DNA of 64,000 nucleotides from Nemertoderma westbladi. Its lineage: Eukaryota > Animalia > Xenacoelomorpha. Below the pieces are notes generated by a model that worked only from the letters and a program-made list of their open reading frames with translations, had not been told where the DNA came from and made no database searches. Below, piece by piece: positions 1 to 64,000 of the stretch. Each line of letters starts with the position of its first letter. Within the stretch, counting starts at the first letter, position 1. The DNA is taken from positions 77,427 through 141,426 of the forward strand of contig JAUCBJ010001864.1 in NCBI GenBank assembly GCA_032718475.1. The letters run 5' to 3'. Position numbers and translations under genes: made by a program.

Positions 1-3000
1 GTGACATAATCGTGGCGATATAGGCGGGGATTGGGTTCGACTTTATGTGACATAATCGTGTCGATATAGGCGGGGATTGGGTTCGACTTTATGTAACATA
101 ATCAATCGTGACGATATAGGCGAGGGGGGATTGGGTTCGACTTTATGTGACATAATCGTGGCGATATAGGCGGGGATTGGGTTCGTCTTTATGTGACATA
201 ATCGTGTCGATATAGGCGGGGATTGGGTTCGACTTTATGCGACACAATCGTGGCGATATAGGCGGGGATTGGGTTCGACTTTATGTGACATAATCGTGTC
301 GATATAGGCGGGGATTGGGTTCGTCTTTATGTGACATAATCGTGGCGATATAGGCGGGGATTTGGTTCGACTTTATGTGACATAATCGTGGCGATATAGG
401 CGGGGATTGGGTTCGACTTTATGCGACACAATCGTGGCGATATAGGCGGGGATTGGGTTCGACTTTATGTGACATAATCGTGGCGATATAGGCGGGGATT
501 GGGTTCGTCTTTATGTGACATAATCGTGACGATATAGGCGGGGATTGGGTTCGACTTTATGTGACATAATCGTGGCGATATAGGCGGGGATTGGGTTCGA
601 CTTTATGTGACATAATCGTGTCGATATAGGCGGGGATTGGGTTCGTCTTTATGTGACATAATCGTGTCGATATAGGTGGGGATTGGGTTCGACTTTAGGC
701 GACATAATCGTGGCAATATAGGCGGGGATTGGGTTCGACTTTATGTGACATAATCGTAGCGATATAGGCGGGGATTGTGTTCGACTTTATGTGACATAAT
801 CGTGTCGATATAGGCGGGGATTGGGTTCGTCTTTATGTGACATAATCGTGGCGATATAGGCGGGGATTGGGTTCGACTTTATGTGACACAATCGTGGCGA
901 TATAGGCGGGGATTGGGTTCGACTTTATGTGACATAATCGTGTCGATATAGGCGGGGATTTGGTTCGACTTTATGTGACATAATCGTGACGATATAGGCG
1001 GGGATTGGGTTCGACTTTATGTGACATAATCGTGACGATATAGGCGGGGATTGGGTTCGTCTTTATGTGACATAATCGTGTCGATATAGGTGGGGATTGG
1101 GTTCGACTTTAGGCGACATAATCGTGGCAATATAGGCGGGGATTGGGTTCGACTTTATGTGACATAATCGTAGCGATATAGGCGGGGATTGTGTTCGACT
1201 TTATGTGACATAATCGTGTCGATATAGGCGGGGATTGGGTTCGTCTTTATGTGACATAATCGTGGCGATATAGGCGGGGATTGGGTTCGACTTTATGTGA
1301 CATAATCGTGTCGATATAGGCGGGGATTGGGTTCGTCTTTATGTGACATAATCGTGTCGATATAGGTGGGGATTGGGTTCGACTTTAGGCGACATAATCG
1401 TGGCAATATAGGCGGGGATTGGGTTCGACTTTATGTGACATAATCGTAGCGATATAGGCGGGGATTTGGTTCGACATTATGTGACATAATCGTGGCGATA
1501 TAGGCGGGGATTGGGTTCGACTTTATGTGACATAATCGTGACGATATAGGCGGGATTGGGTTCGACTTTATGTGACATAATCGTAGCGATATAGGCGGGG
1601 ATTGGGTTCGACATTATGTGACATAATCGTGGCGATATAGGCGGGGATTGGGTTCGACTTTAGGCGACATAATCGTGGCAATATAGGCGGGGATTGGGTT
1701 CGACTTTATGTGACATAATCGTAGCGATATAGGCGGGGATTTGGTTCGACATTATGTGACATAATCGTGGCGATATAGGCGGGGATTGGGTTCGACTTTA
1801 GGCGACATAATCGTGGCAATATAGGCGGGGATTGGGTTCGACTTTATGTGACATAATCGTAGCGATATAGGCGGGGATTGTGTTCGACTTTATGTGACAT
1901 AATCGTGTCGATATAGGCGGGGATTGGGTTCGTCTTTATGTGACATAATCGTGGCGATATAGGCGGGGATTGGGTTCGACTTTATGCGACACAATCGTGG
2001 CGATATAGGCGGGGATTGGGTTCGACTTTATGTGACATAATCGTGTCGATATAGGCGGGGATTTGGTTCGACTTTATGTGACATAATCGTGGCAATATAG
2101 GCGGGGATTGGGTTCGACTTTATGTGACATAATCGTAGCGATATAGGCGGGGATTTGGTTCGACATTATGTGACATAATCGTGGCGATATAGGCGGGGAT
2201 TGGGTTCGTCTTTATGTGACATAATCGTGTCGATATAGGTGGGGATTGGGTTCGACTTTAGGCGACATAATCGTGGCAATATAGGCGGGGATTGGGTTCG
2301 ACTTTATGTGACATAATCGTAGCGATATAGGCGGGGATTGTGTTCGACTTTATGTGACATAATCGTGTCGATATAGGCGGGGATTGGGTTCGTCTTTATG
2401 TGACATAATCGTGGCGATATAGGCGGGGATTGGGTTCGACTTTATGTGACATAATCGTGTCGATATAGGCGGGGATTGGGTTCGTCTTTATGTGACATAA
2501 TCGTGTCGATATAGGTGGGGATTGGGTTCGACTTTATGTGACATAATCGTGGCGATATAGGCGGGATTGGGTTCGTCTTTATGTGACATAATCGTGTCGA
2601 TATAGGTGGGGATTGGGTTCGACTTTATGCGACATAATCGTGGCAATATAGGCGGGGATTGGGTTCGACTTTATGTGACATAATCGTGTCGATATAGGCG
2701 GGGATTGGGTTCGTCTTTATGTGACATAATCGTGTCGATATAGGTGGGGATTGGGTTCGACTTTATGCGACATAATCGTGGCAATATAGGCGGGGATTGG
2801 GTTCGACTTTATGTGACATAATCGTAGCGATATAGGCGGGGATTTGGTTCGACATTATGTGACATAATCGTGGCGATATAGGCGGGGATTGGGTTCGACT
2901 TTATGTGACATAATCGTGACGATATAGGCGGGGATTGGGTTCGTCTTTATGTGACATAATCGTGGCGATATAGGCGGGGATTGGGTTCGACTTTATGTGA

Positions 3001-4230
3001 CATAATCGTGGCGATATAGGCGGGGATTTGGTTCGACTTTATGTGACATAATCGTGGCAATATAGGCGGGGATTGGGTTCGACTTTATGTGACATAATCG
3101 TAGCGATATAGGCGGGGATTTGGTTCGACATTATGTGACATAATCGTGGCGATATAGGCGGGGATTGGGTTCGTCTTTATGTGACATAATCGTGTCGATA
3201 TAGGTGGGGATTGGGTTCGACTTTAGGCGACATAATCGTGGCAATATAGGCGGGGATTGGGTTCGACTTTATGTGACATAATCGTAGCGATATAGGCGGG
3301 GATTGTGTTCGACTTTATGTGACATAATCGTGTCGATATAGGCGGGGATTGGGTTCGTCTTTATGTGACATAATCGTGGCGATATAGGCGGGGATTGGGT
3401 TCGACTTTATGTGACATAATCGTGTCGATATAGGCGGGGATTGGGTTCGTCTTTATGTGACATAATCGTGTCGATATAGGTGGGGATTGGGTTCGACTTT
3501 AGGCGACATAATCGTGGCAATATAGGCGGGGATTGGGTTCGACTTTATGTGACATAATCGTAGCGATATAGGCGGGGATTTGGTTCGACATTATGTGACA
3601 TAATCGTGGCGATATAGGCGGGGATTGGGTTCGACTTTATGTGACATAATCGTGACGATATAGGCGGGGATTGGGTTCGTCTCTATGTGACATAATCGTG
3701 GCGATATAGGCGGGGATTGGGTTCGACTTTATGTGACATAATCGTGGCGATATAGGCGGGGATTTGGTTCGACTTTATGTGACATAATCGTGGCGATATA
3801 GGCGGGGATTTGGTTCGACATTATGTGACATAATCGTGGCGATATAGGCGGGGATTGGGTTCGACTTTATGTGACATAATCGTGACGATATAGGCGGGAT
3901 TGGGTTCGACTTTAGGCGACATAATCGTGGCAATATAGGCGGGGATTGGGTTCGACTTTATGTGACATAATCGTAGCGATATAGGCGGGGATTGTGTTCG
4001 ACTTTATGTGACATAATCGTGTCGATATAGGCGGGGATTGGGTTCGTCTTTATGTGACATAATCGTGGCGATATAGGCGGGGATTGGGTTCGACTTTATG
4101 TGACATAATCGTGGCGATATAGGCGGGGATTTGGTTCGACTTTATGTGACATAATCGTGGCGATATAGGCGGGGATTGGTTCGACTTTATGCGACATAAT
4201 CGTGACGATATAGGCGGGGATTGGGTTCGA
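1..4230. repeat. 46-bp tandem satellite (about 90 copies, continues beyond window start), probably intronic in the ENOX-like gene
   Basis: Unit GTGACATAATCGTGGCGATATAGGCGGGGATTGGGTTCGACTTTAT repeats head-to-tail with few variants. It ends about 80 bp before the splice acceptor at 4313. Confidence 0.98.
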
Positions 4231-4313
4231 ACTCGATTGGGTATGAACTATAACCATAGTGGCACATATCCCACATTGACACTGACTCATAGAAACATTT
4301 ACTTTTCCTACAG

Positions 4314-4650
4314 ACCATGGATGACAAGGGACTACAGGTTGCTTCCTTGCAGCAGACTTTACGAGGTTTACAAAAAAAGTTGTTAGAAACTCAGAAAGAA
4401 AAAGAAAAGTTGTCCATCGCGCTGAAGAAAAAGGCGTCGAAAGTAGATGGAGAAGAAGATACAACCGAGTCCGCGGAAGAGGAACCGTCTGTACTTAAGT
4501 TGGACCAATCGCAGGCCTTATTGGTCGGAGTCATAGCAACCTTCCTTAACGTCCATCCAATGGGCGCCTCGGTGGACTACATCTGGAGTTACTTGAAACA
4601 ATTACGGCTGGATTCACGGCTGGCGCTGAGTGCTTTGGAGGAGTTGTTAG
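4314..4650 (+). CDS. ENOX: ENOX1/ENOX2-like (ecto-NOX disulfide-thiol exchanger) penultimate coding exon
   Basis: Acceptor ttttcctacag ends at 4313. A coiled coil is followed by ALLVGVIATFLNVHPMGASVDYIWSYL, matching the ENOX C-terminal motif (human LVGIISTFLHVHPFGA). Donor GTTTGT at 4651 (phase 1). Confidence 0.88.
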
Positions 4651-5061
4651 GTTTGTGGACTTCCTACTAATCAGTACAAAAATAATTATTAATATAGTTT
4701 TACTGTTTTATTATAATTATATTTTTTTAATAAGAATAATATAACGCAGGTTTCGTGTCATAATATATTGATATTAATATATTTTATTAATATATTGATT
4801 TATTAATTAGACAACCCCATAGCCAAAACCCAGCGCCACCTTGCAGTTATGACATTTGAGTAATTACCGTCTTCTGATGTCAAGCTACTGATCAGCCGGG
4901 ATTGCATTTACACCGCGATCCCGATTGTTCAGGATCGGGATCCGGTTTAAACACTAGCTCTACCATTAATAGTTCGCCATGAGGCTTCTTGTATTCTATG
5001 TTTTTGAAAGGTTTTTCATAGGTCGTTTTTTAATATTTTAATTTCCATTTTATTATTCCAG

Positions 5062-5162
5062 CGAATCTACCAGATGTTTTCACATTACATACCAGCGGCG
5101 TCGGCGCGAGTATTGAAAAACGCTGGAAATTCTGCGGCTACAGCACGTTGGACGATAACTAA
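5062..5162 (+). CDS. ENOX: ENOX-like last coding exon
   Basis: Acceptor ttattattccag ends at 5061. The phase-compatible translation (A)NLPDVFTLHTSGVGASIEKRWKFCGYSTLDDN* matches the ENOX terminal GVGAxxEKRWK motif. Confidence 0.88.
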
Positions 5163-6021
5163 ATGGAAACCTTCCCTTATTGGCTGAGTTTCATGTCTAT
5201 ATTAAACTGTTACCATAGTTACAACAGGTAAGTAATTGTGGCGAACTGAACGGGAGCAAGAGATACTGTGAAAGTCGATAAGGGTAACTGAGGGAGGATA
5301 GCCGTGAGTCGTCGTAACTGTAACTCGTAAACTACAACGGCAAACTAATATTACCTGGTCTGCTGTCACCTCTATTTATAACTCAGACACCAAAAAGCCT
5401 CTCATAAGTCTTCAAAGTTAGTATTGTTAAAATTTATTTCAGATTTTGAGGATGGTTGAACTGTAAATTATTGGATCTATAATTAGCGGTATATCGTAAG
5501 TTTTCTGGTTTGCGTCGCAGAAAACATTGAGGCTAAGTTACCAGGAGCGAGTGTTTTTATATCGCGTTTGATTTCTGTAAATTATGAAATTGCGTAAACC
5601 CACATTTAACCCAAAATGCCGATATGTTTTCTGTAAGTAAACTTGTTTTAGAGATAATAAAGAAGATATTGTGTTTTTGTGGTATCGCATAATTTGCGAT
5701 GATATATTTTAATTAATTGTTATGGTACCAAATGCTTTGCATTTTAGGTTTTCTGTGAATTCGAATTTGTTATGTATAAATGCTTGATTGGTGTTTCGAC
5801 TATTTTTAATGTTGAATTATATTTCTGTTCTACAATCAATAAGTTTTTGGCAACGTGCGGCTGTCACAATGAATCAGTTGTGTTTATTGAAAGGGATCAG
5901 ACTTTTACGGGATTTCTACTCTTTTTAGGATCGGTATTGAAATGTTGATTACTTGATGGTTTACTGACAATTTGTTTGGATATAATAATCAATACATATC
6001 TGTTCTGGCACAACCTATTTA

Positions 6022-6596
6022 TGTGACGGGATCACAGGATCCCGACCGGTTTGTAGTTTATGTACGCGTCCCCGCCGTGTAAGTGAAAAGGGTTCCTTTG
6101 TTGTTCCGATTAATATTGATGGGTATAAAAATGTAGTATACAATGGACAGATAGATAGCACAATTGAAGTACAGAATAATTCACTGTAAATCTAATGGTG
6201 ACCCCGGTGACGGTTACAAAGTGTTACCGTCCTGCCCTAACTGACTGAGCAACTGAGTAAACTAACCAAATAAATGAAACACCAACCGGTAATATACACT
6301 ATGTTGGCCTTATTACTTAGCTGATGCCTTCCTATTGGTTGATAACCCAATTATCGGCTCCCACCTCTGTGGGAGTGTTTCCCCCCCCCCCCCCCCCCCC
6401 CCCGCTACTGTCACTTTCCTTCTCCCGGAGGTGTAACCTCTGACCCCCATTGTGTACGGCCCTTTGGGGTTTGTCGTCCCCGTTTATTGGGGGTGATACG
6501 AGGTTGATTGGTAATCAACCTCGTGTTGTCCAATATTGCTTAAAGGCACCGTTTCCCAACTTTATGGGGTGGTTAGCGGAATTGAATCCGCTAACA
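6022..6596 (-). mobile_element. Solo LTR related to the LTR at 52179-52854 (BEL/Pao)
   Basis: TG...CA ends with 5-bp TSD ATTTA (6017-6021 and 6597-6601). Colinear similarity to 52179-52854 at both termini (TGTGAcGGGATCA..GATCCCGAC; GAATTGAATCCGCTaACA) and internally. Confidence 0.9.
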
Positions 6597-7743
6597 ATTT
6601 ATCTGATATTCAAGTAATTTACTCCACTATTTGTACTACGGGATCCCGTTCCAAAAACGTCGGGGCCGGGATTATATTTTAAGCCGGCATCCATACTTGA
6701 TTTAAGTTGAAGATAAAATCATTCAAGTCGAAAATCAATCCTTTTTTGGAAGGTTGGTTCCTATTTTTAAGTAGCGATGTAGGTAGGGGGAATTATTGGG
6801 AAGGGCCATATTGTCTAACATTGATTAAGAGTATTTATTTGGATTAGAGATGTTGGGCACGGATTAAATTCTGTTTTTTTTTTAATCAATAATAGATTTT
6901 AATATATATTGGAAAAATAATACCCTAAAATGTATTGTAGCAATGGGGTGAAATGATTGATTGATTGATTACGATTTTGATTTTTTGCATGTTTATGCGA
7001 GGGTATGTTCAAGTTGGGTGCGTTTTTTCGTACACTAACTCGCCGTTTAAATTGCTTTTATTTGAAAGAAATTCAGTAATTAATATTCTGTCATGGAACT
7101 TTATAGTAATATTATTCCTTAAAGATTATAATATAGTTAGGCGTCTATAGTATTAGTATTAATATTGAATTCGGCGCTGTATACGTTAAACACTGAAAGT
7201 ATTACGAGCAAAAAAAGGTAAGTTGGTTTTAGTTACTAGAACACATTCACTCCGCATTTCAGTTTGTAAACATAGAACAGATTTACATAATGGTCATTAA
7301 CAGGAAACGGACGCCTCTATTAGCAGCAGTAAGCTACTGCGCTCTGTTCACCAGCAACCAACTGAGCATCAACAAGGTAGGATAAATAATAGTCAAAAAT
7401 GTATATATACGTGCCCGTGTCCGTCAGCGAAAGGGATCAATATGTCTAAAATATGGTTTTTCACTCCAGACACCTTATTTTCTCAAATGAGTATAATAGT
7501 TCACCAACCTGGAAAACCACCAGCTATCAAAGTGTATGAGGGTTTGAGCTTTTAGACTGACAGCACGACAAACATGCAATCGTACAGTGTGTGGTACAGA
7601 CATTGTAGGAAGATGCCGTCAAACTCTAAAAATTGACATCGAAAATTAATTCACCGACCTCCGATATTCCAGTATATTTGGGGAAATGAGATTATCTGAA
7701 ATTGATCCGATTCTATGAGTGGTCACGATTCGCGATAGTATTA

Positions 7744-9225
7744 CTACTACTACTACTACTAGGATCGGCATGCTGCATTGCAGCTGCATTTTTAAGAATG
7801 CTGTGCCGGCTTGTCAACAAAATTGCACCGCCACAACTCCCTATCACCCATGACATTTGCTAGATCATCCGCATCTTTAAGGCCAGTGTCCTTTAAGATG
7901 CGTCTCAAGAAAGTCATGGGCTGTCCACCATGCTTATTCACTCCATGAGGCTGCCAAAGTACAAGATTATGCACTGGCTGGTCCTCACGGCGAAAGCAAT
8001 GTCCTGCAAAGCGGAGGCGATTTTGTTCTAGTGTCAAGCTTGGGGGAACCAATGAGACACCTCCAATGTTATATAGTGTCTGGTTGGAGATGTGTGCATT
8101 GTACTTGACACAATGTACCCGGCGTAGCATTCTTGTGAATGTGCCATCCAGAGATTTGGTGTCCTCAGCAGTTAGAGCCCAGCATGGACTCCCGTAGAGG
8201 AGTACTGGAACTACTGCTGCTCTGAATAATCGGACCTTAAGTTTTCGATTAATTCTAGGTGACTTCCAAATCCTGGAAAGCCTATTCAAGGCTGCCCATG
8301 CCTTTCCCTTACGTATTCGAAGGTCCTCACCTGACTTCCGGATCCATGATCCCAGGTAACAGAAGTCGTCCACATGCTCAAGCATACCATCCTTTGAGCT
8401 TATGCTCATCCGATCAGAGACTTGCTGAGGACTTTCAAAGTTAACTGTCAGAATTTTGGTCTTTCTGGAGTTAATAAAAAGACCAACACTAGAAGCAGCA
8501 TGTTCTAATGAGCTGAGGAGCCGCTGGGCTCCCTCTAATGATTCTGAGAGTACTCCTAAGTCATCAGCAAAGTCTAGATCAGTTAGGTACTTGGCAGGAT
8601 TTCCTCGACTTCTGGAGCCAGTAGGTGGAGTTATCATCACCCCATCATCATTATGATGATCTAAGGACATGCGTAGAACATAGTCAACCACAATAATGAA
8701 CAAGAATGGTGCAAGTGTGTCTCCTTGGAGGACGCCCCATAACACTTCAAATGGTTCTGTGTCACCATCAACAGTAGACACAAATGTTGTCGAACCATCG
8801 TATACTGATCTGATTGCTGCAATAATTTCATCAGGAATCCCATATAATGAAAGTATGCTGAACATACGTGAGCGAGAGACTGAATCAAAGGCCTTGAAGA
8901 AGTCAACAAAGATAACAGCCAGATGCCTGTCTTTCTTTTTTGATAACTCTTCAATTATCCTTCTAAGTGCCAAAATGGGCTCCATGGTCCCACGACCTTT
9001 ACGGAACCCATTCTGATTTCCACGTAGCAGTCTCTCAATGGGATCCCTGATGCGATTTAATAGAATTCTATTGTATAGTTTTGCAGCAATCGAGATCAAT
9101 GAGATTCCCCGAAAAGAACCATAGAGTGTTAGGTTGCCCTTCTTGGGAACTGGCACCAACTTATTTGTTTTCATTTCTTGTGGGACTCTTGTTGTACGGT
9201 ACATGTCTACTATGATGGGATAGAT
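7744..9225 (-). mobile_element. 5'-truncated RTE-like non-LTR retrotransposon
   Basis: RT ORF and (TAG)n-type 3' tail at 7744-7760. Probable TSD TAGTATTA (7736-7743 and 9226-9233). Confidence 0.88.
7792..9204 (-). CDS. Reverse transcriptase (RTE-like), N-terminally truncated
   Basis: Motifs PVPKKG, QNGFRKGR, FVDFxKAFDS, GVLQGDTLAP, DFADD, FCYLGS. Confidence 0.9.
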   Translation of the reverse strand: MYRTTRVPQEMKTNKLVPVPKKGNLTLYGSFRGISLISIAAKLYNRILLNRIRDPIERLLRGNQNGFRKGRGTMEPILALRRIIEELSKKKDRHLAVIFVDFFKAFDSVSRSRMFSILSLYGIPDEIIAAIRSVYDGSTTFVSTVDGDTEPFEVLWGVLQGDTLAPFLFIIVVDYVLRMSLDHHNDDGVMITPPTGSRSRGNPAKYLTDLDFADDLGVLSESLEGAQRLLSSLEHAASSVGLFINSRKTKILTVNFESPQQVSDRMSISSKDGMLEHVDDFCYLGSWIRKSGEDLRIRKGKAWAALNRLSRIWKSPRINRKLKVRLFRAAVVPVLLYGSPCWALTAEDTKSLDGTFTRMLRRVHCVKYNAHISNQTLYNIGGVSLVPPSLTLEQNRLRFAGHCFRREDQPVHNLVLWQPHGVNKHGGQPMTFLRRILKDTGLKDADDLANVMGDRELWRCNFVDKPAQHS

Positions 9226-10289
9226 TAGTATTAGTATGGGAGCTGAATCCGATTCTATGAGTGGTCACGATTCGCGATAGTATTAGTATGGGAGCTGAAT
9301 CCGATTCTATGAGTGGTCACGATTCGCGATAGTATTAGTATGGGAGCTGAATCCGATTCTATGAGTGGTCACGATTCGCGATAGTATTAGTATGGGAGCT
9401 GAATCCGATTCTATGAGTGGTCACGATTCGCGATAGTATTAGTATGGGAGCTGAATCCGATTCTATGAGTGGTCACGATTCGCGATAGTATTAGTATGGG
9501 AGCTGAATCCGATTCTATGAGTGGTCACGATTCGCGATAGTATTAGTATGGGAGCTGAATCCGATTCTATGAGTGGTCACGATTCGCGATAGTATTAGTA
9601 TGGGAGCTGAATCCGATTCTATGAGTGGTCACGATTCGCGATAGTATTAGTATGGGAGCTGAATCCGATTCTATGAGTGGTCACAATTCGCGATAGTATT
9701 AGTATGGGAGCTGAATCCGATTCTATGAGTGGTCACGATTCGCGATAGTATTAGTATGGGAGCTGAATCCGATTCTATGAGTGGTCACGATTCGCGATAG
9801 TATTAGTATGGGAGCTGAATCCGATTCTATGAGTGGTCACGATTCGCGATAGTATTAGTATGGGAGCTGAATCCGATTCTATGAGTGGTCACGATTCGCG
9901 ATAGTATTAGTATGGGAGCTGAATCCGATTCTATGAGTGGTCACGATTCGCGATAGTATTAGTATGGGAGCTGAATCCGATTCTATGAGTGGTCACGATT
10001 CGCGATAGTATTAGTATGGGAGCTGAATCCGATTCTATGAGTGGTCACGATTCGCGATAGTATTAGTATGGGAGCTGAATCCGATTCTATGAGTGGTCAC
10101 GATTCGCGATAGTATTAGTATGGGAGCTGAATCCGATTCTATGAGTGGTCACGATTCGCGATAGTATTAGTATGGGAGCTGAATCCGATTCTATGAGTGG
10201 TCACGATTCGCGATAGTATTAGTATGGGGAGCTGAATCCGATTCTATGAGTGGTCACGATTCGCGATAGTATTAGTATGGGAGCTGAAT
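9226..10289. repeat. 52-bp tandem array, 20 near-identical full copies (first unit split by the RTE insertion; its left part is at 7705-7743)
   Basis: Unit ATCCGATTCTATGAGTGGTCACGATTCGCGATAGTATTAGTATGGGAGCTGA. Only one substitution (near 9684) and one extra G (near 10229) were seen. Confidence 0.97.
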
Positions 10290-11250
10290 ATTTGGATTTA
10301 TTGTTTGTAATACGTTATAGTGATTATTATTCCTTACCTGTTATATAGAGCGTAAAGGACAGGTTAAAATGCCGTTTTGGCTTTTCTCCCGTACCCATGT
10401 GCTAAGACTGTACACAGTGTTATACTTACCCCACCCACATTCACACAAATATTAGTCAACTTTAAAAATGTAAGACTTATTTTTTCAGCCCCCCCACCCC
10501 AAATTTCTACCAAGCTGTCAATTAATATTGATAAATGAGGAAAATAAATAGAGATATTGATAAGTCATGTAGACATATAATATAGACAGTCTGTTGCCAC
10601 TCAATATTAGTTGATCATCTTCATGACTTAATTGTGAGTGGCCTATATAATATTATTTGCCAAATTTTGCGTGATTCTTTGCGTTTACTGGTTATTTCCT
10701 ACAATATTTCAGGGAAATATGACACTTCCACCACCGGATATTGGTTTGGAAAGCTGTTCAAACAATCTGTAAACCCCTGTGATCACACATCGGAAGATGC
10801 TGACGTCATCATAATGATCATGTAATAAAACCCCAGACCGAAGATCGAACGAAAGGAGACGTTCATATTAAAAAAACTAAACTTATGCGGACAATTATAT
10901 TCGTGGAATCTTTAATAATGTTATAATTAATTTGTAATAGTATTAAATACTTTATTTTCTTTATTTTTTTAATGTATACTATTACTATTAATTATTTAAT
11001 AATATGAATTATAAATTATTTATTGCGTGTTAAATAATATAGAACATTATTTTCACGGTACTCGTGACATTTTATTTACCGAGCGAAATGGAATAGTTGG
11101 GAAGTTGTGACTTCTAATTTATAAGGGGGGAAAGATGCAAGAGAAGATGAGATAGGCAAAGCCACAGTTTAATTTTCTCCCTCGAAACATCGCGCGCATT
11201 ATCAATAATACCCATTATTTTATTAAGTAATTAAACAGGACTAAGGAATA

Positions 11251-11511
11251 AGGATGATCCAACTCTATAGCAAATGGAGCGGAAAAAATTAATTCGCCAC
11301 CAGCGGCGAATAATCCATCCGTAAGGGGGACTGTATTCAATAGCAACCGTAAGGTAGCTTACCACCTATAGCAAATCAATCGGAAAGGTGCAGGAGCCTC
11401 CGTGGTGTAGTGGTTGGCATACCTCAACGTTTATCGGGAGACGCGGGTTCGATCCGAGCTGGTGGTGAATTCATTTTTTCCGCTCCATTTGCTATAGAGT
11501 TGGATCATCCT
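11251..11511. mobile_element. MITE-like element with about 54-bp TIRs, TA flanks and an internal tRNA-derived segment
   Basis: AGGATGATCCAACTCTATAGCAAATGGAGCGGAAAAAA... at 11251 and its reverse complement ending at 11511, with TA on both sides. A box TGGTGTAGTGG (11403) and B box GGTTCGATCC (11446). Confidence 0.85.
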
Positions 11512-14500
11512 TAGGGTCAGAGTAAAACGCGGATCCGGATCAGGATCCGGATTCTATCATTTAACATTGTATCTGTGGAAGTCGACTGAATTTACATTTT
11601 TAGGGTGTAATATGCGGATCCGTGCACTGTTAACTTTACCGAATCCGTAACCGAGTATAAAACGCGGATTGGCCTTTTTTTCAGATCCGGAACGGAGTGT
11701 AAAGCGCGGTTCATATTTCTACTCAATCCGGGATTGGGTGTAAAATACGGATTCAGGTTTATTACAAAGTGTTATTTTATCCGGGAAGGAGTGTAAAACG
11801 CGGATTCAAGTTAATTACCCAGTTTTATTGGATCCGGGAAGGGGTGTAAAACGCGGATTCTAGTTAATTAAAAAGTTTTAGTGGATCCGGGAAGGGGTGT
11901 AAAACGTGGATTCTAGTTAATTACAAAGTTTTAGTGGATCCGGGAAGGGGTGTGAAACGCGGATTCATGTTAATTTACCAAGTTTTATAGGATCCGGGAA
12001 GGGATGTAAAACGCGGATTCATGTTAATTACCAAGTTTCATTGGATCCGGGAAGGGGTGTAAAACGCGGATTCTAGTTAATTACAAAGTTTTAGTGGATC
12101 CGGGAAGGGGTGTGAAACGCGGATTCATGTTAATTTACCAAGTTTTATTGGATCCGGGAAGGGGTGTAAAACGCGGATTCATGTTAATTACCAAGTTTCA
12201 TTGGCTCCGGGAAGGGGTGTAAAACGCGGATTCTAGTTAATTACAAAGTTTTAGTGGATCCGGGAAGGGGTGTGAAACGCGGATTCATGTTAATTTACCA
12301 AGTTTTATAGGATCCGGGAAGGGGTGTAAAACGCGGATTCATGTTAATTACCAAGTTTCATTGGATCCGGGAAGGGGTGTAAAACGCGGATTCTAGTTAA
12401 TTAAAAAGTTTTAGTGGATCCGGGAAGGGGTGTAAAACGCGGATTCCAAGTTAATTACCATGTTTTATTGTATCCGGGAAGGGGTGTAAAACGCGGATTC
12501 TTGTTAATTACTAAGTTTTACTGGATCCGGGAAGGGGTGTAAAACGCGGATTCAAGTTAATTACCAAGTTTTATTGGATCCGGGAAGGGGTGTAAAACGC
12601 GGATTCATGTTAATTTACCAAGTTTTATAGGATCCGGGAAGGGGTGTGAAACGCGGATTTTAGTTAATTACCAAGTTTTATTGGATCCGGGAAGGGGTGT
12701 AAAACGCGGATTCAAGTTAATTACCAAGTTTTACTGGATCCGGGAAGGGGTGTAAAACGCGGATTCAAGTTAATTACCAAGTTTTACTGGATCCGGGAAG
12801 GGGTGTAAAACGCGAATTCAAGTTAATTACCAAGTTTTATTGGATCCGGGAAGGGGTGTAAAACCCGGATTCATGTTAATTACCAAGTTTTACTGGATCC
12901 GGGAAGGGGTGTAAAACGCGAATTCAAGTTAATTACCAAGTTTTATTGGATCCGGGAAGGGGTGTAAAACCCGGATTCATGTTAATTACCAAGTTTTACT
13001 GGATCCGGGAAGGGGTGTAAAACGCGGATTCAAGTTAAATTCCAAGTTTTATTGGATCCGGGAAGGGGTGTAAAACGCGGATTCAAGTTAATTAGCAAGT
13101 TTTATTGGCTCCGGGAATGGGTGTAAAACGCGGATTCTTGTTAATTACCAAGTTTTACTGGATCCGGGAAGGGGTGTAAAACGCGGATTCAAGTTAATTA
13201 CCAAGTTTTATTGGATCCGGGAAGGGGTGTAAAACGCGGATTCATGTTAATTTACCAAGTTTTATAGGATCCGGGAAGGGGTGTGAAACGCGGATTTTAG
13301 TTAATTACCAAGTTTTACTGGATCCGGGAAGGGGTGTAAAACGCGGATTCAAGTTAATTACCAAGTTTTACTGGATCCGGGAAGGGGTGTAAAACTCGGA
13401 TTCAAGTTAATTACCAAGTTTTATAGGATCCGGGAAGGGTTGTGAAACGCGGATTTTAGTTAATTACCAAGTTTTATTGGATCCGGGAAGGGGTGTAAAA
13501 CGCGGATTCAAGTTAATTACCAAGTTTTACTGGATCCGGGAAGGGGTGTAAAACGCGGATTCAAGTTAATTACCAAGTTTTACTGGATCCGGGAAGGGGT
13601 GTAAAACCCGGATTCATGTTAATTACCAAGTTTTACTGGATCCGGGAAGGGGTGTAAAACGCGGATTCAAGTTAAATTCCAAGTTTTATTGGATCCGGGA
13701 AGGAGTGTAAAACGCGGATTCAAGTTAATTACCATTTTTTAATGGATCCGGGAATGGGTGTAAAACGCGGATTCAAGTTAATTAACAAGTTTTATTGGAT
13801 CCGGGAAGGGGTGTAAAACGCGGATTCTAGTTAATTACAAAGTTTTAGTGGATCCGGGAAGGGGTGTAAAACGCGGATTCAAGTTAATTACCATTTTTTA
13901 ATGGATCCGGGAATGGGTGTAAAACGCGGATTCAAGTTAATTAACAAGTTTTATTAGATCCGGGAAGGGGTGTAAAACGCGGATTCTAGTTAATTACAAA
14001 GTTTTAGTGGATCCGGGAAGGGGTGTAAAACGCGGATTCAAGTTAATTACAGTACCATTTTTTAATGGATCCGGGAATGGGTGTAAAACGCGGATTCAAG
14101 TTAATTAACAAGTTTTATTGGGTCCGGGAAGGGGTGTAAAACGCGGATTCCAGTTAATTACAAAGTTTTATAGGATCCCGGAAGGGGTGTAAAACGCGGA
14201 TTCAAGTTAAATTCCAAGTTTTATTGGATCCGGGAAGGGGTGTAAAACGCGGATTCAAGTTAATTACCATTTTTTAATGGATCCGGGACGGGGTGTAAAA
14301 CGCGGATTCAAGTTAATTACAAAGTTTTATTGGATCCGGGAAGGGGTGTAAAACGCGGATTCTAGTTAATTAGCAAGTTTTATTGGCTCCGGGAATGGGT
14401 GTAAAATGCGGATTCATGTTAATTACCAAGTTTTACTGGATCCGGGAAGGGGTGTAAAACGCGGATTCTAGTTAATTAGCAAGTTTTATTGGCTCCGGGA

Positions 14501-15234
14501 ATGGGTGTAAAATGCGGATTCAAGTTAATTACCATTTTTTAATGGATCCGGGACGGGGTGTAAAACGCGGATTCAAGTTATAATTACCAAGTTTTATTGG
14601 ATCCGGGAAGGGGTGTAAAACGCGGATTCTAGTTAATTAGCAAGTTTTATTGGCTCCGGGAATGGGTGTAAAATGCGGATTCATGTTAATTACCAAGTTT
14701 TATAGGATCCGGGAAGGGGTGTGAAACGCGGATTTTAGTTAATTACAAAGTTTTATTGGATCCGGGAAGGGGTGTGAAACGCGGATTCATGTTAATTACC
14801 AAGTTTTATAGGATCCGGGAATGGGTGTGAAACGCGGATTTTAGTTAATTACAAAGTTTTATTGGATCCGGGAAGGGGTGTGAAACGCGGATTCATGTTA
14901 ATTACCAAGTTTTATTGGCTCCGGGAATGGGTGTGAAACGCGGATTCATGTTAATTTACCAAGTTTTATTGGATCCGGGAAGGGGTGTGAAACGCGGATT
15001 TTAGTTAATTACAAAGTTTTATTGGATCCGGGAAGGGGTGTGAAATGCGGATTCATGTTAATTACCAAGTTTTATAGGATCCGGGAAGGGGTGTGAAACG
15101 CGGATTTTAGTTAATTACAAGGTTTTATTGGATCCGGGAAGGGGTGTAAAACGCGGATTCAAGTTAATTTACCAAGTTTTATAGGATCCGGGAAGGGGTG
15201 TAAAACGCGGATTCATGTTAATTACCAAGTTTTT

Positions 15235-16804
15235 ACTATCAACTGAAAATAATCCACAACTACCAACCATCCCCGAACAGCCAGATAACGACTTAGACAA
15301 ACCAATTGATCCCGCTGAAATCACGGAAGCGGTTTACAGTCAAAAGCCAAATAAAGCAGCTGGTCCGGACGGTATCACCGGTGAAGCCTTGAAGTATGGT
15401 TTTGGTCACCTGCTTCCGTTTTTACTGACATTGTTTAGTGTTTGTTTCGCAACTGCTGCTTGCCCTGCAACCTGGCTAAAATCATACCTAATTATGCTCT
15501 ATAAGGGTAAGGGAAGTAAATTATCCCCGGACTGTTACCGTGGAATAGCGCTACTATCATGTTTGTTTAAAGTATATACTTCGATATTATTTACACGCTT
15601 ATATGAATTTGCAGAACGCCGAGGTCTACTACCAGATGCGCAACACGGTTACAGAAAATCACGTTCGACGATCGACGCTGTTAAAAGTCTATATACCCGC
15701 ATCAATTTTGCCCTTGAACCTAAGGGTGGCCATTTATACTGCGTATTTGTTGATTTTCGAAAATGTTTCGACTCGATAAACCGAGAGATTCTCTGCAGGA
15801 AATTATCGAAACTCGGAGTAAGTCGAAAGTTTATTATCGCTATCTGGTCTATGATCGCTATCAACTACATATATATCTGTGTTGGAGTTCACATTCTGGA
15901 GCCTATTACTCAAACAATTGGAGTTGTACAAGGCGATAAACTGTCTCCTTTACTTTTTAGTCTTTTTGTATCAGACCTACCAGCCTATCTCATATTCGCA
16001 TCAATTTGGATCATAATGTATGCTGATGATCTAGTCATATCAGGTGACTCTATCGCGGAGGTTCAAGCTAGTCTAGACAAACTCTCAGAATATTGTGAAG
16101 TAAATGGAATCCAGGTCAATATTGCGAAGACAAAGGTGGTTAAGTTCCGGAAGGGGGGGAGATTATCGAGGACTGACATTCTAGAATATAACGGGCAGAA
16201 ATTGGAATTTCAAAGCTCCTTTCAATATTTAGGAGTTACTCTCTCAACGAAAAATGGATCCAGAGGACACTACGATCATCTATACTCGAAAGGACTCTCC
16301 AGTTGTGTTGTAATTGCAACAAAGGTAAACCTACACATCGTTTCGCTAGAATCCGCCCAACGTTTATGGCAGTCTATTGTCCTTCCATCGACCACTTATG
16401 GCTGCAACGTCTTCACTGCAAATGGTGACCTAACGCAACTGGATCATGTTAAACGTGTCCGCGGTTTTTACTGGAAACTCTGGTGTGGAATAAGCAAGTT
16501 TGCCTCCACCACAGCCATCCTAAGTGCCATAGACAACCCGGCTAACTCAGATCCAAACATGACAGGTCTCACAGGTTTCCGACGCCGCGTGGCAGCGCAG
16601 CTATTATCAAACGGTTGCCACCACCGCCTATGTACGAAACTCAATTGCTGGAGACCCACGGAAGACTGCACCTGTTGGGTGTGTGGCTCCCTGGCGGCAA
16701 ACACAGACCACTACAAACTATGTACGCGCATACCTCAGTGCAGTTCACACCTAAAGACAGCAATTTGGCTGATGACGACAGATGCTGCAACACTAACTAT
16801 TTAA
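15235..16804 (+). CDS. Non-LTR reverse transcriptase with C-terminal Cys/His zinc-binding region (truncated; the ATG at 15215 comes from the satellite)
   Basis: Motifs KAAGPDG, YRGIALL, FVDFRKCFDS, QGDKLSP, YADD, YLG; C-terminal CWVC...DHYKLC. Confidence 0.88.
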
Positions 16805-17060
16805 ATCAATAGAAAGTTCAAGGCCCGATATACTGTTTATTTATTTTATCTTATTTAATGTGCCTTATATTATGCCAATCACCCTCTTCCCATCTTTTTA
16901 TTTAAAATATACTTTTATTTTATTTAAGTTTATTTTATAAATTTTATGTGCTCTATCCAATTACAACTTATCGTTTTAATTATGTTAAATCAAGTGTCAT
17001 TACAATAGGCATACTTATAACCATTTACTCATTGAGTAATTAAACGTCATATTGAATCTC
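15235..17060 (+). mobile_element. 5'-truncated non-LTR retrotransposon (clade uncertain, RTE-X-like) inserted in the satellite
   Basis: RT ORF followed by an AT-rich 3' UTR. The satellite resumes in register (…AAGTTTT | ATAGGATCC…). No clear TSD or poly-A tail. Confidence 0.85.
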
Positions 17061-18164
17061 ATAGGATCCGGGAAGGGGTGTGAAACGCGGATTTTAGTTA
17101 ATTACCAAGTTTTATTGGATCCGGGAAGGGGTGTGAAACGCGGATTTTAGTTAATTACCAAGTTTTATTGGATCCGGGAAGGGGTGTAAAACGCGGATTC
17201 ATGTTAATTTACCAAGTTTTATAGGATCCGGGAAGGGGTGTGAAACGCGGATTTTAGTTAATTACAAAGTTTTATTGGATCCGGGAAGGGGTGTGAAACG
17301 CGGATTCATGTTAATTACCAAGTTTTATAGGATCCGGGAAGGGGTGTGAAACGCGGATTTTAGTTAATTACAAAGTTTTATTGGATCCGGGAAAGGGTGT
17401 GAAACGCGGATTTTTGTTAATTACCAAGTTTTATTGGATCCGGGAAGGGGTGTAAAACGCGGATTCATGTTAATTTACCAAGTTTTATAGGATCCGGGAA
17501 GGGGTGTAAAACGCGGATTCATGTTAATTACCAAGTTTTATAGGATCCGGGAAGGGGTGTGAAACGCGGATTTTAGTTAATTACAAAGTTTTATTGGATC
17601 CGGGAAGGGGTGTGAAACGCGGATTTTAGTTAATTACCAAGTTTTATTGGATCCGGGAAGGGGTGTAAAACGCGGATTCATGTTAATTTACCAAGTTTTA
17701 TAGGATCCGGGAAGGGGTGTGAAACGCGGATTTTAGTTAATTACCAAGTTTTATTGGATCCGGGAAGGGGTGTAAAACGCGGATTCATGTTAATTTACCA
17801 AGTTTTATAGGATCCGGGAAAAAGGGGTGTGAAACGCGGATTTTAGTTAATTACCAAGTTTTATTGGATCCGGGAAGGGGTGTAAAACGCGGATTCAAGT
17901 TACGCGGATTCAAGTTAATTACCAAGTTTTATTGGATCCGGGAATGGGTGTAAAACGCGGATTCATGTTAATTACCAAGTTTCATTGGATCCGGGAATGG
18001 GTGTAAAACGCGGATTCAAGTTAATTACAAAGTGCGGTATCCGTCGTTATTATTACACGTATATATATTTACTACAATCTCCATCCTATAAATTATGTCT
18101 TTAAATTAAGTCCTCATGAGGTGCTATGGCTGCAGGTCAGTATTAATCGCCAGGTCATATTATT

Positions 18165-18760
18165 CCCGGATCCAGTAACACTTGGTAATTAACTTAAATC
18201 CGCGTTTTACACCCCTTCCCGGATCCAACACTTGTTAATTAACTTGAATCCGTGTTTTACACCCCTTCCCGGATCCAGAAACACTTAACTTGAATCCGCA
18301 TTTTACACCCCTTCCCGCATCCAGAAACACTTTTCAATTAACTTGAATCCGCGATTTACATACACCCCTTCCCGGATCCAATTAAACTTGGTAAATTACT
18401 GTAACTTGAATCCGCGTTTTACACCCCTTCCCGGATCCAGAAACACTTTGCAATTAACTTGAATCCGCTATTTACACCCCTTCCCGGATCCAATTAAACT
18501 TGGTAAATTAACATGAATCCGCATTTTACACCCATTCCCGGATCCAATAAAACTTGGTAATTAACATGAATCCGCGTTTTACACCCCTTCCCGGATCCAT
18601 TAAAACTTTGTAATTAACTAGAATCCGCGTTTTACACCCCTTCCCGGATCCAATAAAACTTGGTAATTAACTTGAATCCGCGTATTACACCCCTTCCCGG
18701 ATCCAATAAAACTTGGTAATTAACTTGAATCCGCGTGTTTTACACCCCTTCCCGGATCCC
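18165..18760 (-). repeat. Inverted, more degenerate block of the same 53-bp satellite (about 10 units)
   Basis: Units AATCCGCGTTTTACACCCCTTCCCGGATCC are the reverse complement of the main array, separated from it by about 130 bp of unrelated spacer. Confidence 0.93.
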
Positions 18761-18897
18761 ATCCCTTCCTATAATAAATGTATAATAACAAATACCTCGA
18801 AAAATACAGCTTGCCAACACATTGTTACTATCAATAATACAAATCAGGGGCTAATAAAACGGCAGCTGGCTTTGAAATTAATACTCCATATCTCAAG

Positions 18898-18959
18898 AAC
18901 CTGTGGCCTAGTGGTTGTAGTCTCGGCTTCCACCTCGAGGTCCCAGGTTCGAATCCGAC
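18898..18959 (+). promoter_or_regulatory. tRNA-derived internal Pol III promoter (SINE-like head)
   Basis: A box TGGCCTAGTGG (18904-18914) and B box GGTTCGAATCC (18946-18956) with tRNA-like spacing. Confidence 0.75.
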
Positions 18960-19002
18960 ACCACGCTGATGAGACCCAGTAAGGTCGAAACGCGTACGTG
19001 GT
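18960..19002 (+). ncRNA. Minimal type I hammerhead ribozyme
   Basis: Stem I ACCACG/CGTGGT; core CTGATGA; stem II GACC-cagtaa-GGTC; GAAA; palindromic minimal stem III ACGCGT; GTA cleavage triplet (cut after 18996). Confidence 0.88.
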
Positions 19003-19701
19003 TTGGAGAGGTATTAATTTCAAGAAAAATTACGCGATTCCTAAATTTGTACAATACCCGGTTAAAAAGTACGCAGGTGATGGGATTAGTCCTACAATTG
19101 CGCCAATAAAAGATAAGTTATTTTCGGTAAAATAAACTTATCATTCGAGGTTAAGGACACACAGACTGACAAACAGACACAGACAGCCTGGAAATGGTCA
19201 GTCGTAAAAACTGACATCAGAAATGAAATCAGAGACCTGGAAAACCACCATGGCGAATATTTTATTACATAATATGCTTCCTTATTTTTTGACAGACAGA
19301 CATACATACAGACACAGAAATCCCTGAGTTGGTCAGTCGTTAAAACTGCCATCAGAAATGAAATTACCAACCCTTAAAACCTCCATAGCGAGAATGTTAG
19401 TAGATTTTATTCTTTCTTAAGTCTTGGCAGACAAACTGACAGAAAGACCGACAGACTTCAGACTTCAGATTTGTGATTTTACTTTAGGTTTTGGGGGACA
19501 CATTAAATCGAGAATCAGAAGCGAAAGGGCTAGGGATGCAACAGAGCTGATATTTCATCCGGTGTCGGAGCTCGGAGGTTTCTCCGGGTTACAATGTGAG
19601 CTCCGGCTGGAGATGGAGCCGGTGCCGGAGATTTGGGGATTGATAATTCCAATTTATTATTGTTATACAGTAGTAGACAGATATGTGTTCATAAGAGGGG
19701 T

Positions 19702-19745
<44 letters not shown>

Positions 19746-21520
19746 TTTGGCCAAAGCAAATTCTTTCTCGAAGAATTAATGTCATCATAAATTTTAGTTA
19801 AATTATCAACTTTTGAAAAATTGAGCAGTTTACAGTGGCATGTTATTTTGCTGCCGATTTTTGGCTTTTGGCGATTTGAGCGAAAAGGTAACAATTTAAG
19901 AACCAAATATATTTGATTAATATTATAACAAATATTCATTTTAAAAATATCGATAATCCCACAAACCACCCACCAGTTCCTCTCATCACTTTTTCCGTAT
20001 GGTACCTCTACAACTGTCAGACTGTCATACTTTAAATAAAGTCATGCGGCGCTGCAGCAGTACAGCACTGCGGCAGACGTGTGTCTAGCTGCCTCAGAAA
20101 AATTTGGCAACAAATTTCACTTTGGCCGTTTGTTTTGGTTCTAAAATTCTGTTTTAGGGTGTTAAGCCTGTTCTCATTAGCCAATCGGGCGAGTATTTTG
20201 TCGTTCCAGATACAACAACTACCGAGTATTTTCTCCTTCCAGCTACAACAACTACAAAGCCTTACTCCGCCAGTAGAATAAGCTGAATTGTACTGCTCTT
20301 TTGTAGTTTGAATCCTATTTGGTCCTGACGATACCCCAACGGGGAGAAATATATTGACCGTTAATTTATAACAACATTTTAAACTGGGCGATAAACCTCC
20401 TGCACCACCCCCCAACAAGTAGAATAAGCCACATACATCCTTAGCCTGACAGTGGGTTTGAATGCCTGGATATTATAAATTGTGGGCGAGCCACGAAAGT
20501 AAGCGAACTTAGCATACGGGTACCATTAACTCAATCGGTGTGTCTGTCGTTCTGTTATTCTGTCGTGTCCAATTTTAAACGTTAACTCGGCTCGGGGGAG
20601 AAACAAATGTTAGAATATAAAAACTTATTTAGTTTGAGAAAATTGGGAATATTGCTTTTGCTTTTGCTTTTGCTTCTGTTTTTATAATTTCATTTTTTCA
20701 TTTCAATTGTAAAATATTCATTAGTTGGCCTATAGCTTTAATAAATTTATGAAGGCATTCCTGGTTTGACTGGGCGTGGGGCGGCATATTAATTTCAATA
20801 GGCGGCAATGTTAAACGAGGCTATGGGTAATCTAAATAAAATATATTGAATACAAATCGATCTTCATATTATTGACATAGACAAGCTTAATATAATATAT
20901 CATAAACTTGTGTAATACATTTACATCAATTACTTAATACTTTCCCTAGCCCTCACTATTAATTCTACACTAATGCCATCTGAGACAAACATTAGGAGAG
21001 CCAGTTATTAATTATTGATTTGGATTTCGGGAACCGTTAATAAATAATGGCAATGAAAACCAGCGATAAACATAACGATTTCATATTAATCTTGCAGTTG
21101 TTATTGCATAACACATCAAAATTGTGAAGGTTTATTATATTTGATGTGTTCTGCAATAACAACTTCAATATTAATTATGAAATCCTTATGTTTTATCGCT
21201 GCTTTTCATTGCAGTTATTTTTTATATATATACAACAAGCCCCCTGTTAGTCAGTATGTCGTTGCGACCTTTAATTTATTAATTATAGTGGCAGGGAATG
21301 GACAGTGCAGATACCTAAAATACTCGCCTATTATTGGCTAACAGTTTTTCAGCATAATCTTCTATAGCACAAGGGCCAAAATTAAATATTATGTTGTATA
21401 TACAGTATTTTCTGAGTCATCTAGAAACACGTCTGCGGCAGTCGCCTCCCTGACGCCTGTATGTAAGTCTAAGTACAGTACATGGCCTACTACTATATAT
21501 GCTAATATACTACTATCATA

Positions 21521-22080
21521 CAGAGGCGCCCAGGGGAATGGAGCTGAGATGCCACCCCCCCCCCCCCCCCTTCATTAAGTTTAACTTTTCTTTTATGACG
21601 TTGTTATCTTAAATATATTATATATCTAACAGTATACTGTAAAACCATATCAAATCTATTTTACACAAGTTTGATATAGTGGACTTATAATATATAGAGT
21701 GGCGAGCGTAGCCAGCAGATAACATTTTTCCCCATTTTCGCTTATGACACATGTCCTGTAAATACTGTATCACAATCCCTGAATTTTCACTGATTTGTCC
21801 TATTTTTACAATAATTTCCACATTTTCGCTTATGACACATGTCCTGTAAATACTGTATCACAATACCTGAATTTTCACTGATTTGTCCTATTTTTACAAT
21901 AATTTCCACATTTTCGCTTATGACACATGTCCTGTAAATACTGTATCACAATACCTGAATTTTCACTGATTTGTCCTATTTTTACAAGAATTCCCTGACA
22001 TTTCAGCGCCACTGGGTGAGTGCGCCCGGGGGAACGCACCCCCCCCCCCCCCCCCTCCCCGTTGCTACTGTACGCCTCTG
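21521..22080. mobile_element. Non-autonomous DNA transposon (hAT-like ends) containing an 88-bp x3 tandem repeat
   Basis: TIR CAGAGGCG/CGCCTCTG with 6-bp direct flanks ATCATA (21515-21520 and 22081-22086). Internal 88-bp units start at 21733, 21821 and 21909. Confidence 0.75.
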
Positions 22081-22431
22081 ATCATATACTGTATAATATA
22101 CATATACAGTGTATATGGTATGTCTCATATCTGTATGTACTGGACACGGTAAAGGCTGAAAGAAAGGCTGTCTACTGATGTACAGTACTGCCTCCTGAGT
22201 CCTGGACAGTGGTACCGGTACAGCGGTAGGCGTACGGCCAATACAGGTATACCATATACCGGTACGTACTGTATATGGCTGCAGGCCTTGGCTGTAGTGG
22301 CAGACCGTAATTTTGTATATTATTCTTTGTAGGCCTATGTCGTAAAGTACAGTTAAGTACGATAATACTGTAATAGGGCAGGGCCTACCGCGACCGCCTA
22401 CTGCTGTACTGTATGAATTGAACATTAAAAG

Positions 22432-22791
22432 ATGACTTTTGATTTGGATAAGTGTGTGGAAATTACGCGACAATGCAAGTATCTCCCGGAATACGACTTA
22501 AAGCGTCTCTGTGACATTATATGTAACCAGTTATTGGAGGAATCCAACGTGCAACCGGTGCGAACCCCCGTCACTATATGCGGCGATATCCACGGCCAAT
22601 TCTACGACCTTCTCGAATTGTTTCGCACCGGCGGACAACTGCCGGACACTAATTACATCTTTCTTGGGGATTTTGTGGACAGGGGCTACTACAGTCTCGA
22701 GTCGTTGTCCTATCTGATCGCGTTGAAAGCCAAATACCCGGATAAGATAACGCTGTTGCGGGGCAACCATGAGAGTCGACAGATCACTCAG
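22432..22791 (+). CDS. PPP6C: Serine/threonine-protein phosphatase 6 catalytic subunit, exon 1
   Basis: [25 protein letters not shown]-terminus; PPP motifs GDIHG, GDFVDRG, RGNHE; donor GTAGAA at 22792 (phase 0). Confidence 0.96.
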
Positions 22792-23205
22792 GTAGAACTG
22801 TATGTATGATGCACAACAGCATTAGGCCAGGCTATGACTGGCAGACTGGTCTGGTGCTTAGATCGTATCTTTTCCAGTTAATTTATTTTATTTAATTTTG
22901 TATAAAAATTAAAACAAGTGAATTGGTTGGAGAAAGTTGCTAGGCCTACTAAGCAGCAACTACTTCCAGTCCACAGGTTCTTAAGATATGCGTTATGAAT
23001 TTCAAAGCTAGCTGTCGTTTTACGGTAGGCCTAAAACAAACTTATCATTTGAGGTTAATGCGTTACTCCTACCGATAAAACAGTTCGTTTTTGTGGCATA
23101 GGACAATAATTCAGTGTTTTCGGCTCCTAAAACTGTAGAATTTTATAAAGATAATTAAGTAATTTATTGACGTTCTGTTATTATTTTCTTGTATTTCTCT
23201 TTAAG

Positions 23206-23760
23206 GTTTACGGATTTTACGATGAATGTATGACAAAGTACGGTAACGCTAATGCATGGCGTCACTGTACCCGTGTGTTCGATCTGCTCACCATAGCGGC
23301 CATTATAGACGAGCACATACTCTGCGTACACGGTGGACTGAGCCCAGACATCCGCACCATAGACCAAATACGAGTGATAGACCGCCAAGTCGAGATCCCC
23401 CACAAGGGGGCGTTCTGCGACCTGGTCTGGTCCGACCCCGAGGACGTGGACACCTGGGCGATCTCTCCTCGGGGGGCCGGCTGGCTGTTCGGGGCGCGAG
23501 TTACCGAGGATTTCATCCGGATTAACGGACTCAGACTCATCGCTCGAGCTCACCAACTCGTCCACGAGGGTTACAAGTACATGTTCGATGATAAACTCGT
23601 GACCATCTGGTCGGCGCCCAACTATTGCTATCGTTGCGGGAATATCGCGGCTATACTGAAGTGCGACACGGTTGATTCCCGCGAACCGCGACTGTTTAAG
23701 GCCGTCCCGGATGACGAACGGGTAGTCCCTGCCAGAACAACAACTCCTTATTTCCTGTAA
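23206..23760 (+). CDS. PPP6C: PP6 catalytic subunit, exon 2 (protein 304 aa in total)
   Basis: Acceptor tttctctttaag. Reads VYGFYDEC...HGGLSP...SAPNYC...RTTTPYFL*, the PP6-type C-terminus. AATAAA at about 23862 and 23910. Confidence 0.96.
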
Positions 23761-25507
23761 CTATTTATTATTTCTCTGTTTGTCCACTTCCTATGTTAAT
23801 ATATTAGGTGTAATATAAAGTATAAAAACCTACATGACGACTTTTAACGTAATATTATTATAATAAAGATAATTTTATCTCAAAAATTCACTTTGTTTCA
23901 TTATATTTTAATAAAGTAATGCTTTCGCGCACTATTTTTTTACTTTCTACAATTAAAATAATGGCAGAAAGTCTTTCTACCACTATTTTATTGGCATAAT
24001 GTACGTAATTTTAGCTCAGTGGTCAGACCACAGGGTGCTGTGCTGTTATTTACTGAGATCGAGACTCGGTTGCAGTAGCAAATTTTCGTAAATTCGAATC
24101 TTGACTATTTCAATAAAATTTGATCTGATATAATCACAAATATGGATTTTTGTATTAAGATTAATTACGCTGAATACCGCATTCCGTAACCGTGGAACCC
24201 GGTGAAAAGGATATATCGACCCCTTAGAACCATAACGAGCCACGTCCACATTTTGTCAAAATTTAGTTATTGGTATCATTGGAATGCTGAACAAAAGTAC
24301 TATTATCCATGATAAAAGGCTCAAGTCCATATCTGCATTAAACTATCAGATCTGGCAAGTCGGTCTAATAGCCATGTCCAAGCCATGAATTCGGATAAAT
24401 GGGCCAATATATAATAACGCAAGAAACAATGATACTATAAAAGATCAATTGGCTTATTTTCAAATATTTGGTGCTGGCATAGCAGTTTACACCGACCGAC
24501 GAAAAATACAAGTTTATTATTCCATTGCAAATTTAGAACCCTCTCTAACCCGTATAGTGACACCATCAATTGATGTATTTGATGGTTTTCAAAATTTGCT
24601 GCTAGCATCAAATTTTGCACCCATTTCCGAAAAATACAAGTTAGAGATGTCTAGTTAGATAATTATATATTTCATTGAAATCAGAACCGCCAAAAGCCTC
24701 TAAAATGCGGGATTAAGTTGTCACAAGCAATATAACTATTGAATAGATTTTCAAAACTTCGTGCTGGCACCAAATTTTGCACACAGCACCGAAAAATACA
24801 AGTTTGATACGCCTGGTGCAACACGTATACATATATTTCATCGAAATCAGATCCCCAAAAAACCCATGTAATGTTCTTATTGCGCAAAAACAGGTTCAAA
24901 CAATCAATTTACAAAATTGACATATTTCAAATTTTGGTGCTGGCACCAAAATTTGGCACCCGCGTAAAAAAACAAGTTTGAAATTTCTAAATTAATCTAT
25001 ATGAATTCCACATGATTGCAAACACCTAAAACTGGTGTAAATCAAAAATAGATGAATAAAAAAAAATTTGATTTTAAACACGTTTTAGAACGATGCCGTG
25101 CGTTTTAAATAGAATCTAGATTTTTTTTCTAAAAAAAGTTCTAGAACAATAAATATTTGTTATTGAACATATTTTTTTTAAATGAATAGCTAACATGTTC
25201 TGGAACACTTTCTATACAAGTAGTAATAAAAACTAACTAGGCCTACTACAAAATATTTATAGAAGGAAGTAGGATGTCGGAACCAGTGTCAAAATTACTA
25301 GCTAAACCTACCTAAAACACTAGCTACCCTAACATTTAGTATCTTGCTTAACGAGGAGAATTCAATTCAGTCAAATTAAAGAATTATATCAAAATATCAA
25401 ATTGTTGTAAAAAAAAAACTGGTCTCTTTTTGAATGGCCTCAAATGCAGATTTGGAAAAAAATTTAGCAGCGGTTTTCTGTCATCCATATCTATGTATCT
25501 TTTTATA

Positions 25508-26160
25508 AAACTAGAAACGCAACGCAAGCGTTGCGGTAAGGAGCCCTTTTCACCGAGTTATGAAGACCCTGAAATTGGTACGGGTTTTTTTTGTATATGT
25601 TGTGTTTGTTTACCGTCGTTTGGATCATCATTTCGGAGAGCTGGAGTAGAATTATAACCCGACATCGCGATACCTTTATTAGTATGTATGTGTGTGTGTG
25701 GATGTGGATATGTTTGTGGATCCACTATAGCACTTAGGACTCCAGCCTATTCGAACGTCTCGCAGAATATAAATAAACGTACGTGTCGCGTCGCGCAGCA
25801 CGAGCGGCTGCTTACTCGAGAACGGGTAACCCGAGTACTGGACTCGTGCAGCACGAGCGGCTGCTTACTCGAGAACGGGTAACCCGAGTACTGGACTCGT
25901 GCAGCACGAGCGGCTGCTTACTCGAGAGCGGGTAACCCGAGTACTTGACTCGTGCAGCACGAATGCCCTACGAAAATTTTCAAAATATTGGAACTTTTCC
26001 TTTAGTACGTTCATTCAAATTAGGTTAAAATTGAGTAAAGGCTTCAAACGATTGATTTTCCATTACAGACAGTCAGACGGACAGACAAACAGACGGACAT
26101 GATATTAGGCCCTAATACTAATTGAAATTGTTCACTAGTAGTTTCGCTCACTAATCGTGG
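25508..26160. mobile_element. Possible Helitron/Helentron-associated (HINE/DINE-like) non-autonomous element
   Basis: ACTAGAAAC start with short hairpin CGCAACGC-AA-GCGTTGCG, an internal tandem repeat and a CAGACGGACAGACA microsatellite near the end. Boundaries are approximate. Confidence 0.45.
25795..25962. repeat. 53-bp GC-rich tandem repeat x3 (unrelated to the large satellite)
   Basis: Units start at 25795, 25848 and 25901, with a partial unit at 25954. Contains inverted motifs CTCGTGC-A-GCACGAG and CGGGT-A-ACCCG. Confidence 0.9.
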
Positions 26161-26445
26161 CTCGTTCCACAGTATATTAATTTAATACAGTTCCAATTTA
26201 ATAATTTATTTAATATAGTTCCATCTAACAACTTTTGTTATTGGGTTATTTAATACGCATGACCATTCAGTTTGATAAAACATTACTTTTGTTACATTAT
26301 GTTTAAATTAACAGCGTTCTGGTGAATTACTCGTAACGCTGCAAAGTTGCAACGTTTTGCAGCGTTGCGGCCTATAGGACGGAACGCTGCAAAGTAATCA
26401 ATGACATGGAAACAATTTCAATTAACGTATTCCAGAATGTATTAT

Positions 26446-28697
26446 TGATGAATTATTTCACTATAAGATAGCATTTGTAGTTTAACTTTAACGTAAAAAC
26501 TTTCGAAAATCCGACGTATTTTGATTGAGTTACAGTAATGTAATATGCCTATTCATATTTGTACACATAAAACCCCTAGGTACTCTCGTGGCGTAGTGGT
26601 CAGATGGTTAAGGCGTTGGTTACATTACATAGGTTACGAGTTCGAATCCCAGTCGGGAAATTTGTATTTTGGGGCCATTTATTTTCGTTTGGTGCTAATT
26701 GGTAGGCCAATGAGAAGCGTACAGCGTAGCGAATGATGAGCCAGGCCAATCATAGGGCATAAATTATCTTATTGCTCAAATGTGAGGCAGTGGAAAATTC
26801 TGTTAGGATTCCATGTCCCAGATTAGTGTAAGGGCCGGACTGCGTTGAACGATGAGCTGGGCCAATCATAGGGCACGAAGCACTTCATTGCTCAATTGTG
26901 AAGCTGTGGAAAATTCTGTTTAGTTTCCATGTGCAATTTCTAGTATAAAAAGGCCGGTTTGCCTTCGGTTATCACCTTCTTTGTAAAACTCTTATTTTGT
27001 AAAATTAGTTTATTCGGTTTCTTGTTGAAACTTTATTTGATAAATCCTTTTGTAAAACTGTAAATATACTGCAATTTCCTGACATGTTTTCTTTTGGTCC
27101 GACTTCGGGACAGCCGAACACCAGGGAGATGGCAGCCTAGATCGTTAGGCCGTAAGCAACGCAGGGAAGGGATGTCCACAACACGCTAGCGCCCACATTG
27201 GATCGACCGCGCACCCCCTTTGCCCCTTCGAAATACTCCACTTGCTATGCAGCGCCCGCTTTGTGAGAAGGTAAGACTTTGTTCGACGCCCTTGCCCGCC
27301 GTAAGACCTATAGATCAGGGTAAGCGTGACATCGTACTGGACGCCGCAAATTTAGGATCAAATAATTATATCCAGACACCCCCCCTTTGTCAAGTCCTAC
27401 GAATCCCTGGGTTAACCTGTACTTCCTACAGGTGCGAACTATTGCCATTCGTCAGTACGCGAGTACATATTAGGTACGGACAGCACATGTTCCATAATTT
27501 AGTGATTCATAGCACTGACTGTTTGGTACCGGTTCGCTTTGTAGAACGTACATTAGTACCCCCCCCCCCCCCCCCTCTGTCTGGAGTTAGCTATTTGATC
27601 AGGCAAGGAGCATTTCTGCTACCGGCACACTGCTTGGCCTAGGGAGGTTTATTAATATCCTACCGCGCCTTGCCACGTACTGATAGGTATTGCTGCTAAC
27701 TACCGCAGCAACAAAGTTCTAGAATTAAATTAGTATACCAGATCAGCTAACGTACGGTAGCGATTAACCCCTATTCTTATCTTACAACCAGAATCTGGTA
27801 TTAGTGCCGATCACGGGTGTAGTTACTAACACTGTGGTTGCCCATTGGGTTGTGGATAGGAAGGAGAGAGCTTTGACGTCATTTGTGAGTATAAAGTTCT
27901 ACAAACGCGACTAGTTTATTTTAGTAGCTAGCGCACGGTATCATTTAGTCAGAAAATCACTAAAACCTAGTAAAAGGAATTACACGAAATTGTTTTATTT
28001 GTAACACACCCACACACACACGCCCTAAAACATATTGCCCTTAAAGTTCTACTAGCTATAGCGTACTATACATTACGTTAGGTGGAAATTATCTGTATTT
28101 GTAAAATTAGGATCTGATTTAGTTGCGGCAAGATAAGGAGTATTTCACTTTCGTTATTAAACTGTTGTTTGTCTGGACAACGGTATTGTTACATTTAGGC
28201 CTGACCTTTTAGACTGATTTCGTACAGGGGGATCAGTTATTGTTACATTTAGGCACGACCTTTAGGCTGATTTCGACAGGGATGATCAGCATTGTTACAC
28301 TAGGTCTGTTAACCACCTAGTTCGTATATAACCCATATAAATCACACCGCGGCAAGTTACTGTATTTAGGACTGTCAGTGATAGTTAGGATTCGCTGCGT
28401 GGGGATTGTTTTCCCGTGAGTTTGGTCTGTTACTGTAACTGTACATCTGCCTCACCGGTTAGAGGACAGGTATCCTTCTGTCTAGTACGTAGGCATTAGA
28501 CCCGCTCACGTACATAGAATAGATACAAGGCTCTGTTCCTCGCCAGTAGTCGTTTGTGTACTATATCTGTTTGTTTAGATATCCTGGACTGGGATTTGTT
28601 GTCAGATACTGTACAAGCCCGTATACATTACTAGAGTCTCATAGTAAGATACATCGTTACTAGGATCTGGTAAGCGGTATACTACTGGACCCTTACA
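26446..28697 (+). repeat. 5' LTR (2252 bp)
   Basis: Near-identical to 40237-42510 (about four substitutions and a few indels seen). Confidence 0.97.
26700..26952 (+). promoter_or_regulatory. Putative LTR U3 promoter: duplicated CCAAT-containing block and TATA box
   Basis: GGCCAAT occurs three times, two of them in diverged duplicated blocks (26735 and 26851). TATAAAAA at 26944. Confidence 0.6.
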
Positions 28698-29691
28698 GTA
28701 GGAAGTACTATATAAATTAGTGTATAGTATTGTTAGATCTGTACGCTTTGTAGTGCGTGCGCACTACAATAGTAGGAAGTATATTAGACAAATTCTGAAA
28801 TTAGCGTATAGTATAGTTTAGAATTGTTAGCTATTGAAAGTAGGAGATATTTAAAATTTAAGGTTAGTAAATTTAGTAATTTAGAACGTCCCCTGCTTCA
28901 GTAGGCTTTTAGGGTAGCTAGTACTTTCGTATTTAATATTTGACTAGCTAACAGTTAGTTTGTAGCACTTTGTTTTACGCCGTGTGTGTGCGGTGTTACT
29001 TTTCGGTACTTGAAAAGGTACATAGGGTTTAAAGACCAATTTGTATCGGTACCTAGGAAGATTTTTCGTAAGCGTAGAAGTAAAACTCTCACCTTCGACC
29101 TTTTCAGGACTCAAGGACTCATTTCTGGACCGCTTCGAGGATTAGACCGCTTTTCGCAAAGTTTGGGAGACAATAAATTCGTCCGCGCCGCCGAAAAACG
29201 GAAAGACCCACGTCCGGTTTGTATTTGGGAATTTGTACGACTGGAAGATCAAAGGAACGTAAGTTTTACGACTCGCGTCGTTCAAACTTAAGAAAGCACA
29301 GTAGTACTCAAAATTTGTGGGTTTCACTGTCTATTAGTAGTGTTGTTGGTACTTATTTTCCCGTTAGACGTTGCTGTTTGGCCTATTGTTTATACTTGTT
29401 GATCTATATTTTGTTAACGTATACCGTTATCTCACTTATTCGTACAAATTTAGCCGGTAGGCTAGATTACTACTTATTTTATTATATACTTTGTTAGTTT
29501 ATTTGTACCGGTTAGGATATATATATGATATATATATATATCAAGGTAAGTTTGACATTTGTACATTTCGACATTTTGACATTTCGACATTCTGACTTGT
29601 TGATTTATTTGTACCGGTTAGGTAAGTTCGACACTTCAACATTCAGACACTTTGACATTTTATTACCCGTACTTGACGTATATAATAAGAC

Positions 29692-32600
29692 ATGAGTGAC
29701 ACACCCCATTCGACGAGATACCCACCTACCGACTATGACTCGTGCGACCCGGACAGATCGACAGTAGACGAACCGAGAAGGAGAACCCGAGATTCCACCG
29801 ATGTCACACCGCTTGCGTCGCCGGTACCCCGAACGGAAATACCGGAAGCCGCAACGCGTGGCGACAGCAGGATCGAAGATTTCCTTACCGTCCCGCAGAC
29901 TAGATCGCGGGAACCGGACATGGTAAGTTCGACTGGAAGCCAGGAGAACGTTATTAGAAGTATAGGAGGACACATGGCCCAGATTACTCGGAACCTCGGA
30001 GAAGGTTTTCGCGTTTTACGCGAGTTAACCGCCCCGATGTCGAGATACGAGTTCTACACCTTACAGGTAAGGATAGAAAGTAGGGTACATGCCTCCGTAG
30101 ATAAACTTAAAGGTTTGCACGAACTTGCAGAGTTGCGTGGCGACAACTTTACTCAGGTAAAGATAGTAGATAAATTGGTAAGTGCGAGAGAAAGCCTTAT
30201 CCAGTTTAAGTCGGTAATAAGCTTGGCTCAACAGGAGCAGTTCGACCAACTGCTAGGTGAGTCAGTTTCGGACGCGTTGTTACAACCCGAAGAGGAAGAA
30301 GAACTCTACTGCCTGGACGGAAGGTTGGAAACGCTGACCAATTTTCTTCGTAGATGCGGCGTACCGATCGACGAACCGGAAGTCGAACCGCGAGGGACGA
30401 CGGAAGTTCTCACTACGGAAGGCTCGCGAGCCTACCAACATCCACCGCTGGATAGATCGTTTGTTAGCGTACGGAGCGACGTTGGCAACGTTGGCGACGT
30501 TAGTAGAACAGCGTCTGGAATTACTCGACAACAACAGGAGGTTGCACGCCGACAACAAGTCGCCGAGGAAGAAGCGCGACACCAGATGGCACAGATCGCC
30601 ATCGAAGGAGAGAAACAACGTAGAGAAGACGAGGCAAGAATTGCACAACTCAAGGCGCAAGCTGAATTCGAAGCATCAGAAATGCGCAGACTGGAGGAGG
30701 ACTTAGCGCGAGAAGCGGCAGCCGACGAGTTAGCACGGCAGAAAGCAGCATCCGACGTTCGTGCCAAGTTGGAGGCGCGGCAAATAAACGCTCGATTAGC
30801 TATACAGGAAGCGGAATTAGCGGCACAACAACAGGACGCAGATCGACGCGAAAGGGAGATGCAACTACAGTTCGAATTGAATCGTAGATCGCGCGAGACA
30901 GCGAACGCGCAAGCGGACCTCGAACTCGACGCGAGAGATAGATCTATGAGATCGCGAACTGGACACGACTTGTCTGCCCTGGATCGTATGGAAGCTCGAT
31001 ATCGCGGAATACAGAAGCGGATCGAGGAAGGAAGCGTGGGAGCGATAGATCGAGGAGAGGAGTTCGTCGAGGATTACTGCAAACGTTTTCCCCAAGTTAT
31101 TCCTATGCTCAAACCCACGACTCCGATAAAACCGGTCTTCGTTACGAAACCTAAGGAAATAACGCCTGTGCGTTCGACGCAAGGCAACAGGTTTGTTGTG
31201 ACGGAAATACCGCAACCTAGGGCGACTTCATCGCCAATTTTAGCAGGTAACATAACTAGTCCACCTACAGTAAGTCGTAGTCTACTTGTAGGAAGAGAGG
31301 AACCTGCGTTTATGACCATTAAACAGGTGAGTAAACCATTACAAGTTAAACCTGTGACGTGCTGTGCAAATCCAGTTATTTACAGACCGACTACGAAACC
31401 CGACTATTTCACTCGACCGTTGACACAATGTTCGACGCAACCTACGACTTCGTGGAAGGCTTGCGAGCCTACCGAACTACGGAGGAGGATGGAGGTGGGT
31501 AGTACCCACGGGATCGGACAACGTATAGCGAGACCTACGACTTCGTGGAAGGCTTGCGAGCCTACCGAACAACGGAGAGCCGTAGATTCCGGACCGCAAC
31601 GGACGAAAACGAGAGTAATACGCCGGACACGAACCCGCCAACCACCTTATCCGGACGACAGCGATTCATCTAGTGACTCGGAGTCGACGGAACGGGAAAT
31701 ATTCCGTACTGGAGCGGCGGAAGATTGCAAACGAGAGGAGAGATCGACGAACCCCTATATCGACAATCCTCCACGAGAAACACCCCAACAGAAACCCACG
31801 TTGAAACCAGCGGAAACGATCAGCGCTAAACAGTTCACCGAGATGACGGACAGAATAGCTCAACTCGAAGAACGACTCGAAGCGCAACCGTCGGATCGAT
31901 CACGAACCAGCGTGGAGTTGGAACAACCTAGACAACATCGACCACCGAGGAGAGAACAGGAGACTAGACGGACTCCGACACATCGAAAAGAAGATCCCGT
32001 TAATAATTCCTACCGACGAACAACGCGCGGAAGGGAGCGACTGGACGACGCCGCCGAACAGGGACGCGGACAGTTGGATTTGGTTAGCGAGATTGCGAAA
32101 TTCGCGGCTAGACACGGATTACCGGCACAGCAACCGCCGAAGTTCTCTGGCAACGCGAAACACTGGCGCACACTGGTAGACTACGTAGAGTCCCAGATCG
32201 CTAAGTGTGCTTTCACCTCGACGGAGAAGTTTAACTACTTGCTCCAAGTCCTGTCTGGTGAGCCGAAACGATTAGCGGAAACCTTTATTGGTGTTCCCGA
32301 TGCCTTTGAATTGGCGTACGACCGTTTGTATTCGATTTACGGCGGTAATGTCGCCATGGCTAAATCCATTATAGAAGACCTCTGCAGAGGAGGCAACATT
32401 TCGAGACCGATCGACCTTTTACGACTCGCGGACGAAATAAAGAACGCTATAGGGACTTTACGGTCCATTGGACAACTCGAGTACGCTAACGCACCGACGG
32501 TTCTCATTCGAATAATCGGTCGACTTCATCATCGACTACGACGAGAATGGCGATGCATCGAGTACCAGCGCGAAGAGGCCGGAGGGTTATTAAAACTCAC

Positions 32601-35600
32601 CGATGTCTATCAACTTATTTCACGGGAGGCCGTGATTGAGACTCGATCGAACTATACCGATCACCATATCGCGGCGGAAGGGATAACTGTTTCTGCGCCG
32701 AATCGGACTAAACCGTTTCCGACGAACGCGAAAGCCGTTACTTACGCCACCCCTACTGAGACTTCTAAAGTTCTGACGCCTATCGGCACCACGCAGCCAC
32801 GACAACAGTTGCCGGCGGACTTTGTGGGATGCTCATACTGCGAGCGGAACGGCAGAAACCATAGCGGACATAAACTACGTGGATGTCGCGCTTTTAAAGA
32901 GTTAGGGATCGAGGAAAGGAGACTCCAAATCCGATCTCTAGATTCCTGTTGGAGATGTATGAAGCCAGGACACGTCCGGAAGGATTGCCCGAGCGACGAT
33001 ACATGTTCTTTGTGTGGACGTAACCATGACGCGTTGCTTCACACAACCAGTCATACTCCGACCCGACGCTTTCGACGAGAGCATCCCGATAAAGCGGCTA
33101 GATGCGACGCGCTTTATAAGGAGCGTGCGCCGCGCGAGATCCGTACCTTTTATACCGACTGTATGGATCAGTCAGGATCATCGGACGAGGACGAGGAGGA
33201 AGACGACACTTTCTACGTGCATGCAGGTGAGGAACAGCCATCGATAACGCTCCTCACACAGAACCAATTGAAAGGGTTTAGCGTGATTCCTATAAAGATT
33301 ACCGGAACCCGAGGGAGCAAGCGTATATACGCCATCTTAGACTCTGCGTCATCGCATAGCTATGTCGACGAACAAGTAGCCGACGTAGTTACGGACTTGA
33401 GTCAAGGTAAGACTGCTCAGTATACTGTAAGCAGCATGTATGGTAAGAGAGCGATTCCTGTGACGAGAGTAAAACTAACCTTAGACACTCTTCTTTCCAA
33501 AGCGGAACACAGCAAGGAGGAGCGCTCATTACTTCCGGTAAGAAATTTGACCTTTGCAGCTACGAAGGACTTTAGTAACTTGCTCGGCCCTGTGCCAGAG
33601 CAATCACCGGAAGATCGTAAGTATTTCCGACACCTTGGAATACCGGAATGTCCTGTCAATTATCGTTCCATTGCGATGTTAATTGGGACAGACCAGTTTA
33701 ACTTACATCAGGTATGGGAGACACGCCCATCTGTTATTACAGCGGGCAACCCCTACGCATGTAGAACTCCCATAGGTTGGTATACTAGAGCACCAATACG
33801 TTCACTAGAGGTAAGTGACCAGGAGGACGACGTTTTGAGTATGTGTAGTTTATTGACTAACACGATAGATAATTCTCCTTCACACTCCCGTGGTCCAATT
33901 GTACGGACGGCACTACGACAGACTCGCGTCACTAACACAGACGCCACCGATACTGACGTAACCGATCTGGACACGACCATACGGACCTCTGACTTACAAC
34001 TACTTGCAGTAGACCAGGTTGTATTGACTACTGAAGACCTGAGGGTTGTTGCCGTGGATGACTCGATGAACGAAGATTTTGGAAGGCTTGCGAGCCTACC
34101 GAAAAATCCGAAGGTCATTGACCCCACCCACCAGGCTTCGACACCGGTCGTTGATCTTGGAAGGCTTGCGAGCCTACCGATAGATCAAGAGGTTGTCAAA
34201 CCGCCGCACGACAATTCGACGCCGACTAGTGACACCGGAAGGCTTGCGAGCCTACCAGACACATTGACACTAGCCACCGCAGCGGACGAAGACGTGGACG
34301 AGGACCATGGCGCAGTGCAAGCAGCGCTTGACCGACTGCTGACTGAACGGACCATTCAATGGTTGGAACAGGACTCAGCAGAACCCGGTAGTTACGAGAC
34401 CGCTATGTCAGAACAGGAAAAACGGTCATTAAATATTATGAGAGATACCATTCGCCAGACCGCGAATGGCCACTATGAGGTTGGTATGTTGTGGCGCGAT
34501 GGACAACCTAAGCTCGTTAACAATTACCCGCTTGCTTTGAGGCGACTCAAATCAATAAGGCAGCGATTGTTGCGAGACGAGACGGCCCATATGCAATACA
34601 ATGCACAACTTCAGACGTATCTCCAAAGGGGATACGCCATTAGGATGTTAAATCCTGAGGTAACCACAGACCAGACATATTACCTGCCACATCATTTTGT
34701 TCGACACCCGGACAAACCTGGCAAGGTGCGTGTAGTCAACGACTGCGCTGCACTTTACCAAGGGATGTCTATGAATAGCGAACTGATGGACGGGCCGAAT
34801 ATGAATAATTACCTCATGGGAGTCCTAATGCGTTTTAGACAACGCAAAGTGGCTTTCACCTGTGACGTAGAGGCCATGTTTCACCAGGTTAAGGCTTTGG
34901 AGCGGGACAGGGACAGTTTGAGGTTTCTTTGGTATCCGGACGGAAACTTACAACTTCCGCCAGAAACTTACCAAATGCAGGTAAGAGTATTCGGAGCCAG
35001 GGACAGCCCCAACTGCACCATGTACGCCTTAAAGCAGACAGCATTAGACAGACGAGACCAATTTGACCCAGAAGTAGTTCGGACCGTGGAACGAGACTTC
35101 TACGTGGATGACGGCCTCAAGAGTTGTGACACCTTGGAGCGCGCTACAACCGTAGCACACCAACTCCAGGATTGTCTCGCTGAGGGCGGATTTCACCTGA
35201 CGAAGTTCGCTTCCAACGAACCCGAACTGGTGAACTCATTTGACCCGATGGATCGTAGCGGAGGTGACTTGGACTTAGACTTAGAACCTCTGCCGACGAC
35301 CAAAGTATTAGGACTTAGTTGGGACCCTAACACCGACAATTTTAGGGTACGTGTAAGGTCCAACGACCAGACTAGACCTCTCACAAAGAGGACTTGCTTA
35401 TCGACCATGAGTCGATTGTATGACCCATTGTGTTTCATTAGTCCAGTGATCCTACATGCCAGGATCATACTCCGCAGCATTTGGCAAGCCGGACTGGAAT
35501 GGGACGATCCCATCCCAGAAAAGTTAGCTGAGCGATGGAGGGACTGGGAAGCCCAACTGACGTTCCTACAAGACTATACCATACCAAGGGTATACCATAC

Positions 35601-35688
35601 GCGGCTAGTTTACCCGGAATTCGTTTTTTATCGGCACATTTTTTGGATTAGGAGCCAGTGCGAAATCACGCGAACCCGAAATCATTAG
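29692..35688 (+). CDS. BEL/Pao Gag-protease-RT polyprotein (1998 aa), truncated before RNase H
   Basis: PPKFSG Gag motif; Cys/His knuckles (CWRCMKPGHVRKDC, CSLCGRNHDALLH); protease ILDSAS; RT YLPHH, RVVNDC, DVEAMFHQV, FYVDD, KVLGLSW, YDPL. Homology is lost after DYTIPRVY. Confidence 0.95.
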   Translation: MSDTPHSTRYPPTDYDSCDPDRSTVDEPRRRTRDSTDVTPLASPVPRTEIPEAATRGDSRIEDFLTVPQTRSREPDMVSSTGSQENVIRSIGGHMAQITRNLGEGFRVLRELTAPMSRYEFYTLQVRIESRVHASVDKLKGLHELAELRGDNFTQVKIVDKLVSARESLIQFKSVISLAQQEQFDQLLGESVSDALLQPEEEEELYCLDGRLETLTNFLRRCGVPIDEPEVEPRGTTEVLTTEGSRAYQHPPLDRSFVSVRSDVGNVGDVSRTASGITRQQQEVARRQQVAEEEARHQMAQIAIEGEKQRREDEARIAQLKAQAEFEASEMRRLEEDLAREAAADELARQKAASDVRAKLEARQINARLAIQEAELAAQQQDADRREREMQLQFELNRRSRETANAQADLELDARDRSMRSRTGHDLSALDRMEARYRGIQKRIEEGSVGAIDRGEEFVEDYCKRFPQVIPMLKPTTPIKPVFVTKPKEITPVRSTQGNRFVVTEIPQPRATSSPILAGNITSPPTVSRSLLVGREEPAFMTIKQVSKPLQVKPVTCCANPVIYRPTTKPDYFTRPLTQCSTQPTTSWKACEPTELRRRMEVGSTHGIGQRIARPTTSWKACEPTEQRRAVDSGPQRTKTRVIRRTRTRQPPYPDDSDSSSDSESTEREIFRTGAAEDCKREERSTNPYIDNPPRETPQQKPTLKPAETISAKQFTEMTDRIAQLEERLEAQPSDRSRTSVELEQPRQHRPPRREQETRRTPTHRKEDPVNNSYRRTTRGRERLDDAAEQGRGQLDLVSEIAKFAARHGLPAQQPPKFSGNAKHWRTLVDYVESQIAKCAFTSTEKFNYLLQVLSGEPKRLAETFIGVPDAFELAYDRLYSIYGGNVAMAKSIIEDLCRGGNISRPIDLLRLADEIKNAIGTLRSIGQLEYANAPTVLIRIIGRLHHRLRREWRCIEYQREEAGGLLKLTDVYQLISREAVIETRSNYTDHHIAAEGITVSAPNRTKPFPTNAKAVTYATPTETSKVLTPIGTTQPRQQLPADFVGCSYCERNGRNHSGHKLRGCRAFKELGIEERRLQIRSLDSCWRCMKPGHVRKDCPSDDTCSLCGRNHDALLHTTSHTPTRRFRREHPDKAARCDALYKERAPREIRTFYTDCMDQSGSSDEDEEEDDTFYVHAGEEQPSITLLTQNQLKGFSVIPIKITGTRGSKRIYAILDSASSHSYVDEQVADVVTDLSQGKTAQYTVSSMYGKRAIPVTRVKLTLDTLLSKAEHSKEERSLLPVRNLTFAATKDFSNLLGPVPEQSPEDRKYFRHLGIPECPVNYRSIAMLIGTDQFNLHQVWETRPSVITAGNPYACRTPIGWYTRAPIRSLEVSDQEDDVLSMCSLLTNTIDNSPSHSRGPIVRTALRQTRVTNTDATDTDVTDLDTTIRTSDLQLLAVDQVVLTTEDLRVVAVDDSMNEDFGRLASLPKNPKVIDPTHQASTPVVDLGRLASLPIDQEVVKPPHDNSTPTSDTGRLASLPDTLTLATAADEDVDEDHGAVQAALDRLLTERTIQWLEQDSAEPGSYETAMSEQEKRSLNIMRDTIRQTANGHYEVGMLWRDGQPKLVNNYPLALRRLKSIRQRLLRDETAHMQYNAQLQTYLQRGYAIRMLNPEVTTDQTYYLPHHFVRHPDKPGKVRVVNDCAALYQGMSMNSELMDGPNMNNYLMGVLMRFRQRKVAFTCDVEAMFHQVKALERDRDSLRFLWYPDGNLQLPPETYQMQVRVFGARDSPNCTMYALKQTALDRRDQFDPEVVRTVERDFYVDDGLKSCDTLERATTVAHQLQDCLAEGGFHLTKFASNEPELVNSFDPMDRSGGDLDLDLEPLPTTKVLGLSWDPNTDNFRVRVRSNDQTRPLTKRTCLSTMSRLYDPLCFISPVILHARIILRSIWQAGLEWDDPIPEKLAERWRDWEAQLTFLQDYTIPRVYHTRLVYPEFVFYRHIFWIRSQCEITRTRNH

Positions 35689-35822
35689 GCAAAATGGGTT
35701 GGGGTTTAGAGCAGAGTTGAGCCAAAAGCCAACAAACTCTGGAGTCACCTCCCATCTAACCTCTATTTTGTGCTTCATCTAGTAGAAACGTAACGATATG
35801 TAACCGCATATATTCGTATACG

Positions 35823-38800
35823 ATGGCGGAGAAGATGTATAAAGAGTTACGTCAAGGGTTTACGCAAGAACAGGAGCACCAGGCGCCATTCAATCGTTAT
35901 GGAGCTAAAAACTTTAGTGTGTTTGGAGTGGAGAGTATGGCTAGGAGTACGGCCAAGCTCGCTAAATCCAAGGCGGACCCGAATGTTAGCGACAGCGGTT
36001 GGACGCATACAACAAAAGAACGGAGGAATTACGCGCGGAATACAATGCGTTATATCCCTACGATGCGTTATGCGACGCTAGCGACATTTGCGAGGATCCA
36101 GACACCGAAATACGCCGATTGTATCATACGCTGCAATATTTGACGGTAAACAAACCTTTACCTGCAGCTAGAGACGAATTTGAAGGAATGCATCTTTATA
36201 GACGCGCTCGAGGAGCGGATCCAGAGACCAAGGACGCGTTTTCCGTATACAAACTGTTTTATAAATGTGGAGCGTGTATGCGCGAGCAAGACAACGCGAT
36301 TCCTATGCGGTTGAACTCGGAGAACCCCGAGCCGATATTAGCGCGATGTTCACACCACCAAAGTCTACGTTACCAAGAAGGCGGATACCCTTTGACAAAT
36401 CCGTATCATTCTTTTAAGATGAGTGGACCGAACGCGGGTGAGATCGTTATTTACGAACCTAAATTAGTCGAACCAGACGTCTACAGCATGGTAGTGGACG
36501 AGTCTAACAAGTCGACTCAAGAGAAACGGGAAGCTTTGAGCCTCTACAGGGCGTACAAGGCGTACGAGAAAGGCGAGATCGAGGAGTTCGGCGGAAGGCT
36601 CGCGAGCCTACCATTCTATTGGATATCCCACGATCAAACCGAACCCAAGGAGATGACACCCGAGCTCTTCGATAGTATCACCTTTGCTCAGCGTTTGTCG
36701 CAGAGACTACAGATACCTCACGTTGAGATGACGCGAGAACCTCAGCCCCATTCTACTGGAGCGATAGTATCGGTTGCGAGACCAACTAGTTTTCCTATTA
36801 GTATACCGACCCGGAAGGAGACAACTTACGAGATCCCTATAGTTGAACACCCGGAGATCATCTCGAACCTGGATTTCCTCCCATCGGTCACCTTCGGTGA
36901 TGTGTTAGAATCAACCGAGTTGCGTAAAGTAATAGTTCAAAAAATCGTACGCAACGTGCCTCCACATATCACGGACTTTAAGGAAGTGGATCGCGCGGGG
37001 ACGGATATCGCACCTTGTATCTTGCGAGGATATCTGACGAAAACGATTCGATTATGGATCGGAGTTGGGACGTTTGAGACCGACACCGATATCGCGACCA
37101 ATTGGACTGGTAAACCTATTAGTTTCGATGATGAAAAGTCGATCGGGAGAATTTGGAACCCTACCGATGATTTACTCGACGATTGGGACGTGACTAGCCG
37201 ATCTCTGAAAGAGAATGGATATATGTTTTACGATAATGAAGGAGGAAGCCATCAGCAAAGCCTCACTTCAAAGACGATACAGATTAGAGCACCAGATGGC
37301 GTGTTACATGTCTTCAGCCGACAGAGGAGTGATAGGAAGATGCCTATGCCGGAAGGAACGACGCAAAGACACGCGATGATAAAACGGATAGTTAAATCCA
37401 TGGACCTGGCTTGTAGCATAGAAGCTAGGATGTTGCCAAAGGCCGTGCGAGACGTTGTGTTGGATAAGAGCATCGTCAAGATCGGATCCGGTGTACGGGA
37501 TGACCTCATTAGCGACTTTGCAGGGATGCCCACGGAAGAGGACCGATTGCCTACGCCATACGTGGATACTAGACCATTGTTGCTTTGGGCTATTGAGCAA
37601 GGATACTTTAGAGAGTATAACATGCTAAAAACTGGGACGGGTTATATCTCATATCTGATGTTCAGTTGGGATTACAAGGAGAGTAAGAGGAACAAATACA
37701 CGGACGTATACGGAGAGGGAGATACCCCCGGCGTAAACGAGTTCGAGTCACAGTTGAAGTGGCGAGGTTGCGTGTATTGGGCGATTACTTCACCTCCGCG
37801 GATAATCTTGCAATACTATTTAGCGATAGAATCTTCGGTTAACGTTTGTTTCATCGCGGACGTAGTATCCAGAACCTTAAAGCGACACCCGTTATGTCTT
37901 GGCGAAGGACATACCTTTTACGATGGAGGAAGGACGCATACCGATGTATTCCGACGATTTCTCCAACCCTTTTATAACACCGATGCGCACTGCGAAGTTT
38001 TCACGCGAGCGGGACTTAGCGTTTTCAGGGACGTCTATCTCACTCACGCGGGAAGTCTAGTTGACAGACCGTCGATGTTAACGTTAGTACCCTATGACGG
38101 GGAACGCCACGCGGAATTCGAACGCCCGGAAGGATCCTGGAAGGCTCGCGAGCCTACCGCCCATCATGACGATGTGGATCCGACCGAGTTGGCGCTAATA
38201 GACGAACCGTTACGGCAACTCATAGAAATAGAAGAGAACCTTCCAAGGAAGACGCGAACTGAGATACGCGAGTTAGAGAAAAGCGATGCCATGGTTTGTG
38301 TACAACCTACGGAGACGAACATACCGACTGACCCGGATGATGAGAATTATCACGTGGACGGTAGCGCTCGCCCCATCGGAGACCTCATCTATGAGCGAGT
38401 TTGGTATCCTGCCAACACTATTTGTGGCAGATGTGGAGCAACTGGCCATCACGCAAAGAAGTGCGGAGCGAAGCACATATCTCTACCGGATTTAGTATGC
38501 AACTGGTGCGGGGATCAACGTTCGCACACTTTCTACACTTGCTGGCGTTTCGTGGCGCAGTGTACTTATTGTAATATTAAGGGCCATAGGGCATCTGAAT
38601 GTCAACTTAGAGACGTCCCCTATGAGCACATGTCAGTTAAAATCGTTCGACAATTATTCGACCATTGGGAGGATCTAGCAGACGAGCATGTATCGACGCA
38701 GCGACGCCGCTTCCCTATGAGAGCACATTTGGGATTTTGGGCCGTAAACCCTCTCATAATGTCAAAGGAAGGATATGTATCGGCTATGCCTCAGTACGAT

Positions 38801-39577
38801 GAATTGTTGGAGGTATTGGATATATTGCCGTTGGACAGTGGATTCAAAGTTGTGCGGGACTATTTCTTACAAGTGCACCCGGACAACAAGAATACTTAGA
38901 ACTTTCAAACTGTGGTGAACAAGATTACCGCCGGAGAATTCGATAAACTGCGAGTTGAACAGCGGAATCGAGGAGCCTGGCATTCGATAGCTTGGGCATA
39001 CCGGAGCGCATTTTATCACAAACGCGTAACCTCGTGCATTCTGGACGAGACCGACGTTTTGCGTGAGACTGGCTTCAAGGCCACGCCGTTAGCGGAGAAG
39101 ACGCGTCACCCACAGGATGATCAGCAATTTCGTATACTCAAAGCCCAGAAGGCCGGACAAGAGATTAAGAAGATAGTGAATGTCGCCGAGAGGACGACAT
39201 CGAAATCGCAAATCCGGATGACTCGGGGCACGGTTTCCCTTGCTAGAGAACCACACGGAGGGACAGGATACGCTTTGACTGAACCCATTAGGATTCAAAC
39301 GACGTCAGAGAGCGAGGTGTCAACGGACGGAACAGTCCTACCCTTTCGACTTCCTCCTAGCGTTGTAGAAACTCGATCCGATGTTAAGTCGACAGTTGGA
39401 ATCGGACGAGGATTTAGAGGATTGAGCGCACGACGGATGTGCGAAACTCCCGTCGTCCCCTTTCCTAGCGTTTTGGAACCACCGACGACTCGACGCCGAA
39501 GTCCGAGCCCAGTTCGACCTCGACCACCCCCCAATCGCACTAGAGGACGTGGACGAGCCCGCTCAGCGAAGGAATAG
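35823..39577 (+). CDS. Accessory ORF2 of the BEL element: putative DEDDy 3'-5' exonuclease plus CCHC zinc knuckles (core ORF 35999-38899; probable N-terminal frameshift and in-frame TAG at 38897)
   Basis: ISFDDE, TIQI, LPKAVRDVVLDKSIVKIGSGVRDDL, YVDT, W...P....QYYLAIE; then CGRCGATGHHAKKC, CNWCGDQRSHTFYTC, CTYCNIKGHRASEC. ORF 38912-39577 is in the same frame as the core ORF. Confidence 0.7.
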
Positions 39578-40236
39578 GAAGCGAGTGGAAGGAAGGCTTG
39601 CGAGCCTACCGATTTGGATATTATATTTGGATATTATATTTGGATGTTATATTTGGATATTATATTTGGATATTTTATTTGGATATTTATATTGGACATT
39701 ATGTTTGAACGTTGGGTTTGGAAGAACGAGATATGGAAAGGAAGGCTTGCGAGCCTACCGTTAGCAATTAGTGCTCAGGAGAAGATATCCAGACCAGCAG
39801 GACGAACTTTTAAGATCGTCAGGAGGACTCTTTAAGACTTATTTGAAGGATTTTAGCGCATTATGTTTATTTTATATTTAGACTGATTTAATTTGGTGAA
39901 TTTATTATGTATATTTACAATATATAAAGATTTATCGAAAGAGTTTGATTTATTTGTTTGATTTGTTTGATTTATTTGTTCTGATTTGTTTAATTTGCTT
40001 ACCTTGATAACCGAAAGCCTTTTTTTTGTATTTTAGGCACTAAAGTTAATTAGTAAATTTGTATTTGTATGTACGATCGATTGTATTTACGCCGTATCTG
40101 CAATATTAAATATGCAATAATTAGATAGTGATTATATTTTATATTTTAGGCCCTACCAGTAAATTTAGAAATAGTTTGTAAATATTTTATATTTCGATTG
40201 GTGAAAACAGTCTTACTTACTGTTTTCATGGAGCGG

Positions 40237-42510
40237 TGATGAATTATTTCACTATAAGATAGCATTTGTAGTTTAACTTTAACGTAAAAACTTTCGAAAA
40301 TCCGACGTATTTTGATTGAGTTACAGTAATGTAATATGCCTATTCATATTTGTACACATAAAACCCCTAGGTACTCTCGTGGCGTAGTGGTCAGATGGTT
40401 AAGGCGTTGGTTACATTACATAGGTTACGAGTTCGAATCCCAGTCGGGAAATTTGTATTTTGGGGCCATTTATTTTCGTTTGGTGCTAATTGGTAGGCCA
40501 ATGAGAAGCGTACAGCGTAGCGAATGATGAGCCAGGCCAATCATAGGGCATAAATTATCTTATTGCTCAAATGTGAGGTAGTGGAAAATTCTGTTAGGAT
40601 TCCATGTCCCAGATTGTAAGGGCCGGACTGCGTTGAACGATGAGCTGGGCCAATCATAGGGCACGAAGCACTTCATTGCTCAATTGTGAAGCTGTGGAAA
40701 ATTCTGTTTAGTTTCCATGTGCAATTTCTAGTATAAAAAGGCCGGTTTGCCTTCGGTTATCACCTTATATTATGTCACTTCTTACCACTTTGTAAAACTC
40801 TTATTTTGTAAAATTAGTTTATTCGGTTTCTTGTTGAAACTTTATTTGATAAATCCTTTTGTAAAACTGTAAATATACTGCAATTTCCTGACATGTTTTC
40901 TTTTGGTCCGACTTCGGGACAGCCGAACACCAGGGAGATGGCAGCCTAGATCGTTAGGCCGTAAGCAACGCAGGGAAGGGATGTCCACAACACGCTAGCG
41001 CCCACATTGGATCGACCGCGCACCCCCTTTGCCCCTTCGAAATACTCCACTTGCTATGCAGCGCCCGCTTTGTGAGAAGGTAAGACTTTGTTCGACGCCC
41101 TTGCCCGCCGTAAGACCTATAGATCAGGGTAAGCGTGACATCGTACTGGACGCCGCAAATTTAGGATCAAATAATTATATCCAGACACCCCCCCTTTGTC
41201 AAGTCCTACGAATCCCTGGGTTAACCTGTACTTCCTACAGGTGCGAACTATTGCCATTCGTCAGTACGCGAGTACATATTAGGTACGGACAGCACATGTT
41301 CCATAATTTAGTGATTCATAGCACTGACTGTTTGGTACCGGTTCGCTTTGTAGAACGTACATTAGTACCCCCCCCCCCCCCCCCCCCCTCTGTCTGGAGT
41401 TAGCTATTTGATCAGGCAAGGAGCATTTCTGCTACCGGCACACTGCTTGGCCTAGGGAGGTTTATTAATATCCTACCGCGCCTTGCCACGTACTGATAGG
41501 TATTGCTGCTAACTACCGCAGCAACAAAGTTCTAGAATTAAATTAGTATACCAGATCAGCTAACGTACGGTAGCGATTAAACCCTATTCTTATCTTACAA
41601 CCAGAATCTGGTATTAGTGCCGATCACGGGTGTAGTTACTAACACTGTGGTTGCCCATTGGGTTGTGGATAGGAAGGAGAGAGCTTTGACGTCATTTGTG
41701 AGTATAAAGTTCTACAAACGCGACTAGTTTATTTTAGTAGCTAGCGCACGGTATCATTTAGTCAGAAAATCACTAAAACCTAGTAAAAGGAATTACACGA
41801 AATTGTTTTATTTGTAACACACCCACACACACACGCCCTAAAACATATTGCCCTTAAAGTTCTACTAGCTATAGCGTACTATACATTACGTTAGGTGGAA
41901 ATTATCTGTATTTGTAAAATTAGGATCTGATTTAGTTGCGGCAAGATAAGGAGTATTTCACTTTCGTTATTAAACTGTTGTTTGTCTGGACAACGGTATT
42001 GTTACATTTAGGCCTGACCTTTTAGACTGATTTCGTACAGGGGGATCAGTTATTGTTACATTTAGGCACGACCTTTAGGCTGATTTCGACAGGGATGATC
42101 AGCATTGTTACACTAGGTCTGTTAACCACCTAGTTCGTATATAACCCATATAAATCACACCGCGGCAAGTTACTGTATTTAGGACTGTCAGTGATAGTTA
42201 GGATTCGCTGCGCGGGGATTGTTTTCCCGTGAGTTTGGTCTGTTACTGTAACTGTACATCTGCCTCACCGGTTAGAGGACAGGTATCCTTCTGTCTAGTA
42301 CGTAGGCATTAGACCCGCTCACGTACATAGAATAGATACAAGGCTCTGTTCCTCGCCAGTAGTCGTTTGTGTACTATATCTGTTTGTTTAGATATCCTGG
42401 ACTGGGATTTGTTGTCAGATACTGTACAAGCCCGTATACATTACTAGAGTCTCATAGTAAGATACATCGTTAGTAGGATCTGGTAAGCGGTATACTACTG
42501 GACCCTTACA
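40237..42510 (+). repeat. 3' LTR (2274 bp)
   Basis: Copy of 26446-28697, preceded by a short purine-rich GGAGCGG. Confidence 0.97.
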
Positions 42511-42515
42511 ATTAT

Positions 42516-43765
42516 TTCCATTTATGTTAATGAGTGCTGCTTTATTATCAAGTTTACAGTGACGGGACTAGCTACAACTGAATGTAAATAATTGTTTAAC
42601 GTGTACTGTAAAATCCATTATGGCGAAACGTCCACTAGAAGACACTAAAATGACCAAAGAAAATGGCTACAGTGTTCAGTAAAATTGAACGGACACAGAC
42701 GGTGACTAAGTTTGCTTCAGTCGACTATATACGTAGTCCAGATGGATTAATGATTATCACATCCATATAGGAGATAACTTCCAATAAACCATAATTAGAT
42801 TTAAATGTATAATTAATAATGTGTACCTGTTAATCAATTTCACTTATATTTGATATAGTACATGATTAAAATGTATAAAGGAGTATCCATAAAATGCTTT
42901 CATCACATACCGAACGCTGATAAGTTTAGATAATGTAACAAAATTACATACATCATTGCTTGCGAAGGTCACTTTTCAGCGTTAAAGACCCTTGTTTATT
43001 GATGTAAACCTCCCTCGCTGCGCTCGCTCGGTACATAAATAAACTCGGGTCATAATGCTGCAAAGTGCTACTTTGCACACAATGATGGACTGTAAATAGT
43101 TATTGTTACATTATGTCCACTTAACAGAGTTCTGCTGAATTACTCGTAACGCTGCAAAGTAATCAATAACCTGGAAAAACAACTTAAATTACCGTATTCC
43201 AGAATGTATTATTTCCATTTATATTAATGTGTGCTTCTTTATTCAATAAAGCAGCACGTTTTTGCATAATGCGTGCGTCCAGTTTGAAGTAACGGGACTA
43301 GCTACTGTATGTAAATAATTGTTTAATGTGTAAGACTTTTCATACGTCCTATAGAGAAGACATTTTAGAGAAAATGAGCAAATAATGGCGACTGTGTTCA
43401 GAAAAACTGAACGGACACAGACGGTGACTCAGTGGACGACGGATCAAAGATTTAACACATCCATGCATGACATAACAACAATAAACTTTAATTCGATATA
43501 AATGTTTAATTAATACTTTGTACCTGTTAATAAATTTCACTTATATTCGAAATAGTACATGATTAAAATGTTTAAATGAGCATCAATAAAATCCTTTCTT
43601 CACATACCGAACGCTGATAAGTTGACATAATGTAACAAAATTACATGTATGTAATTTATGTAAACCTCTCTCGCTGCGCTCGCTCGGTACATAAATAAAC
43701 TCGGGTCATGACGCTGCAAAGTGCTACTTTACACACAATGATGTTAATACAGTAGTTATTCTGTC
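42516..43765. repeat. Diverged tandem duplication (about 650-750 bp units); the first unit is split by the 16-kb LTR element
   Basis: 26290-26445 plus 42516-43100 aligns with 43105-43765, which retains the empty site CCAGAATGTATTATTTCCATTTAT. Confidence 0.85.
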
Positions 43766-44954
43766 CATTACTCAAAACGGAAACTTTAGCCAAACTTTGA
43801 CACTGATGATAAAGGCATTCTGTAACGTAGGCTATATAAGCATACTTTAAATGTTTTTCAAATAAAATAATATATTCGATATAAAAACGTAACACTCTTT
43901 CAATCACTTTTTAGCAAAATTAAGATATTCTCTTCTCGTGTGTTGAGTTTTACGCTTTTTGGCATAGGCATATGGGCACTCGTTTCGCTCGTATGTATTA
44001 GAAAGTTATCAACTCGAGAAAACTCGACCACTGTTATTATAATAATAGTCGAATATTCCTAAACAAAAAATAACATTGAAAAAAGCGCTGCTTTTCGAAT
44101 AGTTATTGTTATCGAATAATATTAATATATACCCGATCCTGTTCGGTAAAACGTATGTAACGTGGCAGCAGGCACAGAAAGATGAAATGGGATGTAGAAT
44201 TGATGGAACATCGGTAAAATTAAAGAAAAATAATTAATAATTAATTAAATTAATAACATTAAAGAGCATCCTACCTAATATTACAATATTACAAAAAATG
44301 ATTTACTATTACTTTACCATTTATTGGATAATACTGTACACGAATCTGGACCGAAATGGACCGAACTGAACGGAACTGGATCGAAAGAGTGGCGAACTGG
44401 ACCGAACTGGACCGCCAAATGAAAGATAATCTAAAAACAACCATCCATGCAAACAGGTGAAAATTTATATTGAATTTCAATTGGACTTTTCATACATTAT
44501 AAATTTAGTTGCATATAAGATGTCGCTAAATTAAGATTACTTGCTTCACATAAAACACTGCTGTACTCATTTTACCAGTAGGCCTACCAGTAGCAGGTAT
44601 CTGGGTTTATAGTGTTTATAGATTGCAGTATTTTGCGTACCGGTCAGCCGGTAGTTGTATTCAATGCAGCAATGAATGACAGTACCGGAAGCCAGAGTAC
44701 ACATGGTAAATTCGTTAAATATGTATATGTAATGTAATTCATTAAATTGAAATGTAGGCTACCGGTAAATAAATAAATATTGCATATAATAAATTTAAAT
44801 AAATAAATACAGAAATAGTAGTGCCAGATTTCTGGTGTTTGTTAAAAACACTGAACAGCAACAGCGGAACGATGCCGATCAGCCGATCCGGACTGCCGGA
44901 TCAGAAAGAGGGAGACGGAGTATATTAAATGGAAACCCTGTATCGATCGCAACC

Positions 44955-45150
44955 TGGGACGATGGTGGCGGAGTCTATTAAACCCGGGACGGTGACGGCG
45001 GGCTGGCGGAGCCTATTAAACCCGGAATGATGGCGACAGAGTTTATTAAACCCGGGAAGATGACAGTGGAGTTTATTAAACCCAGGACGATGACGGCGGA
45101 ATCTATTAAACCTAAAACGATGGCTTCGATTCTGAGTCTATTAAACATTT
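44955..45150. repeat. Degenerate 30-bp tandem repeat, about 6 copies
   Basis: Consensus approximately CCCGGGACGATGRCGGCGGAGTCTATTAAA. Confidence 0.8.
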
Positions 45151-46557
45151 TACTGGTTTGTGAGATCGACCTGCCAATACTAACTACTGCTTTCTCCGAA
45201 TTCCTAGTAATATATTTTGATCTTAATAATCTTAATGATCTACTATCGGGTGTGCGGTGGAGTTCTTTTCTTGAAGTCGGCTTTCCAGGCCGACTTCAGA
45301 TAACCCTTTGGGTTATGATATTGCTACCCCTTCTTGGTGCAACCGCAACCTATCCTGCACCAAACATCTGACGTCTCTGTTTGAGACAATTGTGGACTCT
45401 TCACACAATTTTAAAAACTTCCTCACTCTGAACTCACTCTAACTTCACTCTGAACTCACTCTAACTCCACTCTGAACTCACTCTAACTCCACTCTGCTCG
45501 CTCCCCACATTTGAATTGCACCCGTCTACATTCTCACGCGCCAACACCTCCTCTCCATAATTCCCTCGTACTGCTCTCATACTCCTCTCGGGACTTACCC
45601 CAGTCCATCGGCTTGTGGAAGACAAGCCTCATGAGCTGGCCCATCCCCACTGCTCCACAATGTCCTGTGTTCTCTACCACTCCCAAAGTGCCAGTTTTCC
45701 TTAGTCTTACCCCTGTCTGTGCTATTATCCTATCTACCTCGCTACTTACTTCTTACCCTTCTACTTACTATGTAACTCTCTTACTACTAACTCTATTAAC
45801 TCTACTAACTCCACTAACTCTACTAACTCTAACGGTACTATGAACCCTAATACTGCTACTACCTACATAATGCTACTACCTAATACCTACATACCACACC
45901 CTTCACTCTCTCACTACGTGGCGCTTTCGGTGCCCACAACCCCTCTGCTACTACCTCTATGGTATACTTACATACCATACCCTCTACTCTCTTTCTACAT
46001 GGCGCTTTCGGTGCCCACAACCCCTCCGCTACTACTTCTATGGTATACTTACATACCCATACCTTCTACTCTCTTTCTACATGGCGCTTTCGGTGCCCAC
46101 AACCTCTAACTCTCTCGGTACTATGTACCCCGCTCCTCTCGTGGTATGTACCCTGCTACTACTCGTGGTATGTCAATATACCACACTCCCTAACTTCTGC
46201 CTAGTTCTAACTCTAATGGTACTATGTACCCTCCTACTCCCGTGGTATGTTTATATACCACACTCCCTAATTTCAGCCTACTTCTAACTCTCCTCTTACT
46301 CTTACTAACTTCTACTAACTTTCTAACTAGTACTTCTTACTAACTTCTACTAACCTTCTAACTACTACTTCTTACTAACTTCTACTAACTTTCTAACTAC
46401 TACTTACTATCTAACTATCTACTACTATTACTTTCTAACTTTCTACTATCTCACTTCTTATTTTATTATTTTTATTATTTATTTTATTATTTGTGTGGGA
46501 AGGGCGTCTCACCCTCATTCCCACCCCCTCAGTCCAACACACTGGATGACTTAAACT

Positions 46558-49500
46558 TCAAGGGCAATTCTTCCAGCAGGCACTCTCCCATTGCTCCCCT
46601 TGTAGGTCCTGTAGGATTTGCCACACTCTCATTGCCAATTCCAACTCTCTAGGAATTGATTCTCCCTCCTCCACCACCCTAAAATCGGGTCTTCCAGCCG
46701 CCTTCTTGATTTCCTCATGGTCCCCTGGCAGCAAAATGCCACCCTTCATCTTGTCGTCACCTGGCGGTAGAATGTAAAGAAATCGGAAGAATAGATAGAA
46801 CAGAATGGATAATACTAATCCTATCCCTTTCCACCCTGTCTTCTTATTTGACCTCCCCCTTTTCGCTATGTCTCTCAAACGGACCGGCGTCTCCTCCGGA
46901 CACTTCTCCGGACATCTCGCCGTCCACTCTTCTCCATCCTCATACCCTACCGGTGTCGTCATACCGGTAGGATTCACATCCTTGTTCCATCCCATCGTCT
47001 CTAAGTCTTCCGCGTCAAATCCATTCTCCTCCGTACACTCTCTTGCTGTTACTTCCCCTCCTAACTGATCTACCGACGGTATTTCTCTGGAACTATCCTC
47101 TATCATTTCAACACACTCCACTATGCGTGGTTCCAGATCCATACCCAACTCTTGGTATCCTTCCCCGGGTCGCTTCTCACATGGGACCTCCCCATTGCCC
47201 GTCCCTGGTTTCTCCTTTACGTCCTCGACGGTGCCTGATAGCATGCACCCTGATGTCTCCGACACCCTGGATGGAATCTTGGTTTTAATTGGGCCGCTAA
47301 GCATCCATCCGAACGGCGTGAGAATCGCCGTCGGATCCCGCTGCTTATTCTCTCTGAATTTGGTCCTTACTCCCTCGTGGGCCGTCGGACAATCCATTCC
47401 GACTATGATGGATACCTTCGAGACGTCCACTTTTGGTATTGAGAAATCAATATCGTCCAGGAACCGGTATTGCTCGACCTCGATCTTAGTTGGTCACCTG
47501 GCGTTTATGTTAATCGATTCTATAATCTTAATGGGGTCGATGGTCGCCCCATAGTCACATCCCGGTGCTATTGCTGATATCTCGCACTGTCCCGTTCTCA
47601 TCTCCAGGACCTCATCCTTACTCGAGATAGTAGTTACCGCCATCCTACTCGGCCTCGTCTGTAACCCTATCTCCTCGGCCACCCAATTCTCCACCAGTGT
47701 GAAGGCTGCTCCGCTGTCGACTAGCATCAGTGTTGTGACTGATCGGCCGCCCCTTCCTGTTATCCTCACTGGTATTACCCCGAGTAGTACTTTCCTCTTT
47801 CTCCTTGCTCCCGTCGTGCTCGTAACCATGGTTTGGCCTCCAGTCTCATCGTCTCCTATTGGTGATTCCACTCTCCGGATCTGTGTCCTTCTACCACGCA
47901 TCGATGACATAGTCCGTTTGCGTCCGCGTAGGCTACACGATCTTGTTTAGGCAACGCTTGCCAATGCTTACAACTCATGGTCTTATGGGTCCCATCCCTA
48001 TGCAATTGACATTCGTATCCTGGATTGTAGCGCTCCCTGTATAGCCCTTCACGTATTGCCCATAGATTCATGTCTACTGGTTTAGTGTTTTGGTTATTTG
48101 GACTCAGCCTACTGGGTGTGTTGGGGTTATATTTATTTGTGTTGTTATTTTGTTTCTGTCCCTGCCACGGTGTGGCCCTACTATCAACTAACTGTGGACT
48201 GTGCGACTGTCTCACTCTCGGGAATGGATCTGCCGGATTATGTTCCGGTTTAGGCCTGTTGTATTCGGTCTTCGGCACCTTCCCCAAACTATCCTCACTG
48301 TAGACTGGGTCTGTAATCAACTCTGCTTCGTAATTGAGGAAGTTCGACATTTCCTCTAGGCCCGGTTCCGCACCTTTCTTCTCCCGGGTGGAGAAGGCGA
48401 TCTTCATCCATTTGTTGCGTAGCCAGATTGGCAGTGCCTGCGCTATCATGGTGATGTTATTAGATGCGTTGAGTTCGTATGGCGCATCTAGCATCTTCAG
48501 CACAATTGACGCCTTCTCAACCTTATTCGCAAAGGTCTTTATACTAACAGGGTTATCCTGTAGGCCACCCGATGTTATTCCCCTCAGGGTCTGCTGAATG
48601 ATCTTGGCTGGGTGTCCGTATTCCCTGTCTAGGGCCCGCCATGCAGTCGTGAAGCCACCCTCGATGCCCTGATACTGCCTCACGATGTCGTACGCTGGGC
48701 CTCCTGTGTATACCTGTAAATATTTTAGGCACTCCGCCTGCGTCAGGTTCTTAGTTAATATTTCGTTGCTGTACATGCGTCGGAATTGCAGGTATTCTTC
48801 CGGTCTGCTTCCGTCGAATTTAAATGGCTCAACTGGTGGTAGCTCGATCCTGGTCTTGAGCGCATCGATAAGTGTTGCCATTCCCATCGCCTGTGCTTCC
48901 AATGGGTTCGAGGGATGCTGTACAGATTCTCCTGTTGGGTGCGGTCCGCCCGTCGGGCCCGTCGATCTTTTCTGTGTTGGATATATCCTTGGGGGTAGCG
49001 GCCCCCTCCATATCTCCGTGTCGCATGACCTGTTCTGGTCCAGGGGGTTCGATGTTCTTATTCCCGGCTGAGTGTATTGCTGATATTGTAATGGGGGAAT
49101 GTCACCCTGTCCCCCCCCCCACCAGTGTTATGTTTGGTACTGGGGTTGATGTTAATATATTGGGGCCCATACACCTATCTGCAATAACTCCCCCCTCCCC
49201 TGGATATATGTCATGTCCCTGCATATTATAGTCATACTGGTGTGCAGGTACCGGTATAGGCCTATCGACTTCCTGCCTACCTACCGGTATGTACGCCGCG
49301 ACTTCCGGATCTAATCCCGATGCTCGCGCTACCCTATCGCCTACACTATCTCTCCCAGCATGGCCTATAGTATGTGCAGTGAGGCCTACAGTATGTCCTG
49401 CAGTCTGCCTGTGTCCTTCTGGACCGAAGTTTAATCTTCTCGAATATTCCAAGAAGTCCTCCCCGTGACTACCGTACTCTCGATCGGCAGCTATATCCTG

Positions 49501-50957
49501 TCGGGAAGTTTCTCTTCGATCCCCTCTCCTGTTCTTGTCCTTGTACCGGTACATTCTGTACCCTTCTCCTGGTGTGTGGTGCTTCTCTCCAGGGTTATGG
49601 CAATTTCCCAGAATTCGACCCCACTGACTCCCTAACTCCATCTCTACTACCGATGGTTCACTGTCCGTCCTTGCTCTCCGGTTGCTCGTAGCAACGCTTC
49701 TTCTATTCTCTTCACGCTCTTGTGATCTCTTCGACCTCCCGGTTAAACTCCACTGTTCTTCTTCTCTCTTCCGACTGACGTCGTCTCGCTCGCCAACTCT
49801 CGGCGTCAACATCTCTCTCTCTGCCCGGTTGGACGCTCCTTGGGATACTCGCAATCCCCCTACTATTCTCCGTCGTCAGTTGCCGCGGTTCACTTAACTC
49901 GCCCCGCGCATTATCCGCCGACGCTTGTGGGACATTCTCTGCCCCCCCCCCCTCTCGCCACTGATCTCCCGTGGTGGGGCGCCCGTAGCCCCCCCCCCCC
50001 CCCCCCCCACTCGCCACTTCTTACTTCACTACCTCTTACTTCGCTTCTACGCCCCTCTTGTGGGACATTCTCTGCCCCCCCCCCCCCTCTCGCCACTAAT
50101 CTCCCGTGGTGGGGCGCCCGTAGCCCCCCCCCCCCCCCCCACTCGCCACTTCTTACTTCACTACCTCCTACCTCGTTTCTACGCCCCTCTCTAGTGGACG
50201 CACTGTCTCTACTGCGGCTGGGTCTGTTCACCCCCGCCTCTCCCTCTACTACTGCGTGGCCTTGCAGGCTCCCGTCGGGTTGACTCACCCCCGCTCCTCC
50301 CTGTGTACTAACTATGTGGCCTTGCAGGCTCTCGCTGGTCGGACCACCTATGCTTGCTGCGTTCATATTAATAGCACCATTATCAACAGTATTATTGCCT
50401 AAATTATTTAAATTATCCTGTTCGGAATTCGGATTATTATTCAAATTATTTTGTATATTTAAATTGGAATCGGGATTATTTTCCTCGTTTGAATTAAAAT
50501 TATTATTTAGATTATTCTGCGTATTTAAATTAGGGTTATTATTTGAATTATTTTGTGTATTTAAATTCGGATTATTTGGATTATTTTCTATATTTAAGTT
50601 AAGATTATTCGGATTTAAATTATTATTGCCGGGTAAAACATTATTTCCTGCAATGAAAGTTTGATTAGGGTTGTCCACTACGGTACTATTAATATTAATG
50701 CCCTCTAACGTATTATTATTACCCCCCCCCCCCCCCGCCCGTATGGTTACACCAGTCCTGGGTCTGTCATCCGGTGCCTGTAAGTGGGGTATTAACGAAT
50801 GTTTCCATTGCTTCTGGCTCCTCGTAAATGCTACCCGAGCCAGCCTCACTCTCAGATAATCCCAATTGCGCCAGTTCTAGTCGGTGCTTTTGCATAGCCT
50901 GATATTGCATAAGCCCCCTTAACCGGGCATGCATATCATCCCGCATGCGCTTTCCCG

Positions 50958-50989
<32 letters not shown>

Positions 50990-52115
50990 GCAAACTCTGG
51001 TTCGCTAACTCTGTTTCTCTCGCCACCCACTCTCTACGCTCGCTCTCTACTCTCACCTCCCGCTCTCTATGCTCGTTCTCTACTCTCATCTCTCGCTCTT
51101 TACGCTCATTCTCTACTCTCGTCTCTCGCTCTTTACGCTCGTTCTCTACTCTCGCCTCTCGCTCTTTTTGTTCCTCTCTCTTCTTGCTCTCTACAGTTCT
51201 TCGCCATCCTCTCGGCCCTCTCTCTACACTCCCTCGCCAACTCTCTCTCTTTCTCTAACAACGCAGTTCCCTCATCCAATCTTTCTGGTCTAGCGCCACC
51301 ATGTCTAGTTGACACGCCAGATCTATCTCTAACACCCTTCTTGCTTTTGCGGAGGATGTAGCGGACTTATCGGTCGCGACGGACTCCCATCGCCTCTCTG
51401 TCCTACTAACTTTCCCCCGCTTTCTGGGGTTCTCGTTAATTGATGAGACCGAATCCTCGGGGTTAACCTCGGGTTCGCCCTCGTGCGGATCCGCCCAACC
51501 CACTAACTTAATTCCCCTGGCATCCACTAAGTACGGCCCTACATACACTACTTCAGGCTCCATAACCACGGATCGCCACAGTTCGAATAGTTCGGTGGCG
51601 ACCCCCCTCGCTCTCTCACTCACCAGTTCTCCCTGCCCAAAACGGACCAAATACCGAAAATGTTTGTTCGACTCACCTAGCCGTTGGTGTAACTTAGGCT
51701 GGTTTACCTTTCCTCCCTCTCTGTCCTCCTTTAATAGTTTCTTCGTGGCGTTGTAGGCCCGTCGTAGCCGATCGCTCGTCCCGACGTCCCCTTCGCCGAC
51801 ATCTCCTCCTCCTCTCCTCATTCGGCGTTGTACCGGCGGCCCCACCGTCACCGATCCAGTGGGCCATCCATCGCCCTTGGCCTGTGGCTGGCCGGCAACT
51901 CTGGTACTCCGACCGCCGTCGTGCGTCGACTCGTCCATCCCTCGTGGTTGACGGCCGCCCTCCGCTTGGGGTACCGGATCGTCCCTCGTCGGCGAATCCG
52001 GCGTCACAGGTCGATACCGTCGTGTCGCAGCCTCGCAGATCGTTTGGTTGGTGTCGTCCATGGTCCGCAGCAGTGTCCTCTCTCCCTCTGATAATTGGGG
52101 TTCTCCTTGGCTCAT
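46558..52115 (-). pseudogene. Frameshifted BEL/Pao gag-protease
   Basis: Consecutive ORF pieces 51255-52115, 49911-50849, 49102-49854, 47856-48902 (Gag core, Cys/His knuckles), 47494-47910 (DSG protease) and 46558-47430. Confidence 0.82.
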
Positions 52116-52178
52116 CCTCTTTACTTTCTCCTGGCTTCTTAGCAGTCACAGTTCAGTGGTTGTTGGCTATTGTTTTAC

Positions 52179-52854
52179 TGTGATGGGATCAGAGATCCCG
52201 ACTGGGTAGGTTGTTTCATACGCGTCACCGCAGGCTGGGGTGGTGTCACTGATTGCTTGGCCGAGGCCGTTGGAAAAAGCATTCAGAGTTAATGTTGTCC
52301 TTTGGCGGTCTAATATAATAGTGATAGCACAGTTAATATGATGTTAATATGATAGCGGATGACAATGTTGCTTGGTACCGGTAATAGTAAACTGAATACA
52401 GCCAATGTTGTTGACGGTGACGGTAAAACAATATTACCCATCTGCACTGAAACTGGGTAACTAACTAAACTGAATTACAAACCGGTAGCAGGAGATAATA
52501 TATGATTGATATACCAATATTACTTCACTCCTACGCTACCTTGGCCTGCTACCTAGTGGATGCTCTCCTTTGCTCTTATTGGCTAATAACCTACTTCTCA
52601 CCCTTACACTCTCTGGGAGTGTTTCCCCTTTGCTGCTAGCCTCTACTAGCTGTGTCCCTTCCGAGGTGGTTTGACCTCTAACCTTCCTTTGTGTGTGGCT
52701 TCGGGGTTTGTGTTGCCCCCCCCCCCCCCCCCCCCAAATGTTGGTTGTGATACCAGATTGATATTGCTAATCGCGTATCTCCAACATATTGCTGAAAATG
52801 CCACCATCCCATTTGCTGGAGGGTGGTAATGAGGCAGAATTGAATCCGCTTACA
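52179..52854 (-). repeat. 5' LTR (676 bp) of the minus-strand BEL element
   Basis: TG...CA ends are defined by homology with the TSD-bounded solo LTR at 6022-6596. It lies 64 bp upstream of the gag ATG (52115). Confidence 0.85.
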
Positions 52855-52856
52855 CT

Positions 52857-54276
52857 TGTGAAATCGCGATTTAAATTGAAACATCTCAACTTGTTTTATT
52901 TCGAAAAATAGCCCCAAAACACGAAAATTGCCATAGGCGCAATGATAAAAACACCAGCTGGCACTCATAAAAATGTATAGAGATGGCCTGGTAATGCATT
53001 CAATAGGAAGGCCAACTAACCAAGAAGTACTTTCTGGGCCAAGTATTATCACTCTACTCTACAACCCAGACAGTAAGCAAATATTAACTGGTTTAGCTAT
53101 GGCTATTACAGTCTCAGCTGAATAACTCTTTCCAATGTTAATTAATTGGCGTGCAAGCTAAATGACTGTTAGTTAAACAGTGTGTTGGCTACACAGTGTA
53201 TTGTACTATGCTCTCATCGAATTATTGTTTTATTTTGAAATCTTTGTGCCAACATTAATACTGTGGAGGCTGTATGCTTATAAGTCTGAATGTTTACTCA
53301 GCCTTATAATGATTCTCCATAAGGCTAACATTATAGTTTGAAACATAAAAATCTGTTATATAATAATAATAATATAATTGTTGTATTTAATTAATATCGT
53401 GGTTTACATTGAACAGTGTAAATTGTTAAACGCGGTTTACATTGAAACATCTCAACTTGTTTTTATTTATCACAAAAATAAGAACGAATTTGTCTATCAC
53501 TTCTTGTGCGCGATTGTATTGAATTCATGGCAACTGCTGTTATTATTATTAATCAATTGACACCTCGACTCCTCTCCGACTACTCTATCCGATAGCTCTA
53601 TCATTTCGCTAACTGCTCTTCTCTCTTCTATAATCACAACAGCTTTTATAATTCATTAGATGATTACAACATAATAATTATAGTTTGAAGTTGTACTCGT
53701 ACACCACCGGAACTACCCTCACACTAATTTATTATCAGACAGAACAAAAAGCTTTTACTTGACTCGTACTGTCTCCTACAGTACGACTTGCTTCACAGGC
53801 CGCTAGGCCCGTCTCTAGTACTGTACTTCAAGGTAAAATATAAGGTAAAAAATAAAATATTATGTTCCTCGCTGCAAACCAAAGGCAATTAAGCCACTTT
53901 AAAACTACCGCTAGTCATAGACACAAATCTGCAGCTCAAATACCGTAAAACTTACAGCACTGTAGAATATGGCAAGCTATGCCAATGGAACTAAGCCAAT
54001 GGATATAGTGAAATCCGCCATTTTAGGAAAATCGTTGCCTTTGTTTCACTGGTATCTCATGGATTAAAATTCAAAATTTAATGAAACTGGGCAAGTAAAA
54101 TACTTCTCTGCAGTTTGGGCCTTTGCATTCAGTAGCATTACTATGCACTCATATCATTTCTCATGAGCACCAGCTGGTGTTTCTATCATTGAGTCTATGG
54201 CAATTTTCGTGTTCATTTTTCGAAATAATAAATGTTAGTTTAAATTGAAATTTTAAATTGAAACCGCAATTTCCCA
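52857..54276. repeat. Old element with long diverged inverted ends (about 190 bp)
   Basis: CACGAAAATTGCCATAG..CAATGATA.AAACACCAGCTGG at about 52920-52960 is inverted at about 54168-54212, and flanking similarity extends both ways. Confidence 0.65.
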
Positions 54277-55464
54277 CTCGTAATACGTAAACATAGTAGG
54301 CCTAGTGAATAGTGTAGGCATACAGTATCCCAAAGTTAGTGCTGTAATAGCTAAACAACTACTGTAATTTAAATAACGAAATGCCCGAACGGAGGAAAGT
54401 TTATTTCATCCAAGTTGGGAGATGATTTCAGATGGGGAGCGGGGAGGTGGGTTCGTTCGAGACGGGGGGGGGGGGGGGGGGGGGGGGTTCGTTCGAAACG
54501 GGGTGGGTAACTCAAATTCCGTCTCTGCTTATTAATAATTCGGGTTAATTTTTAAATATAAATTAAGGGAAAGGAGCAGATTATTACAATGACACGTTAT
54601 TCTAACCAAAACAATAAATAAAAGTCATTACAACAGGTTACAGTTATACTTTTTTTTATAATAATAATAATAAATTTTTTCTCTTATAATTTTAGGGAGT
54701 AATCAATAACAATCAAATAACAACTTGCAGCACAATAATATGATGTTTTTATTCTAAAATTCACACAACTTCTCCCAATAATCTATGCGAATGTTATCTT
54801 ATGCATGGTTTTACATTAATCCTAAATCGATTGTTGATTTGATTTCCTATTTAAGGAGACTCCACTTGAGATACTTAATTTAATTAGATTCAGGATGAAA
54901 GGAAATCAAGTAGTGCCGTGAAATTAAGTTCTCAAACATATAGGGACTGATGAGAGTCGATTGTCAAGCTCTCGGTTGTATTTGCTCCCAGCAGTGCACA
55001 CCCGTGACTTAATGACACACACACAACTCGAATCTCTAATTTCGAGCCTCTTCCATTACCGGTACCATGGGTAGAGGAGCCTACAGTAATACTGTATAAT
55101 GGATCAGTATACCGTTACTTAAATTAAACTCACTCTAACTCACACATATTTGCTGTAACTTCTGTACAAACCTATACATGTACAGTATAGTTACTGCATA
55201 TTAGGAGGCCTACTGTGTAGTGTAATCTTGAGCTATTGTAATTTTATAAAAGTTATGGCTGGCTGCATCGTATGCACCTGCAGTATAATTAATCAGATGC
55301 TAAGTGAGTTCAGTGGATCTGATGTCTGAGTACCGCAGTACCGGTATACTGCTTGATATAAAGCAATAACACATTGGTCAGCATTGGAGTGATTCTTTCC
55401 TAGACATACAGTAGTAACAATTTAATTATAGATTCCATGTTAAAGAAGGTAGGTGCTAAAATGC

Positions 55465-56072
55465 ACAACGAGCAACAATGACCAACAACGAGCAACAATG
55501 AGCAACAACGAGCAACAATGAACAACAACGAGCAACAACGAGCAACAACGAGCAACAACGAGCAACAACGAGCAACAATGAGCAACAACGAGCAACAATG
55601 AGCAATAATAAAGTACAACAATGAGCAACAATGACCAACAATGAGCAACAATGTGCAACAACGAGCAACAATGAGCAACAACGAGCAACAATGAGCAACA
55701 ACGAGCAACAATGAGCAACAACGAGCAACAATGAGCAACAACGAGCTACAATTTGCAACAACGAGCAACAATGAGCAACAACGAGTAACAATGAGCAACA
55801 ACGAGCAACAATGAGCAATAATAAGGTACAACAATGATCAACAATGACCAACAATGAGCAACAACGAGCAACAATGAGCAACAACGAGAAACAATGAGCA
55901 ACAGCGAGCAACAATGAGCAACAACGAGCAACAATGACCAATAATAAAGTACAACAATGAGCAACAATGACCAACAATGAGCAACAATGACCAACAACGA
56001 GCAACAATGAACAACAATGACCAACAATGAGCAACAACGAGCAACAATGAGCAACAACGAGCAACAACGAGC
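55465..56072. repeat. 10-bp tandem array (GAGCAACAAY)n, about 60 units
   Basis: Direct inspection; recurrent TAATAAAGTAC-type interruptions at about 55607, 55819 and 55942. Confidence 0.97.
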
Positions 56073-57497
56073 GGATGGAGTCGAATGCCTTCTTGAAGTC
56101 CACAAAAGTCATGACTGCGAGGAGATTCTTTGACTTAATTCCTTCAATCAGTCTCCGTAGTGTAAGTATCTGAGCTATTGTTGATCTACTTGGTCGAAAT
56201 CCGTTTTGGCTCTTACGCAGTAGTTTCTCTATGTGAGGCCTAATCCTATATAGAATCATTTTATTGTATATTTTGGCAGCTACCACAAGCAGACAGATCC
56301 CACGATAGTTTATTGGTATGCCGAGGTCTCCTTTCTTGGGAAGAGGCTTTAGTTGACCTTTAGTCCAAATTGGTGGTGGCTTTTCCCCTTTTAACATCCG
56401 GTTGCAAACATTCAATAATGGTCTATTTAGCACTCCGGTTTTCCATACCTCCGCTGGGATTTCATCTAATCCACTCGCTTTATTATTGGACATGCTTTTA
56501 ATGCTTCTTTGGAGTTCGGCAGGTGTGAAGTCCCCTGTTTCTATAGGTAGTGTCTTGTCATATATTTTCCTTGTAGGGCTGACCTCGATGTTTGGTGGCT
56601 GCCCAAGCAAGTTGCTGAAGTGATTTTTCCACTTTCCAACACGTTCTTCAGGACTATCGGCTTTGAGGCGCCCCTTTGCACAACTTTTCCGACCAGATAC
56701 CTCATTTACAGTTTGCCAGGTAAGTCTTGATTGTTGCTGTATGTGAGCAGTTGTAATTGCTTCAGTTTTATCCTGTATGTACTTTGCCTGGCTGATGTTG
56801 TAGGCCAATTTAAGATCGTCCTTAGCTTTCTCAACCTTGTTAATGTTTTCGGTTGTTGGTTGTTCGGTTTTAACTTTGTAGGCTATCTTAAGATCTTCTC
56901 TCTTACAAGTAACCTCAGAGTTTTGCCATGGCACATACTGTTTTCGTTTAGGTTTCTGGGGGATATGCCACTTAGCTGATTCCTTGTGGGCTGTTATTAT
57001 ATTCTGGTATATTGAATCGGTGGATTGGTCTTCATCCATTGACTGAAGTGCTTCAAAGCGGTTTTGAAGTTCTACTGTTGTATAAGCCTCCTTTACAGCA
57101 TTGTCAGTTCTGAGTTTCTCCCAGTCATAGTTGATTTGCTTGTTTGTCCTGGGTTTGCTGGCTCTCAAACTGAGTCTGATCTCTGCAGTCACAATTCTGT
57201 GGTCCGAACCAATTAGGTTGAACGAGCTGTATGCCTCGCAGTTGATCATGCCATTTCTCCACTTTTTGTTTATAAGGATGTAATCCAGTTGTGCTTTGGT
57301 TCCATTAGGGTATTGAAAGGTCCATAGCTCCCCCTTACTCTTTTCGAATGTGTTGTTTGTTGGTATCAATTCACATTCTTCCATTAGGTCTAAAAATAAG
57401 TACCCATTTCTGTTAGAACTGGTGTTATAGGTGTAACCCTTGATGTCTTCTGGGCCAATTTGCGCATTCAGGTCACCAGCAATGACTTTAACATTGT
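56073..57497 (-). mobile_element. RTE-like non-LTR fragment (APE endonuclease C-half to RT N-part), cut by the 10-bp array and by an LTR insertion
   Basis: APE motifs GDLNAQIG, QLDYIL, SDHR; KASGLDEIP, LPKKG, QNGFRPSRST, FVDFKKAFDSI, then an abrupt end. Confidence 0.9.
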
Positions 57498-57989
57498 TGT
57501 CATGAACGGGATGAATGTATATTCTTCTGATTGTTGAACCGCCCATGAACAGTTTAAAAAACACAATATTATGATTACATATTTCTCTAATTTAATAATT
57601 ATCTAACTAATTACAAAAATGACACATATTACAACGACAATTAGCAACTGGTTTTACCATCACCGCACCAACACTCTATGTATACTCCTATTATTGTAGC
57701 AATACTAATTGACCCTTTTAATTAGGACGAACAGCAGGGGCATGTCTTCCAAACGATGAGGTAATTCTAGCGTTGTACAAACAATGTTAATATTACAATG
57801 TAACAATTAACAATTAACAATGTTAATGTTAATAATATAGACGATACTGTATGTATATCAATGATATAATGTATGAGTTGATGTCAATGAACCCCTGCTG
57901 TTGCCAACTACTGTACTATGCACATTAACACTAAATCATTAACGAAAACAAACTTTATTTCCCTACTTGAATATATATATTTTATGACA
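57498..57989 (-). repeat. Putative 3' LTR (492 bp)
   Basis: Terminal inverted repeat TGTCAT...ATGACA; PPT AAGGGGGAG (minus strand, 57990-57998) abuts it; the left end coincides with loss of RTE homology. Confidence 0.75.
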
Positions 57990-58188
57990 CTCCCCCTTGA
58001 AACTAATAGTTTCAAATCATAACCTTCACCACGTGGGATTATACATTATTGCATTTAAAAATTTTCAAAAAATAACTAATATACAGTAAACAATATTTTA
58101 TATTGTTTAGTGTAATTAATTGCACATTATAATTTTCAAATATGATACAGTATGAAGAATGTTCGTATTGTATTTCTTTATGACTATT

Positions 58189-61100
58189 TTAATCTATTTG
58201 TGGTGTATTTGTAGTAGATACCTCTAATGGATATAATTGTAGTATGGATTTAACGAGTGATCTCGCTTCCTTATTTCTGGGCGCTATTGAAATTCTCGCA
58301 GACCGCACACGGCCGTCCCTTGAAACAATTAATTCATCTATCCTACACAACTTCCACATGCAACGGGGAATAGACTCGTTATGTAATAGACACATAGCGC
58401 CTACCTTCGGGATGATGTCTGATTTGGGGGCTACGTTGTTACTAATGTGAGAAGAACGTAACTCTCTCAAATAATCTGTACGCCACAACTTCCACACTGA
58501 ATTTTTCGCTGCCTCTTGATATTTAACCCTATCAAGTATCATTCTTCTTGCCGATTTAGATTTAGATTCAGGGTTTGGTAGAATCCCTTTATCTGATAAA
58601 TCTGGTATTGCACAGAGCCGTTTTCCTACAAGAAAGTGACTCGGGGTGAGAGGCTGTACATCGTCATCTAACTTACTGTAAACATATGTGATTGGTCTGC
58701 TATTTACTGATGCTTCTACCGAAAGCGCAACAGTATGTAACTCGTCAAGTGATAAGACAGCTCGTCCTATTAACTTACGAATTCCGGATTTGCAAGTGCC
58801 AATTAAACGTTCTATGAATCCATACGCTGCTGGATTGTTTGCAATATTGTTTTCCCAGGTAATATTATGATCTCCAAAAATCCTGACTACCTCAGGATCT
58901 GTCAAGAATATTCGGTACGCTCTTAGCTCCTTGGCACTGCGCTTAAAGTTTGTAGCATTATCGCTAAACATAATACTCGGTATTCCTCTTCTGGCTATGA
59001 ATCTGAGAAATGCGTTAATGAAAGCGACCGCTGATAAAGACGTTACTACTTCCAAATGAACGGCTCTTATTACAGCACACGTAAACATAACAATCCACGC
59101 CTTTTCTGTTGGTTGTATTGTCTCAGTCTCGGTCTCGGTTGGTTTGGCAACTGTATGAAGTGGTCCACAAAGATCGACTCCGCAATGATCAAAGGGGCCG
59201 CGCGTTTCAATCGTTCTAGAAACTGGCAAGGGGCTGATTGCTGGCATTGTATAGGGTTTTCCTTGAAACCTTTTACAAATGACACACGAAGACAATATTT
59301 GTTGAATTTTCCGTCTAGCCGATGGTATCCAGAATCTCTCACGAACCTCTACTAGTGTGTCTCTCACTCGGGAATGTGAAACGCGCTCGTGTGAGTTTAA
59401 TATGACGAGTTTTGTAAAATGGTCACCTGGTGCAAGAAGAATAGGATTTCTGGTATGGAATGGGATAGTATCATTGATTATTCTACCCTGACATCTGATA
59501 ATACCTAATTCATCTAACACAAGATTTAATTGTTTAACAACGTTAGGACACTGAGTTGATTTATCACGAAGATAAGACAATTCCCGAGAATAGTTTACAC
59601 GTTGTGAATCTAGAATTATTTTAATTTCGGCTAAATGTAGTTCCTTGGCTGTTAAGTATGGTAATAACACGGGGTCTTTGTGTAAACGTTTTGCTTTAAT
59701 ATTTTCTACAAACCGTAGAATCCAAGCTATTCTGTGTTGTACGTCCCTTTTTGTACTGAAATTATTTACATTAATTATCTGAGATAATCCTGTATCGTCT
59801 GTATTGATTGTCTTAATTGTCGTTGTCATTATGAGGGTGGAGTTTATATCTAACAGAGCACACTTGGATACTTGAGCCTCAGTAATCACTGGTGACTCTG
59901 GCCAACCAGATTCCTCCCCCGATATAAAGTCTGGACCCTCATACCATAGTTTGTTATTTAATAATTTGTCTGGTGCCATTGTCCTTGTTGGAATGTCCGC
60001 TGGATTACACGGCCCTGGACACCACCTCCATTCTGCTCCTAATTTCTGTGTTACGTCACGGATTTCCTGTACTCTATTGTGTACAAATTGTTTGTGAGTA
60101 TTATTTGTTGGTCGTATCCAATACAGTACGTCTAATGCATCGGTCCAAAATACTGAACGTGTTATTTGTAGTACCAAACCTTGATACACTAACAGTACTA
60201 GTCTTACCAGTATTAGTGCGCCAAGTAATTCTAACCGTGGTACTGATTGTTTTTGTTTAGGTGCCAGTTTAACTTTACTACATAGTAAGTTTGTAGTGTA
60301 AGTTCCGTCAGAGTGTTCTACTCTAGTGTAAATGGCACATGCGTATAATTGTTTGCTTGCGTCTGCGTCTGAATTTGTCTGCTTTGCTTGCGTATTTCTA
60401 CAGTGTTATCATCTGTATTACCTAGAATACATCGAGGTACTGTAATGCTATTTAAAATTTCTAAACTGTTTAACCATGATTCCCATTTGTTCAATAAATG
60501 AGTAGGTAGTGGTTCGTCCCAGTCTACCTTACTGTTAGCTAATTCCCTAAATACGATTCTTAAGGGCGTTAAAAAGCGAGATATAAGCCCTAATGGATCG
60601 TAGATCCGAGCCGTTAGTTGCAATATAGCCCTTTTCGTTGGTTTTAGATTCTTAACAAAGGATATGACGTGGTCAAGGTTATACCCAAAGTAATCCTTAC
60701 TTATATCCCACACTTGTCCCAAAATCCTTGTTTCACCGCTAGGTGGTGTTGATAAACACAATGACTCCTTTGCGTACGTCTGGTCTCCTCTGATAATATT
60801 GGTACAGAATTTGTTTTTAAACTTACGATTTTGGGTTTTTCAAATTGATCTATAATTTGTTGTAGCTCGACAGAATTTGTAAGCCATTTTCTTAAATTAA
60901 ATCCACCCTCTAACATCAATTGCTTTGCATTCTCATACAAGAGAAGACCAGACGACACAGTGTCTGCACCAGACGCAAAGTCATCTACATACATATCCCG
61001 CAATAGTTTTTCAATTACAATACGTTTGTTTTCGTTGGCAGTATCTAATTTACTTTGTAAATGTTTCCTGACAATAGAAAATAAAATATCTGGTGATGGT

Positions 61101-63905
61101 GAGAGTCCAAACATCGCCCGCGTATAGCGATATGCTTGCAATTTTGGGTTATTTACATCGATGTCATTTATGTCTTTAACCCAAAGAAAACGTAGCATAT
61201 CTCTATCGTCAGGATGTATTACGCATTGCATAAATGCTGCTTCAATGTCAGCGACTATTGCAATGCGGTTGGTTCTAAGACGTACTAATACTTGAAACAA
61301 TAATGGTAAGAAATTAGGACCGTAATTTAAACATGAATTTAAACTAATGCCGTACTTTGTGTCTATAGCTGACGCGTTGAATACCACTCTGAGTTTTGTT
61401 GTCTGGCGTGTTTCTTTTATTACCCCATGATGAGGTACATAGTGAATTGGATTGGTAGTCGGCTGCGTAATATCGACTAGCTCAACATACCCTTTACTGA
61501 AGTGGTCCTCAATGACGTCATTGTAGCTAATCAACAACCCAGTTTTTGACAATTTCGTTATGAGTGATTTCAGTTGAGTAGCGCATCTATGGTAGTGTTC
61601 TGGTAATTGGAATGGATCCAACTTCCATGGTAAACGAACTACGTACTTTCCGTCTTTGAATTTAATGTCAGTTATTATGGGTTTGAGTTCTTCGCCAAGT
61701 GTTGTAATTCCGATTGACTCTAGGGACCAGAATAGTTTTAACATAGTTAGAATTTGTGACTCAGGATCTTTAACTGAGTCACCGATGTCAACACATTGGT
61801 TTGCAATCAACCGCGATTCAAGCGTTAAGGTGGTTGATGGGGAAAGGTGTTGGTTCGATTTGATTACAAGAGTTTCCTCGTAGTCAGGGATATATGCGGG
61901 GCCGGATAATAACCAGCCCACGGCGCTGTCTATGGCCACCGGCTCGTTTTTGGCGCTCCGAATTATGGAACCTGAAACTATGTTCCAATACTCGTCAACA
62001 CCTATTAAAAGCTCGATTTTAAACAATGCAGCATTGGTTACAGTTGCGTCTGCTAATTGCAGAGAGCTTAGCGTTTTACTTTGTTTTATAACGTTATGTG
62101 GAACCATGTTGTAGATTGGATCACAAATCTTTTCTATAACTAATGCTTTAATTGTTCCAAATTCCAAATTCCTTAACTGTAATTTTATTTCAACAATTGT
62201 GAAACATTCCGAAGCTTTTGCACCAAAACCTTGCGGTGCCAATACTTCACTTCCTATCACTGTTAATGAATGTCGCTCGAGCACTTCCCGTAAAATAAAA
62301 GTGCGTTGAGCGCCGGGATCGAACAAAGAATTGATAGTAAAAACGTTATTTTGGTCATCGTATGCATTGATTGTCGCCGTTTGTAAGGTTGTGTTAGAAT
62401 TTGTTGTGGATGACAACGTAATATTTGTAGGTTTTGGTACTTCCAGTTGTGTATTGGTTGTTTCTGTTGAAGTAACAAGTACTGTAGATTGACGTTGTGG
62501 GCCTACACCTCGTTTCAGGCAGATTGCAGGATGGTGAAAACGATTGTTGCAAAATTTGCATTGTTTTATCGATTGGCATTTATTTGCCATATGCTCTTTG
62601 CTTAAACATATATAGCAACGGCCTTTTTCTTTTAGTATTTCCTTTCTTTCCAAAGGGTCAGTTACTGTCGAACAATCAGCTGAGTAATGAATTTGTCTAC
62701 AGAACAAACAATGTGGTACAATTGTTTGTTTTGATCCCAATTTTGCTGTACCTGAGCTCGACTGGGCATTTAAATGAGCCTTTCCATCATTTGTTACACT
62801 AGCCATAAAATTAGCAGCTGTTGCGCCGTATGTGTGTCTGTTGACGTGTTTTTCCTTAAGTTTATCACGAAAGGGTGCATTGGGGGTTTCTACCGATTGT
62901 TGATAGCTGTTTTGGCCATCACTGCTCAACGAAGTGTCTATTGAATGGGGTGGGTTTATTGTATTGGATAGCATTTCCTGAGCTTCCAACTCCCCCTTGA
63001 TTTGTTCCATTATCCATTCAAGGTTTTCAACTTTCTCTTTATTTTTTACGACAAAATCTTAGTGCAATTCTCTCTGGAAGTGCAGCTAACACATCTGGAA
63101 CTACTGTCAGCTCATATTTGTCAGTTGAAACACCTAGTGCTTCTAAAGCCCTTGCATGCGATTGGCAATGATCATAAATTTCTCGTAACGTTGTTTTGGT
63201 TTTTCTAATGGCTCTTATTTGCTCTATGTGTGCCCTGATAATTTGTCTTTCATTGCCAAATCTTTCAGTTAATAATTTCATGGCTATTGAATAATTAGTT
63301 CCGTTTACTGCTAGCCCTCCAACAGTCTTAAGGGCTTCGCCCTTGAGACTCTGACGTAGGTACTGAAATTTTATAACATCAGGCACCTGTGCTTCATCAA
63401 TAGCTGTGAGAAATGCTTCATGCCAGCCTTTGAAATCCAACAAATTACCACCAAATGTAGGGGGTTTTAGTTTGGACAGCATTGAACGTGCTAAAACTCT
63501 CCCTTCTGTTTGATTTTGAATTATAGATAAGTGGGACATGTATTCTGTTGAATTATGTACACCTTGAAAACTGGGTTCATTGAGTGTGGTATTTGAGTGA
63601 TAACCAGCATGATGCTGATTGGTGGGTAGTGACTTGCGTAAGAAAGCAATTGCATTGTTTATTATTGTTTGATACTCATCTGAATAGTCCAGATCGCTTT
63701 CCATTTCGTCATCTTCGAGCTGTATACCGATTTGCATATCGGCCTCTAAGAGTCGTTGATTCAAATCTTTAAACGTCTCCATCAATGTTGTCCTCTCAGC
63801 TTCGTCAAGTTGCGTATTCAGTCTCTTCTGCGCTCTAGTGACTTTTCCCCGTAGTATTCCACGAGAACGTTTGAGTTGTGTTAATTCCCCGTCCATTTCT
63901 GACAT
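58189..63905 (-). pseudogene. BEL/Pao gag-pol with about 3 frameshifts (Gag, protease, RT, RNase H, integrase)
   Basis: 63039-63905 Gag (PPTFGG); 60701-63010 knuckles, LFDPGA protease, YVPHH, YVDD; 60318-60761 ILG/YDPLG; 58189-60189 FWTD, NPAD, HHCC zinc region and DDE integrase (VDLCGP, SDNATNF, IERL). Confidence 0.92.
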
Positions 63906-64000
63906 GTTTGCTGATGTTGGGAAATCCTGTGTTGAACCTGTGAATTAATATGTAAGCGACAGAAGCAATCCTGTTTTGCGTCGTACTGGTGCTTACTGTA

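Follow-up and report, generated by a model that had tools for sequence, protein, structure and literature searches.

The window analysed here, a stretch of 64,000 nucleotides from a contig of Nemertoderma westbladi, contains a BEL/Pao element of 16 kb in total, located at 26446-42510 (Table 1). The two LTRs are 98.6 % identical, differing by four substitutions and three indels, and this identity together with the ATTAT target duplication points to a young insertion. The LTR owes its length in part to internal duplications at 26731-26932 (86 nt at 81 %) and 28183-28299 (a 53-nt tandem). A stretch of U3 at about 26590-26665, also found in the 3' LTR, resembles by eye the Pol III A and B boxes of a tRNA-derived repeat; ARAGORN and Rfam gave nothing significant for tRNAs or structured RNAs in the LTR, this stretch included. 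On the LTR and leader, the distinct contigs from runs X1 and X2 number in the thousands, which indicates a family with many diverged copies.

The window also contains two broken BEL/Pao-related remnants on the minus strand (46558-52145 and 55456-63944), one with gag only and the other of a distant lineage with pieces of RT and integrase; for these, no LTR pair or no 5' end was found within view. A further RT ORF is located at 55456-57591. Satellite arrays with units of 46, 52 and 53 nt are present at 1-4230, 9226-10289 and 11726-18759, and RT ORFs between the arrays at 7792-9264 and 15185-16804.

Table 1 Features of the BEL/Pao element, in window coordinates
Feature	Position	Strand	Remarks
Left target-site duplication	26441..26445	+	ATTAT
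5' LTR	26446..28697	+	TG...CA, 2252 nt
TATA-like box	26944..26950	+	TATAAAA; transcription start inferred near 26975
Candidate LTR intron	27060..27394	+	Inferred; may be what is left of a splice-built primer like that of relatives
Hairpin around predicted primer	27415..27433	+	7 bp, closed by ACCT/AGGT; z -1.1, alone not significant
Predicted self-primer	27419..27429	+	GTACTTCCTAC, exact complement of PBS
Imperfect U5 stem-loop	28663..28692	+	Not above chance
Predicted PBS	28698..28708	+	GTAGGAAGTAC, flush with LTR end, no TGG
Second PBS-like copy	28772..28785	+	In degenerate leader duplication
ORF1	29692..35688	+	Single gag-PR-RT ORF
ORF2	35990..38899	+	969 aa; three CCHC knuckles and putative DEDDy-type 3'-5' exonuclease domain
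Purine-rich tract	40230..40236	+	GGAGCGG, short; PPT position ahead of 3' LTR
3' LTR	40237..42510	+	TG...CA; second 11-mer copy at 41228-41238
Right target-site duplication	42511..42515	+	ATTAT

Coding content of the element

ORF1 contains DUF1759, two CCHC-type knuckles, an ILDSA protease motif and YVDD, while Peptidase_A17 is represented by the first 72 of its 162 positions only. The best 120 relatives listed for ORF1 are BEL/Pao polyproteins with 40-47 % identity, and those with names are from marine invertebrates. Several features of BEL/Pao elements were found together, i.e. a TG...CA LTR pair with a target duplication, DUF1759, Peptidase_A17 and a BEL/Pao-type RT. The similarity of ORF1 to four intact relatives stops near 35595, and no match to RNase H or integrase was obtained anywhere in the element. 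We read the element as a probable deletion derivative of a BEL/Pao lineage, non-autonomous rather than an intact member.

The place of the missing RNase H and integrase is occupied by ORF2. The nearest Atlas clusters to the ORF2 region are 3'-5' exonucleases (PF01612, score 0.85-0.90), and comparison with Pfam and PDB sequences gave the knuckles only, with no Pfam exonuclease match. One weak relative with the same layout was found among 1.84 billion representatives (P0123, E 6e-5). The positions that we take to be the ExoI-III acidic motifs were assigned by eye from a two-row alignment, and the fold model of ORF2 was unusable (pLDDT 30). It is likely, at the level of a lead, that ORF2 carries a DEDDy-type 3'-5' exonuclease domain. 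The Juno and Vesta LTR elements of bdelloid rotifers have a comparable ORF3 after pol, which is DEDDy and similar to 3'-5' exonucleases of the RNase D/WRN type (PMC5408684, in excerpt). However, Juno and Vesta represent other LTR lineages, and ORF2 is set apart by its 969 aa, three CCHC knuckles and single weak relative.

According to the ICTV, the Belpaoviridae are primed by host tRNA through an 18-nt PBS for tRNA-Arg or tRNA-Gly; their LTRs measure 0.2-1.2 kb and their genomes 4-10 kb, and their replication is called poorly understood (PMC8742986). The element shares with this family the LTRs, a gag with DUF1759 and knuckles followed by PR and RT, and Peptidase_A17 (PMC8742986). It differs in its 2.25 kb LTRs, which are about twice the ICTV range, in its size of 16 kb, and in having no tRNA PBS, RNase H or integrase.

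The primer-binding site and its complement in the LTR

The leader of the element is complementary, immediately after the terminal CA of the 5' LTR, to a short segment of the LTR itself. The reverse complement of GTAGGAAGTAC has only two occurrences, at 27419 and, in the 3' LTR, at 41228, and the match covers 11 nt from the first base past the CA. Only three of 11514 internal start positions reached 11 nt, the PBS itself being among the three. When the LTR was shuffled with a Markov model, an 11-nt match was seen in 1 of 4000 shuffles at offset 0 and in 18 of 4000 at offsets 0-5. Mature tRNAs carry CCA at the 3' end, yet the first TGG downstream of the 5' LTR is found at +429, following 428 nt free of TGG, and a whole-tRNA primer is therefore excluded. 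BEL/Pao is defined by an 18-nt PBS that fits a tRNA-Arg or tRNA-Gly 3' end, and such a site is absent here.

These results bear on an earlier note on the same DNA, which had claimed that the 5' LTR ends at 28697 and is followed by an exact, flush 11-nt complement of 27419-27429 and not by a TGG site of the tRNA type. The LTR end was confirmed by the 3' LTR copy and the flanking ATTAT, the complement was recovered and stops at 11 nt, and no earlier TGG was found. The chance of such a match, given there as ~5e-4, is about 3e-4 according to our shuffles and start-position counts. The obvious TATA said to lie ~475 nt upstream of the 11-mer was located as well, TATAAAA at 26944 giving 475 nt. The stem-loop described in U5 before the PBS is indeed predicted, being the MFE structure of 28660-28697, but a special meaning for it was not supported: its z score is -0.41, 64 of 200 shuffles fold equally well, and z is below -2 in just 2 of 13 relatives. 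The PBS-like copy at 28772, the ACCT/AGGT hairpin and the absence of RNase H and integrase had been missed.

Between 27045 and 27465 (421 nt), 22 sites have substitutions at 4 % or more in X1, X2 or X6, and none of them is within 27405-27465, yet substitution-free gaps of 48-84 nt occur elsewhere in this region. In diverged copies, changes are clustered within the 11-mer, the length and flanks of which are kept; one X4 contig has three listed changes in the 11-mer and no net change in length. Three X1 contigs and four X2 contigs have loose ends at the 11-mer. The variants fit what would be expected of a primer cassette drifting together with its PBS, but could also be explained by dead copies or by a tolerant hairpin loop.

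Self-complementary leaders among BEL/Pao relatives

Relatives were collected by a metagenome scan with an RT alignment, and among the best 80 of 525 confirmed loci an RT-flanking repeat was present in 42. Seventeen loci were chosen by eye in which both repeat copies end in CA or TA and then diverge, so that the LTR end is fixed independently of any primer idea. L019 was a duplicate of L022, leaving 16 relatives with a fixed LTR end. The search for self-complements allowed exon-exon joints and used a threshold of 10 nt, with GTR donors and offsets 0-5 in the final settings; the offsets were widened from 0-3 after a first look, and the null was rerun under the same settings. With offsets 0-3, a self-complement of at least 10 nt was found in 11 of the 16 relatives, and with offsets 0-5 in 13 of the 16, the matches being 10-15 nt long and located at offsets 0-4. 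When leaders were compared with the LTRs of other families, 10 nt was reached in 6 of 266 mismatched pairs, pairs among three sister families sharing a PBS not being included. The letters of the PBS differ from family to family, except in the sister families L002, L007 and L028.

Ten of the 13 matches span LTR introns of 67-186 nt, which have GTAAG or GTACG donors and pyrimidine-rich AG acceptors, and in the three others (L029, L032 and L068) the self-complement is contiguous. The predicted primer is 52-223 nt from the LTR end in the relatives, compared to 1268 nt in the element. L069 and L072, which have a TGG in the leader (sites at 56-75 and 406-425, respectively), showed neither a self-complement nor any GTAAG or acceptor in the LTR, and no self-complement was found in L064, the LTR of which is 154 nt and probably shortened. 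The relatives' loci that were inspected are elements of 7-8 kb in which one long ORF leaves little space for an ORF2. Viral contigs were also scanned for relatives, and nothing was found in them.

Twelve loci with unfixed LTR ends were scanned in addition, a scan that is weak on length alone as 21 of 60 shuffles reached 10 nt. Canonical spliced matches of 10-15 nt were obtained for L042, L046, L053, L075 and L063, L004 had a non-canonical match only and L015 none. In L063, a perfect leader-LTR complement of 14 nt was found in addition to the 11-nt match of the spliced primer; it joins about 600-615 of the leader to the part of the LTR that precedes the donor.

The earlier note had proposed a tRNA-independent priming lineage within BEL/Pao, which would be tested by whether sister families keep the PBS-LTR pairing when the letters change. 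Across families this was the outcome, with pairing in 13 of 16 relatives as against 6 of 266 mismatched pairs, and the proposed lineage is supported to that extent.

The RT tree, made with care from 22 rows (20 scored loci, the element and one distant row, unscored loci being excluded), placed the element in a 99/97 clade with the splice-primed L053, L021 and L063 and with the TGG families L069 and L072. The branch of the element is long (1.48), which makes its placement less sure. Based on this clade, the element probably derives from a self-priming BEL/Pao lineage and has become independent of the intron. L069 and L072 are sister to L063 (99/93), and it is possible that these TGG families, nested among splice-primed ones, represent a return to tRNA priming. 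The contiguous-primer state requires at least three changes among the spliced families, forced by starred branches. The simplest reading, the root being unsure, would be that the splice-built primer is ancestral, that dependence on splicing was lost repeatedly and that tRNA priming came back once.

The LTR of the element itself has a candidate intron, with weak donors at 27060 (GT) and 27071 (GC) at 116-127 nt downstream of the TATA, a distance similar to that in the relatives. GTAAG motifs are present in it at 27152, 27271, 27301 and 27320. The candidate acceptor consists of a pyrimidine tract and an AAG ending at 27394, and the next six letters are those of the 3' half of the primer. A host phosphatase gene at about 22433-23761, with a Metallophos match and probably PP6-like, has an apparent single intron with an AAG acceptor, and this suggests that such acceptors are used by the host. 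The PBS-like copy at 28772 matches the contiguous primer over 10 nt and a putative GC-AG joint, 27070/27395, over 14 nt; 14 nt was reached at 1 of 1500 random positions, but the latter match was found post hoc and has a poor GC donor. It is possible that this joint and the 28772 copy are a relic of a splice-built primer system. Against the PBS itself, none of the GT-AG joints in the LTR of the element was better than the contiguous 11 nt, the best giving 9 nt, or 10 nt with a GC donor. A lariat-tail primer made from the acceptor at 27431 was considered and rejected by reasoning, as an extra AG would be left unpaired with the terminal CA.

A primer system in transition may be imagined, in which the decayed splice-built joint 27070/27395 would stand beside the new, splice-independent pair of 27419-27429 and 28698, within a large marine BEL/Pao lineage for which the host spliceosome would assemble the primer from an internal piece of LTR RNA, and which would have undergone intron losses, a return to TGG and repeated switching. 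This picture is tentative, and may well be wrong.

Probable self-priming, its possible routes and significance

Priming by an RNA derived from the LTR of the element, all routes taken together, is in our view highly probable. We put at about 0.8 the probability that the element is a recent BEL/Pao insertion without RNase H and integrase, the minus-strand DNA of which is primed by RNA of its own LTR and not by a tRNA. As for the route, the odds seem slightly in favour of an internal primer in the 5' LTR that is cut by RNase H in trans.

We infer the order of events, the RNA start, the cut and the enzyme as follows. The TATA at 26944 would direct transcription from a start about 30 nt downstream, and folding of the RNA would bring 27419-27429 into pairing with 28698-28708. 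The cut between 27429 and 27430 would be made by a nuclease, probably the RT-RNase H of an intact family member, and RT would extend the 3' end of the primer, flush with the terminal CA, copying about 1.27 kb of R/U5 before it jumps to the copy in the 3' LTR. The primer, still attached, would then be copied during plus-strand synthesis, and the PBS would be rewritten from it. The primer of Tf1 reportedly stays attached during reverse transcription, and a PBS rewritten from an attached primer could explain how the two continue to match exactly when their letters change. Most relatives would obtain the primer as an exon-exon joint when the LTR intron is spliced out, and the element and three relatives would carry it ready-made and contiguous. 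In agreement with such pairing, 7 of 11 relatives have a helix of primer and PBS for which the mean pair probability exceeds 0.5. Against the reading speak the four of 11 relatives in which the helix is unformed, the 1268 nt between primer and LTR end in the element and the lack of RNase H in this copy.

It is also conceivable, though unlikely, that the geometry is strictly that of Tf1, with genomic RNA starting exactly at 27419, its first 11 nt as the primer, and the hairpin masking the 3'-LTR copy only; this would still be self-priming. The length of 11 nt is also the Tf1 figure (PMC7175516, in excerpt), and in L021 the TATA is located 36 nt above the donor. In global folds of the element, formation of the helix was confined to an RNA extending from 27419 to 28740 (mean P 0.35), where it is part of the MFE structure. 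With starts at 27410 or 26975 the primer is occupied by the ACCT/AGGT hairpin or by other pairings and the helix is lost (P at most 0.004), as it is when the RNA runs on to 28830. These folds speak against an internal primer, but long-range folds over 1.3 kb are unreliable and provide weak evidence. However, no TATA was found near -30 of 27419, and the distance from the TATA down to the donor or primer is 101-142 nt in L063, L068, L028 and L022; in relatives other than these and L021 no TATA was found. Judged from this spacing, an internal primer position looks common, which fits the suggestion in the earlier note that the primer may not be the 5' end of the RNA.

A comparably low probability is given to a primer from another LTR RNA, still self-encoded. 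Either the 3'-LTR end of the genome would be cut back as far as the duplex, for which the ORF2 exonuclease might be used, or a short transcript confined to the LTR would serve in trans. Such a primer would be consistent with the presence of the 11-mer in both LTRs, with the resemblance of ORF2 to 3'-5' exonucleases and with the AATAAA or ATTAAA located 12-104 nt below the acceptor or primer in 9 of 13 relatives. It would also let one LTR copy stay unspliced, as is needed for inheritance of the intron in the splice-primed relatives. On the other hand, the 7-8 kb, single-ORF build of the relatives indicates that an exonuclease is not general, and in the element the exonuclease call is at lead level, with cluster scores of 0.85-0.90 and no usable fold model.

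The pairing could be real but structural or regulatory, serving packaging, dimerisation or a switch in translation or splicing, with a tRNA half or other host RNA as the primer. Half-tRNA priming exists in Copia lineages (PMC6317226, in excerpt), and the 11-mer resembles the 3' end of an intron, with a branch-like TTAAC, pyrimidines and a CAG at 27431. We regard this explanation as improbable, since the PBS letters vary between families and one host RNA could not serve them all, the start of the pairing is always within 0-5 nt of the LTR end, where priming must occur, and the TGG-type relatives are without it. Chance complementarity within an LTR as long as 2.25 kb, where the mismatched leader of L029 did reach 11 nt with spliced joints allowed, is very improbable considering the single match at offset 0 in 4000 shuffles and a trait common to 13 of 16 relatives.

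Self-priming by the LTR thus stands as our preferred reading, and it has precedents. In Tf1, the primer consists of the first 11 nt of the RNA itself and is cut by RNase H (PMC7175516, PMC5341516, both in excerpt), and there are reports of self-priming for Tf1/sushi and Tcn1, with a prediction of it for TAR copia elements (PMC6317226, in excerpt). Tf1 and Tf2 of Schizosaccharomyces pombe and the Tf1/sushi-Tcn1 elements likewise have an 11-nt PBS beside the LTR end that is complementary to their own LTR, and no tRNA site (PMC7175516, PMC5341516, PMC6317226, all in excerpt). The Tf1/sushi group, however, has a Ty3/gypsy chromovirus RT, whereas the RT here is of the BEL/Pao type. Compared to Tf1, the primer here is probably internal, is 1.27 kb from the PBS and would be splice-built in most relatives, the U5 stem-loop is not significant, and RNase H, by which the Tf1 primer is cut, is missing from this copy. 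For the plant Ty1/copia lineage TAR (Houba/Osr-1), self-priming was similarly predicted from a match of at least 10 nt between leader and 5' LTR; TAR belongs to another superfamily and host kingdom, and no splice-built primer is described in the excerpt of PMC6317226.

In the literature covered, largely without subscription papers, Repbase entries and supplementary PBS tables, no report of self-priming or of a splice-built primer in BEL/Pao was found. A term search of PMC554778, PMC3118150 and PMC6238403 gave no mention of PBS, tRNA or priming, and in the excerpts of PMC5443660, PMC3601003 and PMC6934838 the text on self-priming concerns only Tf1-type elements and chromoviruses.

The evidence supports a variant of a known self-priming mechanism, predicted here from sequence for a superfamily that is defined as tRNA-primed. 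Judged in the same way, the present copy is the intron-independent, non-autonomous form with very long LTRs, and the more striking, splice-built form would be that of the relatives. As intron-bearing, intron-less and TGG families occur in one clade, the gain and loss of primers can be tested in it. LTR annotation tools that require a tRNA PBS would miss or misjudge such families. If our reading is true, a mechanism known from Gypsy elements of the fission yeast type and predicted for plant Copia elements reaches a third LTR superfamily, in animals, and, with a primer that exists only after splicing in most relatives, the onset of reverse transcription would be coupled to the RNA processing of the host.

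Follow-up and report, generated by a model that had tools for sequence, protein, structure and literature searches.

We suggest that the BEL/Pao clade containing a degraded retroelement on the minus strand of the window (the whole 64,000-nt stretch of DNA analysed here) very probably primes minus-strand DNA synthesis with its own RNA, by whichever route that RNA is supplied. On inspection of the minus strand, the LTR of this element (element 2), CCCATCACA, stops at 52179 and is followed by GTAAAACAATA at 52178–52168, an 11-nt primer-binding site (PBS) without TGG that lies flush with the LTR end. The complement of the PBS, TATTGTTTTAC, lies in the same LTR at 52433–52423 of the minus strand and represents the predicted self-primer, intronless in this element. 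Each of the three sequences occurs once on the minus strand of the whole window, and the duplex between PBS and LTR segment comprises exactly 11 bp, broken off at the LTR end. Under a first-order Markov model, 2.4e-4 exact 11-nt complements are expected by chance in the 610-nt LTR. Letters and coordinates are all as given in the original prediction, which had described an 11-nt PBS/LTR complementarity flush with the LTR end and lacking TGG.

As the window contains no second LTR of element 2, the LTR end had been an assumption in that prediction, until contig depth was consulted. We aligned contigs from four public runs with the same species label (X1, X2, X3 and X5) to positions 52125–52475; X1 and X2 come from one sample, and cover in X5 was too low for depth comparison. 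Summed contig depth was 6929 at 52184 versus 573 at 52176 in X1, 11521 versus 524 in X2 and 4952 versus 542 in X3, a 9- to 22-fold drop across 52179 with the LTR side higher. In addition, three of the 32 contig pieces listed end at 52179–52180 and continue into other sequence, as expected for 3' or solo LTRs. The LTR end is thus independently fixed by contig depth at 52179, the boundary that the prediction had assumed, and no TGG lies behind it. The 5' LTR (52179..52790, minus strand) probably has its 5' end somewhere within about 52740–52790.

Contigs of the element 2 family also carry variants, all of them unphased. In the PBS, position 52176 is variable in 3–40% of depth and position 52174 in 8–12% (X1–X3), and among the variants listed both still pair with the primer, as G-U. 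The sole primer variant among those listed, at 52425 (4–9% of depth), affects the pairing partner of 52176, and the variants of both positions together, unphased as they are, would form a Watson-Crick pair. No intron was seen in the family among the contig rows listed, most of which are partial.

A second element of the window, element 1 (26446–42510, plus strand), presents the same arrangement with its own, different PBS letters, as had been noted before. Repeat comparison delimits a 5' LTR of 2252 nt (26446..28697) and a 3' LTR (40237..42510), after which a 5-nt target duplication follows; the two LTRs are 98.6% alike. The PBS (28698..28708) is 11 nt long, flush with the LTR and without TGG, and the predicted self-primer lies at 27419..27429, with a second copy at 41228–41238; 8.6e-4 exact 11-nt complements are expected by chance under the first-order Markov model. 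By domain search, a Gag-PR-RT frame (29689..35688) terminates within the RNase H region, its PR, RT and part of RH being 40–45% identical to proteins with PF05380, and no integrase was found in the element. In place of the RNase H end and integrase, positions 35990–39577 of the plus strand hold a 969-aa frame with weak zinc-knuckle matches only, followed by one stop and a 225-aa frame. Given the likeness of its LTRs, element 1 probably moved recently with help in trans, despite the missing parts.

Element 2 has broken gag and protease frames (46558..52145, minus strand), with DUF1759 in 47856–49127 (E 7.8e-11) and an aspartyl protease in 47494–47946 (Asp_protease_2, E 8.9e-7), that is, a BEL-type Gag and protease. 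Its RT, RNase H, integrase and 3' LTR are absent from the window. The two elements have no nucleotide similarity except one 25-nt chance-level match, and their Gag proteins reach 23% identity over 217 aa. ARAGORN found no tRNA genes in either element, Rfam yielded no matches at E 0.1 over 26400–53400, so that no described ribozyme or tRNA mimic is present in that interval, and an IMG/VR scan returned no relative.

An alignment of the element 1 RT region with 29 homologues was used to fetch related loci, comprising the closest 80 of 552 from metagenome contigs and 23 of 23 from genome bins. Animal BEL/Pao contigs (L081–L103) were found inside prokaryotic genome bins, probably through host contamination. 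Seventeen loci with LTR ends set by the divergence of their two LTR copies, together with the two window elements, gave an unbiased set of 19 in which LTR ends were fixed without use of complementarity; L007, L018 and L054 are related within this set, as are L082 and L084. Loci with a repeat ending at a contig end or off the LTR end were left out, including L049, L073, L078 and L102, each of which later gave a 10–12-nt match. We searched eight offsets for a contiguous complement or one split across GTR...YAG. A match of 10–15 nt to the own LTR was present in 15 of the 16 elements without TGG, contiguous in six cases and in the other nine existing only when a GT-AG intron within the LTR is bridged. 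Among the controls, 10 nt was reached by 8 of the 328 cross pairs and by 5 of the 152 shifted windows. None of the three TGG tRNA-type elements matched its own LTR (longest match 6). L088, the lone exception without TGG, attains a match of 8; it too has an intron of this kind, across which the duplex contains one mismatch, present in both of its LTR copies. These proportions and the recurrence throughout the clade bear out the expectation of a conserved mechanism beyond coincidence. Being exactly 11 nt long, flush with the LTR and beginning with GTA, which the prediction had stressed, is the commonest state; elsewhere in the 19-element set the duplex ranges from 10 to 15 nt and starts 0–4 nt from the LTR end.

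Over all 103 loci, a match of at least 10 nt was found in 45, most of them chosen with the match in view and several representing one family from different samples, a TGG site in five and a near match in one; in the remaining 52, which were looked at in part, needed parts were missing or no clear call emerged. A further scan, of 23 of these loci, gave a match of at least 10 nt in four, of just 9 nt in five and none in 14; of these 14, five were later resolved (L049, L051, L022, L030 and L102), unlike L006. The LTRs cannot be aligned between families, and PBS and splice junction change together in the close relatives L007, L018, L054 and L004. In a hand-picked set of 33 (31 loci and the two window elements), 32 primers have AC or AT as their last letters. 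The primer 5' side and PBS 3' side paired above cross controls in this set, 12 of 33 falling in the best tenth, with a mean energy of the extended duplex of −6.4 versus −4.2 kcal/mol in the cross controls. An imperfect extension of the duplex may therefore exist in part of the clade; it is found in neither window element (ranks 0.62 and 0.25).

The primer is split by a predicted intron in 25 of these 33 elements, with introns of 71–451 nt, donors reading GTRAG in 22 of the 25 although the search required GTR only, acceptors that are pyrimidine-rich among those listed, and 3–8 nt of the primer contributed by exon 2. Because of these split primers, most elements escaped a scan for contiguous complements only. 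None of the 25 intron-bearing contigs contains the spliced form as DNA. In L060, the 3' LTR is intronless and a 5' piece, 88% alike to it, has an acceptor at the corresponding position; intron-bearing and intronless LTR states occur at the primer on one contig (1–144 and 6918–6928), so that one family has both intron states. Intronless elements occupy six or more places on the RT tree, often beside split sisters (L024/L036, L045/L063 and L060/L010), for which reason we favour an ancestral intron that would have been lost repeatedly; both window elements are intronless members of the self-matching clade. In element 1, an AG stands directly after the primer in a pyrimidine-rich, acceptor-like context (27271–27431, plus strand, and the corresponding part of the 3' LTR), and GTAAG donors lie upstream of the primer at 27271, 27301 and 27320. 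If spliced there, element 1 would lose its primer with the intron, opposite to its relatives.

The RT tree (FastTree, midpoint-rooted) was built from 103 RT regions without reference elements, L100 and L103 having been dropped as too short. The TGG-type loci form a group with L101 and a third BEL element of the window (support 0.99) that stands apart from all self-matching elements, and element 1 diverges close to the base of the self-matching clade (support 0.63). The third element (57530–63944, minus strand) has an integrase and a PBS outside the window; its 3' LTR begins near 57989 behind a purine tract and appears to be interrupted by a non-LTR element. For element 2, the best Gag and protease matches are L079, L069, L068 and L006, with no TGG-type locus among them. 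Element 1 is thus placed by RT and element 2 by its Gag and protease matches, and both fall into the self-matching clade. This placement contradicts the earlier reading of the two elements as an independent replication: judged from these relationships, they share the self-match trait by descent and show co-variation within one lineage, not separate origins. Elsewhere in the window, positions 1–4300 and 11700–18750 hold two arrays, one a 46-nt tandem array and the other spaced at 53 nt with an inverted block inside it.

The original prediction had also pointed to hairpins beside the PBS and the primer. Tf1 reportedly needs flanking hairpins, and a U5-IR-like stem-loop beside the PBS is reported for the Tf1/sushi group. 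Both hairpins are present in element 2, and neither shows clade-wide conservation by folding z-score. The U5 hairpin GGGATC-TCT-GATCCC (52185..52199, minus strand) has 6 bp and lies 6 nt ahead of the PBS, with a pair probability of 0.98–1.0 in the leader; a stem-loop at this place is not enriched across the 33 elements (mean z −0.3, below −1 in six). The 7-bp hairpin TTACCCA/TGGGTAA (52434..52460, minus strand; 52460–52454 with 52440–52434) abuts the primer 5' side and has a local z of −2.0, yet its pair probability is 0.0 in the whole folded leader, and a primer-side hairpin is not general either (mean z +0.41, below −1 in 2 of 32 elements). Contig variants, again unphased, point to a possible alternative 6-bp helix of 52442–52437 with 52187–52182 (52182..52442, minus strand): about 95% of depth shows a different letter at each of positions 52440 and 52184, which are complementary in either state. 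This is at most suggestive of the helix, with 52200 or 52224 as equally possible partners of 52184. Pairing of the primer 5' flank with U5 is not general, reaching the best tenth in 5 of 33 elements (element 2 rank 0.05).

How might the primer be supplied? On balance, we somewhat favour a cis route, in which the primer comes from the 5' leader of the same RNA. The 11-nt LTR segment, likely situated in that leader, would fold onto the PBS, be cut at its 3' edge and then prime minus-strand DNA instead of a tRNA. The cut would be made by the RNase H of the RT, as in Tf1, supplied in trans for the defective element 2; a 3' hydroxyl at the duplex edge would suffice for priming, and the cut would define the functional R. 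The primer would retain a 5' extension, of about 40 nt in element 2 and 90 nt or more in several relatives, and plus-strand copying of the primer would rewrite the PBS in every cycle, so that the match is kept. Among intron-bearing relatives, the spliced leader alone could prime, and the intron, lying upstream of the cut, would have to come from an LTR copy left unspliced, namely the 3' one; the element 2 lineage would have lost the intron. More broadly, we consider it fairly likely that in an animal BEL/Pao branch the tRNA has been replaced by a spliceosome-assembled primer, with splicing licensing reverse transcription and distinguishing the LTR copies, and with the window elements having lost the intron.

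A candidate promoter in the element 2 LTR (52468..52582, minus strand) comprises what we take to be CCAAT (52582–52578), TATA-like (52502–52495) and initiator-like (52473–52468) motifs, the latter two spaced by 31 nt; if transcription starts at the initiator-like motif, the primer would occupy nt 39–49 of the RNA. None of the 33 elements has a TATA-like box at −24 to −38 of the primer, a weak negative because most of the 33 lack a strict TATA, and the strict boxes, present in seven of the 33, lie 122–475 nt upstream of the primer. As no TATA-like box lies about 30 nt upstream, the primer is probably internal and not 5'-terminal, unlike that of Tf1.

Several points tell against the cis route. 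An internal primer leaves the 11-nt limit unexplained, and a strong intron must stay unspliced in the 3' LTR copy. In the modelled leader of element 2, the 11-bp PBS/primer helix is absent from the minimum-energy fold and has a pair probability of 0.23–0.28. Moreover, the hairpins beside primer and PBS lack conservation by z-score, the L088 duplex contains a mismatch and both window elements are defective. In L082 and L084, a poly(A) signal stands directly behind the primer in the LTR; under the cis model, the repeat then available for strand transfer would be very short.

Two other routes of self-priming also fit, and sequence does not separate the three. One, which we regard as unlikely, works in trans: a short RNA starting and polyadenylated within one LTR, spliced if it has an intron, would be packaged and cut, the intron being handed down through genomic RNA that remains unspliced. 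This would account simply for intron retention; LTR depth exceeds PBS depth 9- to 22-fold, solo LTRs are abundant, and a poly(A) signal lies within 100 nt after the primer in 24 of 33 elements. However, a strong cap-proximal intron would have to persist in genomic RNA, co-packaging would be needed, neither AATAAA nor ATTAAA occurs in the 400 nt that follow the element 2 primer, and no precedent was found in the accessible part of the literature searched. Less likely still is the use of the 3' LTR copy, the RNA end folding back onto the PBS to be cut and to prime, splicing having taken place in the 3' copy but not in the 5' one. Being upstream of the poly(A) signal, the primer is present on the RNA 3' end, and terminal introns are readily spliced; against this, the first DNA would remain tied to the template end, and here, too, the accessible literature offered no precedent.

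The duplex might instead be structural or regulatory (in dimerisation, packaging or a translation switch), with another host RNA or a tRNA fragment priming at the same site, much as half-tRNA primers are described for Ty1/copia in the accessible text of PMC6317226. We hold this to be improbable: the PBS letters vary freely among dozens of families, in each of which they follow its own LTR or splice junction; no single host RNA could match letters so varied; and the duplex begins 0–4 nt from the LTR end, the place at which minus-strand DNA has to start. Chance, or a misplaced LTR end concealing an ordinary TGG site, has a negligible probability although element 2 is degraded with a single LTR and AT-rich sequence gives occasional 10–12-nt matches (8 of 328 cross pairs), being ruled out by the depth-fixed boundary with no TGG behind it, the expectation of 2.4e-4 and the own-LTR test in 19 elements with its clade-wide recurrence.

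If self-priming by the element's own RNA holds, a large share of the BEL/Pao elements of aquatic invertebrates would prime themselves; their primer would be internal and, in the majority of lineages, a product of splicing, and self-priming would have a further independent origin. Host splicing would be tied directly to the start of reverse transcription, and the survival of an intron through retrotransposition would be explained. Annotators would have a reason for the failure of PBS finders on these elements, and BEL/Pao priming would become testable through RNA ends and strong-stop DNA.

Among BEL-type elements, Cer7 of Caenorhabditis elegans is said to carry its own primer RNA, reportedly a tRNA-like segment in the 3' internal region, outside the LTR and unspliced. 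Cer7 would thus share an own primer with the present clade and differ in the primer's location outside the LTR and in being unspliced. Taken together, the elements described here resemble the Belpaoviridae (Semotivirus) in having a Gag with DUF1759, domains for protease, RT and Pao peptidase/RNase H, LTRs of the form TG...CA and a 5-nt target duplication (PMC8742986); of the PR-RT-RH-IN order, element 1 retains PR, RT and part of RH. The ICTV profile describes that family as tRNA-primed, its 18-nt PBS being complementary to tRNA-Arg or tRNA-Gly of the host, and its replication as poorly understood (PMC8742986). Such a site fits the TGG-type loci L094, L095, L098 and L099 and not the self-matching clade; an 18-nt tRNA PBS is present in L094, L095 and L098 and absent from the 16 elements without TGG, including both in the window. 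Judged from its domains, element 2 is a broken BEL/Pao element lacking the tRNA-PBS trait described for its family, a trait that is typical in the ICTV profile and not a phylogenetic criterion. Neither BEL/Pao self-priming nor a splice-junction primer was found in the accessible part of the literature searched: the accessible text of PMC3118150 and PMC554778 has no occurrence of primer, PBS or tRNA terms, that of PMC6238403 none of primer or tRNA, and that of PMC8220671, PMC6934838 and PMC3601003 no passage on either subject.

Self-priming as such has precedents outside BEL/Pao. According to the accessible text of PMC6317226, it is reported for Tf1/sushi, Tcn1 and the plant TAR copia elements (Houba, Osr-1); for the TAR lineage and Tcn1 it was predicted, as here, from PBS-LTR complementarity, so that the trait seems to have arisen more than once. 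Those elements are plant copia or gypsy, in contrast to the present clade, and an intron-split primer is not described in those portions of the source (PMC6317226). The closest mechanistic parallel is provided by Tf1 and Tf2 of Schizosaccharomyces pombe, Tj1 and the Tf1/sushi group, which the available portions of PMC7175516, PMC5341516 and PMC4600332 describe as self-primed and without a tRNA site. In Tf1, the RNA's initial 11 bases pair with the PBS, and RNase H cleaves between positions 11 and 12 (PMC7175516 and PMC5341516, as far as accessible). Like these elements, the present clade has about 11 nt of its own LTR RNA complementary to a PBS beside the LTR end and lacks a tRNA site. Unlike them, the window elements carry BEL-type domains, Tf1 being a Ty3/gypsy chromovirus of another superfamily; cleavage is shown for Tf1, according to the accessible sources, and only inferred for the BEL/Pao clade; the primer, judged by promoter-like motifs and introns, is probably internal and not 5'-terminal as in Tf1; and a primer built across an intron is not described for Tf1/sushi in the accessible text of the three papers (PMC7175516, PMC5341516, PMC4600332). 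The best reading of this comparison is that the element 2 clade probably works like Tf1 self-priming, without itself being Tf1/sushi.
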